Shown one piece after another: positions 1-20,933 of a DNA stretch of 20,933 nucleotides. The stretch is taken from sequence record NC_006556.1; one strand, written 5' to 3'. The notes below the pieces were generated by a model that worked only from the letters and a program-made list of their open reading frames with translations, did no database searches and had not been told where the DNA came from. The translations under genes were made by a program, and so were the position numbers. Within the stretch, counting starts at the first letter, position 1. Every line of letters starts with the position of its first letter.

Positions 1-61
1 TGACACGCTATTTGTCTGTACTTTAAAGATTGATAGAAACGCGTGTTTGCATGAAGCCATA

Positions 62-111
62 GGGGGAGAAAACGGCGTGGGGTTATGGGGGCCTTGGGGC
101 CCCAAAAGGCC
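62..111. other. G-run cluster overlapping a perfect 12-bp palindrome near the left end
   Basis: G5 (62-66), G4 (79-82), G5 (87-91), G4 (96-99); TTGGGGCCCCAA at 94-105, flanked by GGCC at 90-93 and 108-111. Confidence 0.6.
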
Positions 112-121
112 ATGTCTCTAT

Positions 122-148
122 GTGATATCGCCTATTTATAAAGGTATC
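122..148 (-). promoter_or_regulatory. Leftward promoter (GATACC-TTTATAAA) with a GATATCAC box
   Basis: The minus strand reads GATACCTTTATAAA, like the promoters at 1713-1728 and 2111-2126. The box is at 122-129 and a minus-strand ATG at 113 lies about 26 nt from the TATA centre. Confidence 0.45.
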
Positions 149-171
149 TCAGAGGGGTATTACGCGAAAGT

Positions 172-181
172 GTTATATAAC
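172..181 (+). promoter_or_regulatory. TATA box of the helicase gene
   Basis: Palindromic GTTATATAAC; TTATATAA begins 29 nt before ATG 202. Confidence 0.6.
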
Positions 182-201
182 TGATAGATTTGATAAGAGT
201 C

Positions 202-1716
202 ATGGAAATCATAGGCGGGAACGCAGACAGTGGGAATTCCTCACCTAGTCAGCCGACCACAGTAGGTCCAGAACTATATAAACTTATCGTCAAGGAGTAC
301 CGCAATATAGGGGCGCTAGACGACAAAATATATGTAGAACTTAGGGACGGGCGCCAGCTTGAGGTTTGGGTCCACACTAGGCATGTATTCCTATATAACG
401 GCGAAAGCGGCAATAAGAAGGAAAAGCCGATTGTCTTTAAGGTAAGCAAATGGTTGGTCAACTGGCTGGCGAAAATGGCTGGGTATAAGGGCGTCAAGGT
501 CCTCAAATACACCAAATGCGTTGAGGGGGAGTGTATTATCCCGCTTTGGTCTTACGACGATAGGGAACCTATGGTGGTGGTCGTGAGTGATGAAGACGTG
601 CCTAAGCCGATACACAGCGGGAAGACGTACGTTAAGGACGGATATCTATACGTGGCCGATTATTATTACGCCTCACTAGTCCAGTTGCCGGTCTACGACG
701 GCAATTGTGACATAGAGAAAATCAAAGAGGCCATTAAGGAGAATTGGATTTTGACCTATCTGGCGGCCATGCCGTATATATTGCCCCATATGCCTAAGCG
801 CCATATTCCAGTGGTCATGGGCCCCATGCGTAGTGGAAAGACGACGTTGCTGGACTCACTTGACTGGGACGGTCTGCGTATAGTGGGCTCAACTGCGGCG
901 GTCAGAAACCTATTGGGGTTCCACCACGTGCTGGCCGACGACGCGGCTGAGGACCTCACTATAAAATTTGAGTTTATCGGCCTCCTTAATTCCTATTTCG
1001 ATAGGGCGCCGCTAATGCGCGTTAGCCCCAATAGCCCCAATAAGACCCTCTACTTCCCACTAAGGGGCGCTTTGGCCATAGCCACAAACAACCCACAGAT
1101 AATGCTGAGGTCTACTCTGGACAGAATAGCGGTTGTCTATGCGCCAAAGGTGTTGAGGCAAAGGCTGAAAATTGATGGCGAATTGCTGTCGTGTCTGGCC
1201 TATATGCCTAGGATTGGGCCAATCTACCTACAATCCTTTAAGGAGTTCTGGGGCATGGGCCACGAAAATACCGTGCTGACAAATGCGGTAGTAGAGGGCT
1301 CAAGCATGTTGGACTTGGCGGGTGATCCGTGGCTGTCGGTTTTGAGGTGGCTTTGGCGGGAGTTGTATAAGATACGGTCAGAACACGGCTGGGAGGGCGC
1401 CCCGCCTCAGTATAAGCTTGACATAAAAGGTAAGGACCATATCTGTATCCCGATACCTAAGTTGGTGTCACCGATAGCCGACTACACGGTAAACGTCTCG
1501 GCATCTATACACAAAGACGATAAGGTGTCTACTACAAAATCGATAAGTTACAACGCGTTTCCAATACGTACGCCACAAATAGAACTCGTGTTACGCGGCA
1601 TGGACCTCCCAGCGTTTATACATAGAGGGCGGACTAAATACTATGTTTGTACCGACGACCCAGAGGCCCTTTATCAAATGATTTCGAATATCCTCAAGGA
1701 ACCCGTATCTCAGTGA
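202..1716 (+). CDS. SF3/D5-like AAA+ helicase (replication ATPase) with a C-terminal, probably winged-helix, domain
   Basis: Walker A GPMRSGKTT, Walker B HVLADD, motif C LAIATNN and LDRI. ATG 202 is preferred over TTG 190 because of TATA spacing. Confidence 0.75.
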   Translation: MEIIGGNADSGNSSPSQPTTVGPELYKLIVKEYRNIGALDDKIYVELRDGRQLEVWVHTRHVFLYNGESGNKKEKPIVFKVSKWLVNWLAKMAGYKGVKVLKYTKCVEGECIIPLWSYDDREPMVVVVSDEDVPKPIHSGKTYVKDGYLYVADYYYASLVQLPVYDGNCDIEKIKEAIKENWILTYLAAMPYILPHMPKRHIPVVMGPMRSGKTTLLDSLDWDGLRIVGSTAAVRNLLGFHHVLADDAAEDLTIKFEFIGLLNSYFDRAPLMRVSPNSPNKTLYFPLRGALAIATNNPQIMLRSTLDRIAVVYAPKVLRQRLKIDGELLSCLAYMPRIGPIYLQSFKEFWGMGHENTVLTNAVVEGSSMLDLAGDPWLSVLRWLWRELYKIRSEHGWEGAPPQYKLDIKGKDHICIPIPKLVSPIADYTVNVSASIHKDDKVSTTKSISYNAFPIRTPQIELVLRGMDLPAFIHRGRTKYYVCTDDPEALYQMISNILKEPVSQ

Positions 1717-1748
1717 TACATATTTAAACGGGCATGTCCCTTTTCGCT

Positions 1749-2114
1749 ATGGAAAATATGTCCGATATAGATAGGCTAATAACTGACTGGTGGTTGGCTA
1801 TTTTAGAGTGGTTGCGGGCGGAATTACATAAGATACGGTCAGAACACGGCTGGGAAAATGCGCCCTATCGATTCAGTATAAGAATCAAAGGCGGAAAGAA
1901 CTACGTCTGTGTGCCTATACCGAAATCAATACCTACCGCAGAGGGCTCACGTGAGTACCCAATACACACGCCACAAATAGAGGCTTTGTTACACGTTTTT
2001 GACCTCCCAGCGTTTATCTATAAGAGGTATTTGAAACCCTATGTGTGTACTGACGACCCAGAGAGGCTATATCAAGCGCTTTCGAGTGTTATTAAAGGGC
2101 TTTTATCGCAGTGA
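1749..2114 (+). CDS. Stand-alone paralog of the helicase C-terminal domain (putative DNA-binding protein)
   Basis: Shares KIRSEHGWE, PIPK, TPQIE, DLPAFI and VCTDDPE with the helicase, with exact 28-nt and 17-nt DNA blocks. Start placed at ATG 1749 from the TATA at 1721-1728 (ORF track starts at 1734). Confidence 0.8.
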   Translation: MENMSDIDRLITDWWLAILEWLRAELHKIRSEHGWENAPYRFSIRIKGGKNYVCVPIPKSIPTAEGSREYPIHTPQIEALLHVFDLPAFIYKRYLKPYVCTDDPERLYQALSSVIKGLLSQ

Positions 2115-2146
2115 TACCTTTTTAAATAAGTCCGTTTTTTGTTCTT

Positions 2147-2626
2147 ATGGAATTGGGGGATTGGGTCGGTAAGGCCTTCCAAAAACCAACCGGGCTGACT
2201 AATGAGGTAATGATAAAGGGCGCAGTGGAAGTCACGTTGGATTATCTGTATCAAAGGATAAAGAAGACAGTTGAGCGTTATGGTGGCAACATGAAATTGC
2301 CTATAAGCTATGTCCACGGCAAATGCGCGGACGAACATCAACCAAAGGAATATGAGTGTATCTGCATAGACCCACGGACGTTGACGCGGCGGCTAGGCTT
2401 TAGGCATAAAGACGGTAAGCGGATAATTGAAATGATATTCGCTAAGGCGCTTATGCCCTATTGGGTCAAGGCGTCGGTTGACCATAGGATTCACTATTGC
2501 CTACCTTGGGTTGAGTGTGTAGTGGTGGAAGGGGAGAGGGTTTGTAAGCCAAGTGACGTGCCTAGTGAGTGGCTTGAGCATGTAGAAAGCATAATAAAAC
2601 CCCAACGGAATGAGGTTCATGCCTAA
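2147..2626 (+). CDS. Hypothetical protein, possibly a more distant member of the same wHTH-like family
   Basis: TATA (TTTTTAAA, 2119-2126) 28 nt upstream; LDYLYQRIKK..YG / CICIDP / IEMIF..LMP..YC parallels the two upstream domains. Confidence 0.7.
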   Translation: MELGDWVGKAFQKPTGLTNEVMIKGAVEVTLDYLYQRIKKTVERYGGNMKLPISYVHGKCADEHQPKEYECICIDPRTLTRRLGFRHKDGKRIIEMIFAKALMPYWVKASVDHRIHYCLPWVECVVVEGERVCKPSDVPSEWLEHVESIIKPQRNEVHA

Positions 2627-2684
2627 GAAGAAAAAGGAGGAGAAAAAAGAGGAAGTTGTCAAGGGGGCGATAGGGGTCTTTTAG
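2619..2684 (+). CDS. Possible 21-aa micro-protein MPKKKKEEKKEEVVKGAIGVF
   Basis: ATG overlaps the end of the upstream gene and follows GAGGT (SD-like, 2612-2616). It could instead be just the complement of the minus-strand gene's terminator. Confidence 0.3.
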   Translation: MPKKKKEEKKEEVVKGAIGVF

Positions 2685-3631
2685 TGGGCGGCTAAGAGGA
2701 TAAGTAGGGCAACGCTCAGCGGTAGTCCCACGAAATAGTAGAGTTTTTTGTTCAGTAGGGTGAATTTTGCGATTACGGCGTAGATATTTAGCGGGTGTGG
2801 GTACATCAACGCGGCGGCTGGCATCATATACAGCATTACCGCGGGCACAGAGACTTGGTCGTGGACGGCTGAGGCAAACATGGTGGCCATGGCTTCCACG
2901 TCTCCCGCCTCACNCCCAACGGNCATGGCGAATAGGGCGCGGATTATGAAGGCGGTAAGGAGGTCNGGGACAGAGGCCAAGAAGGTAGAGGTGATGCCTA
3001 GGGTTTGTTCCGCTAGGTGGATTTGATAGAGGGAGTCGGTTAGGAAGTAGGACGATATGGNCATGCTTATGGTGTTGAATAGCGTNGTGACTATGACGGA
3101 CTTAGGCGGAATCATGCCGGCCTCTGTCCTATATGTCAGNACGATTATAGTGGGCAACACCAAATAGCCTATCGCTATGTAGGCCCCAGCTATGAGGTGT
3201 AACGGCAACTGGAATCCCGCAGATATTAGATATGTCAGTAGGTTTACGCTTAGGGCCGCAACGGACCACAGTATTAGGTAGTGGACCCCCTTCCATATGT
3301 AGTCTGAGCCTATTATGTCTCTGCGCGTAAATGCCGTGACTATTATGCTGTCAACTATCGTAGAGGCTATGGTGTCTATCCAAGCGGCCAGAATATGTCC
3401 GTCCGCCATGAGCTTGATGGCCATTATGGCTTGGGGCAAAGCTATGAGCGCAGAGACCACGAGTACGTTGAACCAAATCGTGACGCGGTATAGGCTCAGA
3501 GTTATCTCTGTGGCGTAGGCCGTCGTGACCATTATGGCAATCCAAATCGCTATATTCAGATAGGGGTTGTTCACAAAGAACATGGCTATCGTGAGCCCCG
3601 CCACAACCGCGTTCAGTATTTTCAAGTCCAT
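2681..3631 (-). CDS. CaCA-superfamily (Na+/Ca2+ exchanger-like) multi-pass membrane protein with degenerate motifs
   Basis: About 10 hydrophobic segments and two alpha-repeats: ALIALPQ...DTIASTIVD and FLASVPD...ATMFASAVHD, matching GTSLPE...GNxxGSNxxN. Contains 6 ambiguous bases. Confidence 0.7.
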   Translation of the reverse strand: MDLKILNAVVAGLTIAMFFVNNPYLNIAIWIAIMVTTAYATEITLSLYRVTIWFNVLVVSALIALPQAIMAIKLMADGHILAAWIDTIASTIVDSIIVTAFTRRDIIGSDYIWKGVHYLILWSVAALSVNLLTYLISAGFQLPLHLIAGAYIAIGYLVLPTIIXLTYRTEAGMIPPKSVIVXTLFNTISMXISSYFLTDSLYQIHLAEQTLGITSTFLASVXDLLTAFIIRALFAMXVGXEAGDVEAMATMFASAVHDQVSVPAVMLYMMPAAALMYPHPLNIYAVIAKFTLLNKKLYYFVGLPLSVALLILLAAH

Positions 3632-3656
3632 GCACTAATTTAGCCTATCTAAAATA

Positions 3657-4094
3657 TTGTACGTGCCCAGAAAGAAGAAAGACGAATTGGCTGAGGCCGA
3701 ATTCGGGCCGGCCACGCTTAGGCCGCTTCCGGACTCTCCCGTATTGGCCGTCATAGTATCGCCTACATGTCCGGCGTGTAAGCGGTTGTTTAAAAGCAAA
3801 AGCGCAAAGTACTACATCAATAAGGGGTGGATTAGAGTTATGGAGGTCGGCAACGCAGTGAGGCTAGGTCTGGCCGAATACGCCCTTTCAGACCTAGGCA
3901 TGACTATGAGGCTGGCAACGCCAACCTACATCATATTCTGTCCGGACGGCCAAGTGTTCTTTAGGGTGACCGTCAATATGTTTGACGACCACGACGCGCT
4001 CACCAATATGGTCATTAATGTATATAGGGAGTACTTAAGGCTAGTAAAGTGTAAAAATACTGAGCCGGTTTCTGAACATGAGCAAACCGTGTGA
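3657..4094 (+). CDS. Thioredoxin-fold protein with a CPAC active site
   Basis: beta-strand VLAVIVS, then PT-CPAC-KRL, later the cis-Pro motif LATPTYIIF and the DGQVFFR hairpin. The real start may be GTG 3663 (MPRKKKD). Confidence 0.7.
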   Translation: MYVPRKKKDELAEAEFGPATLRPLPDSPVLAVIVSPTCPACKRLFKSKSAKYYINKGWIRVMEVGNAVRLGLAEYALSDLGMTMRLATPTYIIFCPDGQVFFRVTVNMFDDHDALTNMVINVYREYLRLVKCKNTEPVSEHEQTV

Positions 4095-4188
4095 AAAGGC
4101 CTTAGAGGAAGCCTTGAGGATAATGAGGGGGAAGAAGAAAGACGCAGACCTAAAGGAGTTGATGGAGAAATATGGAGTGTCCAAATAA
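4078..4188 (+). CDS. 36-aa helical micro-protein MSKPCEKALEEALRIMRGKKKDADLKELMEKYGVSK
   Basis: Below the ORF-track cutoff; fills the gap and overlaps both neighbouring genes; amphipathic charge pattern. Confidence 0.6.
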   Translation: MSKPCEKALEEALRIMRGKKKDADLKELMEKYGVSK

Positions 4189-4441
4189 GTCTATAGCCGA
4201 TTTGGCCAGGACGATACTGACGGCCGCGGTAGAGGGTCCTAGGGCGGCCCTACCCAAAGCCCTCATGCCGTGTATCCATAAGTTCAAATTGTTCTTGGTG
4301 GAACTTGGCAAAGCCACGGGGGACCCCATGGCCATGGCCTATTCCAATTTCGTGGTTGAGTGTAGAGGCAATTTATGCTTCATGCCTGCCGCAGTTCTAG
4401 AGGCGGCTGAATATGTTGCGGTACACTATGCCAAGTCGTGA
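4172..4441 (+). CDS. Hypothetical protein (89 aa, four Cys)
   Basis: Operon position; GTGA overlap with the next gene. Confidence 0.7.
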   Translation: MECPNKSIADLARTILTAAVEGPRAALPKALMPCIHKFKLFLVELGKATGDPMAMAYSNFVVECRGNLCFMPAAVLEAAEYVAVHYAKS

Positions 4442-4686
4442 CGCAGTTGGTTTTTGTAGAGGTGGGGGACCACTTCATATTGTATCCAGGTGACGTCGTG
4501 GCTATAGTGGCCGATATTGACGATAACTATGAGGGGGACAAAGCGTGGGCTAGGCTCATTAGTAAGGAGGTGGGGGTCATTAGGAACAAAACTACGGCTG
4601 GACAGCTTAAGGCGGCGTTCAAAATGAACCTAGAGGCCTATGGGATTCCGGTTAGGGAGGTTAGGGTGTTTCTCGCGGTGAACTAA
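4438..4686 (+). CDS. Hypothetical protein (82 aa)
   Basis: GTG start overlaps the upstream TGA; ordinary alpha/beta composition. Confidence 0.7.
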   Translation: MTQLVFVEVGDHFILYPGDVVAIVADIDDNYEGDKAWARLISKEVGVIRNKTTAGQLKAAFKMNLEAYGIPVREVRVFLAVN

Positions 4687-4710
4687 TATATGTCTGTCTG
4701 ATATACGGCC

Positions 4711-5349
4711 ATGACGACCAGGCTGAAACTCTTNGATATGGTCCAGCGGAAGATATTCACGGCGAATCTCAACCCAGACAAAATCTGTGTCTCAAGCCAG
4801 ATATATGAGTGGTTGGGTTTGCCCAGCACTAAATGCGTACCGATAACGCCAACGACTCAAGCCGAAATAATGAGGGTTGCCGTCCCTATGGCGGACGGCC
4901 TTTACGCCATGGCGTATATAGTGCCGGACACAATAAGGTTGATACATAGCTATCTATTCACGTTCTCTTTCGCAGAGACGAAAGTGTTTGAGGTGTTGTA
5001 CGACGCTAGGCTGGGGGCTTATGGCGTCGTGATGCAGAATAAGTTCATGCCGCTAAGTAGTCTTGAGCCGTTTGTCTGCGATAACGTGGTGGGGCTCACT
5101 AGGCTGTGTTATATAATCGGTGATGTCGTGACTGTGAATGGCCACGCCAAGGTCGTAGGCTATACGACTCCCGAAATATACCGCATGTGGGTACGCGGCG
5201 TTGCTGAGCGGAATCTCAGCGATTCTGTGTTGACGATACCCTTGAGGGTTCACCGTGAGTTGGTCACCGAATATGAGACCATGTTAGCCAGTTGCGTGAA
5301 CAAATCACGGCGGTACATGCAGATACCGCGTCTTTGTTTGAGGGCATAG
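4711..5349 (+). CDS. Hypothetical protein (212 aa)
   Basis: Long ORF in the operon with no recognisable motif; weak AbrB-like VLTIPLRVHREL near the C-terminus. Confidence 0.75.
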   Translation: MTTRLKLXDMVQRKIFTANLNPDKICVSSQIYEWLGLPSTKCVPITPTTQAEIMRVAVPMADGLYAMAYIVPDTIRLIHSYLFTFSFAETKVFEVLYDARLGAYGVVMQNKFMPLSSLEPFVCDNVVGLTRLCYIIGDVVTVNGHAKVVGYTTPEIYRMWVRGVAERNLSDSVLTIPLRVHRELVTEYETMLASCVNKSRRYMQIPRLCLRA

Positions 5350-5429
5350 TGAATGAATATAGTAGGATAGCGCGGTCTGTGAAACAACTGACCGATAGCC
5401 TCAAGCCGTCACAGCAACCGCAACAATAA
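5349..5429 (+). CDS. 26-aa micro-protein MNEYSRIARSVKQLTDSLKPSQQPQQ
   Basis: Coupled at both ends by 1-nt overlaps: TAGTG at 5347-5351 and TAATG at 5427-5431. Confidence 0.6.
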   Translation: MNEYSRIARSVKQLTDSLKPSQQPQQ

Positions 5430-5620
5430 TGGAGCCTATAGACGAAACGGTGTTTTTTGTAGACGGCCTACCGATTCATGCCGTATTGGTGGGGAAAAAG
5501 AGGCTGTATCTAATGACGCTTTTAGACGGTATATACACATGGGAATATGAGGTGGTTGTACATGGGCGGAGTATAAAGTTCAACTTCCTTAAATTTAGTT
5601 TTATTGACCCCTATAAGTAA
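5429..5620 (+). CDS. Small beta-rich hypothetical protein (63 aa)
   Basis: TAATG coupling; last gene of the plus-strand operon before repeat copy A. Confidence 0.7.
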   Translation: MEPIDETVFFVDGLPIHAVLVGKKRLYLMTLLDGIYTWEYEVVVHGRSIKFNFLKFSFIDPYK

Positions 5621-5634
5621 GTCTACATTACGGA

Positions 5635-5695
5635 TTCTACAAACATATTTTCTCCTCTTTACATTACCCAGAGGCTGCATTTAGATAAAAGTAAA
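5635..5695 (+). repeat. Dispersed intergenic repeat, copy A
   Basis: 58/61 identical to 12092-12152. Confidence 0.95.
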
Positions 5696-5709
5696 TAAAA
5701 AATAGGGGT
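5691..5709 (-). terminator. C-tract/T-tract terminator of the 6321-5710 gene
   Basis: The minus strand reads TAA-A-CCCC-TA-TTTTTT-ATTT right after the stop. Confidence 0.6.
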
Positions 5710-6321
5710 TTACGATATTTGGATTGTGTAGGTTCCGGTCTTATTGGTGTAGAGTGCCAAGCCCCAAGATATGCCGGCTATGCTTTTCGCAGATATCAAC
5801 ACGTTAGGCGCCACGTTGACGTATAGCGCGGTGTAGTTCCCATAGGTGATTTTGCCCAGCGGCAACGACATTTTCAGCGGCTTTACGTAGACCGTAAGGG
5901 ACGTCGTGTTGACTAGGTAGTTGGTCATGTTGATAGTGGTCGGCATGTTGGTCGTTAGGTAGGTCACAGCGAATAGAGGTATCACGGTGTTGTTCACAGC
6001 ATATCCAGCATAATAGAATGGCGTATTCACCGATTCATAGGGGATATAGGCCACGACGCCAAAATACGTGCCGGTGTCACTTACGGTCACAGTTATGGAG
6101 TTGCCGCTAAAGTTTCCGTCCACTACGACCACGGCCGCAGTTGTGTTGACGGGGTCCGGCCATAATATGGTGTAAGGTGTGGTGGTGGTTCCAGGACCTA
6201 CAATTACGGGCGCCCCGCTAGGCTTTCCGTAGTAGGTATACAACACGTAGATAGCGGCCAACACCAGTAACGCAACCACTAACACAACAACGCCCTTATG
6301 CTGGCTATGTGTGTAAGCCAT
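5710..6321 (-). CDS. Membrane-anchored beta-rich glycoprotein (putative envelope or adhesion protein)
   Basis: N-terminal TM helix, Pro/Thr linker, 7 N-x-S/T sequons; C-terminal GTYTIQIS parallels GRYAIQFS (15291 gene) and GTYTLSG (16363 gene). Confidence 0.75.
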   Translation of the reverse strand: MAYTHSQHKGVVVLVVALLVLAAIYVLYTYYGKPSGAPVIVGPGTTTTPYTILWPDPVNTTAAVVVVDGNFSGNSITVTVSDTGTYFGVVAYIPYESVNTPFYYAGYAVNNTVIPLFAVTYLTTNMPTTINMTNYLVNTTSLTVYVKPLKMSLPLGKITYGNYTALYVNVAPNVLISAKSIAGISWGLALYTNKTGTYTIQIS

Positions 6322-6340
6322 GAGTTGAAACTACAGTTTA

Positions 6341-6347
6341 TTTATAA
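6341..6347. promoter_or_regulatory. Single palindromic TATA serving two divergent genes
   Basis: TTATAA (6342-6347) sits almost exactly midway between the starts at 6321 (-) and 6365 (+). Confidence 0.55.
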
Positions 6348-6364
6348 TATTTGCTTTTCTTACT

Positions 6365-7222
6365 ATGGACTTGAGGACTATATACACGGCGTCTGTATTG
6401 GCCGCGGCTATAGTTACGGCTTTGGTCGGTTTCGTCGTGACTGAGAGTTTGTTGGCCCCCATATTGATATTCCTGACGGTGTTGGCGATATTTGACTACT
6501 GGGGCTATGAGGCCGCCAAGGTGGTGGCGCCCATGACTATGTTCCTATACACTCTGGCGTTCTTTGGCGCGCTATCGGGCGTCCAGCTTATCATAATAGC
6601 CGCGGTCATAATAAGCGCCTTGGCGCTTAAAGAAAAGCCGAAATTGGCCGGTCCTTGGCACGCCACTCTGGCGTATCCCCTCAGATTGGCCGCGTTGGCC
6701 CCCCTAGTGTTGTTGTTGGGGCCCCTCTATTTGATATACGACGCGGTTAGGCGTGGCGGGATAATATATAAGGCCGCGGCCGTGTTGGGGGCAATCGGCA
6801 TGGGCCTATTCATGTTTGGGAGGCCCTTAAGCCTATGGGTAGACCCCCATGTGATGTCATTTGGCTGGCTGGCCCAGATTCTCCCCCCAGAGGCCAATCC
6901 GATATACTGGGTAGGCGCGATTGGGTGGGAGGAATTGATATCTAGGGCGATTGGCCCTCTGGGAAACGCGTGGTGGGCCATAATGCACCTCCCCTCTAGG
7001 CTGGCCGCATTACCCGTATTGCCGGCTATAGGTATTGTCCTATTGATAAATATAGGCGGGCGTTGGCTGTGGGAGACCTATAAGGAGGGCGGCCTAATAG
7101 GGTCAATTATAGGCCATGCCGTATACAACGCCATGGTGTCGGCTTTCGCTTTGGGGATACAGTGGTGGCCTACGCTAATAATAATATCTATAATACTATA
7201 TGCCACTTTCAGAAAACCATAA
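6365..7222 (+). CDS. CPBP-family (Abi / type II CAAX) intramembrane glutamic protease
   Basis: Multi-pass protein with E189-E190-x3-R194, W204-x3-H208 and H251-x3-N255 (YKEGGLIGSIIGHAVYN). Confidence 0.85.
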   Translation: MDLRTIYTASVLAAAIVTALVGFVVTESLLAPILIFLTVLAIFDYWGYEAAKVVAPMTMFLYTLAFFGALSGVQLIIIAAVIISALALKEKPKLAGPWHATLAYPLRLAALAPLVLLLGPLYLIYDAVRRGGIIYKAAAVLGAIGMGLFMFGRPLSLWVDPHVMSFGWLAQILPPEANPIYWVGAIGWEELISRAIGPLGNAWWAIMHLPSRLAALPVLPAIGIVLLINIGGRWLWETYKEGGLIGSIIGHAVYNAMVSAFALGIQWWPTLIIISIILYATFRKP

Positions 7223-7245
7223 AAACATGGAGGTAGTAGAGGGCT

Positions 7246-7647
7246 ATGGCGTATAGGGTCGTCTTGGCGGCCTTGGGGGTGTTGTTAGTGGCCGCGCTAT
7301 ATCCGGTGATAGAGGGTGCCGTCAACATGCAGACGGTCACCGGCGTATATGTAGGCAACTTTACGGTATTCGGCGGCCAAGTCTATCCGGTTACGGGCTG
7401 GGGTAGGGTGTACAACGTGGCCGGTCAGACGGTAATACAGTACAACGGCATGGCGTTGGTGGCCAACGGGACGGTGATATTCGGCCATTTGGCCCAACCG
7501 CGTCAGTATACCGGCTATGTAAAGGGTCCTGCGGTGATAGCTGGCGGGATACAGATTATCACCGGTCAGCACATCAAGACGGGCGGTTATGTCTACCTCT
7601 ATCCGGGCGCAGAGGCCTACGTAGTGGACGCTTTAGTCTGGCCGTAA
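7246..7647 (+). CDS. Exported or anchored beta-rich protein
   Basis: Hydrophobic N-terminus followed by G/V/Y/T-rich strands; SD-like GGAGGT at 7229-7234. Confidence 0.75.
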   Translation: MAYRVVLAALGVLLVAALYPVIEGAVNMQTVTGVYVGNFTVFGGQVYPVTGWGRVYNVAGQTVIQYNGMALVANGTVIFGHLAQPRQYTGYVKGPAVIAGGIQIITGQHIKTGGYVYLYPGAEAYVVDALVWP

Positions 7648-7660
7648 CCCCCAATTTTTT
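7648..7660 (+). terminator. C-tract/T-tract terminator
   Basis: TAA-CCCCC-AA-TTTTTT. Confidence 0.6.
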
Positions 7661-7729
7661 ACTAACATCAAAATTTTCGGCGCCCATATTGTTCCGATAC
7701 TTATATATCCGTCTGAGCGATTCCCCCCT

Positions 7730-8116
7730 ATGAGGTGGTTATTGATTTTGGCGTTGGCGGCGGTATTGCTGGCGGTGTGGGCATATAACGTGTCCCACCC
7801 GCCACAGCCGAAAGTAGTGGTCGTAGGCCCAAGCACCAATACGGCCACACAGACGTCCCCCCCTCAACAACAACAACCGCAGTCCCAGCCGGTTATGGCG
7901 TGTCAAGGCACGCTAATCCAGTCGGGCCCCATTAGGGCGTGTAACGTGGTGTCGTATTACGGCAACATGATTGTACTACAATCGCCGGGCTGGATAACCG
8001 GCCAATTCGCCATTTCGGCCATATCTGGCCAGTGTGTGTTCAAGACGGTTGACGGCGTGCTTAGTATAGCTGGGGCTGGGTGTCAGGTTACAATTTTATA
8101 TAACGGGACTAGTTAG
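7730..8116 (+). CDS. Membrane-anchored protein with a P/Q/T-rich linker and a four-Cys beta domain
   Basis: Signal-anchor; VVVVGPSTNTAT resembles PVIVGPGTTTT of the 5710 gene; promoter TTATATATCCG at 7701-7711. Confidence 0.75.
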   Translation: MRWLLILALAAVLLAVWAYNVSHPPQPKVVVVGPSTNTATQTSPPQQQQPQSQPVMACQGTLIQSGPIRACNVVSYYGNMIVLQSPGWITGQFAISAISGQCVFKTVDGVLSIAGAGCQVTILYNGTS

Positions 8117-8358
8117 TGAATATGGTCTGGGAACTAATGAAGGGGTCCAGTAAGCCGACATATTGCGTAATTACGCCCTCCCCTACTGGGGATTTCAACG
8201 TGGCATGCGGCGACCAAATTAAGGCTAATGAATTGCTGAATATGGATAAGGCGTGTCTAGTGGAAATCCACCCAGACGGGCGTACTTTTGTTCAGTGTGA
8301 TAAAGGTCCGGCTGTATTATCGCGTATTGTGGACCTATCCAAATGGCTGAAGCGCTAA
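8116..8358 (+). CDS. Small protein with an internal 30-aa Cys-hairpin repeat
   Basis: TAGTG coupling; C-x5-P-x-G-x3-V-x-C occurs twice (residues 17-31 and 47-61). Confidence 0.7.
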   Translation: MNMVWELMKGSSKPTYCVITPSPTGDFNVACGDQIKANELLNMDKACLVEIHPDGRTFVQCDKGPAVLSRIVDLSKWLKR

Positions 8359-8825
8359 AGAAGTTACTCATAATTTTTTACCTAATAATCTTGGGTTTTT
8401 CTTGGTTACAACTACCTTGGTTTTTCGGCATTACGTCCGTTGGGGGTTTGGTGTTGACCCCCTCAAGCTATCCCTATATCCCTCCCCTTTCGCTAATCGT
8501 GACCGTCCCCACGAATACATGTGAGGGGTGGTCTGTCTATTTTGTCAACGGTACGTGGCTGGGCCTCTTTGAGATACATGTACCGGTAGTCCACTATTTC
8601 AGCGGGAGATATGAGATATTCAACATGAGGGCCTCTTTTGGTTCCAGCGTCCTAGACAATATAAAGCACTATATAGAGGCGTTGATATGGCCGGAAATGG
8701 CGGCTGTCCCGTATAACCACTCATGCGCGGCTAGGGTCATTTTCATTATACCCAGTCCTATAGTGTTAATCTCCTTTGCGGCGTTGGGTTACCACATATA
8801 CTACCGCTTTAGGCGCGTTTGGTAA
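8343..8825 (+). CDS. Divergent S26 signal peptidase (SipW/Sec11 type, Ser-His dyad)
   Basis: N-terminal TM; VLTPSSYP~VxSGSMxP (S41); PLSLIV~GDLIV; EGWSVYF~xGDIIVF; PVVHY~PIVHR (H84); AARVIFIIP~IGKVxxxIP; C-terminal TM. The GDN box is missing. Confidence 0.55.
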   Translation: MAEALKKLLIIFYLIILGFSWLQLPWFFGITSVGGLVLTPSSYPYIPPLSLIVTVPTNTCEGWSVYFVNGTWLGLFEIHVPVVHYFSGRYEIFNMRASFGSSVLDNIKHYIEALIWPEMAAVPYNHSCAARVIFIIPSPIVLISFAALGYHIYYRFRRVW

Positions 8826-8827
8826 CC

Positions 8828-8868
8828 TTTATATACGTGTGATATCTGACGTATATGGTGGTGATAAC
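8828..8868 (+). promoter_or_regulatory. Promoter with GTGATATC box
   Basis: TTTATATA at 8828-8835, GTGATATC at 8839-8846, GTGATAAC at 8861-8868; same layout as 18628-18646. Confidence 0.6.
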
Positions 8869-9631
8869 TAGGGGGTCGGCGAGTTACGTGAAAATAGGCC
8901 CCTACTTCATTAAGGTCTATGTGAAACGCGGGAAGCTGGATTCCCCATTACCGGTGGTGGGGATTTCTGGGTGTACGGAATATGGGTTCTACGCCACTAT
9001 AGACATGGACGGAAGGAGGCTGGCTAGGCGTTTTAGGCGCCATGAGCTTATCAACTACTACCGCATGTACGTGAGGGTCTCTGAGGAAGGTAAGGTTTGG
9101 ATTAATGAGCACGCCATAATCGGGCCGTTTAAAACAAAAAGCCAGGCGGTAAAGATAATGCGGGAGGCGAAAGACGACCCCAAACACCTTAGGACGTTTG
9201 TCCACTACGGCTGTCCTCATGCCGTGATACGGCTCACGCGTTTACCTAATGAGGTAGATATCATTAGGATAATAAATACAGAACTCCCTATGGGTAGGTT
9301 TATTGCGAAATACTTAAATATACAGCCGTTCAATATCCTCATGGCGGAACAATTTAGGCCCATGTATCCGGGCGTTCAGGTGGGTAGTTATCCCGATACA
9401 GTTCAAGGCTCACCTGCGGCTGAGAGGGCTGAGGAAGTCTATAAGGTGAAATACGCGGTTGGCATATGCCAAGCCCTCAAGGAGTACGACCCCCAGGCCT
9501 TCCAGGAGTACTTTGGCGGGGACATGCAGAAGTGTGTTAGGGCGGCCGGTTCCTTTGCCGACCTTAACTTTGACACGTGGAAGATTAAGTGGGGTAGGAA
9601 CCTAGGCGCCCAGATATCGGCTTTCGCATAA
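8855..9631 (+). CDS. Soluble 258-aa protein with a basic N-half; candidate nucleocapsid or structural protein
   Basis: Own promoter and terminator; RRLARRFRRH patch; heads the block of putative virion genes. The structural role is inference only. Confidence 0.6.
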   Translation: MVVITRGSASYVKIGPYFIKVYVKRGKLDSPLPVVGISGCTEYGFYATIDMDGRRLARRFRRHELINYYRMYVRVSEEGKVWINEHAIIGPFKTKSQAVKIMREAKDDPKHLRTFVHYGCPHAVIRLTRLPNEVDIIRIINTELPMGRFIAKYLNIQPFNILMAEQFRPMYPGVQVGSYPDTVQGSPAAERAEEVYKVKYAVGICQALKEYDPQAFQEYFGGDMQKCVRAAGSFADLNFDTWKIKWGRNLGAQISAFA

Positions 9632-9648
9632 CCCCTTCCTATTTTTCC
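9632..9648 (+). terminator. C-tract/T-tract terminator
   Basis: TAA-CCCC-TTCCTA-TTTTT-CC. Confidence 0.6.
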
Positions 9649-9683
9649 GATACCTTAAAATAATCGTACGCTTTTAATATCAC

Positions 9684-10004
9684 ATGGCGTACTCCCTAGT
9701 CAGGTCAATATATAAGGGCCTTAATGGCGGTGATGGTTACTATACGGTTGCGGCTAAGGCCTTTAAGTCGTTTATACTCTTAGAGGACGGAAAACTCAGC
9801 GATTGCGCCCTACAATTTTTCGCGGCTTTGCTGGAATACTACCGCCTACGCAGATTGGAAAACTACTATCGCTTGACTTTAGAGGTGTTGGAATCGTATC
9901 GGCCCTATGACAGAGACGGGCGGCTTGATGCGCTAATTCGGCGCCATAGGGAGTACTATGAAGAGCTAGTAAAGCTTAAAGCCCAAGAGGCTCAAGCTAA
10001 GTGA
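9684..10004 (+). CDS. Helical hypothetical protein (106 aa)
   Basis: TATA TTAAAATA at 9655-9662; AATATCAC directly before the ATG. Confidence 0.75.
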   Translation: MAYSLVRSIYKGLNGGDGYYTVAAKAFKSFILLEDGKLSDCALQFFAALLEYYRLRRLENYYRLTLEVLESYRPYDRDGRLDALIRRHREYYEELVKLKAQEAQAK

Positions 10005-10225
10005 TGGACGTAACTGCGATTGTCCAGATACTGAGCCTCACGTGGAATCTAATCTATCAATTCCTATCCGTAGTCTTTACCCTTATACAGAACCCAATTT
10101 CCGCCATTATAGGCGGCATTATCTTGGCGTTTATACCTAGGTATATACTCTGGGCCGTGGGTCTGGCTTTGGTGGTCTACGGCGTTCTGGCGCTCATAGC
10201 CCCCATGATTCATTTGCCTATCTAA
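10004..10225 (+). CDS. Small hydrophobic protein (73 aa), candidate envelope protein
   Basis: TGATG coupling; amphipathic helix plus two TM-like segments. Confidence 0.7.
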   Translation: MDVTAIVQILSLTWNLIYQFLSVVFTLIQNPISAIIGGIILAFIPRYILWAVGLALVVYGVLALIAPMIHLPI

Positions 10226-10428
10226 TGTCCAAGGCTGAGGAAATAAGGAAGCTTATCACGGAAAAGCGGTTTAGTGAGGCCATGCGCCAAGTAAAGGATA
10301 TCCTTTCGTCTAGGGGCGTCTATGTACACAGAATTTCGGTGGTCTATGTCAGCGGGAACAAAATAGTCGTGATCACAGCTGACGGCATAAAGATAGTGGT
10401 GACCGAGACAGAGGTCATAATCGCGTAA
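10225..10428 (+). CDS. Small hypothetical protein (67 aa)
   Basis: TAATG coupling; helix-helix followed by beta strands. Confidence 0.7.
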   Translation: MSKAEEIRKLITEKRFSEAMRQVKDILSSRGVYVHRISVVYVSGNKIVVITADGIKIVVTETEVIIA

Positions 10429-10457
10429 ATTAATAATAAGACCTTTCAATTAAGACT

Positions 10458-11183
10458 ATGATAATACCGTTTAGCCTAGGGGCGTTGGCCGGATTGTTGA
10501 TAATAGCGTTCTTTGCCAGGCGCCAAATCATATTCGCCTTGGTGGCAATATTTATATCGGGCGCTTTGGCTGGGGTTGCCGGCTCAATCTACTATTCGTT
10601 TATGGCTATGTATTTGGCGGCGTTGACTATATACATTATCGTCCAAGAGGAAGGCCGTATTGTTGAGCGGGCGTTGGCGTTGTATCTAGGCACTTTGGCC
10701 ATTTGGCTGTCGGATAATAGCGCGGCGGCCTCAGCACTATCCCTAATAGCGTATCAATTAGTGATGCCGCTATTCCAGGCCATAAACAACGTCTTTGTCC
10801 AGGCGGGCATAGCGTTCTCTGGCCTACTGGCTTGGTCTATAGTGGCTAGGCGGATTATGACTGTGGCTGAGGAATTTCCGCTAATAGGGGCCGGCTATGT
10901 GTATCTGGCTTATTCCATATTGGCGCCTATGGTCATGACGTTGCCCGACTATCTGAAACTGGCCTTGGGGCTGGCCCTAATTGGGCCGTTCAGCCAAGCC
11001 GTCAAGGGTGACCTAGAGGCGCTTGAGGAAATAGCGCCCTTCCTCTGGCTATTGCCGATACCGATAGATACGGTCAAGGTGATAGGCGCGGCTGTGGCCA
11101 TAATAGAGTTGGCGCTAGGCGTGCTGTCCAAGAAGCGGCTATTGGCGTCCGCCATGTGGGCTGAGGCGATATTGCTGGCATGA
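10458..11183 (+). CDS. Multi-pass membrane protein (241 aa)
   Basis: Ala/Leu/Ile-rich hydrophobic segments throughout; ATGA overlap with the next gene. Confidence 0.8.
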   Translation: MIIPFSLGALAGLLIIAFFARRQIIFALVAIFISGALAGVAGSIYYSFMAMYLAALTIYIIVQEEGRIVERALALYLGTLAIWLSDNSAAASALSLIAYQLVMPLFQAINNVFVQAGIAFSGLLAWSIVARRIMTVAEEFPLIGAGYVYLAYSILAPMVMTLPDYLKLALGLALIGPFSQAVKGDLEALEEIAPFLWLLPIPIDTVKVIGAAVAIIELALGVLSKKRLLASAMWAEAILLA

Positions 11184-12052
11184 GCTATATACCGGACTTA
11201 TCGCGTTTTGGCGTCCTAGGCATATTGGCGCTTTTTGTTCCGTCATTTGTATACGGCGCTATGACTATGTACCTAGGCGTGGCTAACGGCTGGCTATTCC
11301 TAATCCAGTTGCTGGCCCTAATCGCGATTATTGCCCACTACAAAAATTTCAGTGAGGCCGTACTATTCGCCTTGGGGGCGGCTTTCGGCGGCTTGACCAC
11401 CCAATTTATAGGCATAAAGTGGCTAGTNGTAGACGCCCTATCGCCGGCACTATACGTTCTACTGTCTATGGTCAACACTATAGAAAAGGCGTTTTACTTG
11501 GGTATCGCCTTGGGCATGGTGGGCTTTCTACTGGCCCCCATAGTCTTTATCGTGACGACATTAGTATCGCTGGCCGCCATGCTTATACTAAGGCTCAGCG
11601 GCCTACTTTATGAGGCCGTGAATCTAGTGGTCCACGGCCTTAGGCATGTCCCAGAGGGGTATAGGGCGTTGTTGGCCCCTTGGATAGGGTCCGTCATGAT
11701 TGCCCTACCGATAGCTGTGTTGGGCGGCATGTTCCTTTCGGCGTTGGCTTTAGTTGTTGGGGCGGTAGTTGGGGGCGCTTTGGTGGGCATGTTGGGCACG
11801 GCCTCTGAGGTGTCTGCGTTGGCCGGATTCATAATACCGACGTTGCTGACAAGACCCCAAACCAAGACAATCGCAGAGGTGTTGATGGACATGGGCGCCC
11901 TATTCTTGGGGGTGATGTTGGTGGGCTATGGGGTAGTCCAGGTGTTGTGGACGGCGGGATATGCGGCCATATCTACACGCCACGCCAGTAGGGGGTTCTA
12001 CCTTATCGGACTTTCTGCAATAACTGCGGTGTTGATAGGTGCCGCTCACTAA
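11180..12052 (+). CDS. Multi-pass membrane protein (290 aa)
   Basis: About 9 hydrophobic Gly/Ala/Leu-rich segments. Confidence 0.8.
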   Translation: MSYIPDLSRFGVLGILALFVPSFVYGAMTMYLGVANGWLFLIQLLALIAIIAHYKNFSEAVLFALGAAFGGLTTQFIGIKWLXVDALSPALYVLLSMVNTIEKAFYLGIALGMVGFLLAPIVFIVTTLVSLAAMLILRLSGLLYEAVNLVVHGLRHVPEGYRALLAPWIGSVMIALPIAVLGGMFLSALALVVGAVVGGALVGMLGTASEVSALAGFIIPTLLTRPQTKTIAEVLMDMGALFLGVMLVGYGVVQVLWTAGYAAISTRHASRGFYLIGLSAITAVLIGAAH

Positions 12053-12066
12053 ACCCCCCTTTTTCT
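12053..12066 (+). terminator. C-tract/T-tract terminator
   Basis: TAA-A-CCCCCC-TTTTT-CTT. Confidence 0.6.
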
Positions 12067-12152
12067 TGAGCCACGTTACTACGGCGTATTTTTCTACAAA
12101 CATATTTTCTCCCCTTTACAATACCCAGAGGCTGCATTTAGATAAAGGTAAA
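12067..12152 (+). repeat. Dispersed intergenic repeat, copy B (longest)
   Basis: 12067-12136 is 65/70 identical to 18533-18602; 12092-12152 is 58/61 identical to 5635-5695. Confidence 0.95.
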
Positions 12153-12154
12153 GA

Positions 12155-12171
12155 GATATCACAGTGATAAC
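12155..12171. promoter_or_regulatory. Imperfect inverted repeat (operator-like) over a start codon
   Basis: GATATCAC-A-GTGATAAC (7/8 symmetric) covers GTG 12164. Confidence 0.5.
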
Positions 12172-12796
12172 ATTTATAAACACGGGGATTCTCTTACCTA
12201 TGGACTCACTAGAAATGGACGCGGAATACGAATGGGACCTAGACGAAATAAACTCCCTAGAGTTCTGGCTGGACGCGATTTCATTTGTGTTGCCGCATAT
12301 AGAGGACCTACCGTTGGAACAACAAATAGAGTACGTGAGGACTTGGGGCCAGACGGTTGCCAAGGCGCGTGCCATGAGAGTGGGGGAGGGGGGGTACAAT
12401 AAGGAGGCTGTGGACTTCATGGCCGATATGGTGGTTGCCGGCAAATTCGGCGTGGTGGGGCCAAACATCACTAGGGAGTTGTACGAATACGTGAGGACTT
12501 TCGGGGTGGACCAATTCCTATTTGAGGCGCGTGATGTGTTAAAGGCGGCGTACCCCCAGATTAGGAGGGCGTCTCAGTACTACCTATCAATACCGGCGGA
12601 CGCCTATATCGATATAGTGTCTTATGCCGCCCAAGGCAAATACGACGACATAAGGAGGTACGCGGAAATGTTGATAGAGGAAGGGCGGTCACCTAGGTCG
12701 GTGTATTTCAACCTCTACTACATAGCCCGGGCCACAGGCGATAGGGAGATATACGGGATAGCTAGGGAGATAGAGAGGCTTTCGCGGAAACGTTAA
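12164..12796 (+). CDS. Helical protein with a very acidic N-terminus (210 aa)
   Basis: MDSLEMDAEYEWDLDEINSLEFWLD; TATA-like TTTAGATA at 12137-12144 lies inside repeat B. Confidence 0.8.
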   Translation: MITFINTGILLPMDSLEMDAEYEWDLDEINSLEFWLDAISFVLPHIEDLPLEQQIEYVRTWGQTVAKARAMRVGEGGYNKEAVDFMADMVVAGKFGVVGPNITRELYEYVRTFGVDQFLFEARDVLKAAYPQIRRASQYYLSIPADAYIDIVSYAAQGKYDDIRRYAEMLIEEGRSPRSVYFNLYYIARATGDREIYGIAREIERLSRKR

Positions 12797-12823
12797 TATA
12801 TAAACCAATTCAATCATTTTTTC

Positions 12824-13351
12824 ATGGCTAGATATCCGGTACCTATGGTTCTGGCGGCCGCGATAGTCATAGGTGTAGTGTACGTAGTGGTCAACGCCAA
12901 CATCACTACGCCTTCCGTTTCGCCTTTCCTAAAGCAATATAACACAACTGCGGTTGGCGGCACTTTTAAGGGCGTGGTCTACGCCAACACTACGGGCAAA
13001 ATCTACTACGGCATGTTGCCCATTTATGGGGTCGTATACAGCACAACTACTACCGCGCTCAACTACACCATGGGCGGGAAGACTTTCACGGTTTGTTACG
13101 CTAACGGCTATGCCACGCCTTTGGTCAACATGACTGCCGGCACATGCACCAGTACGGTGGCCCTCTTGGCCGGCATGAAGGTTGTGAATGGGACGGTTAC
13201 CCTAATGCTCAACAACGGCACCACTATAGCTGTGCCTCTCAACTACATAGCCAACGGGCCGGTGGACATAGCCGTTGGCCAGTACGACACTACCGGCCAA
13301 AAGGCGTACGTAATTTACATGCCCTCTGGCGGGTCCGTCGTAGTTAAATAA
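12824..13351 (+). CDS. Exported beta-rich glycoprotein, RxPIPL-signal family
   Basis: MARYPVPMVLAAAIVIG|VVYVVV; 7 sequons; two Cys pairs; TATA at 12793-12804. Confidence 0.8.
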   Translation: MARYPVPMVLAAAIVIGVVYVVVNANITTPSVSPFLKQYNTTAVGGTFKGVVYANTTGKIYYGMLPIYGVVYSTTTTALNYTMGGKTFTVCYANGYATPLVNMTAGTCTSTVALLAGMKVVNGTVTLMLNNGTTIAVPLNYIANGPVDIAVGQYDTTGQKAYVIYMPSGGSVVVK

Positions 13352-13373
13352 AAAACCCCAAATATTTTTCCTC

Positions 13374-14186
13374 ATGGAGTGGAAGAGATTTCCGATTCCG
13401 CTAATTCTGGCGGCTGTATTAGTAGGCGCAGTGTTGATAATAATCACGATAAACGTGACCGTACCCAAGGCGTTCTATGCCTCAAGCGGCAACGCCACGA
13501 TAACCCTATATGCTGGGTCGCCCTATATGTACTACGACACTTGGCCGGGCACGGTAACCGTGAATGTCGTAAGCGGTACGGCGGCATTTACTACTACTAT
13601 ATACTACGGCATTATGTTGCCGTCGTACAACGCCTATACGCCACTCATAGCTATCCTAACAAATGCGCCTAAGGCGTTCTACACGACCTCTACGTGGTCT
13701 ATATCCACGCCAGTGGGTTCCCGCGCCATAAAGTTGTGGCTTGAGCAGGATTCGAGTGGCGGGTGGTGGTTGGTCGTGGAAGACACAAACCAAGCGGTTT
13801 ATCCCGTGTGTGCCGTGTATAAAATGAACATGACCTCACTGTCCTTAAGCGGTGCCACGTATTATTTGTTCTACCCAATACCCACTACCGCCACGTCCAC
13901 TACCGCGCCAATTCCGTCAGAATGTGGCGGTGACTACACTTTGGTCCAATCGTGGAGTTTCAGCGGTGGAAATATAGTGGGTACAAACGTCTATAGCGGG
14001 ACCACCCGTGTGGCCAGTAGGGGTCTGACCGCAACTACTGCGTCTTCTGTATCCTACACGACCCAATATCTACAATATCCGGGCATAAATAGGACGGACC
14101 TCACTGTGTTTTACATAGAAACGGGATATGCCGTGGCGTTCAATCAGGTTAACAACCCAATTACCGTCACGATAACCCACAGCTAA
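13374..14186 (+). CDS. Exported beta-rich glycoprotein, RxPIPL-signal family
   Basis: MEWKRFPIPLILAAVLVGA|VLIIITINV; T/Y/S-rich; ends in a beta strand. Confidence 0.8.
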   Translation: MEWKRFPIPLILAAVLVGAVLIIITINVTVPKAFYASSGNATITLYAGSPYMYYDTWPGTVTVNVVSGTAAFTTTIYYGIMLPSYNAYTPLIAILTNAPKAFYTTSTWSISTPVGSRAIKLWLEQDSSGGWWLVVEDTNQAVYPVCAVYKMNMTSLSLSGATYYLFYPIPTTATSTTAPIPSECGGDYTLVQSWSFSGGNIVGTNVYSGTTRVASRGLTATTASSVSYTTQYLQYPGINRTDLTVFYIETGYAVAFNQVNNPITVTITHS

Positions 14187-14200
14187 TCCCCCTTTTTCCT
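14187..14200 (+). terminator. C-tract/T-tract terminator
   Basis: TAA-T-CCCCC-TTTTT-CCT. Confidence 0.6.
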
Positions 14201-14235
14201 CTAAGCTCAGTTGTTTTTAAGGGATATAGTAGGGC

Positions 14236-14538
14236 ATGAACACCAAACCCAAACTCGTGGAAAAAGAATTCGCAATAATCTACGACGGTAAGTACCTAAT
14301 ATTCGCGGGAATCAAGCCGGAACTTGGGATAAACATGTTGGCCCTATTCGGGCCGGACACTAGGTGTGATATCTGTGGGAGGAAGATAGGGTACGGCCCC
14401 TATATGGTCGTGGCTGAGAAATACGGCGAAAAAGGCCATGTGGTTTGTGGGAAGTGCATGAACTCTCCCGACTTTAAGCCGGTAGTGGAAAAAATGAGAC
14501 GTAGGGCTTTAGGTAGTCGGCGTCAAAACAATATTTGA
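14236..14538 (+). CDS. Zinc-finger protein (CxxC...CxxC)
   Basis: CDIC and CGKC with a basic C-terminal helix; 30-nt convergent overlap with the next gene. Confidence 0.75.
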   Translation: MNTKPKLVEKEFAIIYDGKYLIFAGIKPELGINMLALFGPDTRCDICGRKIGYGPYMVVAEKYGEKGHVVCGKCMNSPDFKPVVEKMRRRALGSRRQNNI

Positions 14539-15261
14539 GGCGGCGTTTGTCATAAAGAAATAGCCCATTATTATTTTGAAACTACCGAAATCGTAGAGGT
14601 TGTATCCACCTATCGTGGACCCAGGCGATATGCTGAGAGTGCCGGTGTAGATACGGGTGGGCCAGCCGGTTGACCAACTTCCAAGTGAGCATGAATACCA
14701 ATTGCCCACGACTACAATCCAGTTTGCTGAGCCGATTAGGCTATTTTCTATACTGCATATCGTAGACTCTTTGCCGCTCACGTCACTCTGTGAGGCCAGC
14801 GTGAATAGGTACTCACTTCCCGCAGTGGCGGCAACCTTCCACACAAACGCGGCTGAGTAGGCTGAGCCGGTGGCTGAGTTGTAGACTTGGAATACCGTGA
14901 GCACTAGGCCGCTATTGTTGTAGACGTAGAACTTGGCCGTGCCAAGCTGATATCCCGTCCCGCTAGGTATCTGGCCTATAGAGGCCGCCAGGGCGTGATA
15001 TTTTGTATAGCCGGAATATGAGGAACTATCGCCTATGTGGTCTATATAGGTTATACTGGTGACGTTGGCGCTCACTACTGTCAACTTCCCGCCTATGACG
15101 AAATCGGTAGTTACCGCGGGCGCAACTACCGTATAGGTGGTTCCGTTAAATGTGACGTATTTGGGGTTGTACGAATATACATATTTGATACTGACCACGA
15201 TAACTATCGTAACTGCGGCTGTGAATACGGCGGCCAGTATTAGGGGGATTGGAATCCGCAT
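14509..15261 (-). CDS. Exported beta-rich protein, RxPIPL-signal family (reverse orientation)
   Basis: MRIPIPLILAAVFTAA|VTIVIVVS; minus-strand stop followed by CCCT...TTTTTT. Confidence 0.8.
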   Translation of the reverse strand: MRIPIPLILAAVFTAAVTIVIVVSIKYVYSYNPKYVTFNGTTYTVVAPAVTTDFVIGGKLTVVSANVTSITYIDHIGDSSSYSGYTKYHALAASIGQIPSGTGYQLGTAKFYVYNNSGLVLTVFQVYNSATGSAYSAAFVWKVAATAGSEYLFTLASQSDVSGKESTICSIENSLIGSANWIVVVGNWYSCSLGSWSTGWPTRIYTGTLSISPGSTIGGYNLYDFGSFKIIMGYFFMTNAASNIVLTPTT

Positions 15262-15290
15262 AAATATATTTTAGGCTATTATATTTTGCC
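15262..15290. promoter_or_regulatory. 29-bp divergent promoter region
   Basis: AT-rich gap between the starts at 15261 (-) and 15291 (+), with a TATA-like element near each end. Confidence 0.45.
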
Positions 15291-16010
15291 ATGACTCCTA
15301 GAAATAAACGGTTGTTGGCCGCGGCGTTGGCCATAATAGCGATACTGGCCATAGCGGCCTTTCTACTAATGGGCGCCTCAAAGGGCGGTGGGATACCCAC
15401 ACAGCAACCCACCACCACTACTACCTCTCCTCCCCCAGCATATACCGACGTGTATCCTACCGTGTCCCCCCCTAATAGTGTGAGCGGTATCTATATTGAT
15501 AGTGGGAGGTTTACGTGTGATGGCACTACATGTACTCTGACCGTTTCGGGCTATGGGACCTTTGTATCAATCGTGGCCTATAGCGCTAGGCCTCTGTCTT
15601 CCGCTAACGCCACGGTTGGTCCGGCCTACATAACCGTTGGGAACTACCGCATATGGCTATTCGGCTATATAGCCACCTCTCTGGCCAACTATTCGGATAC
15701 GGCGTTTAGCGTGTACGTCTTTCCGGCTTTGAAATGCGGCTATATCTACTACCCCAAAGTGGGCGCCAGCATAGCGTTGGCCGTATTTAATGACACCAAC
15801 TACTGGGTCGTAGTCCCCACGAATAGTCCCGGCACATGCGCCCTTCCGGGCCACATAATAACCGTTGACAATACAAACGCGGTGGCGTTTGTAGACGGGA
15901 CCTCTACTACGATATCGATAGGCACGCTTCCCAAATCGGTCAGCGGCGTGGCCTATGCCTATATGGTGTCTATATCGCAAAGCGGGAGGTACGCGATTCA
16001 GTTCTCATAA
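15291..16010 (+). CDS. Membrane-anchored beta-rich glycoprotein, paralog of the 5710 and 16363 genes
   Basis: Signal-anchor, PTQQPTTTTTSPPP linker, CDGTTCTLTVSG motif, C-terminal GRYAIQFS. Confidence 0.8.
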   Translation: MTPRNKRLLAAALAIIAILAIAAFLLMGASKGGGIPTQQPTTTTTSPPPAYTDVYPTVSPPNSVSGIYIDSGRFTCDGTTCTLTVSGYGTFVSIVAYSARPLSSANATVGPAYITVGNYRIWLFGYIATSLANYSDTAFSVYVFPALKCGYIYYPKVGASIALAVFNDTNYWVVVPTNSPGTCALPGHIITVDNTNAVAFVDGTSTTISIGTLPKSVSGVAYAYMVSISQSGRYAIQFS

Positions 16011-16040
16011 TTAATATAAATACCTAACATGTTTTTCTAC

Positions 16041-16346
16041 ATGCTCAGACATTTGGATTTGGCGTTAGACATGATTGCTGTATTTGGGTTGGCGCTTATC
16101 CTACTGTCGTACATAATGCCGGTGTCCCATATGAATGACATAATCGCGGGCACAATAGCCGTAGTGGCGATAGATTTGGTGGTGTCTTTGGGCATGCCTA
16201 GTGACGCAGTTGAGGACGCGTTTGCCCTTATAGCCATGTTGGCCGCGGTGTTTGGTTTCTATCCGCCCCTAATGTATATGATTGCGTTGTTGATAAAGGC
16301 GTACGATATTCATGAGGACGCCAAAGGCCTAAAATATATAATCTAA
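16041..16346 (+). CDS. Small multi-pass membrane protein
   Basis: Three to four hydrophobic segments; start moved from 16029 to 16041 by TATA spacing (16011-16020). Confidence 0.7.
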   Translation: MLRHLDLALDMIAVFGLALILLSYIMPVSHMNDIIAGTIAVVAIDLVVSLGMPSDAVEDAFALIAMLAAVFGFYPPLMYMIALLIKAYDIHEDAKGLKYII

Positions 16347-16362
16347 CCTCACGTTTTTTCCC

Positions 16363-17073
16363 ATGTTTAGGTGGTTCCCGGCGTTAATACTGGCTTTTGT
16401 ATTCACCGTAGGCATCACGATAATCATAGTGGCCAATTTGACGGCCACAACTGGCGCGGCCCCCTCAACGCCAACTGGGATTTCGGTGTACCCAACGTCC
16501 AGCGTCACGAATCCCGCCAGCGCGGTCTGGATAACCGATAAGGCGTCGTGTAGTGGGACTACGTGTACCCTATCGATATCCGGCCCAACGGGCGGGGTCA
16601 TGACGATAGTCTACGACACGACCAAACCGACCACCAACGCAACCCTATCTGCGGCATGTGTGCCCGTGCCGGGACTCAACACCACTATATACCTATTCGG
16701 AATCGCGTCTACGGGCCTATACAACCAAACCCTCACGGCCTCAAGCGGAAGCATAACCGTGGAACTACACAGCACCTACGGCTATCTTTACTACAACGTA
16801 AGCAACACCATAGTTGGCGTGCCTCTATCGGTGACTTTGGCCTCTACGACATATGTGGCGGTCCCAACCGCCCCAGCGTCTTTGCCTAGTGGAAGCGCCA
16901 AGTACTGGGTCTTGGTGAATAATGACAACGGCATGTACTACATATATTCGGGCGGGATTTTGGCGGCCTACGGCTATGTGGCCAATTGTACTATACCCAC
17001 AATACCCAGCGGCGTCATGATGGGCTTCCGCGTATACATGCCGGGAGTAGGCACATATACCCTATCTGGATAA
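16363..17073 (+). CDS. Exported beta-rich glycoprotein: RxPIPL-type signal fused to the GTTCTL domain
   Basis: MFRWFPALILAFVFTVG|ITIIIV; CSGTTCTLSISG; C-terminal GTYTLSG. Confidence 0.8.
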   Translation: MFRWFPALILAFVFTVGITIIIVANLTATTGAAPSTPTGISVYPTSSVTNPASAVWITDKASCSGTTCTLSISGPTGGVMTIVYDTTKPTTNATLSAACVPVPGLNTTIYLFGIASTGLYNQTLTASSGSITVELHSTYGYLYYNVSNTIVGVPLSVTLASTTYVAVPTAPASLPSGSAKYWVLVNNDNGMYYIYSGGILAAYGYVANCTIPTIPSGVMMGFRVYMPGVGTYTLSG

Positions 17074-17074
17074 T

Positions 17075-17893
17075 ATGGCCATGAGGTGGCCAATCCCGCT
17101 TATAGTGGCCTTGGCTTTGGTGTCAGCTGTGACGTTGACTATAACCTACACCTATCAATTCTACGCGCCAGATATCGTGGGAAGCGCGGTTCCCTATACG
17201 GCCTCTGGCGCGTCTAACGGCTATTTGGCTGGGGGCATGGGATACATATTCATATATGTCAACGGGACGTATCCCAATCCGTACCTCATGACGTGGAATC
17301 CCGGCCCCAATCCGGCCATATCTACGTCGGGCCCCAGCTATCCATTTCCGGCCGTGATATACATGCCGAATCCGGTCAACGCCACAATCCAAGTCCCCAA
17401 CTCTAGGTGTTCTTCCGGTTACGACTACATATTGACCTACTACTATCCGGCTTACGGCATAGTCGTAGTGAAATACGCGCTATGTGGCCAATTCGATTAC
17501 GCGTTTGTCGGCTATCCTATCCAAGGCCACCCGGGTTACTACACCACTCTGACCGGCGTTGATCCATGTAACCAAGCGTGGTCGTATATTGTTGCCGCGC
17601 CAGACCCATTTGGGTACTATCCGGACGTATTACACAGCTATAGCGTGTCGTCTTCCGGCATAACGTTCACTTTCGATTTGGTTCAGCAACTCACTACCGG
17701 CGTCCAGTGTTATAGGGGCGATAAGACCCTCACGTATTCGTTCAGCGCGCCCAGCATATACGGCCTAAAGACTTGGCCGTTTGTATACAGCTATGGCGGG
17801 ATTCAATTCGCCCTATATCAACCCATATGGTTCTACGTGGGCGCAACGGGGTCCTATTCGGTTAATGCCACCTATATACCCTCTTGGTCCTAA
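17075..17893 (+). CDS. Exported beta-rich Tyr/Pro-rich protein, RxPIPL-signal family
   Basis: MAMRWPIPLIVALALVSA|VTLTITYTYQFY; four Cys. Confidence 0.8.
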   Translation: MAMRWPIPLIVALALVSAVTLTITYTYQFYAPDIVGSAVPYTASGASNGYLAGGMGYIFIYVNGTYPNPYLMTWNPGPNPAISTSGPSYPFPAVIYMPNPVNATIQVPNSRCSSGYDYILTYYYPAYGIVVVKYALCGQFDYAFVGYPIQGHPGYYTTLTGVDPCNQAWSYIVAAPDPFGYYPDVLHSYSVSSSGITFTFDLVQQLTTGVQCYRGDKTLTYSFSAPSIYGLKTWPFVYSYGGIQFALYQPIWFYVGATGSYSVNATYIPSWS

Positions 17894-17904
17894 CCCCTTT
17901 TTTC
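17894..17904 (+). terminator. C-tract/T-tract terminator
   Basis: TAA-CCCC-TTTTTT-C. Confidence 0.6.
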
Positions 17905-17939
17905 GCAAAGCAATAAAATATCTGTGCGATACCTACCTC

Positions 17940-18254
17940 ATGGAGGTGAAAATGGAGAGGGCCATGAGGGAAATAGCTTTGGCTATAGTCAAGACCATAG
18001 AGGGGGCCAGAGGGCGGACGGTGTGTTTCCGTATTAGGGGGTTAAAGAGGTACGCAGAAATAAGTGGCGTGGGGATATTGCTGGTGCACGAGTTCTTTAA
18101 GGCGATTGAGCCGCATGCGGTTTTCACAAAGGCCGGGTCGGGTAAGCGGAAGATCATAGTCTGCGTGCCCAGAGAGGTCGTTGAGGGCTATCTTGAGACA
18201 TATCGCAAATCCGGCGTAGAGGGGCTAATACAGGTGCTGTGGCCTAGGAAATGA
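17940..18254 (+). CDS. Basic protein, possibly winged-helix DNA-binding
   Basis: Start is ATG 17940 (leaderless) or 17952 (SD GGAGGTG at 17942-17948). The ORF-track start at 17781 overlaps the upstream gene and its terminator. Confidence 0.7.
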   Translation: MEVKMERAMREIALAIVKTIEGARGRTVCFRIRGLKRYAEISGVGILLVHEFFKAIEPHAVFTKAGSGKRKIIVCVPREVVEGYLETYRKSGVEGLIQVLWPRK

Positions 18255-18535
18255 GCGCCATATCGTGGTCACGCCACGGTAAGTACTGGACGCTCACTTG
18301 GTGTTGTGATAAGACGGTGGTTACTGCGGTTGGTGACGACTCGATAGAGACACTCTACATATTGAGGGACGGCGATTATCTGCATTTGATATATATCAAT
18401 AATAATAAGGAGATACGCGATTTATACGTCTTGGCCAAGCCGGCCTATATCAACACCATAGTGGACAAATACACGACGTTGCGGTCACTACTTGAGGCCG
18501 TAAAGGACGAATTCCCGGTTGTGGCTATAGGCTGA
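18251..18535 (+). CDS. Hypothetical protein (94 aa)
   Basis: ATGA coupling; its stop codon TGA forms the first bases of repeat copy C. Confidence 0.75.
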   Translation: MSAISWSRHGKYWTLTWCCDKTVVTAVGDDSIETLYILRDGDYLHLIYINNNKEIRDLYVLAKPAYINTIVDKYTTLRSLLEAVKDEFPVVAIG

Positions 18536-18602
18536 GCCACGTTACTACGGCGTATTTTTCTACAAACCTATTTTCTCCCCTTTACATTATCCAGGGGCAG
18601 CA
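18533..18602 (+). repeat. Dispersed intergenic repeat, copy C
   Basis: 65/70 identical to 12067-12136, with the first 35 nt exact. Confidence 0.95.
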
Positions 18603-18627
18603 CCTTGGCTAATGTCAACCGGTATCA

Positions 18628-18646
18628 TTTATATATCCGTGATATC
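18628..18646 (+). promoter_or_regulatory. Promoter with GTGATATC box
   Basis: TTTATATA-TCC-GTGATATC, with ATG 18657 29 nt after the TATA start. Confidence 0.6.
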
Positions 18647-18656
18647 ATGGGTATAC

Positions 18657-18974
18657 ATGGTGGTGGTCGGGTCCCCAATCAAAATAAACCAACTCCCGGC
18701 GGAAAAAGTACGTGAGCTAGTCAGAAAGGCGATATGTACGGCCATGCGAAACACCAAATCGCGCTTCATAACGTTCACCTANAACGCCATAGAAAAGGAA
18801 CTACNAAAAATGGGGTTCACCTCTGGGACGGGCGTAGTGAGGTCAATACTGACCGGCCTAATGGCTGAATTCGGCTTTACCCTAGTGGAAAAACATAAGC
18901 GGAACTACGGCTATGTGTATCGCTGGGGCGTGACGAAAGAAAGGCTGGAAGAATTGTGTAGAGACATATGGTGA
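18657..18974 (+). CDS. Putative winged-helix DNA-binding protein
   Basis: Helix, strand FITFT, NAIEKEL..GF, VVRSIL..LM helix, then a wing (FTLVEK..YVYRW). Codon TAN at 18780-18782 is ambiguous (Tyr or stop). Confidence 0.6.
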   Translation: MVVVGSPIKINQLPAEKVRELVRKAICTAMRNTKSRFITFTXNAIEKELXKMGFTSGTGVVRSILTGLMAEFGFTLVEKHKRNYGYVYRWGVTKERLEELCRDIW

Positions 18975-19240
18975 GGAGTTTTTATAGTCCCAATATGGTC
19001 ATGAAGGCCGAAAAAATCGCCCAAATCCTCAATCAAAGGCTGGGGAGGCATATAGGCGAAATAAAGGTTACGGCCAAAGAGGCCGGCGCGTATACTATAT
19101 ACCGTGCTGAGGCGAAAGGCCATGTCGTGGTGGTGTACGACTCTGGCTGTGACGACGAAATGTTGGCGAACATAATAGGGGCGTTGCTGTCGGATATGGT
19201 GCTTTCCGGCGAAAAATACAGAAACGTGGTGTGCCCATGA
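18968..19240 (+). CDS. Hypothetical protein (90 aa)
   Basis: Overlaps the upstream stop; ATGA overlap downstream. Confidence 0.7.
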   Translation: MVRSFYSPNMVMKAEKIAQILNQRLGRHIGEIKVTAKEAGAYTIYRAEAKGHVVVVYDSGCDDEMLANIIGALLSDMVLSGEKYRNVVCP

Positions 19241-19428
19241 TGGAGATAGTCGTGTTTCTGGCGCTAATGATGGCGTTGGCAATCGCCATGGCATATGCCT
19301 ACTATTGGTGGGTGTACGTAGTCGTAAAGCGCGCCACACATGACGATTATGTGGCCCACGCAGTTGCGCTATATCAATTCACCGAATATCTGGCCGGCAA
19401 CCAAAGGCGTCTATACGACGACGATTAA
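19237..19428 (+). CDS. Small single-pass membrane protein (63 aa)
   Basis: ATGA coupling; N-terminal TM helix and acidic tail. Confidence 0.65.
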   Translation: MMEIVVFLALMMALAIAMAYAYYWWVYVVVKRATHDDYVAHAVALYQFTEYLAGNQRRLYDDD

Positions 19429-19522
19429 ATCTATTTTTCGGAAATCCCCTTTTTCTGGCTTTATATATCCGCTAAATCGATATCACACAGATAGGTTTAT
19501 ATACCCGGGGTTTCCTATTATC

Positions 19523-20002
19523 ATGCAGACGCAAAGTCAAGCCCAGATAAGGAAGGTTGAGAAAATGTGTGTGTCGGAAGTTGACCAAATAGAGGCGCTT
19601 AGGGAGTTCTATGTACGGTTGCGGCCGATTAGGGCGATATTGGTGACGTTTGACGGCACGCGTGTTGACTGTGAGCAAACGTTGATAGACCGCATAAGTT
19701 TCTACGCGTTGGGGAAGCCGGCGTACATAATATACGTGGCTGAGGCGCCCACGTATTTCAACGATAAGGAGGGTGCTGAGAGGCTCATAAGGACGCGCGT
19801 GGTTCATGTGCTGGACAGAGACCTAGACGTCATGGCGGTGTATCTAACCGTTAATGGCGAAATTGTTGGCGTTAAGACGTACAAAGAAATGCCGGCACAC
19901 ATAAGTGCCGCGGCTGAGGATTTGGCCAAATACGACGCTTGGGAAAGCCTAACATGTCGTGAGGTCCTTATAGAAAAGTACTACGGCAAAGAAGAAGAGT
20001 AG
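19523..20002 (+). CDS. Hypothetical protein (159 aa)
   Basis: TTTATATA at 19496-19503 lies 27 nt before ATG 19523; the ORF-track extension to 19340 is rejected. Confidence 0.75.
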   Translation: MQTQSQAQIRKVEKMCVSEVDQIEALREFYVRLRPIRAILVTFDGTRVDCEQTLIDRISFYALGKPAYIIYVAEAPTYFNDKEGAERLIRTRVVHVLDRDLDVMAVYLTVNGEIVGVKTYKEMPAHISAAAEDLAKYDAWESLTCREVLIEKYYGKEEE

Positions 20003-20008
20003 ACTAAA

Positions 20009-20023
20009 TCCTCCTTTTTTTCC
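20009..20023 (+). terminator. Pyrimidine-tract terminator
   Basis: TCCTCC-TTTTTTT-CC after stop 20002. Confidence 0.6.
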
Positions 20024-20157
20024 GTTACATATTTTCGCCGCGTCTGTATATAGCTGTGATACCTAGGCGGGAAATTTTTGGGCCAGTCCCGCCAGCATTT
20101 GGCGGCCACTAGGCGTGTTTTTTCGGCGTAAGGTGTTTTTATACCTCTAATAAGGTC

Positions 20158-20706
20158 ATGAAGTCCAAAACTCAAACCCAAACCGGGAAAAACACCTCTT
20201 TTAACAAAGAGGTTGAGCGTATAAGGCACAGCGTGACCGTGCTGGGTGAGGCGGTTAGGAAATGTGGCTATGTAGACGTAAAGGTTCTGGACAACTACGT
20301 GGTTGTGACGTTTTCAAAGATATATTATGAGGACGTGGACTACTGGGCGGCTAACATAGCTTCTAATCCTAGACAGTTTGTGACTTTAATAAAGAGGCGT
20401 ATAGAGGCCGCACGCTTTAGGGTTAGACACCCGGGCGTGACTATTTCGACGCCTTGGGGCCCCATTATAGGTCGCTGGAAGACAAAGGTAGTAAAGGACA
20501 GATTATGTCCCGGGATCACTAGGCGTTATTTGTACGTGGGGCTACATGTTGCGATACCTAGGAAATTGGCGGAAGCGTACACCGACGCTTTCTACGCCTC
20601 TATTAATCCAGAGGATAGGACGGCGTTTATGAGCACAGCGGAATGGAGGATACTGAGGGCCTATGTCAAAGGTATACTTGAAGCGGCTAATTATACTTGC
20701 AATTAA
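20158..20706 (+). CDS. Basic hypothetical protein (182 aa)
   Basis: TATA-like TTTTTATA at 20136-20143; Lys/Arg-rich alpha/beta protein with no firm family. Confidence 0.75.
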   Translation: MKSKTQTQTGKNTSFNKEVERIRHSVTVLGEAVRKCGYVDVKVLDNYVVVTFSKIYYEDVDYWAANIASNPRQFVTLIKRRIEAARFRVRHPGVTISTPWGPIIGRWKTKVVKDRLCPGITRRYLYVGLHVAIPRKLAEAYTDAFYASINPEDRTAFMSTAEWRILRAYVKGILEAANYTCN

Positions 20707-20933
20707 ACTCTTTTGCTTTATACGCGTAAAAGGTCTTCTTTACGTTTTTCCCAGCAATTTTTACGTTTATGCAGTTTCGGCGGGCCTCGACAACGGCGTG
20801 GTTAAAATGTTTAAAGGGGCCGCTTAACTTTTGAACATGCGGAATAAACCTAGGCAAAGCATGCCGTTCCACTCCCAATATATATGTAATATTAATGATG
20901 CCGTTCTATTCTCTATATTTTTGTGATATTTGG

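Follow-up and report, generated by a model that had tools for sequence, protein, structure and literature searches.

A virus-encoded CaCA-fold homologue with a predicted rearranged ion pocket in Thermoproteus tenax spherical virus 1

Introduction

ORF3 of Pyrobaculum spherical virus 2 (PSV2) was described as a putative membrane transporter/cation exchanger (HHpred, 95.5%) with nine predicted TM segments (Baquero et al. 2020, bioRxiv 10.1101/2020.01.16.907410). About 98% of globulovirus proteins lack recognisable relatives (bioRxiv 10.1101/2020.01.16.907410), so that a hallmark protein with a confidently assigned fold offers a rare point of entry for experiments on globulovirus biology.

The superfamily to which this assignment refers, CaCA (TC 2.A.19), is defined by two Pfam PF01699 Na_Ca_ex domains and by a 10-TM core of two inverted 5-TM halves in which TM2-3 and TM7-8 form the central pocket. 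The NCX/YrbG type carries a GTSLPE-type signature in both repeats, and in the archaeal Na+/Ca2+ exchanger NCX_Mj (MJ0091, PDB 3V5U) Glu54 is one of two major catalytic carboxylates, the E54A substitution lowering kcat/Km 25-50-fold (PMC4753433). Eukaryotic NCX and NCKX proteins read GTSVPD in the alpha-2 repeat, with Asp at the 213 position, and NCLX retains transport with 9 of 12 ion-coordinating residues differing from NCX_Mj and the signature GNGAPD, in which Asp replaces Glu (PMC8366772).

The window analysed here is the whole 20,933-nucleotide stretch of record NC_006556.1, from the hot-spring archaeal virus Thermoproteus tenax spherical virus 1 (TTSV1). Its gene gp04 encodes the direct orthologue of PSV2 ORF3 (42.5% identity over 90% of gp04); both lie at the same genome end beside an AAA+ ATPase gene, and both hold the same invariant motif set. 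The CaCA homology of the family is therefore not new, having been published in 2020 for PSV2 ORF3, in a paper that contains neither a fold model, nor an ion-site residue analysis, nor mention of TTSV1 gp04 (bioRxiv 10.1101/2020.01.16.907410). The residue-level rewiring of the family and its hallmark status appear not to have been described before.

Results

The gp04 locus

The features of the locus are collected in Table 1. The stop-free translation of the ORF was that of annotated gp04 (YP_164345), which GenBank still labels a hypothetical protein. The original prediction, made from the sequence alone, had proposed a virus-encoded cation exchanger homologue with rewired ion motifs, and all four motifs that it quoted were present in the translation: LIALPQ at residues 62-67, IASTIVD at 88-94, LASVPD, translated as LASV-X-D, at 218-223 and FASAVHD at 252-258. 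Its count of N bases in the ORF was also exact, there being six (2914, 2923, 2966, 3061, 3086 and 3140). Codon degeneracy fixed three of the six affected residues (V164, T182 and P222); because the codon of X222, CCN, specifies Pro with any base, the reading LASVPD was correct. The other three remained ambiguous (191 and 237, S/P/T/A; 240, G/C/R/S) and none fell on a conserved motif position.

The 25-31 bp gap common to gp04 and the divergent gene gp05 contained an AT-rich box that, read on the minus strand, ended in ATATTTTAGA. Judged by its sequence, this box is possibly the TATA box for a leaderless gp04 transcript.

Table 1. Positions of gp04 and its features in the window
Feature	Position	Strand	Remarks
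gp04 CDS	2681..3631	-	316 aa; CaCA-fold integral membrane protein by model, 11 predicted helices; ORF translation and annotated CDS
AT-rich box	3649..3658	.	18-27 nt upstream of gp04 ATG; read from sequence
N-terminal extra helix, residues 3-17	3581..3625	-	DSSP helix H3-17, ahead of 10-TM core
Alpha-1 repeat, TM2-TM3, residues 52-102	3326..3478	-	Family alignment; hhalign register
Gln67 codon (CAA)	3431..3433	-	NCX_Mj Glu54 position
Asp94 codon	3350..3352	-	NCX_Mj Asn81 position
Alpha-2 repeat, TM7-TM8, residues 208-269	2825..3010	-	Family alignment; half-profile hhalign
Asp223 codon	2963..2965	-	NCX_Mj Glu213 position
His257-Asp258 codons	2858..2863	-	D258 most likely at NCX_Mj Asp240 position

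gp04 is a hallmark gene of globuloviruses

Orthologues of gp04 were found in all four globulovirus isolates (4/4) and in about 15 relatives from hot-spring metagenomes or MAGs, with 21-50% identity among family members. A phmmer search of 1.84 billion representatives returned 12 proteins, all members of the viral family and none with a Pfam call. A genome-contig search with the family alignment returned a single globulovirus contig that had been binned with a Pyrobaculum MAG, and the family contigs inspected were virus-like; a related-locus search of viral contigs found no relative. gp04 is a hallmark gene of globuloviruses. The gene was also seen under natural variation: in hot-spring metagenome reads compared over positions 3142-3700 of the window, a variant about 97.5% identical carried nine synonymous and three non-synonymous base changes, with two amino-acid changes. 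The other large multi-pass protein of TTSV1, gp11, was considered as a paralogue and ruled out (BLASTP E 11).

Canonical CaCA proteins were present in only 10 of 50,697 phage and archaeal-virus records, none of them from a cultured virus, and BFVD held a single CaCA-fold protein besides gp04, of giant-virus origin. Such transporters are thus rare in viruses, in line with the original remark that ion transporters are rare in genomes this small.

The predicted fold is that of a CaCA protein

A template-free AF2 model, made with an alignment of 14 sequences, had a pLDDT of 88.5 and a pTM of 0.86, and agreed with the independent BFVD model of gp04 (TM 0.95); it was used in place of a single-sequence model, which was unusable (pLDDT 51.8). 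The Foldseek comparison proposed with the original prediction returned CaCA structures as all of its best 19 PDB matches (probability 1.00, TM 0.44-0.65), with E-values of only ~2e-3. By VIA-align the model matched CAX_Af with Z 21.9 over 296 residues and NCX_Mj with Z 21, the best unrelated fold scoring Z 7.5. Likewise, when 48,161 chains were searched exhaustively, seven CaCA representatives ranked first (Z 18.7-20.9), ahead of a best non-CaCA chain with Z 10.4 over 87 residues. Across the solved CaCA representatives, 263-297 residues were aligned at Z 18.7-21.9.

The structural match placed a 10-TM core of two inverted 5-TM halves in the gp04 model, preceded by the N-terminal helix; the alignment began at residues 1-4 for CAX, YfkE and VCX1, and at residue 19 for NCX_Mj. 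Residues 221-223 formed a helix break in TM7. The Arg/Lys-rich loops (R49; R103-R104; R168 and K177; K294-K295) all lay on the membrane side that carries the TM5-TM6 loop, the arrangement seen in CaCA proteins, and by the positive-inside rule the predicted membrane orientation is therefore that of the cellular proteins. Together the AF2 model, Foldseek and the alignment scores agree that gp04, as modelled, is a viral homologue with the CaCA fold.

Sequence similarity to cellular CaCA proteins

By sequence, the likeness of gp04 to cellular CaCA proteins was very weak, yet above all shuffled controls. Alignment of the viral family with 30 archaeal (Thermoproteota) YrbG-type CaCA sequences by hhalign gave E 0.017-0.15 with probabilities below 4% when secondary structure was not used, the best case being E 0.017 at 3%. 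The score of 24.5 nevertheless exceeded the maximum of 60 column shuffles (16.7) and that of the reversed profile (13.2). In this full-length alignment LPQ fell on LPE, and S90/D94 (within STxVD) on the Ser and last Asn of GSNxxN, in a gap-free register. For the C-terminal half alone the score was 17.8 (maximum of 30 shuffles, 14.0), with PD on PE and S254/D258 on the Ser and final residue of the GSNxxN-type motif. Consistent with these alignments, a language-model protein search, in which the closest homologue P0004 replaced gp04 as query, returned PF01699 in 98 of 100 matches, the first being a Thermoproteota CaCA cluster.

Other searches were empty: gp04 had no NCBIfam match at E up to 10, TIGR00367 had none in the TTSV1 genome at E up to 10, and neither gp04 alone (phmmer) nor the family profile (hmmsearch) matched a PDB sequence. 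In PHROGs the sole match was the group of unknown function formed by the family itself, phrog_33563. An hhalign comparison of the two viral halves with each other gave no internal-repeat signal (E 0.66, wrong register), and the claim that both CaCA alpha-repeats can be aligned, which the shuffled controls upheld, thus rests on the fold and on how each half aligns with the repeats of cellular proteins.

The weak hhalign statistics, the empty NCBIfam and PDB searches and the modest Foldseek E-values would fit a gp04 unrelated to CaCA, its fold being a generic bundle of helices or produced artefactually by AlphaFold and its motif matches being due to chance. The chance of this is judged close to negligible, for every CaCA representative scored Z 19-22 over most of the protein while the next chain fell to half of that over a short stretch, 90 of 90 shuffled controls were outscored, the language-model search and the published HHpred result for PSV2 ORF3 concur on CaCA, and the conserved residues fall exactly at CaCA pocket positions.

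A second possibility, that gp04 is a recent capture of a Pyrobaculum or Thermoproteus host CaCA gene and duplicates a host function, would account for the first language-model match, and host-lineage genomes do encode CaCA proteins. In the host proteins, however, Glu occupied both signature positions without exception (30 of 30), the phmmer search recovered the viral family exclusively, and the inspected contigs were virus-like. A divergent CaCA protein belonging to a Pyrobaculum MAG itself matched canonical CaCA at E 3.8e-22 but the viral family at only E 0.21. Recent host capture was therefore discarded as very improbable.

Residue correspondences in the ion pocket

The sequence alignments map Q67, S90, D94, D223, S254 and D258 of gp04 to E54, S77, N81, E213, S236 and D240 of NCX_Mj, respectively, and in the AF2 model all six lie near mid-helix. 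Conservation at these positions was counted in a 19-member family alignment with identities down to 21%. The helix-breaking prolines of TM2 and TM7 were kept in 19/19 (P66) and 18/18 (P222) members, corresponding to P53 and P212 of NCX_Mj. An acidic residue directly followed the proline in alpha-2 (D223); in alpha-1 this position was occupied by Gln67, which was Gln in 19 of 19 members. Among cellular CaCA sequences the same position was Glu or Asp in 58 of 58 and Gln in none, and Gln67 may thus reflect a loss of canonical Ca2+ binding. A polar-acidic pair was found in both TM3 and TM8: S90, D94 and D258 were invariant, as were H257 and Q259 on either side of D258, and position 254 was Ser, Ala or Gly.

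The TM8 register was not unanimous. The half alignment, itself weak, set D258 on D240, and the still weaker full-length alignment set it on S236; D258 most likely sits at the Asp240 position.

The original description of the ion motifs as rewired held in that ion-site positions are altered relative to NCX-type exchangers, gp04 having LIALPQ and LASVPD where NCX/YrbG proteins have GTSLPE-type signatures in both repeats. It did not hold for LASVPD, which is not exotic, since alpha-2 of eukaryotic NCX and NCKX reads GTSVPD (PMC8366772). The truly unusual change is the Gln that stands in for E54, combined with the Asp that stands in for N81. The alignments thus suggest a pocket that has been rearranged and not destroyed.

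The invariant residues were N55, S60, P66, Q67, G78, A82, D86, S90, T91 and D94 in alpha-1, and G212, P222, D223, T250, M251, A253, A255, H257, D258, Q259 and P263 in alpha-2. TM2, TM3, TM7 and TM8, which span 33% of gp04, held 20 of the 24 invariant positions (hypergeometric p = 1.7e-7). The surface or lipid-facing helices TM0, TM4, TM6 and TM10 held none.

This pattern bears on the possibility that gp04 is an exapted, transport-dead CaCA fold, used as a structural or scaffold component of the envelope or of budding sites, or to anchor other viral proteins to the membrane. Such a role would fit the loss of the Glu54 equivalent and of the Gly/Thr/Ser signature residues, and the enveloped virions of globuloviruses. 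It would also fit the placement of gp04 among other conserved membrane-protein genes, gp11 (CPBP-like) and gp15 (two-helix), and the direct adjacency of the gp04 and gp11 homologues in one distant relative. A scaffold, however, needs no invariant mid-helix set of three Asp, a His and a Gln spread over four helices, nor two helix-breaking prolines retained at such low identity, and the surface and lipid-facing helices hold no invariant residue. To our knowledge no transport-dead CaCA family has been described. A purely structural role is accordingly judged quite unlikely.

Discussion

gp04 and all its known relatives probably move ions. The preferred reading, with a probability of about 0.6, is that gp04 acts as an active secondary cation antiporter with altered ion chemistry and a candidate Q67/D94/D223/D258 site. 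The 10-helix inverted-repeat core, with its added N-terminal helix, would sit in the membrane in the cellular-type orientation, and the needs of alternating access would be served by the helix-breaking prolines of TM2 and TM7 and by the polar and acidic cluster at mid-membrane. The carboxylates would be redistributed: the TM2 Glu becomes Gln67, TM3 gains Asp94, and TM7 and TM8 contribute Asp223 and Asp258, the latter flanked by His257 and Gln259. The putative binding site, centred on the tetrad, would correspond to the 'Smid' site of NCX_Mj. With its carboxylates so redistributed, ion specificity or coupling would differ from 3Na+:1Ca2+ exchange, and the invariant His next to Asp258 makes H+ coupling plausible. 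The protein's site of action would be the cytoplasmic membrane of the host in the course of a chronic, non-lytic infection, and it may possibly be carried into the viral lipid envelope. A literature search found no published transport assay for any globulovirus protein.

The same altered pocket could instead belong to an uncoupled leak, uniporter or viroporin-like channel that runs down the host's ion gradients or its membrane potential, for instance to bring about superinfection exclusion, release or uncoating. The original prediction had offered a channel or leak as its alternative to an altered substrate, with superinfection exclusion or budding as candidate roles. Exchange could become uncoupled once one central carboxylate is neutralised and the repeats are made unlike. 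Ion-conducting membrane proteins are often found in enveloped viruses, and gentle membrane manipulation is plausible because infection is chronic and non-lytic. Retention of the whole 10-TM alternating-access architecture with both prolines argues against this, and a host that has to survive chronic infection would pay heavily for a constant leak; we know of no CaCA member that acts as a channel. The gp04 sequence gives nothing by which to tell a leak from coupled exchange, and on balance a leak or channel is considered unlikely.

A bolder form of the antiporter reading, which we regard as doubtful and improbable as a whole, would make the globulovirus proteins a sixth, virus-only CaCA family with a Q/D/D/D(+H) site, non-Ca2+/Na+ transport (e.g. 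H+-coupled Mg2+, Mn2+ or another cation) and a location in the envelope, from which they would determine the ionic state of the core of helical nucleoprotein as virions assemble or uncoat. If true, a secondary transporter would have taken the role that small viroporins play in other enveloped viruses.

A multi-pass secondary transporter in a 21-kb viral genome would be highly unusual. The family can be viewed as a natural experiment in which one of the two 'catalytic' pocket carboxylates was exchanged for Gln and an adjacent helix acquired an Asp, a state maintained by strong constraint at about 90 °C. Measurement of the gp04 substrate would test current views of how selectivity and coupling are determined by the 12 pocket residues.

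Comparison with known systems

The NCX_Mj core superposed on the gp04 model with an rmsd of 3.8 A over 267 residues (Z 21). The two are alike in topology, in the Pro ahead of the key polar residue of both TM2 and TM7, and in spacing, S77/N81 following E54 and S90/D94 following Q67 at +23/+27 in each case. They differ by the changes E54 to Q, N81 to D, E213 to D, N73 to D86 and N232 to T250, and by replacement of the G, T and S of GTSLPE in the gp04 family with L or A, I/M/A and A/S/T, respectively. gp04 further differs in its invariant His257 and Gln259, its extra N-terminal helix and a TM7-TM8 link eight residues longer, and overall identity is 10%.

The best structural score was obtained with the CAX H+/Ca2+ exchangers (CAX_Af 4KPP, YfkE 4KJR, VCX1 4K1C and AtCAX1), the alignment with CAX_Af extending across the whole model, N-terminal helix included. 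The His beside a pocket carboxylate recalls the CAX motif GNxxE(H) (PMC8366772), although this motif occurs in neither gp04 repeat despite the shared extra helix. The CAX signature lacks Pro and has Glu-His in TM7, whereas gp04 has a Pro-containing, NCX-type signature with His-Asp in TM8 and, unlike CAX, no Glu in either signature.

NCLX/CCX proteins, which exchange Na+ or Li+ for Ca2+, are a precedent for a working CaCA protein with a heavily altered site and matched the gp04 model with Z 18.7. Position 54 is nevertheless a carboxylate (Asp) in NCLX and an uncharged Gln in gp04, and the NCLX Asn residues at 50 and 209 are missing from gp04.

The sole other viral protein in BFVD with the gp04 fold is A0A3G4ZPM1 of Terrestrivirus (probability 0.99, TMq 0.62), a 439-residue protein with a recognisable Na+/Ca2+ exchanger domain encoded in a large giant-virus genome. 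gp04, in contrast, is the product of a genome of 21 kb and went unrecognised by the curated sequence models searched.

The gp04 reading frame

The genome of Thermoproteus tenax spherical virus 1 (TTSV1; NC_006556 / AY722806; Globuloviridae) fills the entire 20,933-bp window, and all four motifs named for gp04 in the original prediction were found in its translation (see table). Six X residues in the translation derive from six N bases in the ORF. Codon 222 is CCN and encodes Pro whatever the base, so that the third motif reads LASVPD; GTN at 164 (Val) and ACN at 182 (Thr) were likewise settled by degeneracy. Residues 191, 237 and 240 stay ambiguous, all in variable, non-motif alignment columns. 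The record contains ten N bases, four of them outside gp04 (4734, 11428, 18782 and 18805), and the other six are clustered within 227 bp of gp04 (2914-3140), as though read quality had been poor at this spot when the record was first sequenced in 2004-2006.

The 25-31-bp gap between gp04 and gp05 contains an AT-rich, partly palindromic stretch, TCTAAAATATTG, which could provide two leaderless transcripts with a TATA element, either shared or back-to-back. In L008, a globulovirus contig in a Pyrobaculum MAG, gp04 and gp05 are likewise divergent.

Coordinates of the features discussed, and gp04 counterparts of NCX_Mj pocket residues with their state in the viral family
Feature	Position	Strand	Remarks
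gp01, large gene (AAA+ by PSV2 annotation)	window 202-1716	+	counterparts in compared loci: L003 515-2092, L004 996-2741, L002 4449-6050
gp04 (YP_164345)	window 2681..3631	-	annotated 'hypothetical protein'; 316 aa
gp04/gp05 intergenic gap	window 3632-3662	gp04 -, gp05 +	divergent starts only 25-31 bp apart
gp11	window 6365-7222	+	TTSV1's other large multi-pass membrane protein; homologue in metagenomic relative L006, 10950-11942
Host-type CaCA	L009/L040 1333-2337		Pyrobaculum MAG JBEULK01, contig C84; homologues L041-L069
LIALPQ	gp04 residues 62-67		translation
IASTIVD	gp04 residues 88-94		translation
LASVxD	gp04 residues 218-223		translation; x at 222
FASAVHD	gp04 residues 252-258		translation
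NCX_Mj A47	S60		invariant
NCX_Mj T50	63		variable: I, M, A, V or S
NCX_Mj S51	64		variable: A, S, T or V
NCX_Mj P53	P66		invariant
NCX_Mj E54	Q67		invariant
NCX_Mj N73	D86		invariant
NCX_Mj S77	S90		invariant
NCX_Mj N81	D94		invariant
NCX_Mj A206	216		variable: T or A
NCX_Mj T209	219		variable: A, T or G
NCX_Mj S210	220		variable: S, T or A
NCX_Mj P212	P222		invariant
NCX_Mj E213	D223		invariant
NCX_Mj N232	T250		invariant
NCX_Mj S236	254		variable: S, A or G
NCX_Mj D240	D258		invariant, as are neighbours H257 and Q259

Predicted fold and relationship to cellular exchangers

Folding of gp04 by AF2 from the single sequence gave a pLDDT of 51.8; template-free folding with a 14-sequence alignment predicted 11 long helices (pLDDT 88.5, pTM 0.86), and an independent BFVD model superimposed on the latter with a TM of 0.95. 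The top 19 Foldseek matches in the PDB were all CaCA proteins (probability 1.00, TM 0.44-0.65), among them VCX1, YfkE, CAX_Af, NCX_Mj and AtCAX1, with unrelated transporters at a TM of about 0.15-0.2. VIA-align matched the model to CAX_Af (Z 21.9, rmsd 3.6 A, 296 residues, model 1..316) and NCX_Mj (Z 21.1, 267 residues, model 19..315), the best unrelated fold reaching Z 7.5. In an exhaustive comparison with 48,161 representative chains, seven CaCA representatives led (Z 18.7-20.9), human NCX1 and NCLX included, and the first chain after them scored Z 10.4 over only 87 residues. The CaCA inverted-repeat fold on which the original prediction depended is thus present in the predicted structure by all three comparisons, and gp04 is almost certainly a CaCA-fold homologue.

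Searches of NCBIfam, TIGR00367 and PDB sequences or profiles returned no match. The 19-member viral alignment was compared by hhalign with 30 YrbG-type CaCA proteins from Thermoproteota genomes (the canonical set) and 30 copies of the divergent CaCA of the host lineage. Viral TM2-3 aligned with the cellular alpha-2 repeat of the canonical set at E 0.017, and the collinear full-length alignment gave E 0.15. The top score of 24.5 exceeded that of the reversed profile (13.2) and of 60/60 column-shuffled profiles (maximum 16.7); the viral C-terminal half against cellular alpha-1 scored 17.8, above 30/30 shuffles (maximum 14.0). Mutual recognition of the two viral halves was lost. When the closest homologue free of X residues was used as query in a language-model search, 98 of 100 matches were PF01699 clusters. 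Homology of the family to cation exchangers as such is already in the literature, since HHpred matched the orthologue PSV2 ORF3 to bacterial/archaeal cation exchangers at 95.5% (Baquero et al., bioRxiv 10.1101/2020.01.16.907410; ISME J 2020).

Redistributed carboxylates in the predicted ion pocket

The NCX_Mj residues in the table were verified on the PDB sequence via alignment with one archaeal CaCA protein, and their viral counterparts were taken from gap-free local alignments. In a weaker full-length alignment the TM8 register was offset by four residues and D258 fell on S236; the better-scoring local alignment favours D258 as the probable counterpart of D240. The model has D258 roughly halfway along helix 242-269.

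The main catalytic carboxylates of NCX_Mj belong to E54 and E213, whose alanine mutants have a 25-50-fold lower kcat/Km, and its N81 and D240 are part of the 'Smid' site only; NCLX still transports with 9/12 positions unlike NCX_Mj (PMC4753433, PMC8366772). Among cellular CaCA proteins with a residue at the E54 position, 58/58 have E or D and Q never occurs; D is common at the N73 position (12/30) and rare at N81 (2/30). The claim of altered motifs in the original prediction stands for the E54 position, occupied by Q67. It does not stand for LASVPD, which is ordinary, because GTSVPD is the natural alpha-2 signature of eukaryotic NCX and NCKX (PMC4753433, PMC8366772). As aligned, the distinctive feature of gp04 is the combination of Gln at position 54 and Asp at position 81. 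The four 'Smid' positions would correspond to Q67, D94, D223 and D258, and the predicted pocket would keep three carboxylates, one moved from TM2 to TM3.

Selection on the pocket and function

Pairwise identity in the viral family averages 38% and falls to 21%. Twenty of its 24 invariant columns lie in TM2, TM3, TM7 or TM8, which hold 104/316 residues (hypergeometric p = 1.7e-7); TM0, TM4, TM6 and TM10 contain none. Contigs of a TTSV1-like strain, ~97.5% identical over window 3142-3700, were found in three hot-spring metagenome runs (X1-X3; 2024, one study), so a close strain occurs in environmental DNA that was sequenced many years later than the 2006 isolate. One of its substitutions is intergenic and 12 are in gp04 (residues 1-163); nine of the latter are synonymous and three non-synonymous, giving two amino acid changes (I80T and V116A), both off-motif. 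This small sample is consistent with purifying selection.

These data show gp04 to be a real CaCA-fold protein in which strong selection falls exactly on the residues of the pocket. A functional transporter that binds ions should show such selection, and a scaffold should not. A transport-dead gp04 is improbable. An uncoupled leak is also unlikely, if slightly less so. The preferred reading is an active exchanger, coupled and with its site altered (probability about 0.6). Its cation specificity would be altered, and it is possibly H+-coupled because an invariant His stands beside Asp258. Infection by Globuloviridae is described as chronic and non-lytic, and the exchanger would work in its course; the ions moved, the coupling and the site of action, host membrane or virion envelope, are inferences.

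Distribution and gene neighbourhood

Orthologues of gp04 were detected by tblastn in 4/4 cultured globuloviruses (TSPV1 GP2, 46.7%; PSV2 ORF3, 42.5%; PSV gp03, 36.1%). A large gene (an AAA+ ATPase-domain protein in the PSV2 annotation) holds the same genome-end position in 4/4 isolates. In PSV and PSV2 it is followed immediately, on its own strand, by the gp04 orthologue; in TTSV1 and TSPV1 gp04 and its orthologue are found close to this gene, at that genome end, in inverted orientation. The PSV2 counterpart of gp01 is ClpB-like by published HHpred (bioRxiv 10.1101/2020.01.16.907410); TTSV1 gp01 was not recognized by NCBIfam.

HMMER, run in full over 1.84 billion representative proteins, yielded only 12 relatives and word-indexed searches of 5.8 billion proteins six more, every one lacking a Pfam call. 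The inspected contigs carrying homologues are virus-like: one of 16.8 kb, which was binned with a Pyrobaculum MAG, shares synteny with TTSV1 from gp04 through gp16, a distant 17.7-kb globulovirus-like metagenomic contig has a gp11 homologue directly downstream of its gp04 homologue, and the 13-kb metagenomic contig L007 shares gp04 alone with TTSV1 at BLAST level. Found in all isolates and on these contigs, gp04 is one of the genes conserved most widely across the extended group of globuloviruses.

L007 (JGI 3300021973 contig Ga0232635_1000220) also carries four paralogous genes of ~300 aa (1209-4042 and 7299-8222), three of them directly upstream of the exchanger-like gene. Each product has a hydrophobic segment at its N-terminus, numerous N-x-S/T sequons and the common C-terminal motif 'GPHVH'; these are possibly glycosylated surface proteins. 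In gp11, CPBP/Abi-type intramembrane protease motifs were observed (EELISR, then HAVYN close to the C-terminus). It had no NCBIfam match and was ruled out as a gp04 relative (BLASTP E 11).

Origin and rarity

Genomes of the Pyrobaculum/Thermoproteus lineage encode their own divergent CaCA with the signatures SSPE and VIPE, found with the L009/L040 protein as single query in 43/101 sampled genomes of the class. Against TIGR00367 this protein reaches only 25 bits. Its hhalign match to canonical CaCA has E 3.8e-22 and that to the viral family only E 0.21, which argues against recent capture of gp04 from the host.

The rarity of such transporters in small viral genomes, also proposed originally, was borne out. 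A canonical archaeal CaCA query matched only 10/50,697 phage/archaeal-virus records (eight unannotated faecal-metagenome contigs named 'Bacteriophage sp.', one 3.7-kb record labelled Salmonella phage and one Salmonella chromosome), and in BFVD the CaCA fold occurs in one further viral protein, that of the giant Terrestrivirus. The canonical CaCA on the 'Bacteriophage sp.' contigs from human faeces (MT835791, MT837945 and others; H11-H20) shares 30-43% identity with an archaeal YrbG-type protein; these genes may truly belong to phages or may be bacterial DNA that was misbinned.

That a gp04 orthologue 'looks like a cation exchanger' was already published. New here are a fold assigned with confidence to TTSV1 gp04, the conserved, redistributed carboxylate pattern of its family at residue level, the isolation of the family in sequence space with its restriction to globulovirus-like elements, and the evidence against a recent host origin.

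Topology compared with cellular exchangers

By the helix limits of the model, the Arg/Lys-rich loops of gp04 (R49; R103-R104; R168 and K177; K294-K295) are all on the side of the TM5-TM6 loop, and loops on the opposite side contain no Arg or Lys. This distribution would make the TM5-TM6 loop cytoplasmic and place the C-terminus outside, in agreement with cellular CaCA proteins, which have the same orientation. The extra N-terminal helix of gp04 would put its N-terminus inside, as in CAX.

Follow-up and report, generated by a model that had tools for sequence, protein, structure and literature searches.

A DNA element shared by globuloviruses and kept at the ends of gene blocks as a candidate boundary cassette between transcription units

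The three intergenic repeats of Thermoproteus tenax spherical virus 1 (TTSV1, Globuloviridae) are copies of an element centred on CTTTAC-N11-GCWGC, often followed by N12-GTAAAG, which is common to globuloviruses whose DNA cannot otherwise be aligned. The reading that we favour, at a probability of about 45%, is that each repeat is a boundary cassette between transcription units, a sequence-constrained protein-binding site in double-stranded DNA that would serve as a terminator/insulator or as a regulatory cassette. The conservation, position and architecture of the element, the absence of an RNA or coding signal in it, its selective retention and the gene conversion between its copies are all directly established.

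The window analysed here is the complete TTSV1 genome of 20,933 bp. A repeat search of the whole genome gave a three-copy direct repeat family at 5610-5704, 12067-12161 and 18533-18627 (copies A, B and C), all on the + strand and with start-to-start distances of 6457 and 6466 bp. Alignment revealed 58/61 identical positions between A and B (5635-5695 versus 12092-12152) and 65/70 between B and C (12067-12136 versus 18533-18602). The upstream + strand genes stop at 5620 (gp09, copy A), 12052 (gp21, copy B) and 18535 (gp33, inside copy C). The original prediction had described three near-identical non-coding repeats that lie in one orientation after + strand gene stops, and this description holds, identities and coordinates included. 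It had also spoken against a simple triplication; since the flanking genes are unrelated by BLASTP, the repeats are indeed not a segmental triplication. Absent from it were the conservation throughout the family, the bipartite or palindromic form of the site, its location relative to terminators and promoters, and the GCWGC sites that are kept in it. The 15-nt core pattern has three exact matches in TTSV1, compared with 0.05 expected from shuffles with one mismatch allowed.

Copy A (5635..5702, +) is located between the convergent genes gp09(+) and gp10(-). It is composed of T4 (5648-5651), CTTTAC (5657-5662), GCTGC (5674-5678) and the arm GTAAAT (5691-5696), and ends with A6 (5697-5702), which is the minus-strand T6 terminator for gp10. 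Copy B (12067..12161, +), the longest of the three, starts with a private 5' extension (12067-12091) and contains T5 (12089-12093), T4 (12105-12108), CTTTAC (12114-12119), GCTGC (12131-12135), a TATA-like TTTAGATA (12137-12144) and the right arm GTAAAG (12148-12153). Copy C (18533..18627, +) begins at the gp33 stop TGA (18533-18535), shares the 25-nt 5' extension of copy B and carries T5 (18555-18559), T4 (18571-18574), CTTTAC (18580-18585) and GCAGC (18597-18601), its right arm being decayed. The proximal promoters of the following genes lie outside the repeat core. That of leaderless gp22 (12172..12202, +) has the TATA box TTTATAAA at 12172-12179, 28 nt from the ATG at 12200, and that of gp34 (18628..18659, +) has TTTATATA at 18628-18635, 29 nt from the ATG at 18657. 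A possible decayed fourth copy, T7-CCGTTACATATTTTCGCCGCGTC, follows the gp37 stop at 20015..20047 (+) and has no GCWGC.

The whole core, CTTTAC-N11-GCWGC-N12-GTAAAG, spans about 40 bp, and one of its arms is often decayed. The motif is found again in PSV, TSPV1 and 31 of 43 loci, while arithmetic on its information content and the ~0.55 Mb searched gives a chance expectation of ~0.03 matches. Proteins of the core-bearing viruses are just 28-48% identical, and a 2020 comparison of PSV, PSV2 and TTSV1 reported no appreciable nucleotide similarity among the genomes. Within the PSV-like genomes, core identity is ~85% whether two copies have a genome in common, a position in common or neither, whereas flank identity is 84% for copies at the same position and 38% for all others, indicating that the core is kept by selection on its sequence. 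The repeat positions are syntenic across genomes; this synteny and the unrelated flanks led us to reject a transposable element, a MITE or a segmental duplication. Copies of either orientation are present both in TSPV1-like genomes and in PSV, a finding that favours recognition of the element as DNA over RNA. A CTTTAC 8-13 nt from GCWGC, in an intergenic region that runs from a terminator to the next promoter or to a convergent terminator, characterizes 3/3 TTSV1 copies, those of PSV and TSPV1, and 50/55 metagenomic GCWGC sites. The GCWGC half is missing at PSV 9498 and L038 6252. In L037 and L042 it is gone from every copy through different single-base changes and the rest of the element is kept, so GCWGC is dispensable in these two lineages; this loss counts against the boundary-cassette reading. 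PSV2, whose genome was searched for the element and gave zero copies, also counts against it.

The word GCWGC has itself been purged here. It occurs 3 times in TTSV1 versus 37 expected, 4 versus 63 in PSV and 3 versus 42 in TSPV1, a depletion of 12-15 fold; GCSGC, tested in the same respect, is not depleted. The survivors have a perfect CTTTAC arm 8-13 nt away in 3/3 cases in TTSV1, 4/4 in PSV, 3/3 in TSPV1 and 50/55 in the metagenomic loci (412 kb). Methyltransferases with GCWGC specificity are predicted for Pyrobaculum and for Thermoproteus neutrophilus (PMC11033074), the latter a former Thermoproteus species. The element holds the only remaining TTSV1 targets of a restriction system that related host species are predicted to have. 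As sole survivor of the purge, the element offers a natural test of function versus restriction avoidance (or versus m5C instability at 85-95 C).

Where a gene block ends, the element lies in the gap between the oligo-T terminators of that block and the promoter that follows, or, for copy A, between two convergent terminators. Runs of at least five T on the TTSV1 + strand are intergenic in 22 of 33 cases, though intergenic DNA makes up 9% of the genome, and the element comes after them. Copies B and C both have such a run after the stop (T5 plus T4 in each), while the + strand of copy A has just T4, the T6 that serves gp10 being on the minus strand. At the convergent junctions (copy A and PSV 4362), each strand reads a T-run and then CTTTAC, with GCWGC in the centre. 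In the PSV-like copies, T5-T6 lies 10-25 nt from the stop, and the gene-proximal TATA box is found at least 100 nt further downstream. The TSPV1-like copies have no adjacent T-run, and one of them lies in reverse orientation ~25 nt upstream of the VP2 TATA box, which fits a regulator site better than a terminator. In addition, gp21 already has its own C-rich T5 terminator-like tract, CCCCCCTTTTTCT (12054..12066, +), ahead of copy B, so that as a plain terminator the element would be superfluous.

From this arrangement we infer protein binding and a role in termination or insulation. Each globulovirus repeat would be a boundary cassette set between transcription units, with the ~40-bp core recognized as double-stranded DNA by a putative sequence-specific factor of viral or host origin. 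The core sits just 3' of the oligo-T terminators that close the preceding unit, and 5' of the next promoter or of the terminator of a convergent unit. Its likeliest role would be to mark and insulate the ends of units, either through a bound roadblock that reinforces termination or through control of the neighbouring promoter. A Pfam search of the viral proteins gave no DNA-binding candidate, and the sole protein family that tracks the presence of the motif is gp18, a membrane protein.

The repeats could instead be promoters, as are the intergenic repeats of halovirus HF2, for which this function has been demonstrated (PMC8707807); they would drive the downstream unit or, at copy A, an antisense or small RNA. 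In one variant CTTTACAA is a weak TATA box and GCWGC immediately precedes the start site, and in the other GCWGC and TTTAGATA form a BRE/TATA pair. In copy C, TTTACATTAT is at -31..-22 from an in-frame ATG at 18612, and in copy B TTTAGATA lies 27 nt ahead of a GTG at 12164, distances that agree with the TATA-to-start spacing of TTSV1; in L009 and L010, GCAGC abuts a canonical TATTTAAAT. The BRE/TATA spacing of about 22-30 nt to the start fits both TTTACATT with ATG 18612 and TTTAGATA with GTG 12164, but these boxes contain a G or C, whereas the ~20 clear TATA boxes of TTSV1 are pure A/T 8-mers. Moreover, the gene opposite copy A and PSV 4362 is convergent and there is no + strand ORF, one TSPV1 copy is directed away from any gene, and the PSV-like copies have a T6 run ~30 nt after the predicted start site. 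Where the GCWGC half is missing, at PSV 9498 and L038 6252, the downstream gene nevertheless retains its own TATA box. We regard a promoter function as unlikely, if the most serious competitor of the boundary cassette.

Two further proposals concern maintenance of the genome. The original prediction had named internal replication sites. As origins, priming sites or partition sites, the repeats could control the replication or maintenance of a linear episome that is carried chronically and does not integrate, perhaps gated by host m5C on the retained GCWGC. No replication proteins can be recognized in globuloviruses, which persist in the cell without lysing it or integrating (PMC12662056). The sites are palindromic, shielded by terminators from transcription on the incoming side(s) and flanked by A/T-rich DNA; they are also the last GCWGC of the TTSV1, PSV and TSPV1 genomes, a sequence that M.ApeKI methylates at 90 C (PMC8557920). 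Against this, it would be unusual for 20-28 kb to hold three to five origins, the element is absent from PSV2, L037 and L042 lack GCWGC, and the GC/AT skew changes at the repeats are explicable by gene content. The pattern of an archaeal origin, inverted ORB-type repeats around a DUE with cdc6/whiP alongside, was not found: the repeats bear no likeness to known ORBs, in a comparison without a Pyrobaculum ORB sequence, Pfam detected no initiator gene, and the arms are just 6 bp. A replication role, for instance as an unconventional origin, seems to us rather improbable. To a similarly small degree we credit the proposal that globuloviruses purge GCWGC, a target of ApeKI-type host restriction or m5C, genome-wide and deliberately keep one in each of three to five insulated palindromic sites, which would be switches that sense the methylation or replication state of the host for origin, partition or transcription control. 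If so, a non-integrating linear genome could persist in dividing hyperthermophilic cells.

Gene conversion between copies bears on another alternative. Copies B and C have undergone recent gene conversion. Their private 5' extension, which includes the gp33 stop codon and lies outside the family-wide element, is identical at 25/25 positions, bearing out the recent homogenisation of the repeats that had been proposed; the three copies of L024 are likewise 93-96% alike. This is what substrates for recombination would show if the repeats served to shuffle, invert or excise gene modules, an idea already in the original prediction, in the manner of the PeSL cassettes of T4-type phages or of lambdoid boundary sequences. 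Gene order also varies among TTSV1, TSPV1 and PSV, with the gp22 homologue placed elsewhere, beside repeats, and in TSPV1-like genomes the site lies inside a perfect 70-nt inverted repeat that brackets the VP2 module. However, the core is equally conserved in orthologous and paralogous copies, which points to a sequence-specific function and not to mere homology for recombination. Breakpoints of rearrangements, single-gene inversions included, do not fall cleanly at the sites, and no recombinase is recognizable among the viral proteins. The word-avoidance pattern, moreover, is common to all four TTSV1 segments, so none of them is a recent import. On balance, recombination is very doubtful as the function of the repeats.

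A small structured RNA or small peptide, encoded by the repeats or including them, is more doubtful still. Conservation in the TSPV1-like genomes does run ~45 nt past GCWGC and stops near a T5 run, and L010 has a canonical TATA box and then a T6 run ~45 nt after the predicted start. But fold z-scores of -1.0 to +1.4 are no better than those of shuffles, the alignment predicts a single 5-bp helix with one compensatory change, and the minus-strand mini-ORF is broken by a stop in copy C. Rfam gave no match at E <= 1 and a tRNA search gave none, so that neither a covariance match nor a fold beyond shuffles marks the repeats as structured ncRNA, and no coding signal was found in them.

The even spacing of the TTSV1 copies is probably a coincidence. 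If triples of positions or of intergenic gaps are drawn at random, P(|d1-d2| <= 9) is 0.0011-0.0014, and if triples of + strand stop codons are drawn it is 0.003. These values are nominally small, but the pattern was picked out post hoc. The possible degenerate copy at 20015 would spoil it. The original prediction, which had allowed that the spacing could be chance, had suggested looking for equally spaced repeats in PSV, PSV2 and TSPV1. PSV has copies at 4362, 15275, 23097 and 26681(-) and a partial one near 9498, TSPV1 has them at 5596(-), 11848(-) and 16302(+), the spacings are 4593/5793/7784 in L024 and 5156/5844/7713 in L038, and PSV2 has none; PSV, TSPV1 and the metagenomic genomes thus carry 2-5 irregularly spaced copies each. 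Uneven copies or none in relatives was an outcome that the original prediction had itself named as speaking against its idea. It agrees with chance despite the nominal P of ~0.001, and phasing as a functional property was not supported by the comparison. A phasing role in nucleocapsid coiling or packaging, for which ~6.46 kb would be the structural period, has the near-equal 6457/6466 bp distances as its sole support and is scarcely credible given the uneven, variable spacing in every relative, a copy number of 0 to 5, distances of 5634 and 2375 bp to the genome ends and the post hoc origin of the idea.

Almost nothing is known of globulovirus transcription, replication and maintenance, the ICTV profile giving no information on replication, and a family-wide DNA site is the first concrete cis-acting handle on them. 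It could be used as bait for its putative binding factor and would give a reference point when transcription units are mapped. In other viruses, too, the copies of a word that outlast its purge can be used as a signal for functional non-coding DNA.

Among known systems, the repeats of HF2 and other Haloferacalesvirus members (PMC8707807) resemble those of TTSV1 in being multi-copy, intergenic, 29-58 bp long and from an archaeal virus, in keeping their sequence and relative position among relatives, and in standing where long transcription units begin and end. They differ in carrying canonical A/T-rich promoter motifs of demonstrated activity, whereas a pure A/T TATA box is absent from the TTSV1 core, which can lie between convergent genes, follows oligo-T and is built on CTTTAC/GCWGC/GTAAAG. 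The archaeal oligo-T (U-tract) terminators are matched by T4-T6 in or directly before the repeat, 10-25 nt from the upstream stop, and by serial tracts that are mirrored at convergent junctions; yet a plain terminator needs no conserved 40 bp after its T-run, and the TSPV1-like copies have no adjacent T-run at all. In RNA polymerase I termination, Reb1/TTF-I sites sit behind a T-rich element, and mTERF and the stoperators of mycobacteriophage cluster A belong to a related class of roadblocks. With these, the boundary cassette would have in common a T-rich release element followed after a few bases by a conserved, here putative, protein site, and the presence of few to many copies where gene blocks end, most of them oriented with transcription. 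It differs in that the TSPV1-like genomes do not hold to one orientation and in that its binder is only putative; a roadblock mechanism of this kind is not known for archaeal RNA polymerase in such a context. The PeSL cassettes of T4-type phages, which combine an early promoter with a stem-loop, are repeated regulatory cassettes that act as substrates for recombination between modules, as do lambdoid boundary sequences. The TTSV1 repeats are likewise repeated intergenic cassettes with gene conversion between copies, but they have neither stem-loop nor canonical promoter, and the excised circles expected of PeSL cassettes would be only a prediction for them. Finally, some control regions retain clusters of methylation sites, for example Dam GATC sites at the P1 pac site, at oriC and in the IS10 promoter. 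Retention of host-methylatable sites at control elements is the likeness here; the difference is that each TTSV1 element has a single predicted-methylatable site, the remainder of the genome having been cleared of GCWGC.

In the complete linear, 20,933-bp genome of Thermoproteus tenax spherical virus 1 (TTSV1; NC_006556/AY722806; Globuloviridae), an enveloped virus with a hyperthermophilic crenarchaeal host, 38 protein genes are annotated, nearly all as 'hypothetical', and the record carries no repeat or regulatory feature. A repeat search of the window bears out the original prediction of a three-copy direct repeat: copies A, B and C lie at 5610-5704, 12067-12161 and 18533-18627, their starts being 6457 and 6466 bp apart. 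Alignment returned the identities proposed for them, 58/61 between A and B (5635-5695 versus 12092-12152) and 65/70 between B and C (12067-12136 versus 18533-18602), and BLASTP agrees that the neighbouring genes are unrelated. Copy A occupies the convergent junction of gp09 (+ strand, end 5620) and gp10 (- strand, end 5710), copy B lies between gp21 and gp22, and copy C between gp33 and gp34. A and B have a common 3' extension, ATTTAGATAAA(A/G)GTAAA, while B and C have a common 5' extension, TGAGCCACGTTACTACGGCGTATTT, identical at 25/25 positions, whose first bases in copy C are the stop codon of gp33. A decayed fourth copy is possible at 20015, 3' of gp37. The deposited TTSV1 sequence contains 10 ambiguous bases (N), for example near 18813.

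We compared these repeats with PSV, TSPV1, PSV2 and 36 metagenomic globulovirus loci obtained by aligning VP2 coat proteins, those of the metagenomic loci sharing 41-48% identity with the TTSV1 protein. Most fetched genomes have their own dispersed intergenic repeats, and those of the PSV type align with the middle of the TTSV1 repeat. The part that is invariant in three lineages, CTTTAC(AA)-N9-GCWGC, has exact matches in 31 of 43 loci, against about 0.03 chance matches estimated from the information content of the motif over all DNA searched. In TTSV1 A and B and in PSV at 4362 and 26681 it extends to an imperfect palindrome, CTTTAC-N11-GCWGC-N12-GTAAAG. GTAAA/TTTAC is a half-site common to all globulovirus repeat families. 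Among PSV-like genomes, core identity is about 85% for copies within one genome, for copies at one position in different genomes and for copies that share neither; in the coding flanks it is 84% for copies at one position and 38% for the rest. This uniformity of the core, set against position-bound flanks, indicates that each copy in each genome is held to one sequence, which in turn indicates a sequence-specific function beyond recent duplication. The predicted homogenisation of copies is also upheld, by the three copies of one metagenomic genome (L024), which are 93-96% alike, and by the 25-nt extension private to TTSV1 B and C; judged from the sequences, this extension can only be recent copying, since it lies outside the family-wide element. 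In PSV, an element copy (15275) sits between gp22 and gp23; the corresponding TTSV1 gap, between gp12 (PSV gp22) and gp13 (PSV gp23) at 7648-7729, contains only CCCCCAATTTTTTACTAACAT, possibly what is left of a decayed copy.

The even spacing did not extend to the relatives. Differences of 9 bp or less between the two distances have a probability of 0.0011-0.0014 for random triples of genome positions or intergenic gaps, and of 0.003 for triples of + strand stop codons; the spacing is thus nominally rare, and it was noticed after the fact. The PSV copies lie at 4362, 15275 and 23097, with 26681 on the other strand and a partial copy near 9498; those of TSPV1 lie at 5596(-), 11848(-) and 16302(+); and PSV2 has none. 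In the metagenomic genomes L024, L038 and L042 the spacings are 4593/5793/7784, 5156/5844/7713 and 7846/7119, respectively. Because the spacing was noticed post hoc, is absent in relatives and may be broken by a fourth copy at 20015, it is probably a coincidence of gene content. A 6460-bp spacing of two TSPV1 repeats was likewise rejected as coincidence: the sites lack synteny with A and B, and the loci L011 and L027 do not keep the distance.

The centre of the core proved to be a word that is otherwise almost purged from these genomes. TTSV1 contains 3 GCWGC sites (5674, 12131 and 18597) against 36.7 +/- 5.4 expected from dinucleotide-preserving shuffles, and all three are repeat centres, while GCSGC is not depleted. 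All 4 sites in PSV (62.8 expected) and all 3 in TSPV1 (41.8 expected) fall inside the element. The 36 metagenomic loci (about 412 kb) hold 55 sites against roughly 800 expected; in 50 of the 55 a perfect CTTTAC arm lies 8-13 nt from the site, and the remaining five have near-variants of it. PSV2, which lacks the element, has 7 sites against 33.8 expected. Two 20.6-kb loci (L037 and L042) are entirely free of GCWGC: in its place the element copies have GCAAC, GTAGC, GCATC, GTAGC and GAAGC, independent losses by single-base change that leave the remainder of the element intact. The target of M.ApeKI within GCWGC is the second C (PMC8557920); m5C deamination was rejected as the cause of these losses, as GCAAC, GTAGC, GCATC and GAAGC alter other positions. 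Treating GCAGC as an asymmetric, BbvI-like site was also rejected, because the copies differ at W (GCTGC in A and B, GCAGC in C).

GCWGC is recognised by M.ApeKI and a partner endonuclease, and the methylase works at high temperature (PMC8557920). In a REBASE-derived table of a review, predicted m5C methyltransferases specific for GCWGC are given for Pyrobaculum aerophilum, Pyrobaculum sp. 1860 (two) and sp. WP30, as well as for Thermoproteus neutrophilus, Aeropyrum pernix (M.ApeKI) and others (PMC11033074). The simplest reading of the counts is that GCWGC would be selected against genome-wide, either through restriction by the host or because m5C is costly at 85-95 C. Synonymous changes could clear the word from coding DNA, and survivors would be expected only where the sequence is functionally constrained; on this reading, survival within the element alone is an independent line of evidence for strong selection on it. 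Alternatively, the sites may be kept on purpose, as the sole points that the host can methylate or cleave. Other words are avoided in TTSV1 as well. The 5-mer spectrum is bimodal, with 76 of 1024 words occurring at most 4 times on both strands (about 41 expected) and nine reverse-complement pairs absent, including GGATG/CATCC, CGATC/GATCG, CATAC/GTATG and TAGCA/TGCTA; among 4-mers, GATC occurs 10 times versus 163 expected, CTCG/CGAG 12 versus 161 and CAGG/CCTG 25 versus 161. This avoidance is common to all four repeat-bounded segments of the genome and suggests pressure from many restriction systems or other word-specific selection.

The repeats do not look like RNA or coding sequence. They gave no Rfam match (E <= 1) and no hit in tRNA/tmRNA scans, neither strand of any of the three copies folds better than shuffles (z -1.0 to +1.4), and alignment folding supports just one 5-bp helix. 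No + strand start codon lies within the repeat, and a candidate mini-ORF on the minus strand (ATGCAGCC...) was discarded, being broken by a stop in copy C, where its start differs as well.

In TTSV1, 22 of 33 + strand T-runs of at least 5 are intergenic, though intergenic DNA makes up 9% of the genome; genes usually end in CCCC-T5-7-C, and these T-runs have the form in which archaeal oligo-T terminators are expected. The element lies 3' of such tracts in TTSV1 and PSV-like genomes; in the latter a T5-T6 run begins 10-25 nt past the upstream stop and is followed directly by CCT-CTTTACAAAC, with the gene-proximal TATA box at least 100 nt further downstream. The convergent junctions at TTSV1 A and PSV 4362 are mirror-symmetric, with a T-run and then CTTTAC on each strand and GCWGC in the centre. 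In TSPV1-like genomes one reverse-orientation copy lies about 25 nt upstream of the VP2 TATA box and its partner about 4.4-5.4 kb downstream, the pair forming a perfect inverted repeat of about 70 nt. TTSV1 gp01-gp18 are collinear with TSPV1 GP1-GP12, and copy A is in the slot of a TSPV1 copy. The common rule is that the element fills the gap from the terminators of one unit to the next promoter or convergent terminator. As its orientation is not fixed, it is more likely to be read as double-stranded DNA than as RNA.

We favour, tentatively and with a probability of about 0.45, a reading of the element as a transcription-unit boundary cassette, its core being a putative protein-binding DNA site just behind the oligo-T terminators that, when bound, would reinforce or insulate unit ends and may regulate the adjoining promoter. 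Such a cassette would explain why the copies lie past stop codons and in mixed orientation, why convergent junctions are mirror-symmetric, why sequence is conserved beyond the T-run and why RNA structure is lacking. That PSV2 does without the element counts against it. The binding factor was also sought: a Pfam search of 30 TTSV1 proteins for DNA-binding candidates matched only ORF239-like in gp22. Phylogenetic profiling picked gp18, present in motif-bearing viruses and missing from PSV2, but gp18 was rejected as a two-helix membrane protein with no PDB match, and these searches yielded no binding protein.

The copies could instead be repeated promoters, like the intergenic repeats of HF2, which are proven promoters (PMC8707807), and TATA-like spacing does fit from TTTACATT to ATG 18612 and from TTTAGATA to GTG 12164. 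We consider this unlikely: both candidate boxes contain G or C, whereas some 20 clear TTSV1 TATA boxes do not, and at the convergent junction of copy A a promoter would be pointless, with no gene to drive. The proximal promoters of gp22 (TTTATAAA, 28 nt upstream of ATG 12200) and gp34 (TTTATATA, 29 nt upstream of ATG 18657) lie outside the conserved core. GTG 12164 and ATG 18612 are alternative in-frame starts of gp22 and gp34, each at TATA-like distance from a motif within the repeat, and two isoforms of each protein are possible from the sequence.

That the copies are origin or maintenance sites appears quite improbable. The four repeat-bounded segments differ in GC skew (0.148, 0.099, 0.019 and 0.147) and AT skew (+0.044, -0.097, -0.010 and +0.032), but these values, with the common word avoidance, fit differing gene content, not a replication switch or recent import. 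A role as recombination substrates appears less probable still; rearrangements among the viruses do not break cleanly at element sites when synteny is compared. The inverted repeat of TSPV1 (L005; 11800-11872 and 16290-16362), both arms of which open with a CTTTACAA-N9-GCWGC site, bounds the VP2-to-GP25 structural module, an arrangement also found in L011, L023, L026, L027 and L030; the segment could be invertible or recombining, or flanked by paired regulatory sites.

The IMG/VR pattern scan, two VP2 protein scans, and BLASTN of copy B with its flanks against phage records matched TTSV1 alone. The palindromic form had 119 matches in 185,579 genomes, about the chance number, with no Thermoproteales among the 80 matches listed, and a VP2 scan of the same collection found none; on these grounds there is no evidence of host chromosomal copies.

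Several other features were seen in these genomes. TSPV1 carries a second, lineage-specific repeat family of seven copies (2588, 5502, 9048, 9081, 11725, 16202 and 16394), built on the palindrome CGTAAATTACG plus TACCACGTTTCG/CGAAACGTGGTA and found in the same intergenic gaps and also in L011, L027 and L012. PSV has a promoter family of nine copies (6370, 19380, 20388, 21094, 23276, 23927, 24545, 26018 and 26900) with the sequence TTTAAAAAT 28 nt upstream of ATG; ahead of this sequence stands a TTTACGG-N3-CCGTAAA palindrome resembling an operator for right-end genes. In TTSV1, the direct repeats D2-D4 (1329-2126) reflect a tandem gene duplication, gp02 being 45% identical to the C-terminal part of gp01. 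The largest annotated 'gap' (8826-9340, 515 nt) is occupied by an ORF at 8855-9631 (258 aa), and about 28 nt ahead of the ATG of this ORF lies a good TATA box, TTTATATA; gp16 as annotated (9341-9631) may represent the C-terminal portion of a longer protein or else an internal start.

The literature searched, which excluded the original PSV and TTSV1 papers, contains no description of the element or of its link to the last GCWGC sites. A 2020 comparison found PSV, PSV2 and TTSV1 without appreciable nucleotide similarity, and terminal repeats are the only ones mentioned in the ICTV profile. From its sequence, the element appears to be a bipartite or palindromic site common to globulovirus lineages that are otherwise unalignable as DNA. 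As repeated intergenic regulatory cassettes in archaeal viruses are already familiar from HF2, it would belong to a known kind.

What the first reader, a model, noticed from the sequence alone, without database searches (positions are those of the whole stretch)
8343..8825. Probable virus-encoded SipW/Sec11-type signal peptidase
Seen: size, two-TM topology and the order of boxes match ER-type S26 peptidases, with candidate Ser41 and His84, but SM has become SS, HR has become HY and the GDN box is lost. Established: Bacillus SipW is a dedicated peptidase for TasA/TapA fibres. Inference: a specialised peptidase for the five RxPIPL-signal proteins, whose signals differ from ordinary host Sec signals. 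It could also be catalytically dead.
Basis: partly seen in the sequence, partly recalled or inferred. Interest (0 to 1): 0.7.

Follow-up and report, generated by a model that had tools for sequence, protein, structure and literature searches.

The report
Possible signal-peptidase-like protein in archaeal virus
A small two-helix membrane protein, conserved in every known relative of this hot-spring archaeal virus, looks like a stripped-down signal peptidase with an unchanging serine and histidine where the enzyme's active residues sit, but the resemblance is too weak to prove and its targets are unknown.

Summary
The window is the complete genome of Thermoproteus tenax spherical virus 1 (TTSV1, Globuloviridae). 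The finding is gp15 (8343-8825, 160 aa), annotated "hypothetical".

There are two hydrophobic helices around a domain of about 100 residues that faces outward. Ser41 and His84 are present and unchanged in all 18 relatives that cover those positions.

- No S24/S26 sequence model matches any of the 16 relatives scanned, while true Sec11/SipW controls score 1e-31.
- Profile-profile probabilities stay below 3%.
- A confident AlphaFold model (pLDDT 92) puts LexA, CI repressors, SipA and a viral signal peptidase I at the top of two structure libraries. These all share the LexA/signal-peptidase fold. None of the hits is significant (E 0.04-2, TM below 0.5).
- Every alignment that reaches His84 puts Ser41 and His84 on the catalytic Ser56 and His96 of human SEC11A; two shorter ones reach only Ser41.
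- There is no conserved acidic residue.

My best reading, at confidence 0.45, is a minimal Ser/His peptidase that acts on the outer face of the membrane.

The proposed link to the RxPIPL proteins is untested. That motif lies on the cytoplasmic side, away from the putative active site. A second core gene, gp11, carries protease-like motifs and competes for that role.

The parts
8343..8825 (+). gp15 CDS (160 aa). A core globulovirus membrane protein with two helices and a candidate minimal LexA/signal-peptidase-like domain.
   Evidence: ORF. Annotated CDS. Homologs. AlphaFold model with pLDDT 92.3 and pTM 0.80. Foldseek top hits from clan SF.
8364..8432 (+). First transmembrane helix (residues ~8-30), preceded by Lys6 and Lys7. 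It holds conserved polar residues Ser20 and Gln23.
   Evidence: Hydropathy and charge counts. Model helices 2-22 and 24-28. S20 and Q23 at least 90% conserved.
8454..8492 (+). Box-B-like and box-C-like motif L38-T-P-S41-x-x-P44-x-x-P-P-L-S50. Ser41 (8463-8465) is the candidate nucleophile.
   Evidence: Invariance. hhalign places S41 on SEC11A Ser56 and P44 on Pro59. In the model, S41 lies in a short helical turn (40-42) just after the first strand.
8583..8600 (+). Box-D-like motif P81-V-V-H84-Y85-F. His84 (8592-8594) is the candidate general base.
   Evidence: P81, H84 and Y85 invariant in 16 sequences. A further relative, L176, has H-R here. H84 aligned on SEC11A His96.
8622..8624 (+). Invariant Asn94 at the end of the fifth strand. 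It may be the remnant of the box-E Asn; this is inference only.
   Evidence: Invariant. Strand 90-94. Its alignment to the GDNN box is low-confidence.
8733..8822 (+). Second transmembrane helix (residues ~131-152), preceded by conserved Pro137 and followed by a basic C-terminal tail that ends in the conserved motif [RK]-[RKV]-[VI]-[WFL].
   Evidence: P137 falls on the conserved Pro of S26B (SEC11A Pro147).
8116..8358 (+). gp14, a small four-cysteine protein with no hydrophobic segment. Its stop overlaps the gp15 start by 16 nt. It is a conserved gene partner of gp15 and its function is unknown.
   Evidence: Sequence. Adjacent to a gp15 relative in PSV, PSV2, TSPV1, L087, L089, L090, L092, L175 and L176.
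12824..13351 (+). gp23, N-terminus MARYPVPMVLAAA. Candidate substrate (inferred only).
13374..14186 (+). gp24, N-terminus MEWKRFPIPLILAAV. Candidate substrate (inferred only).
14509..15261 (-). gp26, N-terminus MRIPIPLILAAV. Candidate substrate (inferred only).
17075..17893 (+). gp31, N-terminus MAMRWPIPLIVALA. Candidate substrate (inferred only).
16363..17073 (+). Long form of gp30, N-terminus MFRWFPALILAF. This is a degenerate version of the motif. The annotated start is 16600.

Best explanation
gp15 is a very divergent, minimal relative of the LexA/signal-peptidase fold (MEROPS clan SF), built like an archaeal/ER-type (S26B) signal peptidase.

Proposed anatomy: an N-in membrane anchor, an extracytoplasmic beta-domain of about 100 residues, and a second helix that returns a basic tail to the cytoplasm.

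Proposed mechanism: Ser41 sits about a dozen residues beyond the first helix, at the outer membrane surface. It would act as nucleophile, with His84 on a neighbouring strand as general base. This would be a Ser/His dyad without the usual Asp, perhaps helped by invariant Asn94 or Tyr85.

Proposed target: viral membrane-inserted precursors, cut at the outer end of their hydrophobic N-terminal segment. The most likely substrates are the envelope proteins that share the R-x-P-[IV]-P-[LM] N-terminal signal, which include virion protein VP3 of PSV and PSV2.

Shown: the gene is a conserved core gene; the topology; the invariance of Ser41, Pro44, Ser50, Gly62, Pro81, His84 and Asn94; a confident model whose nearest structures all belong to clan SF.

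Inferred: homology to S26, catalytic activity, and the identity of the substrates.
For: 1. Fold. Two AlphaFold models (pLDDT 77 and 92.3) each rank LexA C-terminal domains from three species at the top of the PDB search, with S. pyogenes SipA lower in the list (prob up to 0.77). No other fold recurs.

2. Register. hhalign against SEC11A (sequence checked as 100% identical to 7p2p_A) and against the 120-sequence S26B profile places S41 on Ser56, P44 on Pro59 and H84 on His96. With the 60-sequence profile, the default alignment reaches only box B and the extended alignment adds His84.

3. Shuffle controls. With the membrane helix kept and the SEC11A domain shuffled, 0 of 150 shuffles reach the real score. 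Six invariant-on-invariant identities (L38, S41, P44, G62, H84, P137) compare with a column-shuffle mean of 1.3 and maximum of 5; 0 of 200 shuffles reach six.

4. Architecture. N-in/C-in topology, a 39-45-residue Ser-to-His spacing against 37-40 in S26B, and the Ser about 12 residues past the first helix.

5. Conservation. In a family that is only 28-55% identical, the invariant residues include Ser, His and Asn, residue types that often sit in catalytic sites, clustered in the box-B and box-D positions. One relative has H-R as in S26B.

6. Context. Viral proteins with an R-x-P-x-P-[LMIV] N-terminus but no detectable similarity beyond residue 35 accompany gp15 relatives in four isolates and in contigs L087, L092, L175 and L176.
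Against: - No S24/S26 model in Pfam or NCBIfam matches any of the 16 relatives scanned at E <= 10. Controls hit TIGR02228 at 1e-31.
- A HMMER profile search of PDB sequences finds nothing.
- hhalign probabilities are 0.2-2.4%, with P of 0.019-0.35.
- The soluble domain alone is not above its shuffles (19 of 150). The raw profile score is not above column shuffles (140 of 200).
- hhalign against E. coli LexA finds nothing.
- Foldseek E-values are all >= 0.04 and TM-scores are below 0.5. SEC11A (7p2p) itself is not among the 50 hits listed.
- There is no invariant Asp or Glu.
- I had no model coordinates, so I could not check whether Ser41 and His84 are close in space.
- The candidate substrates have a 22-26-residue hydrophobic span, which is anchor-like, with no conserved small-x-small site after it.
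- HHpred work on PSV2 by others annotated four proteins and noted a fifth as a DUF1286-family member; the gp15 ortholog ORF19 was not among them (bioRxiv 10.1101/2020.01.16.907410).
Confidence: 0.45

Rival explanations
1. gp15 has the LexA/signal-peptidase fold but does not cut anything. It would act as a membrane-anchored chaperone or docking factor for assembly of envelope proteins, protrusions or filaments, as the inactive signal-peptidase homolog SipA does for pilus polymerisation in Streptococcus pyogenes. Alternatively it could simply be a structural envelope protein.
For: - SipA (4n31) and a phage 'SipA' are among the Foldseek hits.
- The Asp that mutagenesis of S26B enzymes found essential (my knowledge) is missing.
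- The conserved cytoplasmic tail (YY.FRRVW) and the tightly coupled cytoplasmic partner gp14 suggest protein-protein contacts rather than catalysis.
- TSPV1 carries surface filaments (PMC10970483).
Against: - By my knowledge of the SipA structure paper, SipA-type proteins have lost the catalytic residues. This family keeps Ser41 and His84 without exception across 28-55% identity.
- One relative even has the canonical H-R.
- Globuloviruses encode no recognisable sortase-like partner. Pfam scans of 10 TTSV1 proteins found no significant match.
Confidence: 0.2
2. The resemblance to signal peptidases is coincidental. gp15 would then be a globulovirus-specific envelope or assembly protein with a fold of its own. 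The invariant Ser, His, Asn and Pro residues would be there for structure or binding. Its basic C-terminal tail, together with gp14, would link the envelope to the nucleoprotein core during non-lytic release.
For: - Every statistical test of similarity is non-significant or mixed.
- TM-scores are 0.3-0.49.
- In the four isolates the gene sits directly upstream of the VP1 homolog (upstream of ORF 8855-9631, which contains it, in TTSV1), and it is translationally coupled to gp14.
- The very C-terminus is strongly conserved, which is not a feature of S26B enzymes.
Against: - It would be an unlikely coincidence for the only recurrent fold in two libraries to be the one predicted beforehand from motifs.
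- It would also be a coincidence for six invariant residues to fall collinearly on S26B invariant residues (0 of 200 shuffles).
- VP1 adjacency is not kept in the divergent lineage: in L087 the VP1 homolog lies 4.6 kb away.
Confidence: 0.3
3. The RxPIPL N-terminal signals are recognised or cut by something other than gp15. Candidates are the polytopic core protein gp11 (6365-7222), which carries CPBP/CAAX-protease-like motifs, or a host enzyme. gp15, if active, would then have other targets.
For: - The RxPIPL motif sits at the cytoplasmic end of the hydrophobic span, out of reach of an outward-facing active site.
- In gp11 and five relatives (TSPV1 GP7, PSV gp21, PSV2 ORF15, L087, L092), E189-E190-x-x-x-R194, H208 and H251-x-x-x-N255 are invariant. 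These match the EExxxR / FxxxH / HxxxN signature of CPBP intramembrane proteases.
Against: - No Pfam or PDB sequence match for gp11 or its relatives at E <= 10.
- All 33 database relatives lack any Pfam domain.
- There is no evidence that the RxPIPL N-termini are cut at all.
Confidence: 0.3

Closest known systems
ER/archaeal-type signal peptidase I, MEROPS S26B (eukaryotic Sec11/SEC11A, archaeal SPase I, Bacillus SipW)
   Same: - Similar size (160 aa against about 180).
- An N-in anchor plus a C-terminal helix, as in SipW and archaeal enzymes.
- An outward-facing beta-domain.
- Ser in an S-x-x-P context about 12 residues after the first helix.
- His 39-45 residues later in a [IV]-P-[IV]-[IVM]-H motif.
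- A conserved Gly between them and a conserved Pro before the last helix, all collinear.
- SipW is dedicated to fibre proteins TasA and TapA (my knowledge), which parallels a virus-dedicated enzyme.
   Different: - No match to TIGR02228, PF00717 or PF10502 at E <= 10.
- 'SGSM' is replaced by 'T-[PAS]-S-x'.
- 'HR' is replaced by 'HY' in all but one relative.
- There is no GDNN box and no conserved Asp.
- The His-to-Asn spacing is shorter (10-19 residues, against 15-22 to the Asp in S26B).
- There is an extra helix at residues 103-115.
- The C-terminal tail is strongly conserved.
LexA / UmuD / phage CI C-terminal domain (MEROPS S24)
   Same: These are the best structural matches. The catalytic beta-domain is about the same minimal size. 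The Ser-to-base spacing is similar (37 in LexA, my knowledge). By my knowledge of these sequences, a conserved Asn follows the base-carrying hairpin (LexA '...LLPEN').
   Different: S24 proteins are soluble and self-cleaving, and they use Lys rather than His. There is no sequence signal at all (hhalign P 0.8). gp15 is membrane-anchored at both ends.
SipA/LepA-type inactive signal-peptidase homologs (S. pyogenes SipA, PDB 4N31)
   Same: A membrane-anchored minimal SPase-like domain that appears in the Foldseek lists. It is associated with assembly of surface filaments.
   Different: By my knowledge of the SipA structure paper, SipA lacks the catalytic Ser and Lys. gp15 keeps Ser and His invariant. 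SipA works with a sortase, and none is recognisable here.
Virus-encoded signal peptidase I of giant viruses (for example Pandoravirus, BFVD A0A2U7UFU6)
   Same: A virus-encoded member of the same fold. It is the third BFVD hit (second non-self; E 0.066).
   Different: Its UniProt name in BFVD is 'Signal peptidase I', so it is recognised as such; I did not examine its sequence. gp15 is not recognisable by sequence and comes from an archaeal virus.

Membership tests
Peptidase S26B (Sec11/SipW/archaeal signal peptidase I) | Significant match to the curated family models (NCBIfam TIGR02228 sigpep_I_arch, NF046067 SipW; Pfam S24/S26 models) | tested here: not met
   No hit at E <= 10 for any of the 16 family members scanned. 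The controls SEC11A and a phage SipW-like protein hit TIGR02228 at 4.5e-31 and 3.4e-31.
Peptidase S26B (Sec11/SipW/archaeal signal peptidase I) | LexA/signal-peptidase beta-fold (clan SF) | tested here: inconclusive
   Foldseek top hits in PDB and BFVD are almost all clan SF. But E is 0.04-2, TM is 0.3-0.49, and SEC11A is not among the 50 hits listed.
Peptidase S26B (Sec11/SipW/archaeal signal peptidase I) | Nucleophile Ser in box B (SGSMxP) just outside the membrane anchor | tested here: inconclusive
   Invariant Ser41 in an S-x-x-P44 context aligns with Ser56 and Pro59 of SEC11A in every hhalign run. The Gly and Met of the box are absent, and the alignments are not significant.
Peptidase S26B (Sec11/SipW/archaeal signal peptidase I) | General-base His in box D (H-R) | tested here: inconclusive
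   Invariant His84 aligns with His96. The following Arg is Tyr in the 16 aligned sequences and Arg only in the further relative L176.
Peptidase S26B (Sec11/SipW/archaeal signal peptidase I) | Conserved Asp of box E (GDNN). It is essential in yeast Sec11, SipW and the M. voltae enzyme (my knowledge). | tested here: not met
   There is no invariant Asp or Glu anywhere in the 16-sequence alignment. Only Asn94 is invariant in that region.
Peptidase S26B (Sec11/SipW/archaeal signal peptidase I) | N-in membrane anchor with the catalytic domain outside (plus a C-terminal helix in SipW and archaeal forms) | tested here: met
   Hydropathy and positive-inside charge counts across the family. Helices 2-28 and 138-149 in the model.
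Peptidase S26B (Sec11/SipW/archaeal signal peptidase I) | Cleaves signal peptides after a small-x-small site | not testable with these tools
   This needs biochemistry. The candidate substrates show no conserved small-x-small site after their hydrophobic span.
Peptidase S24 (LexA/UmuD/CI) | Ser/Lys dyad in a soluble self-cleaving domain | tested here: not met
   The base position holds His, not Lys. The protein has two membrane helices. hhalign against E. coli LexA gives P 0.8.
SipA/LepA-type inactive SPase homologs | SPase-like fold that has lost the catalytic residues | tested here: not met
   Ser41 and His84 are invariant in all 18 relatives that cover them.

The most novel reading that the evidence does not exclude
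Globuloviruses carry their own minimal signal peptidase: a Ser/His dyad enzyme of about 160 residues, without the Asp, so diverged that no sequence method finds it. It matures a virus-specific class of envelope, protrusion or filament proteins, including virion protein VP3, that are marked by the R-x-P-I-P-L N-terminal signal. To my knowledge this would be the first processing enzyme assigned to this family. A full-text search of the held papers found none that links globuloviruses to signal peptidase.
Probability: 0.3. Interest if true: 0.7.

Novelty: new variant of a known kind. Interest (0 to 1): 0.55.

Why it matters
About 98% of globulovirus proteins have no annotation, and nothing is known about how these enveloped, non-lytic viruses of hyperthermophiles build their envelope (bioRxiv 10.1101/2020.01.16.907410; PMC12662056).

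A testable enzymatic role for a core gene would give a first handle on virion maturation. So would the recognition that several unrelated viral surface proteins share one N-terminal signal.

If it is active, the protein would also mark a lower size limit for the signal-peptidase fold, and would show that fold working as a Ser/His dyad without the Asp, at about 90 degrees C.

If it is inactive, it would be an archaeal-virus parallel to SipA-type assembly factors.

Tried and rejected
Searches that found no S24/S26 signal:
- Pfam, NCBIfam and PHROGs on gp15 and on the aligned relatives. The only hit was PHROG 36990, unknown function, which matches TTSV1 gp15 end to end (1-160 of 160).
- phmmer and hmmsearch against PDB sequences. 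These gave only weak thioredoxin and protease-inhibitor noise, which disappeared with the deeper alignment.
- An exhaustive HMMER profile search of 1.84 billion representatives. It found 13 real relatives, all small proteins from metagenome contigs, and no cellular bridge to S26. Three long repetitive proteins also matched; the one I inspected (P0020) was a junk repeat.

hhalign comparisons:
- Against LexA: nothing.
- Against a phage SipW-like protein: only box B, P 0.55.
- Against 60-sequence and 120-sequence S26B profiles built from loci fetched here: P 0.35 and 0.2.

Attempts that failed for practical reasons:
- I tried to obtain a crenarchaeal host signal peptidase. The genome and metagenome scans returned only Clostridia SipW-like proteins and sequences 39-84% identical to human SEC11A.
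- The IMG/VR scan found only TTSV1 itself.
- The TSPV1 paper with virion proteomics and two other papers were not held in the library.
- Model coordinates are not exposed, so the Ser41-His84 distance could not be measured.

Ideas considered and rejected:
- The RxPIPL motif as a class III (prepilin-like) signal. It lacks the [KR]-[GA] cleavage context, and Pfam matches nothing.
- VP1 as a substrate. It has no signal sequence and should be cytoplasmic.
Full report
IDENTITY OF THE WINDOW AND THE GENE

The window is the complete 20,933-bp genome of Thermoproteus tenax spherical virus 1 (TTSV1; NC_006556 / AY722806; Globuloviridae), at 100% identity. This is an enveloped, non-lytic virus of a hyperthermophilic archaeon (PMC12662056).

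The finding is the annotated CDS TTSV1_gp15 (8343-8825, +, 160 aa, 'hypothetical protein'). Its ATG overlaps the end of gp14 by 16 nt.

The protein has homologs in all four isolated globuloviruses, at 39-51% tblastn identity:
- PSV gp25
- PSV2 ORF19
- TSPV1 GP10

Two further searches added metagenomic relatives. One was a word-indexed search of 5.8 billion proteins. The other was an exhaustive HMMER profile search of 1.84 billion representatives. Together they added about a dozen small proteins from hot-spring-type contigs and nothing cellular. Three long repetitive proteins also matched; the one I inspected was a junk repeat. IMG/VR holds only TTSV1 itself. gp15 is therefore a core gene confined to globulovirus-like elements.

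CHECK OF THE OBSERVATION

- Topology. Two hydrophobic helices (about residues 4-28 and 132-150) bracket a domain of about 100 residues. Lys/Arg are concentrated before the first helix and in the C-terminal tail (2-5 in 14 residues or fewer), while the domain is charge-balanced. The positive-inside rule therefore gives N-in/C-in with the domain outside.
- Invariant residues. In a 16-sequence alignment at 28-55% identity to TTSV1, the invariant residues are P44, P48, S50, G62, P81, H84, Y85, N94 and P117. S41 is present in all 15 sequences that cover it. Two more divergent relatives (L175, L176) keep S41, H84 and N94. L176 reads I-P-I-M-H-R-F, which carries the canonical S26B 'HR'.
- Spacing. 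Ser-to-His is 39-45 residues, against 37-40 in 57 genuine S26B sequences.
- Missing box. There is no GDN box and no invariant acidic residue.

SEQUENCE-LEVEL TESTS OF THE S26 IDEA: NEGATIVE OR WEAK

Family models and sequence searches found nothing:
- Pfam and NCBIfam find nothing for any of the 16 members at E <= 10.
- The controls score 4.5e-31 and 3.4e-31 on TIGR02228. The controls were human SEC11A and a phage SipW-like ORF. My typed SEC11A sequence was confirmed as 100% identical to PDB 7p2p_A.
- HMMER against PDB sequences finds nothing.

Profile-profile comparison is not significant:

| Comparison | Result |
|---|---|
| SEC11A alone | probability 2.4%, P 0.019 |
| 60-sequence S26B profile | P 0.35 |
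| 120-sequence profile (Sec11-like and SipW-like, Neff 5) | P 0.2 |
| Phage SipW-like protein | P 0.55 |
| E. coli LexA | P 0.8 |

The register is nevertheless always the same. 'V-L-T-P-S41-x-x-P44' falls on 'V-L-S-G-S56-M-E-P59', and '[IV]-P-V-V-H84' falls on 'I-P-I-V-H96'. In the extended alignment, G62 and P137 also fall on invariant Gly and Pro of S26B.

The shuffle controls are mixed:
- With SEC11A's membrane helix kept and its soluble domain shuffled, 0 of 150 shuffles reach the real score.
- With the soluble domains alone, 19 of 150 shuffles do.
- With the gp15 columns shuffled, the raw score is unremarkable (140 of 200 reach it). The count of invariant-on-invariant identities is six, against a null mean of 1.3 and maximum of 5, with 0 of 200 reaching six.

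I read this as a collinear set of motif matches that does not amount to demonstrable homology.

STRUCTURE-LEVEL TEST: CONSISTENT BUT NOT SIGNIFICANT

- Models. AlphaFold2 with six sequences gave pLDDT 77. With 16 sequences it gave pLDDT 92.3 and pTM 0.80, with the same secondary structure. The order of elements is helix 2-28, strand 34-36, a helical turn at 40-42 that holds Ser41, strands 51-56, 62-72, 76-87 (which holds His84) and 90-94 (which ends at Asn94), helix 103-115, strands 119-123 and 130-136, then the second membrane helix.
- PDB. With both models, Foldseek puts LexA C-terminal domains at the top. S. pyogenes SipA appears further down. E is 0.15-2, probability reaches 0.77, and target-normalised TM is 0.3-0.49.
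- BFVD. After the self hit, the best matches are a CI repressor (E 0.042, prob 1.00), Pandoravirus signal peptidase I (E 0.066) and a phage 'SipA' (E 0.078). More CI and LexA proteins follow.
- Other folds. No other fold recurs; other hits have probabilities of 0.08 or less.
- Limits. None of this passes a conventional threshold, and SEC11A itself is not among the 50 PDB hits listed.
- Why it still counts. The placement of Ser41 at the start of a short helix after the first strand, and of His84 inside a strand, matches where S24/S26 enzymes carry their nucleophile and base (my knowledge of those structures).
- What I could not do. Coordinates are not exposed, so I could not measure the Ser-His distance.

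I put the probability that the domain has the clan SF fold at roughly 0.7-0.75.

SURROUNDINGS

- gp14 partner. gp14 is a protein of about 80 aa with four conserved cysteines and no hydrophobic segment. It abuts or overlaps the gp15 gene in every context examined: TTSV1, PSV, PSV2, TSPV1, L087, L089 (reversed order), L090, L092, L175 and L176. This suggests coupled expression and perhaps a complex with the conserved cytoplasmic tail (...YY.FRRVW).
- VP1 adjacency. In the four isolates the VP1 homolog follows gp15 (in TTSV1 as the end of ORF 8855-9631). In the divergent lineage it lies 4.6 kb away, so that adjacency is not essential.

CANDIDATE SUBSTRATES

- TTSV1 has four proteins that begin R-x-P-[IV]-P-[LM] followed by 22-26 hydrophobic residues (gp23, gp24, gp26, gp31), and one degenerate case, the long form of gp30.
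- The same N-terminus occurs in three proteins in each of PSV, PSV2 and TSPV1, including virion protein VP3 of PSV and PSV2. It also occurs in contigs L092, L087, L175 and L176, which carry gp15 relatives.
- Beyond residue 35 most of these proteins show no detectable similarity to one another. The N-terminus therefore behaves as a shared signal module.

- The Arg-Pro-x-Pro element lies at the cytoplasmic end of the span, opposite the putative active site. It cannot itself be the cleavage site of an outward-facing enzyme.
- The span has the length of a membrane anchor, and no conserved small-x-small site follows it.
- Co-occurrence of two core gene sets proves little.

Conserved polar residues in gp15's first helix (S20, Q23) and a frequent Thr in the middle of the signals' hydrophobic span (my reading of the N-termini printed) could mediate recognition within the membrane. 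That is speculation.

A COMPETING PROTEASE CANDIDATE

The polytopic core protein gp11 (6365-7222) and five relatives share invariant E189-E190-x-x-x-R194, H208 and H251-x-x-x-N255. The relatives are TSPV1 GP7, PSV gp21, PSV2 ORF15, and one ORF each on L087 and L092. The motifs match the three signature motifs of CPBP/CAAX intramembrane proteases, in order. Pfam and PDB sequence searches do not confirm this, and all 33 database relatives lack a Pfam domain. It remains a motif-level lead. It is, however, a plausible alternative handler for a signal element at the inner membrane face.

COMPARISON WITH KNOWN FAMILIES

- gp15 works most like an S26B (Sec11/SipW/archaeal) signal peptidase in architecture, and it looks most like the minimal S24 domain in structure.
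- It fails two membership criteria for S26B: no model match and no box-E Asp. It meets the topology criterion. The fold, Ser and His criteria are inconclusive.
- It is not S24, because it has His rather than Lys and is membrane-anchored.
- It is not SipA-like in the sense of having lost its catalytic residues.
- I therefore do not file it as a Sec11/SipW member. I propose it as a possible far-diverged variant of the clan.

LITERATURE AND NOVELTY

- GenBank calls the protein hypothetical, UniProt/BFVD calls it 'Transmembrane protein', and its PHROG has unknown function.
- HHpred work on PSV2 annotated four proteins and noted a fifth as a DUF1286-family member; the gp15 ortholog was not among them.
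- A full-text search found no paper that holds both 'globulovirus' and 'signal peptidase'.

VERDICT

| Question | Verdict or estimate |
|---|---|
| Observation | confirmed |
| Active Ser/His peptidase of signal-peptidase type | about 0.45 |
| Same fold but non-catalytic | about 0.2 |
| Unrelated envelope or assembly protein | about 0.3 |
| Link to the RxPIPL proteins | reasonable but untested; the signal's position in the membrane complicates it |
| Interest | 0.55 |

Noticed in passing
window 6365-7222 (gp11); L004:6423-7280; L002:8919-9821; L003:13909-14859; L087:11457-12419; L092:4811-5665: A polytopic core membrane protein with invariant EExxxR, H and HxxxN motifs, in the order typical of CPBP/CAAX intramembrane proteases. 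Pfam and PDB sequence searches do not confirm it. All 33 metagenomic relatives lack any Pfam domain.
   Followed up: partly
window 8855-9340 (in frame with annotated gp16 at 9341-9631): The 486 bases between gp15 and the annotated VP1 homolog are unannotated. They form one 258-aa ORF with VP1. The N-terminal part has homologs in PSV2 (ORF26 region, E 2e-11) and in L092 just upstream of its VP1 homolog (E 1e-10). So there is either a missed gene or a fusion specific to TTSV1.
   Followed up: partly
window 12824, 13374, 14509(-), 17075 and 16363; L002:7133, 12756, 15479; L003:12365, 17717, 18554; L004:9151, 14277, 15060: The R-x-P-[IV]-P-[LM] N-terminus plus a long hydrophobic span is shared by proteins with no detectable similarity beyond residue 35, including virion protein VP3 of PSV and PSV2. 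It behaves as a portable viral signal or anchor module.
   Followed up: partly
window 8116-8358 (gp14) and its homologs next to every gp15 relative examined: A small protein with four conserved cysteines and no hydrophobic segment is always adjacent to gp15 or overlaps it (a 16-nt overlap in TTSV1). In L087, L090, L175 and L176 a gp18-like small membrane protein lies between the two genes.
   Followed up: partly
L087:3048-3587; L175:176-715; L177:1-9206: A divergent globulovirus-like lineage carries a phage-type integrase. One copy (L177) lies next to ordinary host genes, including a tRNA synthetase, a polyprenyl synthase and a permease. This suggests integrated proviruses, whereas the ICTV profile states that globuloviruses do not integrate.
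   Followed up: no
window 16363-16599 and 15291-15314: The annotated starts of gp30 (16600) and gp27 (15315) cut off upstream in-frame ATGs. Those longer forms would give both proteins a hydrophobic signal-like N-terminus. The long forms of the two proteins are 31% identical to each other over 205 residues.
   Followed up: no
window ORFs 2681-3631(-), 4711-5349, 11180-12052, 18612-18974: Ambiguous bases in the deposited sequence give X residues in several translations (gp4, gp8, gp21, gp34).
   Followed up: no
L176:776-1300: One divergent gp15 relative has H-R instead of H-Y after the conserved His. That is the dipeptide found in true Sec11/SipW box D.
   Followed up: no

Follow-up and report, generated by a model that had tools for sequence, protein, structure and literature searches.

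Several filaments of crenarchaea are built by donor-strand linkage, and those closest to the proteins described here are the bundling pili (AbpA, TasA-like), the Sulfolobus threads (Saci_0406), and the cannulae (CanA). AbpA occurs in the Thermoproteales, the host order of the virus analyzed here. The Pyrobaculum AbpA subunit is chaperone-free and is processed by a generic signal peptidase that cuts between AMA and TL, leaving a hydrophobic N-terminal donor strand with a sequon. The thread subunit is cut between LVA and DV and has an N-terminal beta tail; the threads have a width of 40 Å and heavy glycosylation, and the same fold is predicted for a homologue from Vulcanisaeta. Among spherical viruses of archaea, TSPV1 carries glycosylated filaments with a width of 3 nm and lengths of up to 500 nm.

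The window that we analyzed (NC_006556.1; 20,933 nucleotides) holds the entire genome of a virus of archaea, Thermoproteus tenax spherical virus 1 (TTSV1; family Globuloviridae). A preliminary description of this DNA had proposed a TasA-like fiber cassette in which five ORFs share a private leader. We report that this leader is a real, globulovirus-wide signal, apparently undescribed so far, and we weigh what it might do.

Results

The N termini of the five proteins, taken from the ORF translations, are identical to those quoted in the preliminary description. The gp24 gene (positions 13374 to 14186, plus strand; 270 amino acids [aa], 29.2 kDa) begins with MEWKRFPIPLILAAVLVGA (13374 to 13430, plus strand), which is followed by VLIIITINVTV. 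The gp26 gene (14509 to 15261, minus strand; 250 aa, 26.6 kDa) begins with MRIPIPLILAAVFTAA (15214 to 15261, minus strand) and VTIVIVVSIKY, and the gp31 gene (17075 to 17893, plus strand; 272 aa, 29.9 kDa) begins with MAMRWPIPLIVALALVSA (17075 to 17128, plus strand) and VTLTITYTYQF. The leaders of gp23 and gp30L are divergent versions of the same module. That of gp23 (12824 to 13351, plus strand; 175 aa, 18.2 kDa) is MARYPVPMVLAAAIVIG (12824 to 12874, plus strand) with the V/I/T run VVYVVVNANIT, and that of gp30L (16363 to 17073, plus strand; 236 aa, 24.4 kDa) is MFRWFPALILAFVFTVG (16363 to 16413, plus strand) with the run ITIIIVANLTA. gp30L is our reannotation of gp30, which is shortened in GenBank to ORF30 (16600 to 17073); the alignment of gp30L with gp27 and TSPV1 GP6 already includes residues 41 to 79, which lie 5' of the start given in GenBank (16600). 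There is a TATA-like box upstream of gp30L and another about 20 to 30 nucleotides 5' of the gp23 ATG.

The module runs from a basic start through P-I-P-L-I-x-A-A-V and a small-residue hinge to a V/I/T-rich stretch with beta-strand periodicity, and similarity among the five proteins is limited to the first ∼30 residues (58% identity over 24 aa for gp24 and gp26; 62% over 21 aa for gp24 and gp31). All five ORFs have A or G at position 13 (counted from the first motif Pro), V or T at −3, and V or I at +1, a strict pattern that 1% of 104 true transmembrane (TM) 22-mers from globulovirus multipass proteins show at the fixed position. All 17 distinct leaders have a −3/−1 site whose +1 residue lies at position 14 to 16, versus 66% of control TM segments when a five-position window is allowed and 20% at a fixed position. 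The leader length, which had been described as fixed, is constant within TTSV1 but not in related viruses, where indels of one or two residues fall at the hinge.

The leader has two parts, separated by an AXA-like hinge, and its second half is strand-like, as the preliminary description had suggested. V, I, and T make up 57 to 71% of the second half in most leaders (64% in gp24), compared to 27 ± 12% in 184 true TM 14-mers. In the second half, the hydrophobic moment at 170° is greater than that at 100° in 16 of 16 leaders, and the beta-moment excess lies between the 85th and 100th percentiles of control TM 14-mers in 13 of 14, with gp24 at the 100th percentile. In gp31, GP23, and GP24, the hydropathy of the second half is also below the threshold usual for TM segments; its mean Kyte-Doolittle value in gp31 is only 0.44, and it is therefore too polar for half a TM helix. 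Many module-bearing members have K, R, Q, or N at positions 19 to 23. Residues 1 to 14 are the best-conserved part of these proteins (92% versus 73% in the GP24 family and 80% versus 62% in the ORF23/270 family), and residues 15 to 28 change about as fast as the mature domain does. Conservation within the module covers eight of nine consecutive positions without helical periodicity. Synonymous sites are saturated, with the third base differing in six of nine identical codons between gp24 and gp26.

The same module heads VP3 of PSV and PSV2, an annotated virion protein, as well as TSPV1 GP13, GP23, and GP24 and metagenomic relatives. At least three leader genes are present in each of the genomes and long contigs that we checked; TTSV1 has five, and the other isolates have three. 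We trained a hidden Markov model (HMM) of the leader on other globuloviruses only and scored it against the 246 six-frame segments of the window. The top three segments were gp26 (31.1 bits), gp31 (20.7 bits), and gp24 (15.1 bits), with gp23 at 6.5 bits (domain score) and gp30L at 1.8 bits. The proposal that the leader is a private signal holds: among 50,697 phage and archaeal-virus records, it matched globuloviruses only. When 185,579 species genomes were searched with the back-translated motif, Thermoproteales genomes were absent from the 41 matches.

The proteins behind the leader are beta-rich and look exported. Charged residues make up 4 to 7% of the ectodomains versus 19 to 31% of cytoplasmic ORFs, sequons occur at 1.1 to 4.0 per 100 aa versus 0 to 1.2, and Cys counts are even. 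For gp23, the K, R, D, and E content is 5.7%, with 4.0 N-x-S/T sequons per 100 aa and two Cys residues; the corresponding values are 7.4% and two Cys for gp24 and 5.1% and four Cys for gp31. Alternating C-terminal patterns in the sequences fit the beta strand predicted at each C terminus. Once the first 35 residues were removed, the five mature parts gave no mutual match by BLAST or hhalign; the exception among mature parts is gp30L, which is 31% identical to gp27 over ∼200 aa (E = 7e-11) and has a weak match to gp10. The term "paralog array" fits only in part, since most of the mature domains lack detectable homology to one another. The proposed relatedness to TasA and AbpA gained no support, since neither the five ORFs nor a profile of the 16 members of family A matched any Pfam, NCBIfam, or PDB profile.

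Two families can be recognized among these domains. gp26 belongs to family A, which is found in all four isolates; all 16 members have the MRIPIPLI leader, and the Cys pair C169/C191 is conserved. It is a true homologue of TSPV1 GP23, PSV2 ORF23, and PSV ORF270, and its mature part is 26% identical to that of GP23 (E = 4e-14). In gp30L, the V/I/T run is followed by a T/P/S-rich stalk and a family B ectodomain. The long form of gp27 (15291 to 16010, plus strand; 239 aa) has the same ectodomain behind an ordinary Leu/Ala-rich anchor and a T/P-rich stalk, with TSPV1 GP6, PSV2 ORF08, and PSV ORF252 as orthologues, and may be a partner anchored in the membrane. gp10 (5710 to 6321, minus strand; 203 aa) is a more distant member of family B and also has an ordinary N-terminal anchor, with 5.4% K, R, D, and E and 3.4 sequons per 100 aa. 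It matches gp27L with an E value of 8e-4; its hhalign match has an E value of 0.0012 over 154 columns, at a probability of only 19%.

The accessory functions that had been proposed gained no support. gp15 (8343 to 8825, plus strand), which had been called a viral peptidase, is a two-TM protein conserved in all four isolates; it and its three orthologues match no peptidase model, and its best PDB match is a nonsignificant one to thioredoxin (E = 0.087). The proposed thioredoxin, gp5, has an invariant CPxC motif but an E value of 0.1. gp11 (6365 to 7222, plus strand) is a multipass membrane protein conserved in every globulovirus, with an EExxxR motif, H208, and H251xxxN255 that are invariant in 12 homologues. 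Its assignment as a CPBP protease comes down to this EExxxR/H/HxxxN triad, with no Pfam, NCBIfam, or PDB match and an AF2 model of too low quality for use (pTM, 0.22). No other protease-like signature occurs in the genome, and gp11 is therefore a speculative candidate for leader processing. gp11- and gp15-like genes are recognizable in the four isolates and in the PSV-like contig L094.

Discussion

It is probable that gp23, gp24, gp26, gp30L, and gp31 are exported virion-surface glycoproteins with a family-specific common signal, because the module heads VP3 and GP24 and the domains are low in charge and rich in sequons. Export and virion location, like cleavage and strand complementation, are what we infer for the five TTSV1 proteins. 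There is little to choose between two fates of the module: a cut at the hinge with strand linkage, which we favor tentatively, and retention as a single membrane anchor, which we consider a serious but slightly less probable reading.

In the mechanism that we tentatively favor, which is the core idea of the preliminary description, one or two basic residues and P-I-P-L-I-x-A-A-V would act as a Sec-type targeting and recognition signal with a cytoplasmic N terminus. Behind a hinge that obeys the −3/−1 rule, the second part is a V/I/T-rich segment of 10 to 14 residues with two-residue periodicity. The first part would be cut off at the hinge, probably by a host Sec11-type signal peptidase, since no viral peptidase is identifiable. 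The freed hydrophobic strand would then insert into the beta-sheet of a neighboring subunit, giving strand-complemented oligomers or fibers on the envelope. The TSPV1 version would be the long 3-nm filaments, and that of TTSV1, PSV, and PSV2 would be short protrusions, with the plain-anchored family B proteins gp27 and gp10 as candidate membrane bases.

The presence of the module in VP3 and GP24, the composition of the ectodomains, the bipartite make-up, and the −3/−1 site all tentatively argue for cleavage and strand linkage, as do the crenarchaeal precedents AbpA and the threads and as may the high conservation of residues 1 to 14 next to residues 15 to 28. TSPV1 GP24 (calculated mass, 33.5 kDa) is reportedly the glycosylated 35-kDa major filament protein; if so, finding the module on it strengthens the proposed link to the TSPV1 filaments. 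Subunits far from the envelope cannot stay membrane anchored, and therefore the Leu/Ala-rich half of GP24 would have to be removed or buried. In the AF2 model of gp26 (pLDDT, 45.4), the leader is helical only at residues 8 to 12 and unstructured from 13 to 35, unlike gp11, where all TM segments are helical even from a single sequence; this contrast between predictions weakly favors cleavage and strand linkage.

Other observations count against cleavage and strand linkage. The uninterrupted hydrophobic run of 18 to 22 residues is the length of one TM helix, so the "cleavage site" would lie in the middle of the membrane, and signal peptidase usually does not cut h-regions of this length. Signal peptides that are removed are not normally the best-conserved segments of their proteins. 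A plain anchor and a G/T/P-rich stalk fill the slot of the gp30L leader in gp27, gp10, TSPV1 GP6, PSV2 ORF08, and PSV ORF252, and the family B domain thus needs no N-terminal strand. The virions of PSV and PSV2 are described with protrusions, not filaments, we know of no filaments reported for TTSV1, and VP3 must stay attached to the envelope somehow. No structure speaks for an acceptor groove, with a gp26 AF2 model of too low quality for use (pLDDT, 45.4) and no Foldseek match at an E value of ≤0.001, and no known donor-strand pilin is linked to the five by sequence.

Much of this evidence would suit an uncleaved signal-anchor, a possibility that we rate just behind cleavage. The whole segment of 18 to 24 residues would be one retained N-in/C-out TM helix, and the five proteins would be type II-like envelope spikes or protrusions. 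P-I-P-L-I-x-A-A-V and the hinge might then be a motif for sorting or packing through which the five are drawn into the budding envelope, for instance, against the multipass proteins VP2 (gp20) and gp21. A single TM anchor explains most of the module data: the best 19-residue Kyte-Doolittle windows score 2.15 to 3.03, the runs are 18 to 22 residues long, basic residues are confined to the N-terminal side, and small-xxx-small spacings (A8...G12 and A9...G13) allow helix packing. The first half is better conserved than the ectodomain, as would be expected if it is retained and has a function, plain anchors occupy the same slot in family B orthologues, and VP3 belongs to an enveloped virus showing protrusions, not fibers. 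However, the second half is an outlier in composition and periodicity among the virus's own TM segments, polar or basic residues occur at positions 19 to 23 in many members, and conservation of eight of nine consecutive residues is unlike the one-face pattern of helix packing. A retained anchor also leaves unexplained how GP24 subunits with the same module, if their reported filament role is right, come to lie hundreds of nanometers from the envelope.

We consider a pilin-like module improbable. By analogy with pilins, an intramembrane enzyme of the virus, with gp11 as the candidate, would recognize the invariant R/K-x-PIPLI and cut inside the membrane or close to its cytoplasmic face, and the retained hydrophobic N terminus would drive assembly. 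The short basic start, the conserved hydrophobic N terminus, and the variable beta-rich domain in several paralogues would agree with this, as would the restriction of the motif to globuloviruses, the conservation of gp11 in all of them with motifs invariant in 12 homologues, and the co-occurrence of the leader genes with gp11- and gp15-like genes in the four isolates and L094. Against it, no [KR]-[GA] cleavage motif precedes the hydrophobic stretch, no pilus ATPase or platform gene is recognized in the virus, and a 3-nm filament is too thin for a helix-core pilus of 33-kDa subunits. In addition, no model of CPBP or other proteases matches gp11, whose EE and H motifs lie 18 residues apart, closer than in CPBP proteins.

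It is similarly unlikely that the proteins are exported to remodel the host cell surface (for superinfection exclusion, cell aggregation, or receptor masking, for example): the extracytoplasmic composition, the chronic, nonlytic infection, and the single 10-kDa TTSV1 virion protein reportedly identified would fit, but the module also heads the virion proteins PSV VP3 and, reportedly, TSPV1 GP24, and TTSV1 virions reportedly contain further unidentified proteins of 20 and 35 kDa, sizes that fit gp23 (18 kDa) and glycosylated gp24 or gp31 (29 to 30 kDa).

Compared with known systems, gp11 resembles CPBP/Rce1-type proteases in its membrane-embedded, invariant EExxxR ... H ... HxxxN in the same order; it differs in its shorter motif spacing and in matching no Pfam or NCBIfam CPBP model or PDB entry, even with a 12-sequence profile. 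Type IV pilins and class III signal peptides share with the TTSV1 module the short basic start, the conserved hydrophobic N terminus of ∼20 residues, common to beta-rich paralogues of divergent sequence, and, putatively, a function in surface filaments; the TTSV1 proteins differ in lacking a [KR]-[GA] motif and a recognized assembly ATPase or platform gene, and the reported 3-nm filament width is too thin. With the donor-strand filaments, the likeness would lie in a Sec signal with an AXA-type site, a hydrophobic N-terminal beta strand directly after it, N-glycosylated beta-rich subunits, no dedicated chaperone or usher, and thin, very stable fibers. The five TTSV1 proteins have no sequence or profile similarity to these subunits, are virus encoded, and carry several unrelated-looking domains. 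Their h-region is hyperconserved and contains Pro. It runs without a break into the putative strand, whose hydrophobicity is much higher than in donor-strand pilins, so that the entire stretch might be a TM helix. The closest relatives are PSV and PSV2 VP3 and TSPV1 GP24, GP13, and GP23. Outside the module, similarity to VP3 or GP24 is not detectable in gp23, gp24, and gp31; all of these relatives have the same M-R-(K/R)-I-P-I-P-L-I-x-A-A-V, hinge, and V/I/T run and, like the TTSV1 five, a low-charge, sequon-rich, beta-looking domain with an alternating hydrophobic C-terminal stretch.

Five TTSV1 proteins share an N-terminal module

The region 12824-17893 is 100% identical to Thermoproteus tenax spherical virus 1 (TTSV1; family Globuloviridae), whose complete record (AY722806/NC_006556) has the window's length of 20,933 bp. 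The N termini quoted in the preliminary description for five TTSV1 proteins agree exactly with the translated open reading frames (ORFs). Four of these ORFs are already annotated, as gp23 (12824-13351, plus strand), gp24 (13374-14186, plus strand), gp26 (14509-15261, minus strand), and gp31 (17075-17893, plus strand), and the fifth leader ORF, which we call gp30L (16363-17073, plus strand), needs reannotation. GenBank labels every ORF in this finding "hypothetical protein." The similarity of the five proteins to one another is confined to the first ∼30 residues, and after removal of 35 N-terminal residues, neither BLAST nor hhalign linked any of them, gp30L excepted. The ectodomain of gp30L is also found in gp27 (E = 7 × 10−11) and weakly in gp10. 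All-against-all hhalign of the mature domains gave only two weak links, one between this ectodomain family (family B) and gp10 and one between the family of gp26 (family A) and A2.

The GenBank call for ORF30 begins at 16600 (16600-17073) and is truncated, while gp30L starts at the ATG at 16363 and encodes 236 amino acids. We consider the long form correct because homology to gp27 and to GP6 of the globulovirus TSPV1 extends over residues 41 to 79, 39 amino acids that the GenBank call leaves out, and because a TATA-like box lies ∼30 nucleotides (nt) upstream. GenBank places antisense ORF29 (16329-16601) over the 5′ part of gp30L, and given the long form, ORF29 is probably spurious. A TATA-like A/T-rich box precedes every one of the five leader genes ∼20 to 35 nt upstream of the start codon, at 12794-12804 for gp23 and at equivalent sites upstream of 13374, 15261 (minus strand), 16363, and 17075, an arrangement that points to one transcript per gene, with a 5′ leader that is very short or absent. 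The start of gp27 is probably the ATG at 15291 rather than that at 15315, and the longer form adds a basic n-region, TPRNKR, before the anchor.

Two further observations concern the deposited sequence. The interval 8855-9340, which has no GenBank annotation, encodes a homologue of PSV2 ORF26-201 (34% identity, E = 3 × 10−13) that also matches TSPV1 GP15 (E = 3 × 10−7) and PSV ORF235. Its frame runs on without a stop codon into the VP1 homologue gp16 (9341-9631); a gene missed in annotation, a genuine fusion, and a sequencing artifact are the alternatives for 8855-9631. The sequence also contains 10 ambiguous bases (N) that produce X residues in the gp4, gp8, gp21, and gp34 ORFs (for example, in 2681-3631 on the minus strand and 11180-12052).

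The module recurs across globuloviruses

We defined the module by R/K-x-P-I-P-L-I-x-A-A-V within the first 15 residues. The start M-R-(K/R)-I-P-I-P-L-I-x-A-A-V is present on VP3, ORF270, and ORF282 of PSV; on VP3, ORF23, and ORF28 of PSV2; and on GP13, GP23, and GP24 of TSPV1, giving three module genes per genome in these isolates versus five in TTSV1. When JGI metagenomes were scanned with the back-translated motif, hot-spring contigs from relatives of TSPV1 and PSV2 were retrieved, and a family A profile search retrieved 16 proteins, every one of which starts with MRIPIPLI. Two longer contigs (L094 and L095) have three module genes each.

We trained a leader hidden Markov model (HMM) on PSV, PSV2, TSPV1, and the metagenomic relatives, leaving TTSV1 out. 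Of the 246 segments in the six-frame translation of the window, the three best were gp26 (31.1 bits), gp31 (20.7 bits), and gp24 (15.1 bits); gp23 (6.5 bits, domain score) and gp30L (1.8 bits) were recognized weakly and are divergent copies. In all five TTSV1 proteins, the motif is followed by a hinge of small residues, a V/I/T-rich run, and a low-charge domain rich in N-x-S/T sequons. We rejected chance or low complexity as the source of the likeness, given the independent HMM, the saturated synonymous sites, and the conservation across the family. The observation holds and reaches further than the preliminary description knew.

The leader had also been called private. Among 50,697 phage and archaeal-virus records, the globuloviruses alone had the motif, and a motif search of IMG/VR returned TTSV1 itself and three chance matches. 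Back-translated IPIPLIxAAV matched 41 times in 185,579 species genomes (one per species), never in Thermoproteales, and those matches that were translated lie inside unrelated bacterial proteins and look like chance. Since the motif was not found outside the family in the viral records and was absent from the Thermoproteales genomes, with chance matches alone in IMG/VR beyond TTSV1, "private" is a fair word. A leader-only profile gave two short matches among 5.8 billion proteins, a database size at which a 40-column HMM cannot reach significance. The proposal that the virus borrowed a host signal is unsupported, with no Thermoproteales genome matching. None of the literature that we consulted describes such a module.

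Two PSV2-like globulovirus sequences are binned with cellular genomes: L095 (JAWAKX010000004.1, 18.6 kb), a near-genome-length contig in a bin labeled "Nitrososphaerota archaeon," and P0013, a family A protein from an archaeal bin labeled "Pyrobaculum sp."

The leader has two unlike halves

Residues 1 to 14 are the best-conserved part of the leader proteins, with a mean identity of 92% versus 73% for the mature part in the GP24 family and 80% versus 62% in the ORF23/270 family. In this first half, eight of nine consecutive positions are conserved and helical periodicity is absent. The third codon base differs in six of the nine codons that encode identical residues in gp24 and gp26. Conservation of the first half with diverged third positions reflects long-standing purifying selection on a recognition element and not recent gene conversion.

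A hinge of small residues comes next. A candidate −3/−1 signal peptidase site with +1 at position 14 to 16 occurs in 17 of 17 distinct leaders, against a base rate in true transmembrane (TM) segments of the same viruses of 66% for a five-position window and 20% for a fixed position. The strict hinge pattern of the preliminary description has a base rate of 1% in those segments. In the GP24 family, every orthologue has a fitting site shifted by two residues toward the C terminus (V-[AG] and then [VI]-Y).

The second half contains 57 to 71% V/I/T in most leaders versus 27 ± 12% in 184 true TM 14-mers, and 10 of 14 leaders have a V/I/T content that reaches or exceeds the 98th percentile for true TM segments. 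The hydrophobic moment at 170 degrees exceeds that at 100 degrees in all 16 leaders (a two-residue periodicity), and the second halves of gp31, GP23, and GP24 are too polar for half of a TM helix. This part of the leader and the mature domain evolve about equally fast. The leaders place an alternating-hydrophobic N-terminal extension directly after a predicted signal peptidase site, as the donor-strand pilins that we compared do (chaperone-usher pili, threads, and ABP).

The module proteins are probable virion-surface glycoproteins

The five proteins form a class apart in composition together with gp10 (5710-6321, minus strand), gp12 (7246-7647), gp13 (7730-8116), and gp27 (15291-16010), which have ordinary N-terminal anchors. 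Charged residues make up 4 to 7% of these proteins versus 19 to 31% of the cytoplasmic ORFs, N-x-S/T sequons number 1.1 to 4.0 per 100 residues versus 0 to 1.2, and cysteines number 0, 2, or 4. This is the composition predicted for exported, glycosylated, and disulfide-bonded proteins. Since the ordinarily anchored proteins share it with the five, nine or more proteins of the virus look exported.

TTSV1 is an enveloped, spherical, nonlytic virus of a hyperthermophilic archaeon and has two of three structural proteins in common with PSV. VP3, a module protein of PSV and PSV2, is an annotated virion protein; BLAST found no VP3 homologue in TTSV1. The TSPV1 filaments reportedly consist mainly of GP24, a glycosylated protein of 35 kDa, and TTSV1 virions are said to yield bands of 20 and 35 kDa that were never identified. 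The sizes of gp23 (18 kDa) and of glycosylated gp24 or gp31 (29 to 30 kDa) match these bands. Taken together, the composition, VP3, the reported role of GP24, and the band sizes make it quite probable that the five are virion-surface glycoproteins with a family-specific N-terminal signal; a nonvirion role for them is improbable.

In the TSPV1-like contigs (L053, L056, L064, L067, L077, L080, and L083), the mature part of GP24 is on average 73% identical and the adjacent GP23 94%. The filament gene of TSPV1 evolves much faster than its neighbor, and this divergence fits a role in host range.

Candidate accessory enzymes

The preliminary description assigned a viral peptidase, a CPBP protease, and a thioredoxin to the system. 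The peptidase did not hold up: gp15 (8343-8825) and its three orthologues match no Pfam or NCBIfam model, a PDB profile search gave nonsignificant thioredoxin matches only, and gp15 is a conserved two-TM protein without a peptidase signature.

For gp11 (6365-7222), a multipass protein, the CPBP assignment has motifs in its favor and no model match. A CPBP protease should match a family model and carry EExxxR, FxxxH, and HxxxN motifs on core helices. In gp11, EExxxR, H208, and H251xxxN255 are invariant in 12 homologues with atypical spacing. Neither gp11 nor nine scanned homologues matched a CPBP or other Pfam or NCBIfam model, and the 12-sequence profile matched no PDB chain. AlphaFold2 (AF2) of gp11 alone gave a low-confidence model (mean pLDDT, 55.5; pTM, 0.22). 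A phmmer search of 1.84 billion representative proteins gave 14 matches only, and most of the nine that were scanned resemble globulovirus orthologues in size and identity. As a speculation from its motifs, gp11 would be the sole protease-like candidate in the genome. In gp5, the candidate thioredoxin, a C-P-x-C motif is invariant in four orthologues, and the family score is below threshold (Thioredoxin_2, E = 0.1, 13.4 bits against a cutoff of 27); the best PDB profile match was a glutaredoxin (E = 0.76).

Cleaved strand or membrane anchor

Two mechanisms for the leader are nearly tied. In the one that we tentatively place first, the first half would be cut off as a signal peptide, leaving the V/I/T run as an N-terminal strand buried in a neighboring subunit. 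We favor this cleavage and strand burial because the leader is bipartite with a hinge site in every copy, because GP24 subunits far from the envelope, if GP24 has its reported role, cannot keep a membrane anchor, and because AbpA and threads are close crenarchaeal precedents.

It is also possible, as our second choice, that the whole run forms a single N-in/C-out anchor. The run has a suitable length (18 to 22 residues), family B orthologues fill the same slot with plain anchors and G/T/P-rich stalks, descriptions of PSV and PSV2 virions mention protrusions and not filaments, and conservation is likelier for a segment with a lasting use than for one that is discarded. We know of no report of TTSV1 filaments.

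A more elaborate version of the cleaved-strand mechanism is unlikely on present evidence. In it, the globulovirus appendages, filaments in TSPV1 and protrusions in PSV, PSV2, and TTSV1, would be virus-encoded, donor-strand-complemented polymers of interchangeable, fast-evolving subunits, whose private, hyperconserved leader is recognized by the intramembrane enzyme gp11 and not by host signal peptidase. If true, globuloviruses would have a donor-strand pilus system with a sorting code of its own, the first from any virus. A pilin-like or gp11-processed variant of the module is very doubtful, since in the 17 aligned leaders the type IV pilin [KR]-[GA] cleavage motif is absent (R/K is followed by I/V/F/W-P-I-P, with no G/A there).

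For about 98% of globulovirus proteins, databases contain no similar sequence. One N-terminal code now ties VP3, the reported TSPV1 filament protein GP24, and five "hypothetical" TTSV1 ORFs together, so that candidate surface and host-recognition proteins can for the first time be listed across the whole family, among them candidates for the reported 20- and 35-kDa bands. The cleaved-strand idea offers a concrete model, open to testing, of the construction of the exceptionally stable TSPV1 filaments, which reviews describe as glycosylated, 3 nm wide, and up to 500 nm long. Were strand complementation true, an assembly principle of cellular pili would extend to an enveloped virus, and the module proteins would be a source of very thermostable, self-assembling fiber modules.

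Comparison with TasA, AbpA, and other donor-strand pilins

The five proteins had been described as a TasA-like fiber cassette, a reading that is supported in part. The leader and its bipartite, strand-like makeup fit a fiber cassette; TasA-family membership and the accessory enzymes gained no support. In the TasA/AbpA fold, the subunit is a jelly roll that takes its B strand from a neighboring subunit. The five match no Pfam (E ≤ 1) or NCBIfam (E ≤ 10) model, and neither they nor the family A profile matched TasA, camelysin (Peptidase_M73), AbpA, or other families or solved structures. Against all PDB chains, TasA and AbpA entries included, the 16-sequence family A profile returned an antibody chain only (E = 0.84). 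AF2 of gp26 with 16 sequences gave a low-confidence model (mean pLDDT, 45.4; pTM, 0.40), too poor for the Foldseek search of PDB to inform (0 matches at E ≤ 0.001; best TM-score, 0.19).

We found no signal peptidase-like ORF in the window. The bacterial TasA operon has a dedicated SipW-type signal peptidase, whereas AbpA has none: AbpA is cut between AMA and TL by generic signal peptidase, assembles without a chaperone, and bears a sequon on its hydrophobic donor strand. Threads are cut between LVA and DV, have a beta tail, are 40 Å wide, and are heavily glycosylated. By analogy with these pili, the TTSV1 system plausibly works like an archaeal donor-strand pilus.
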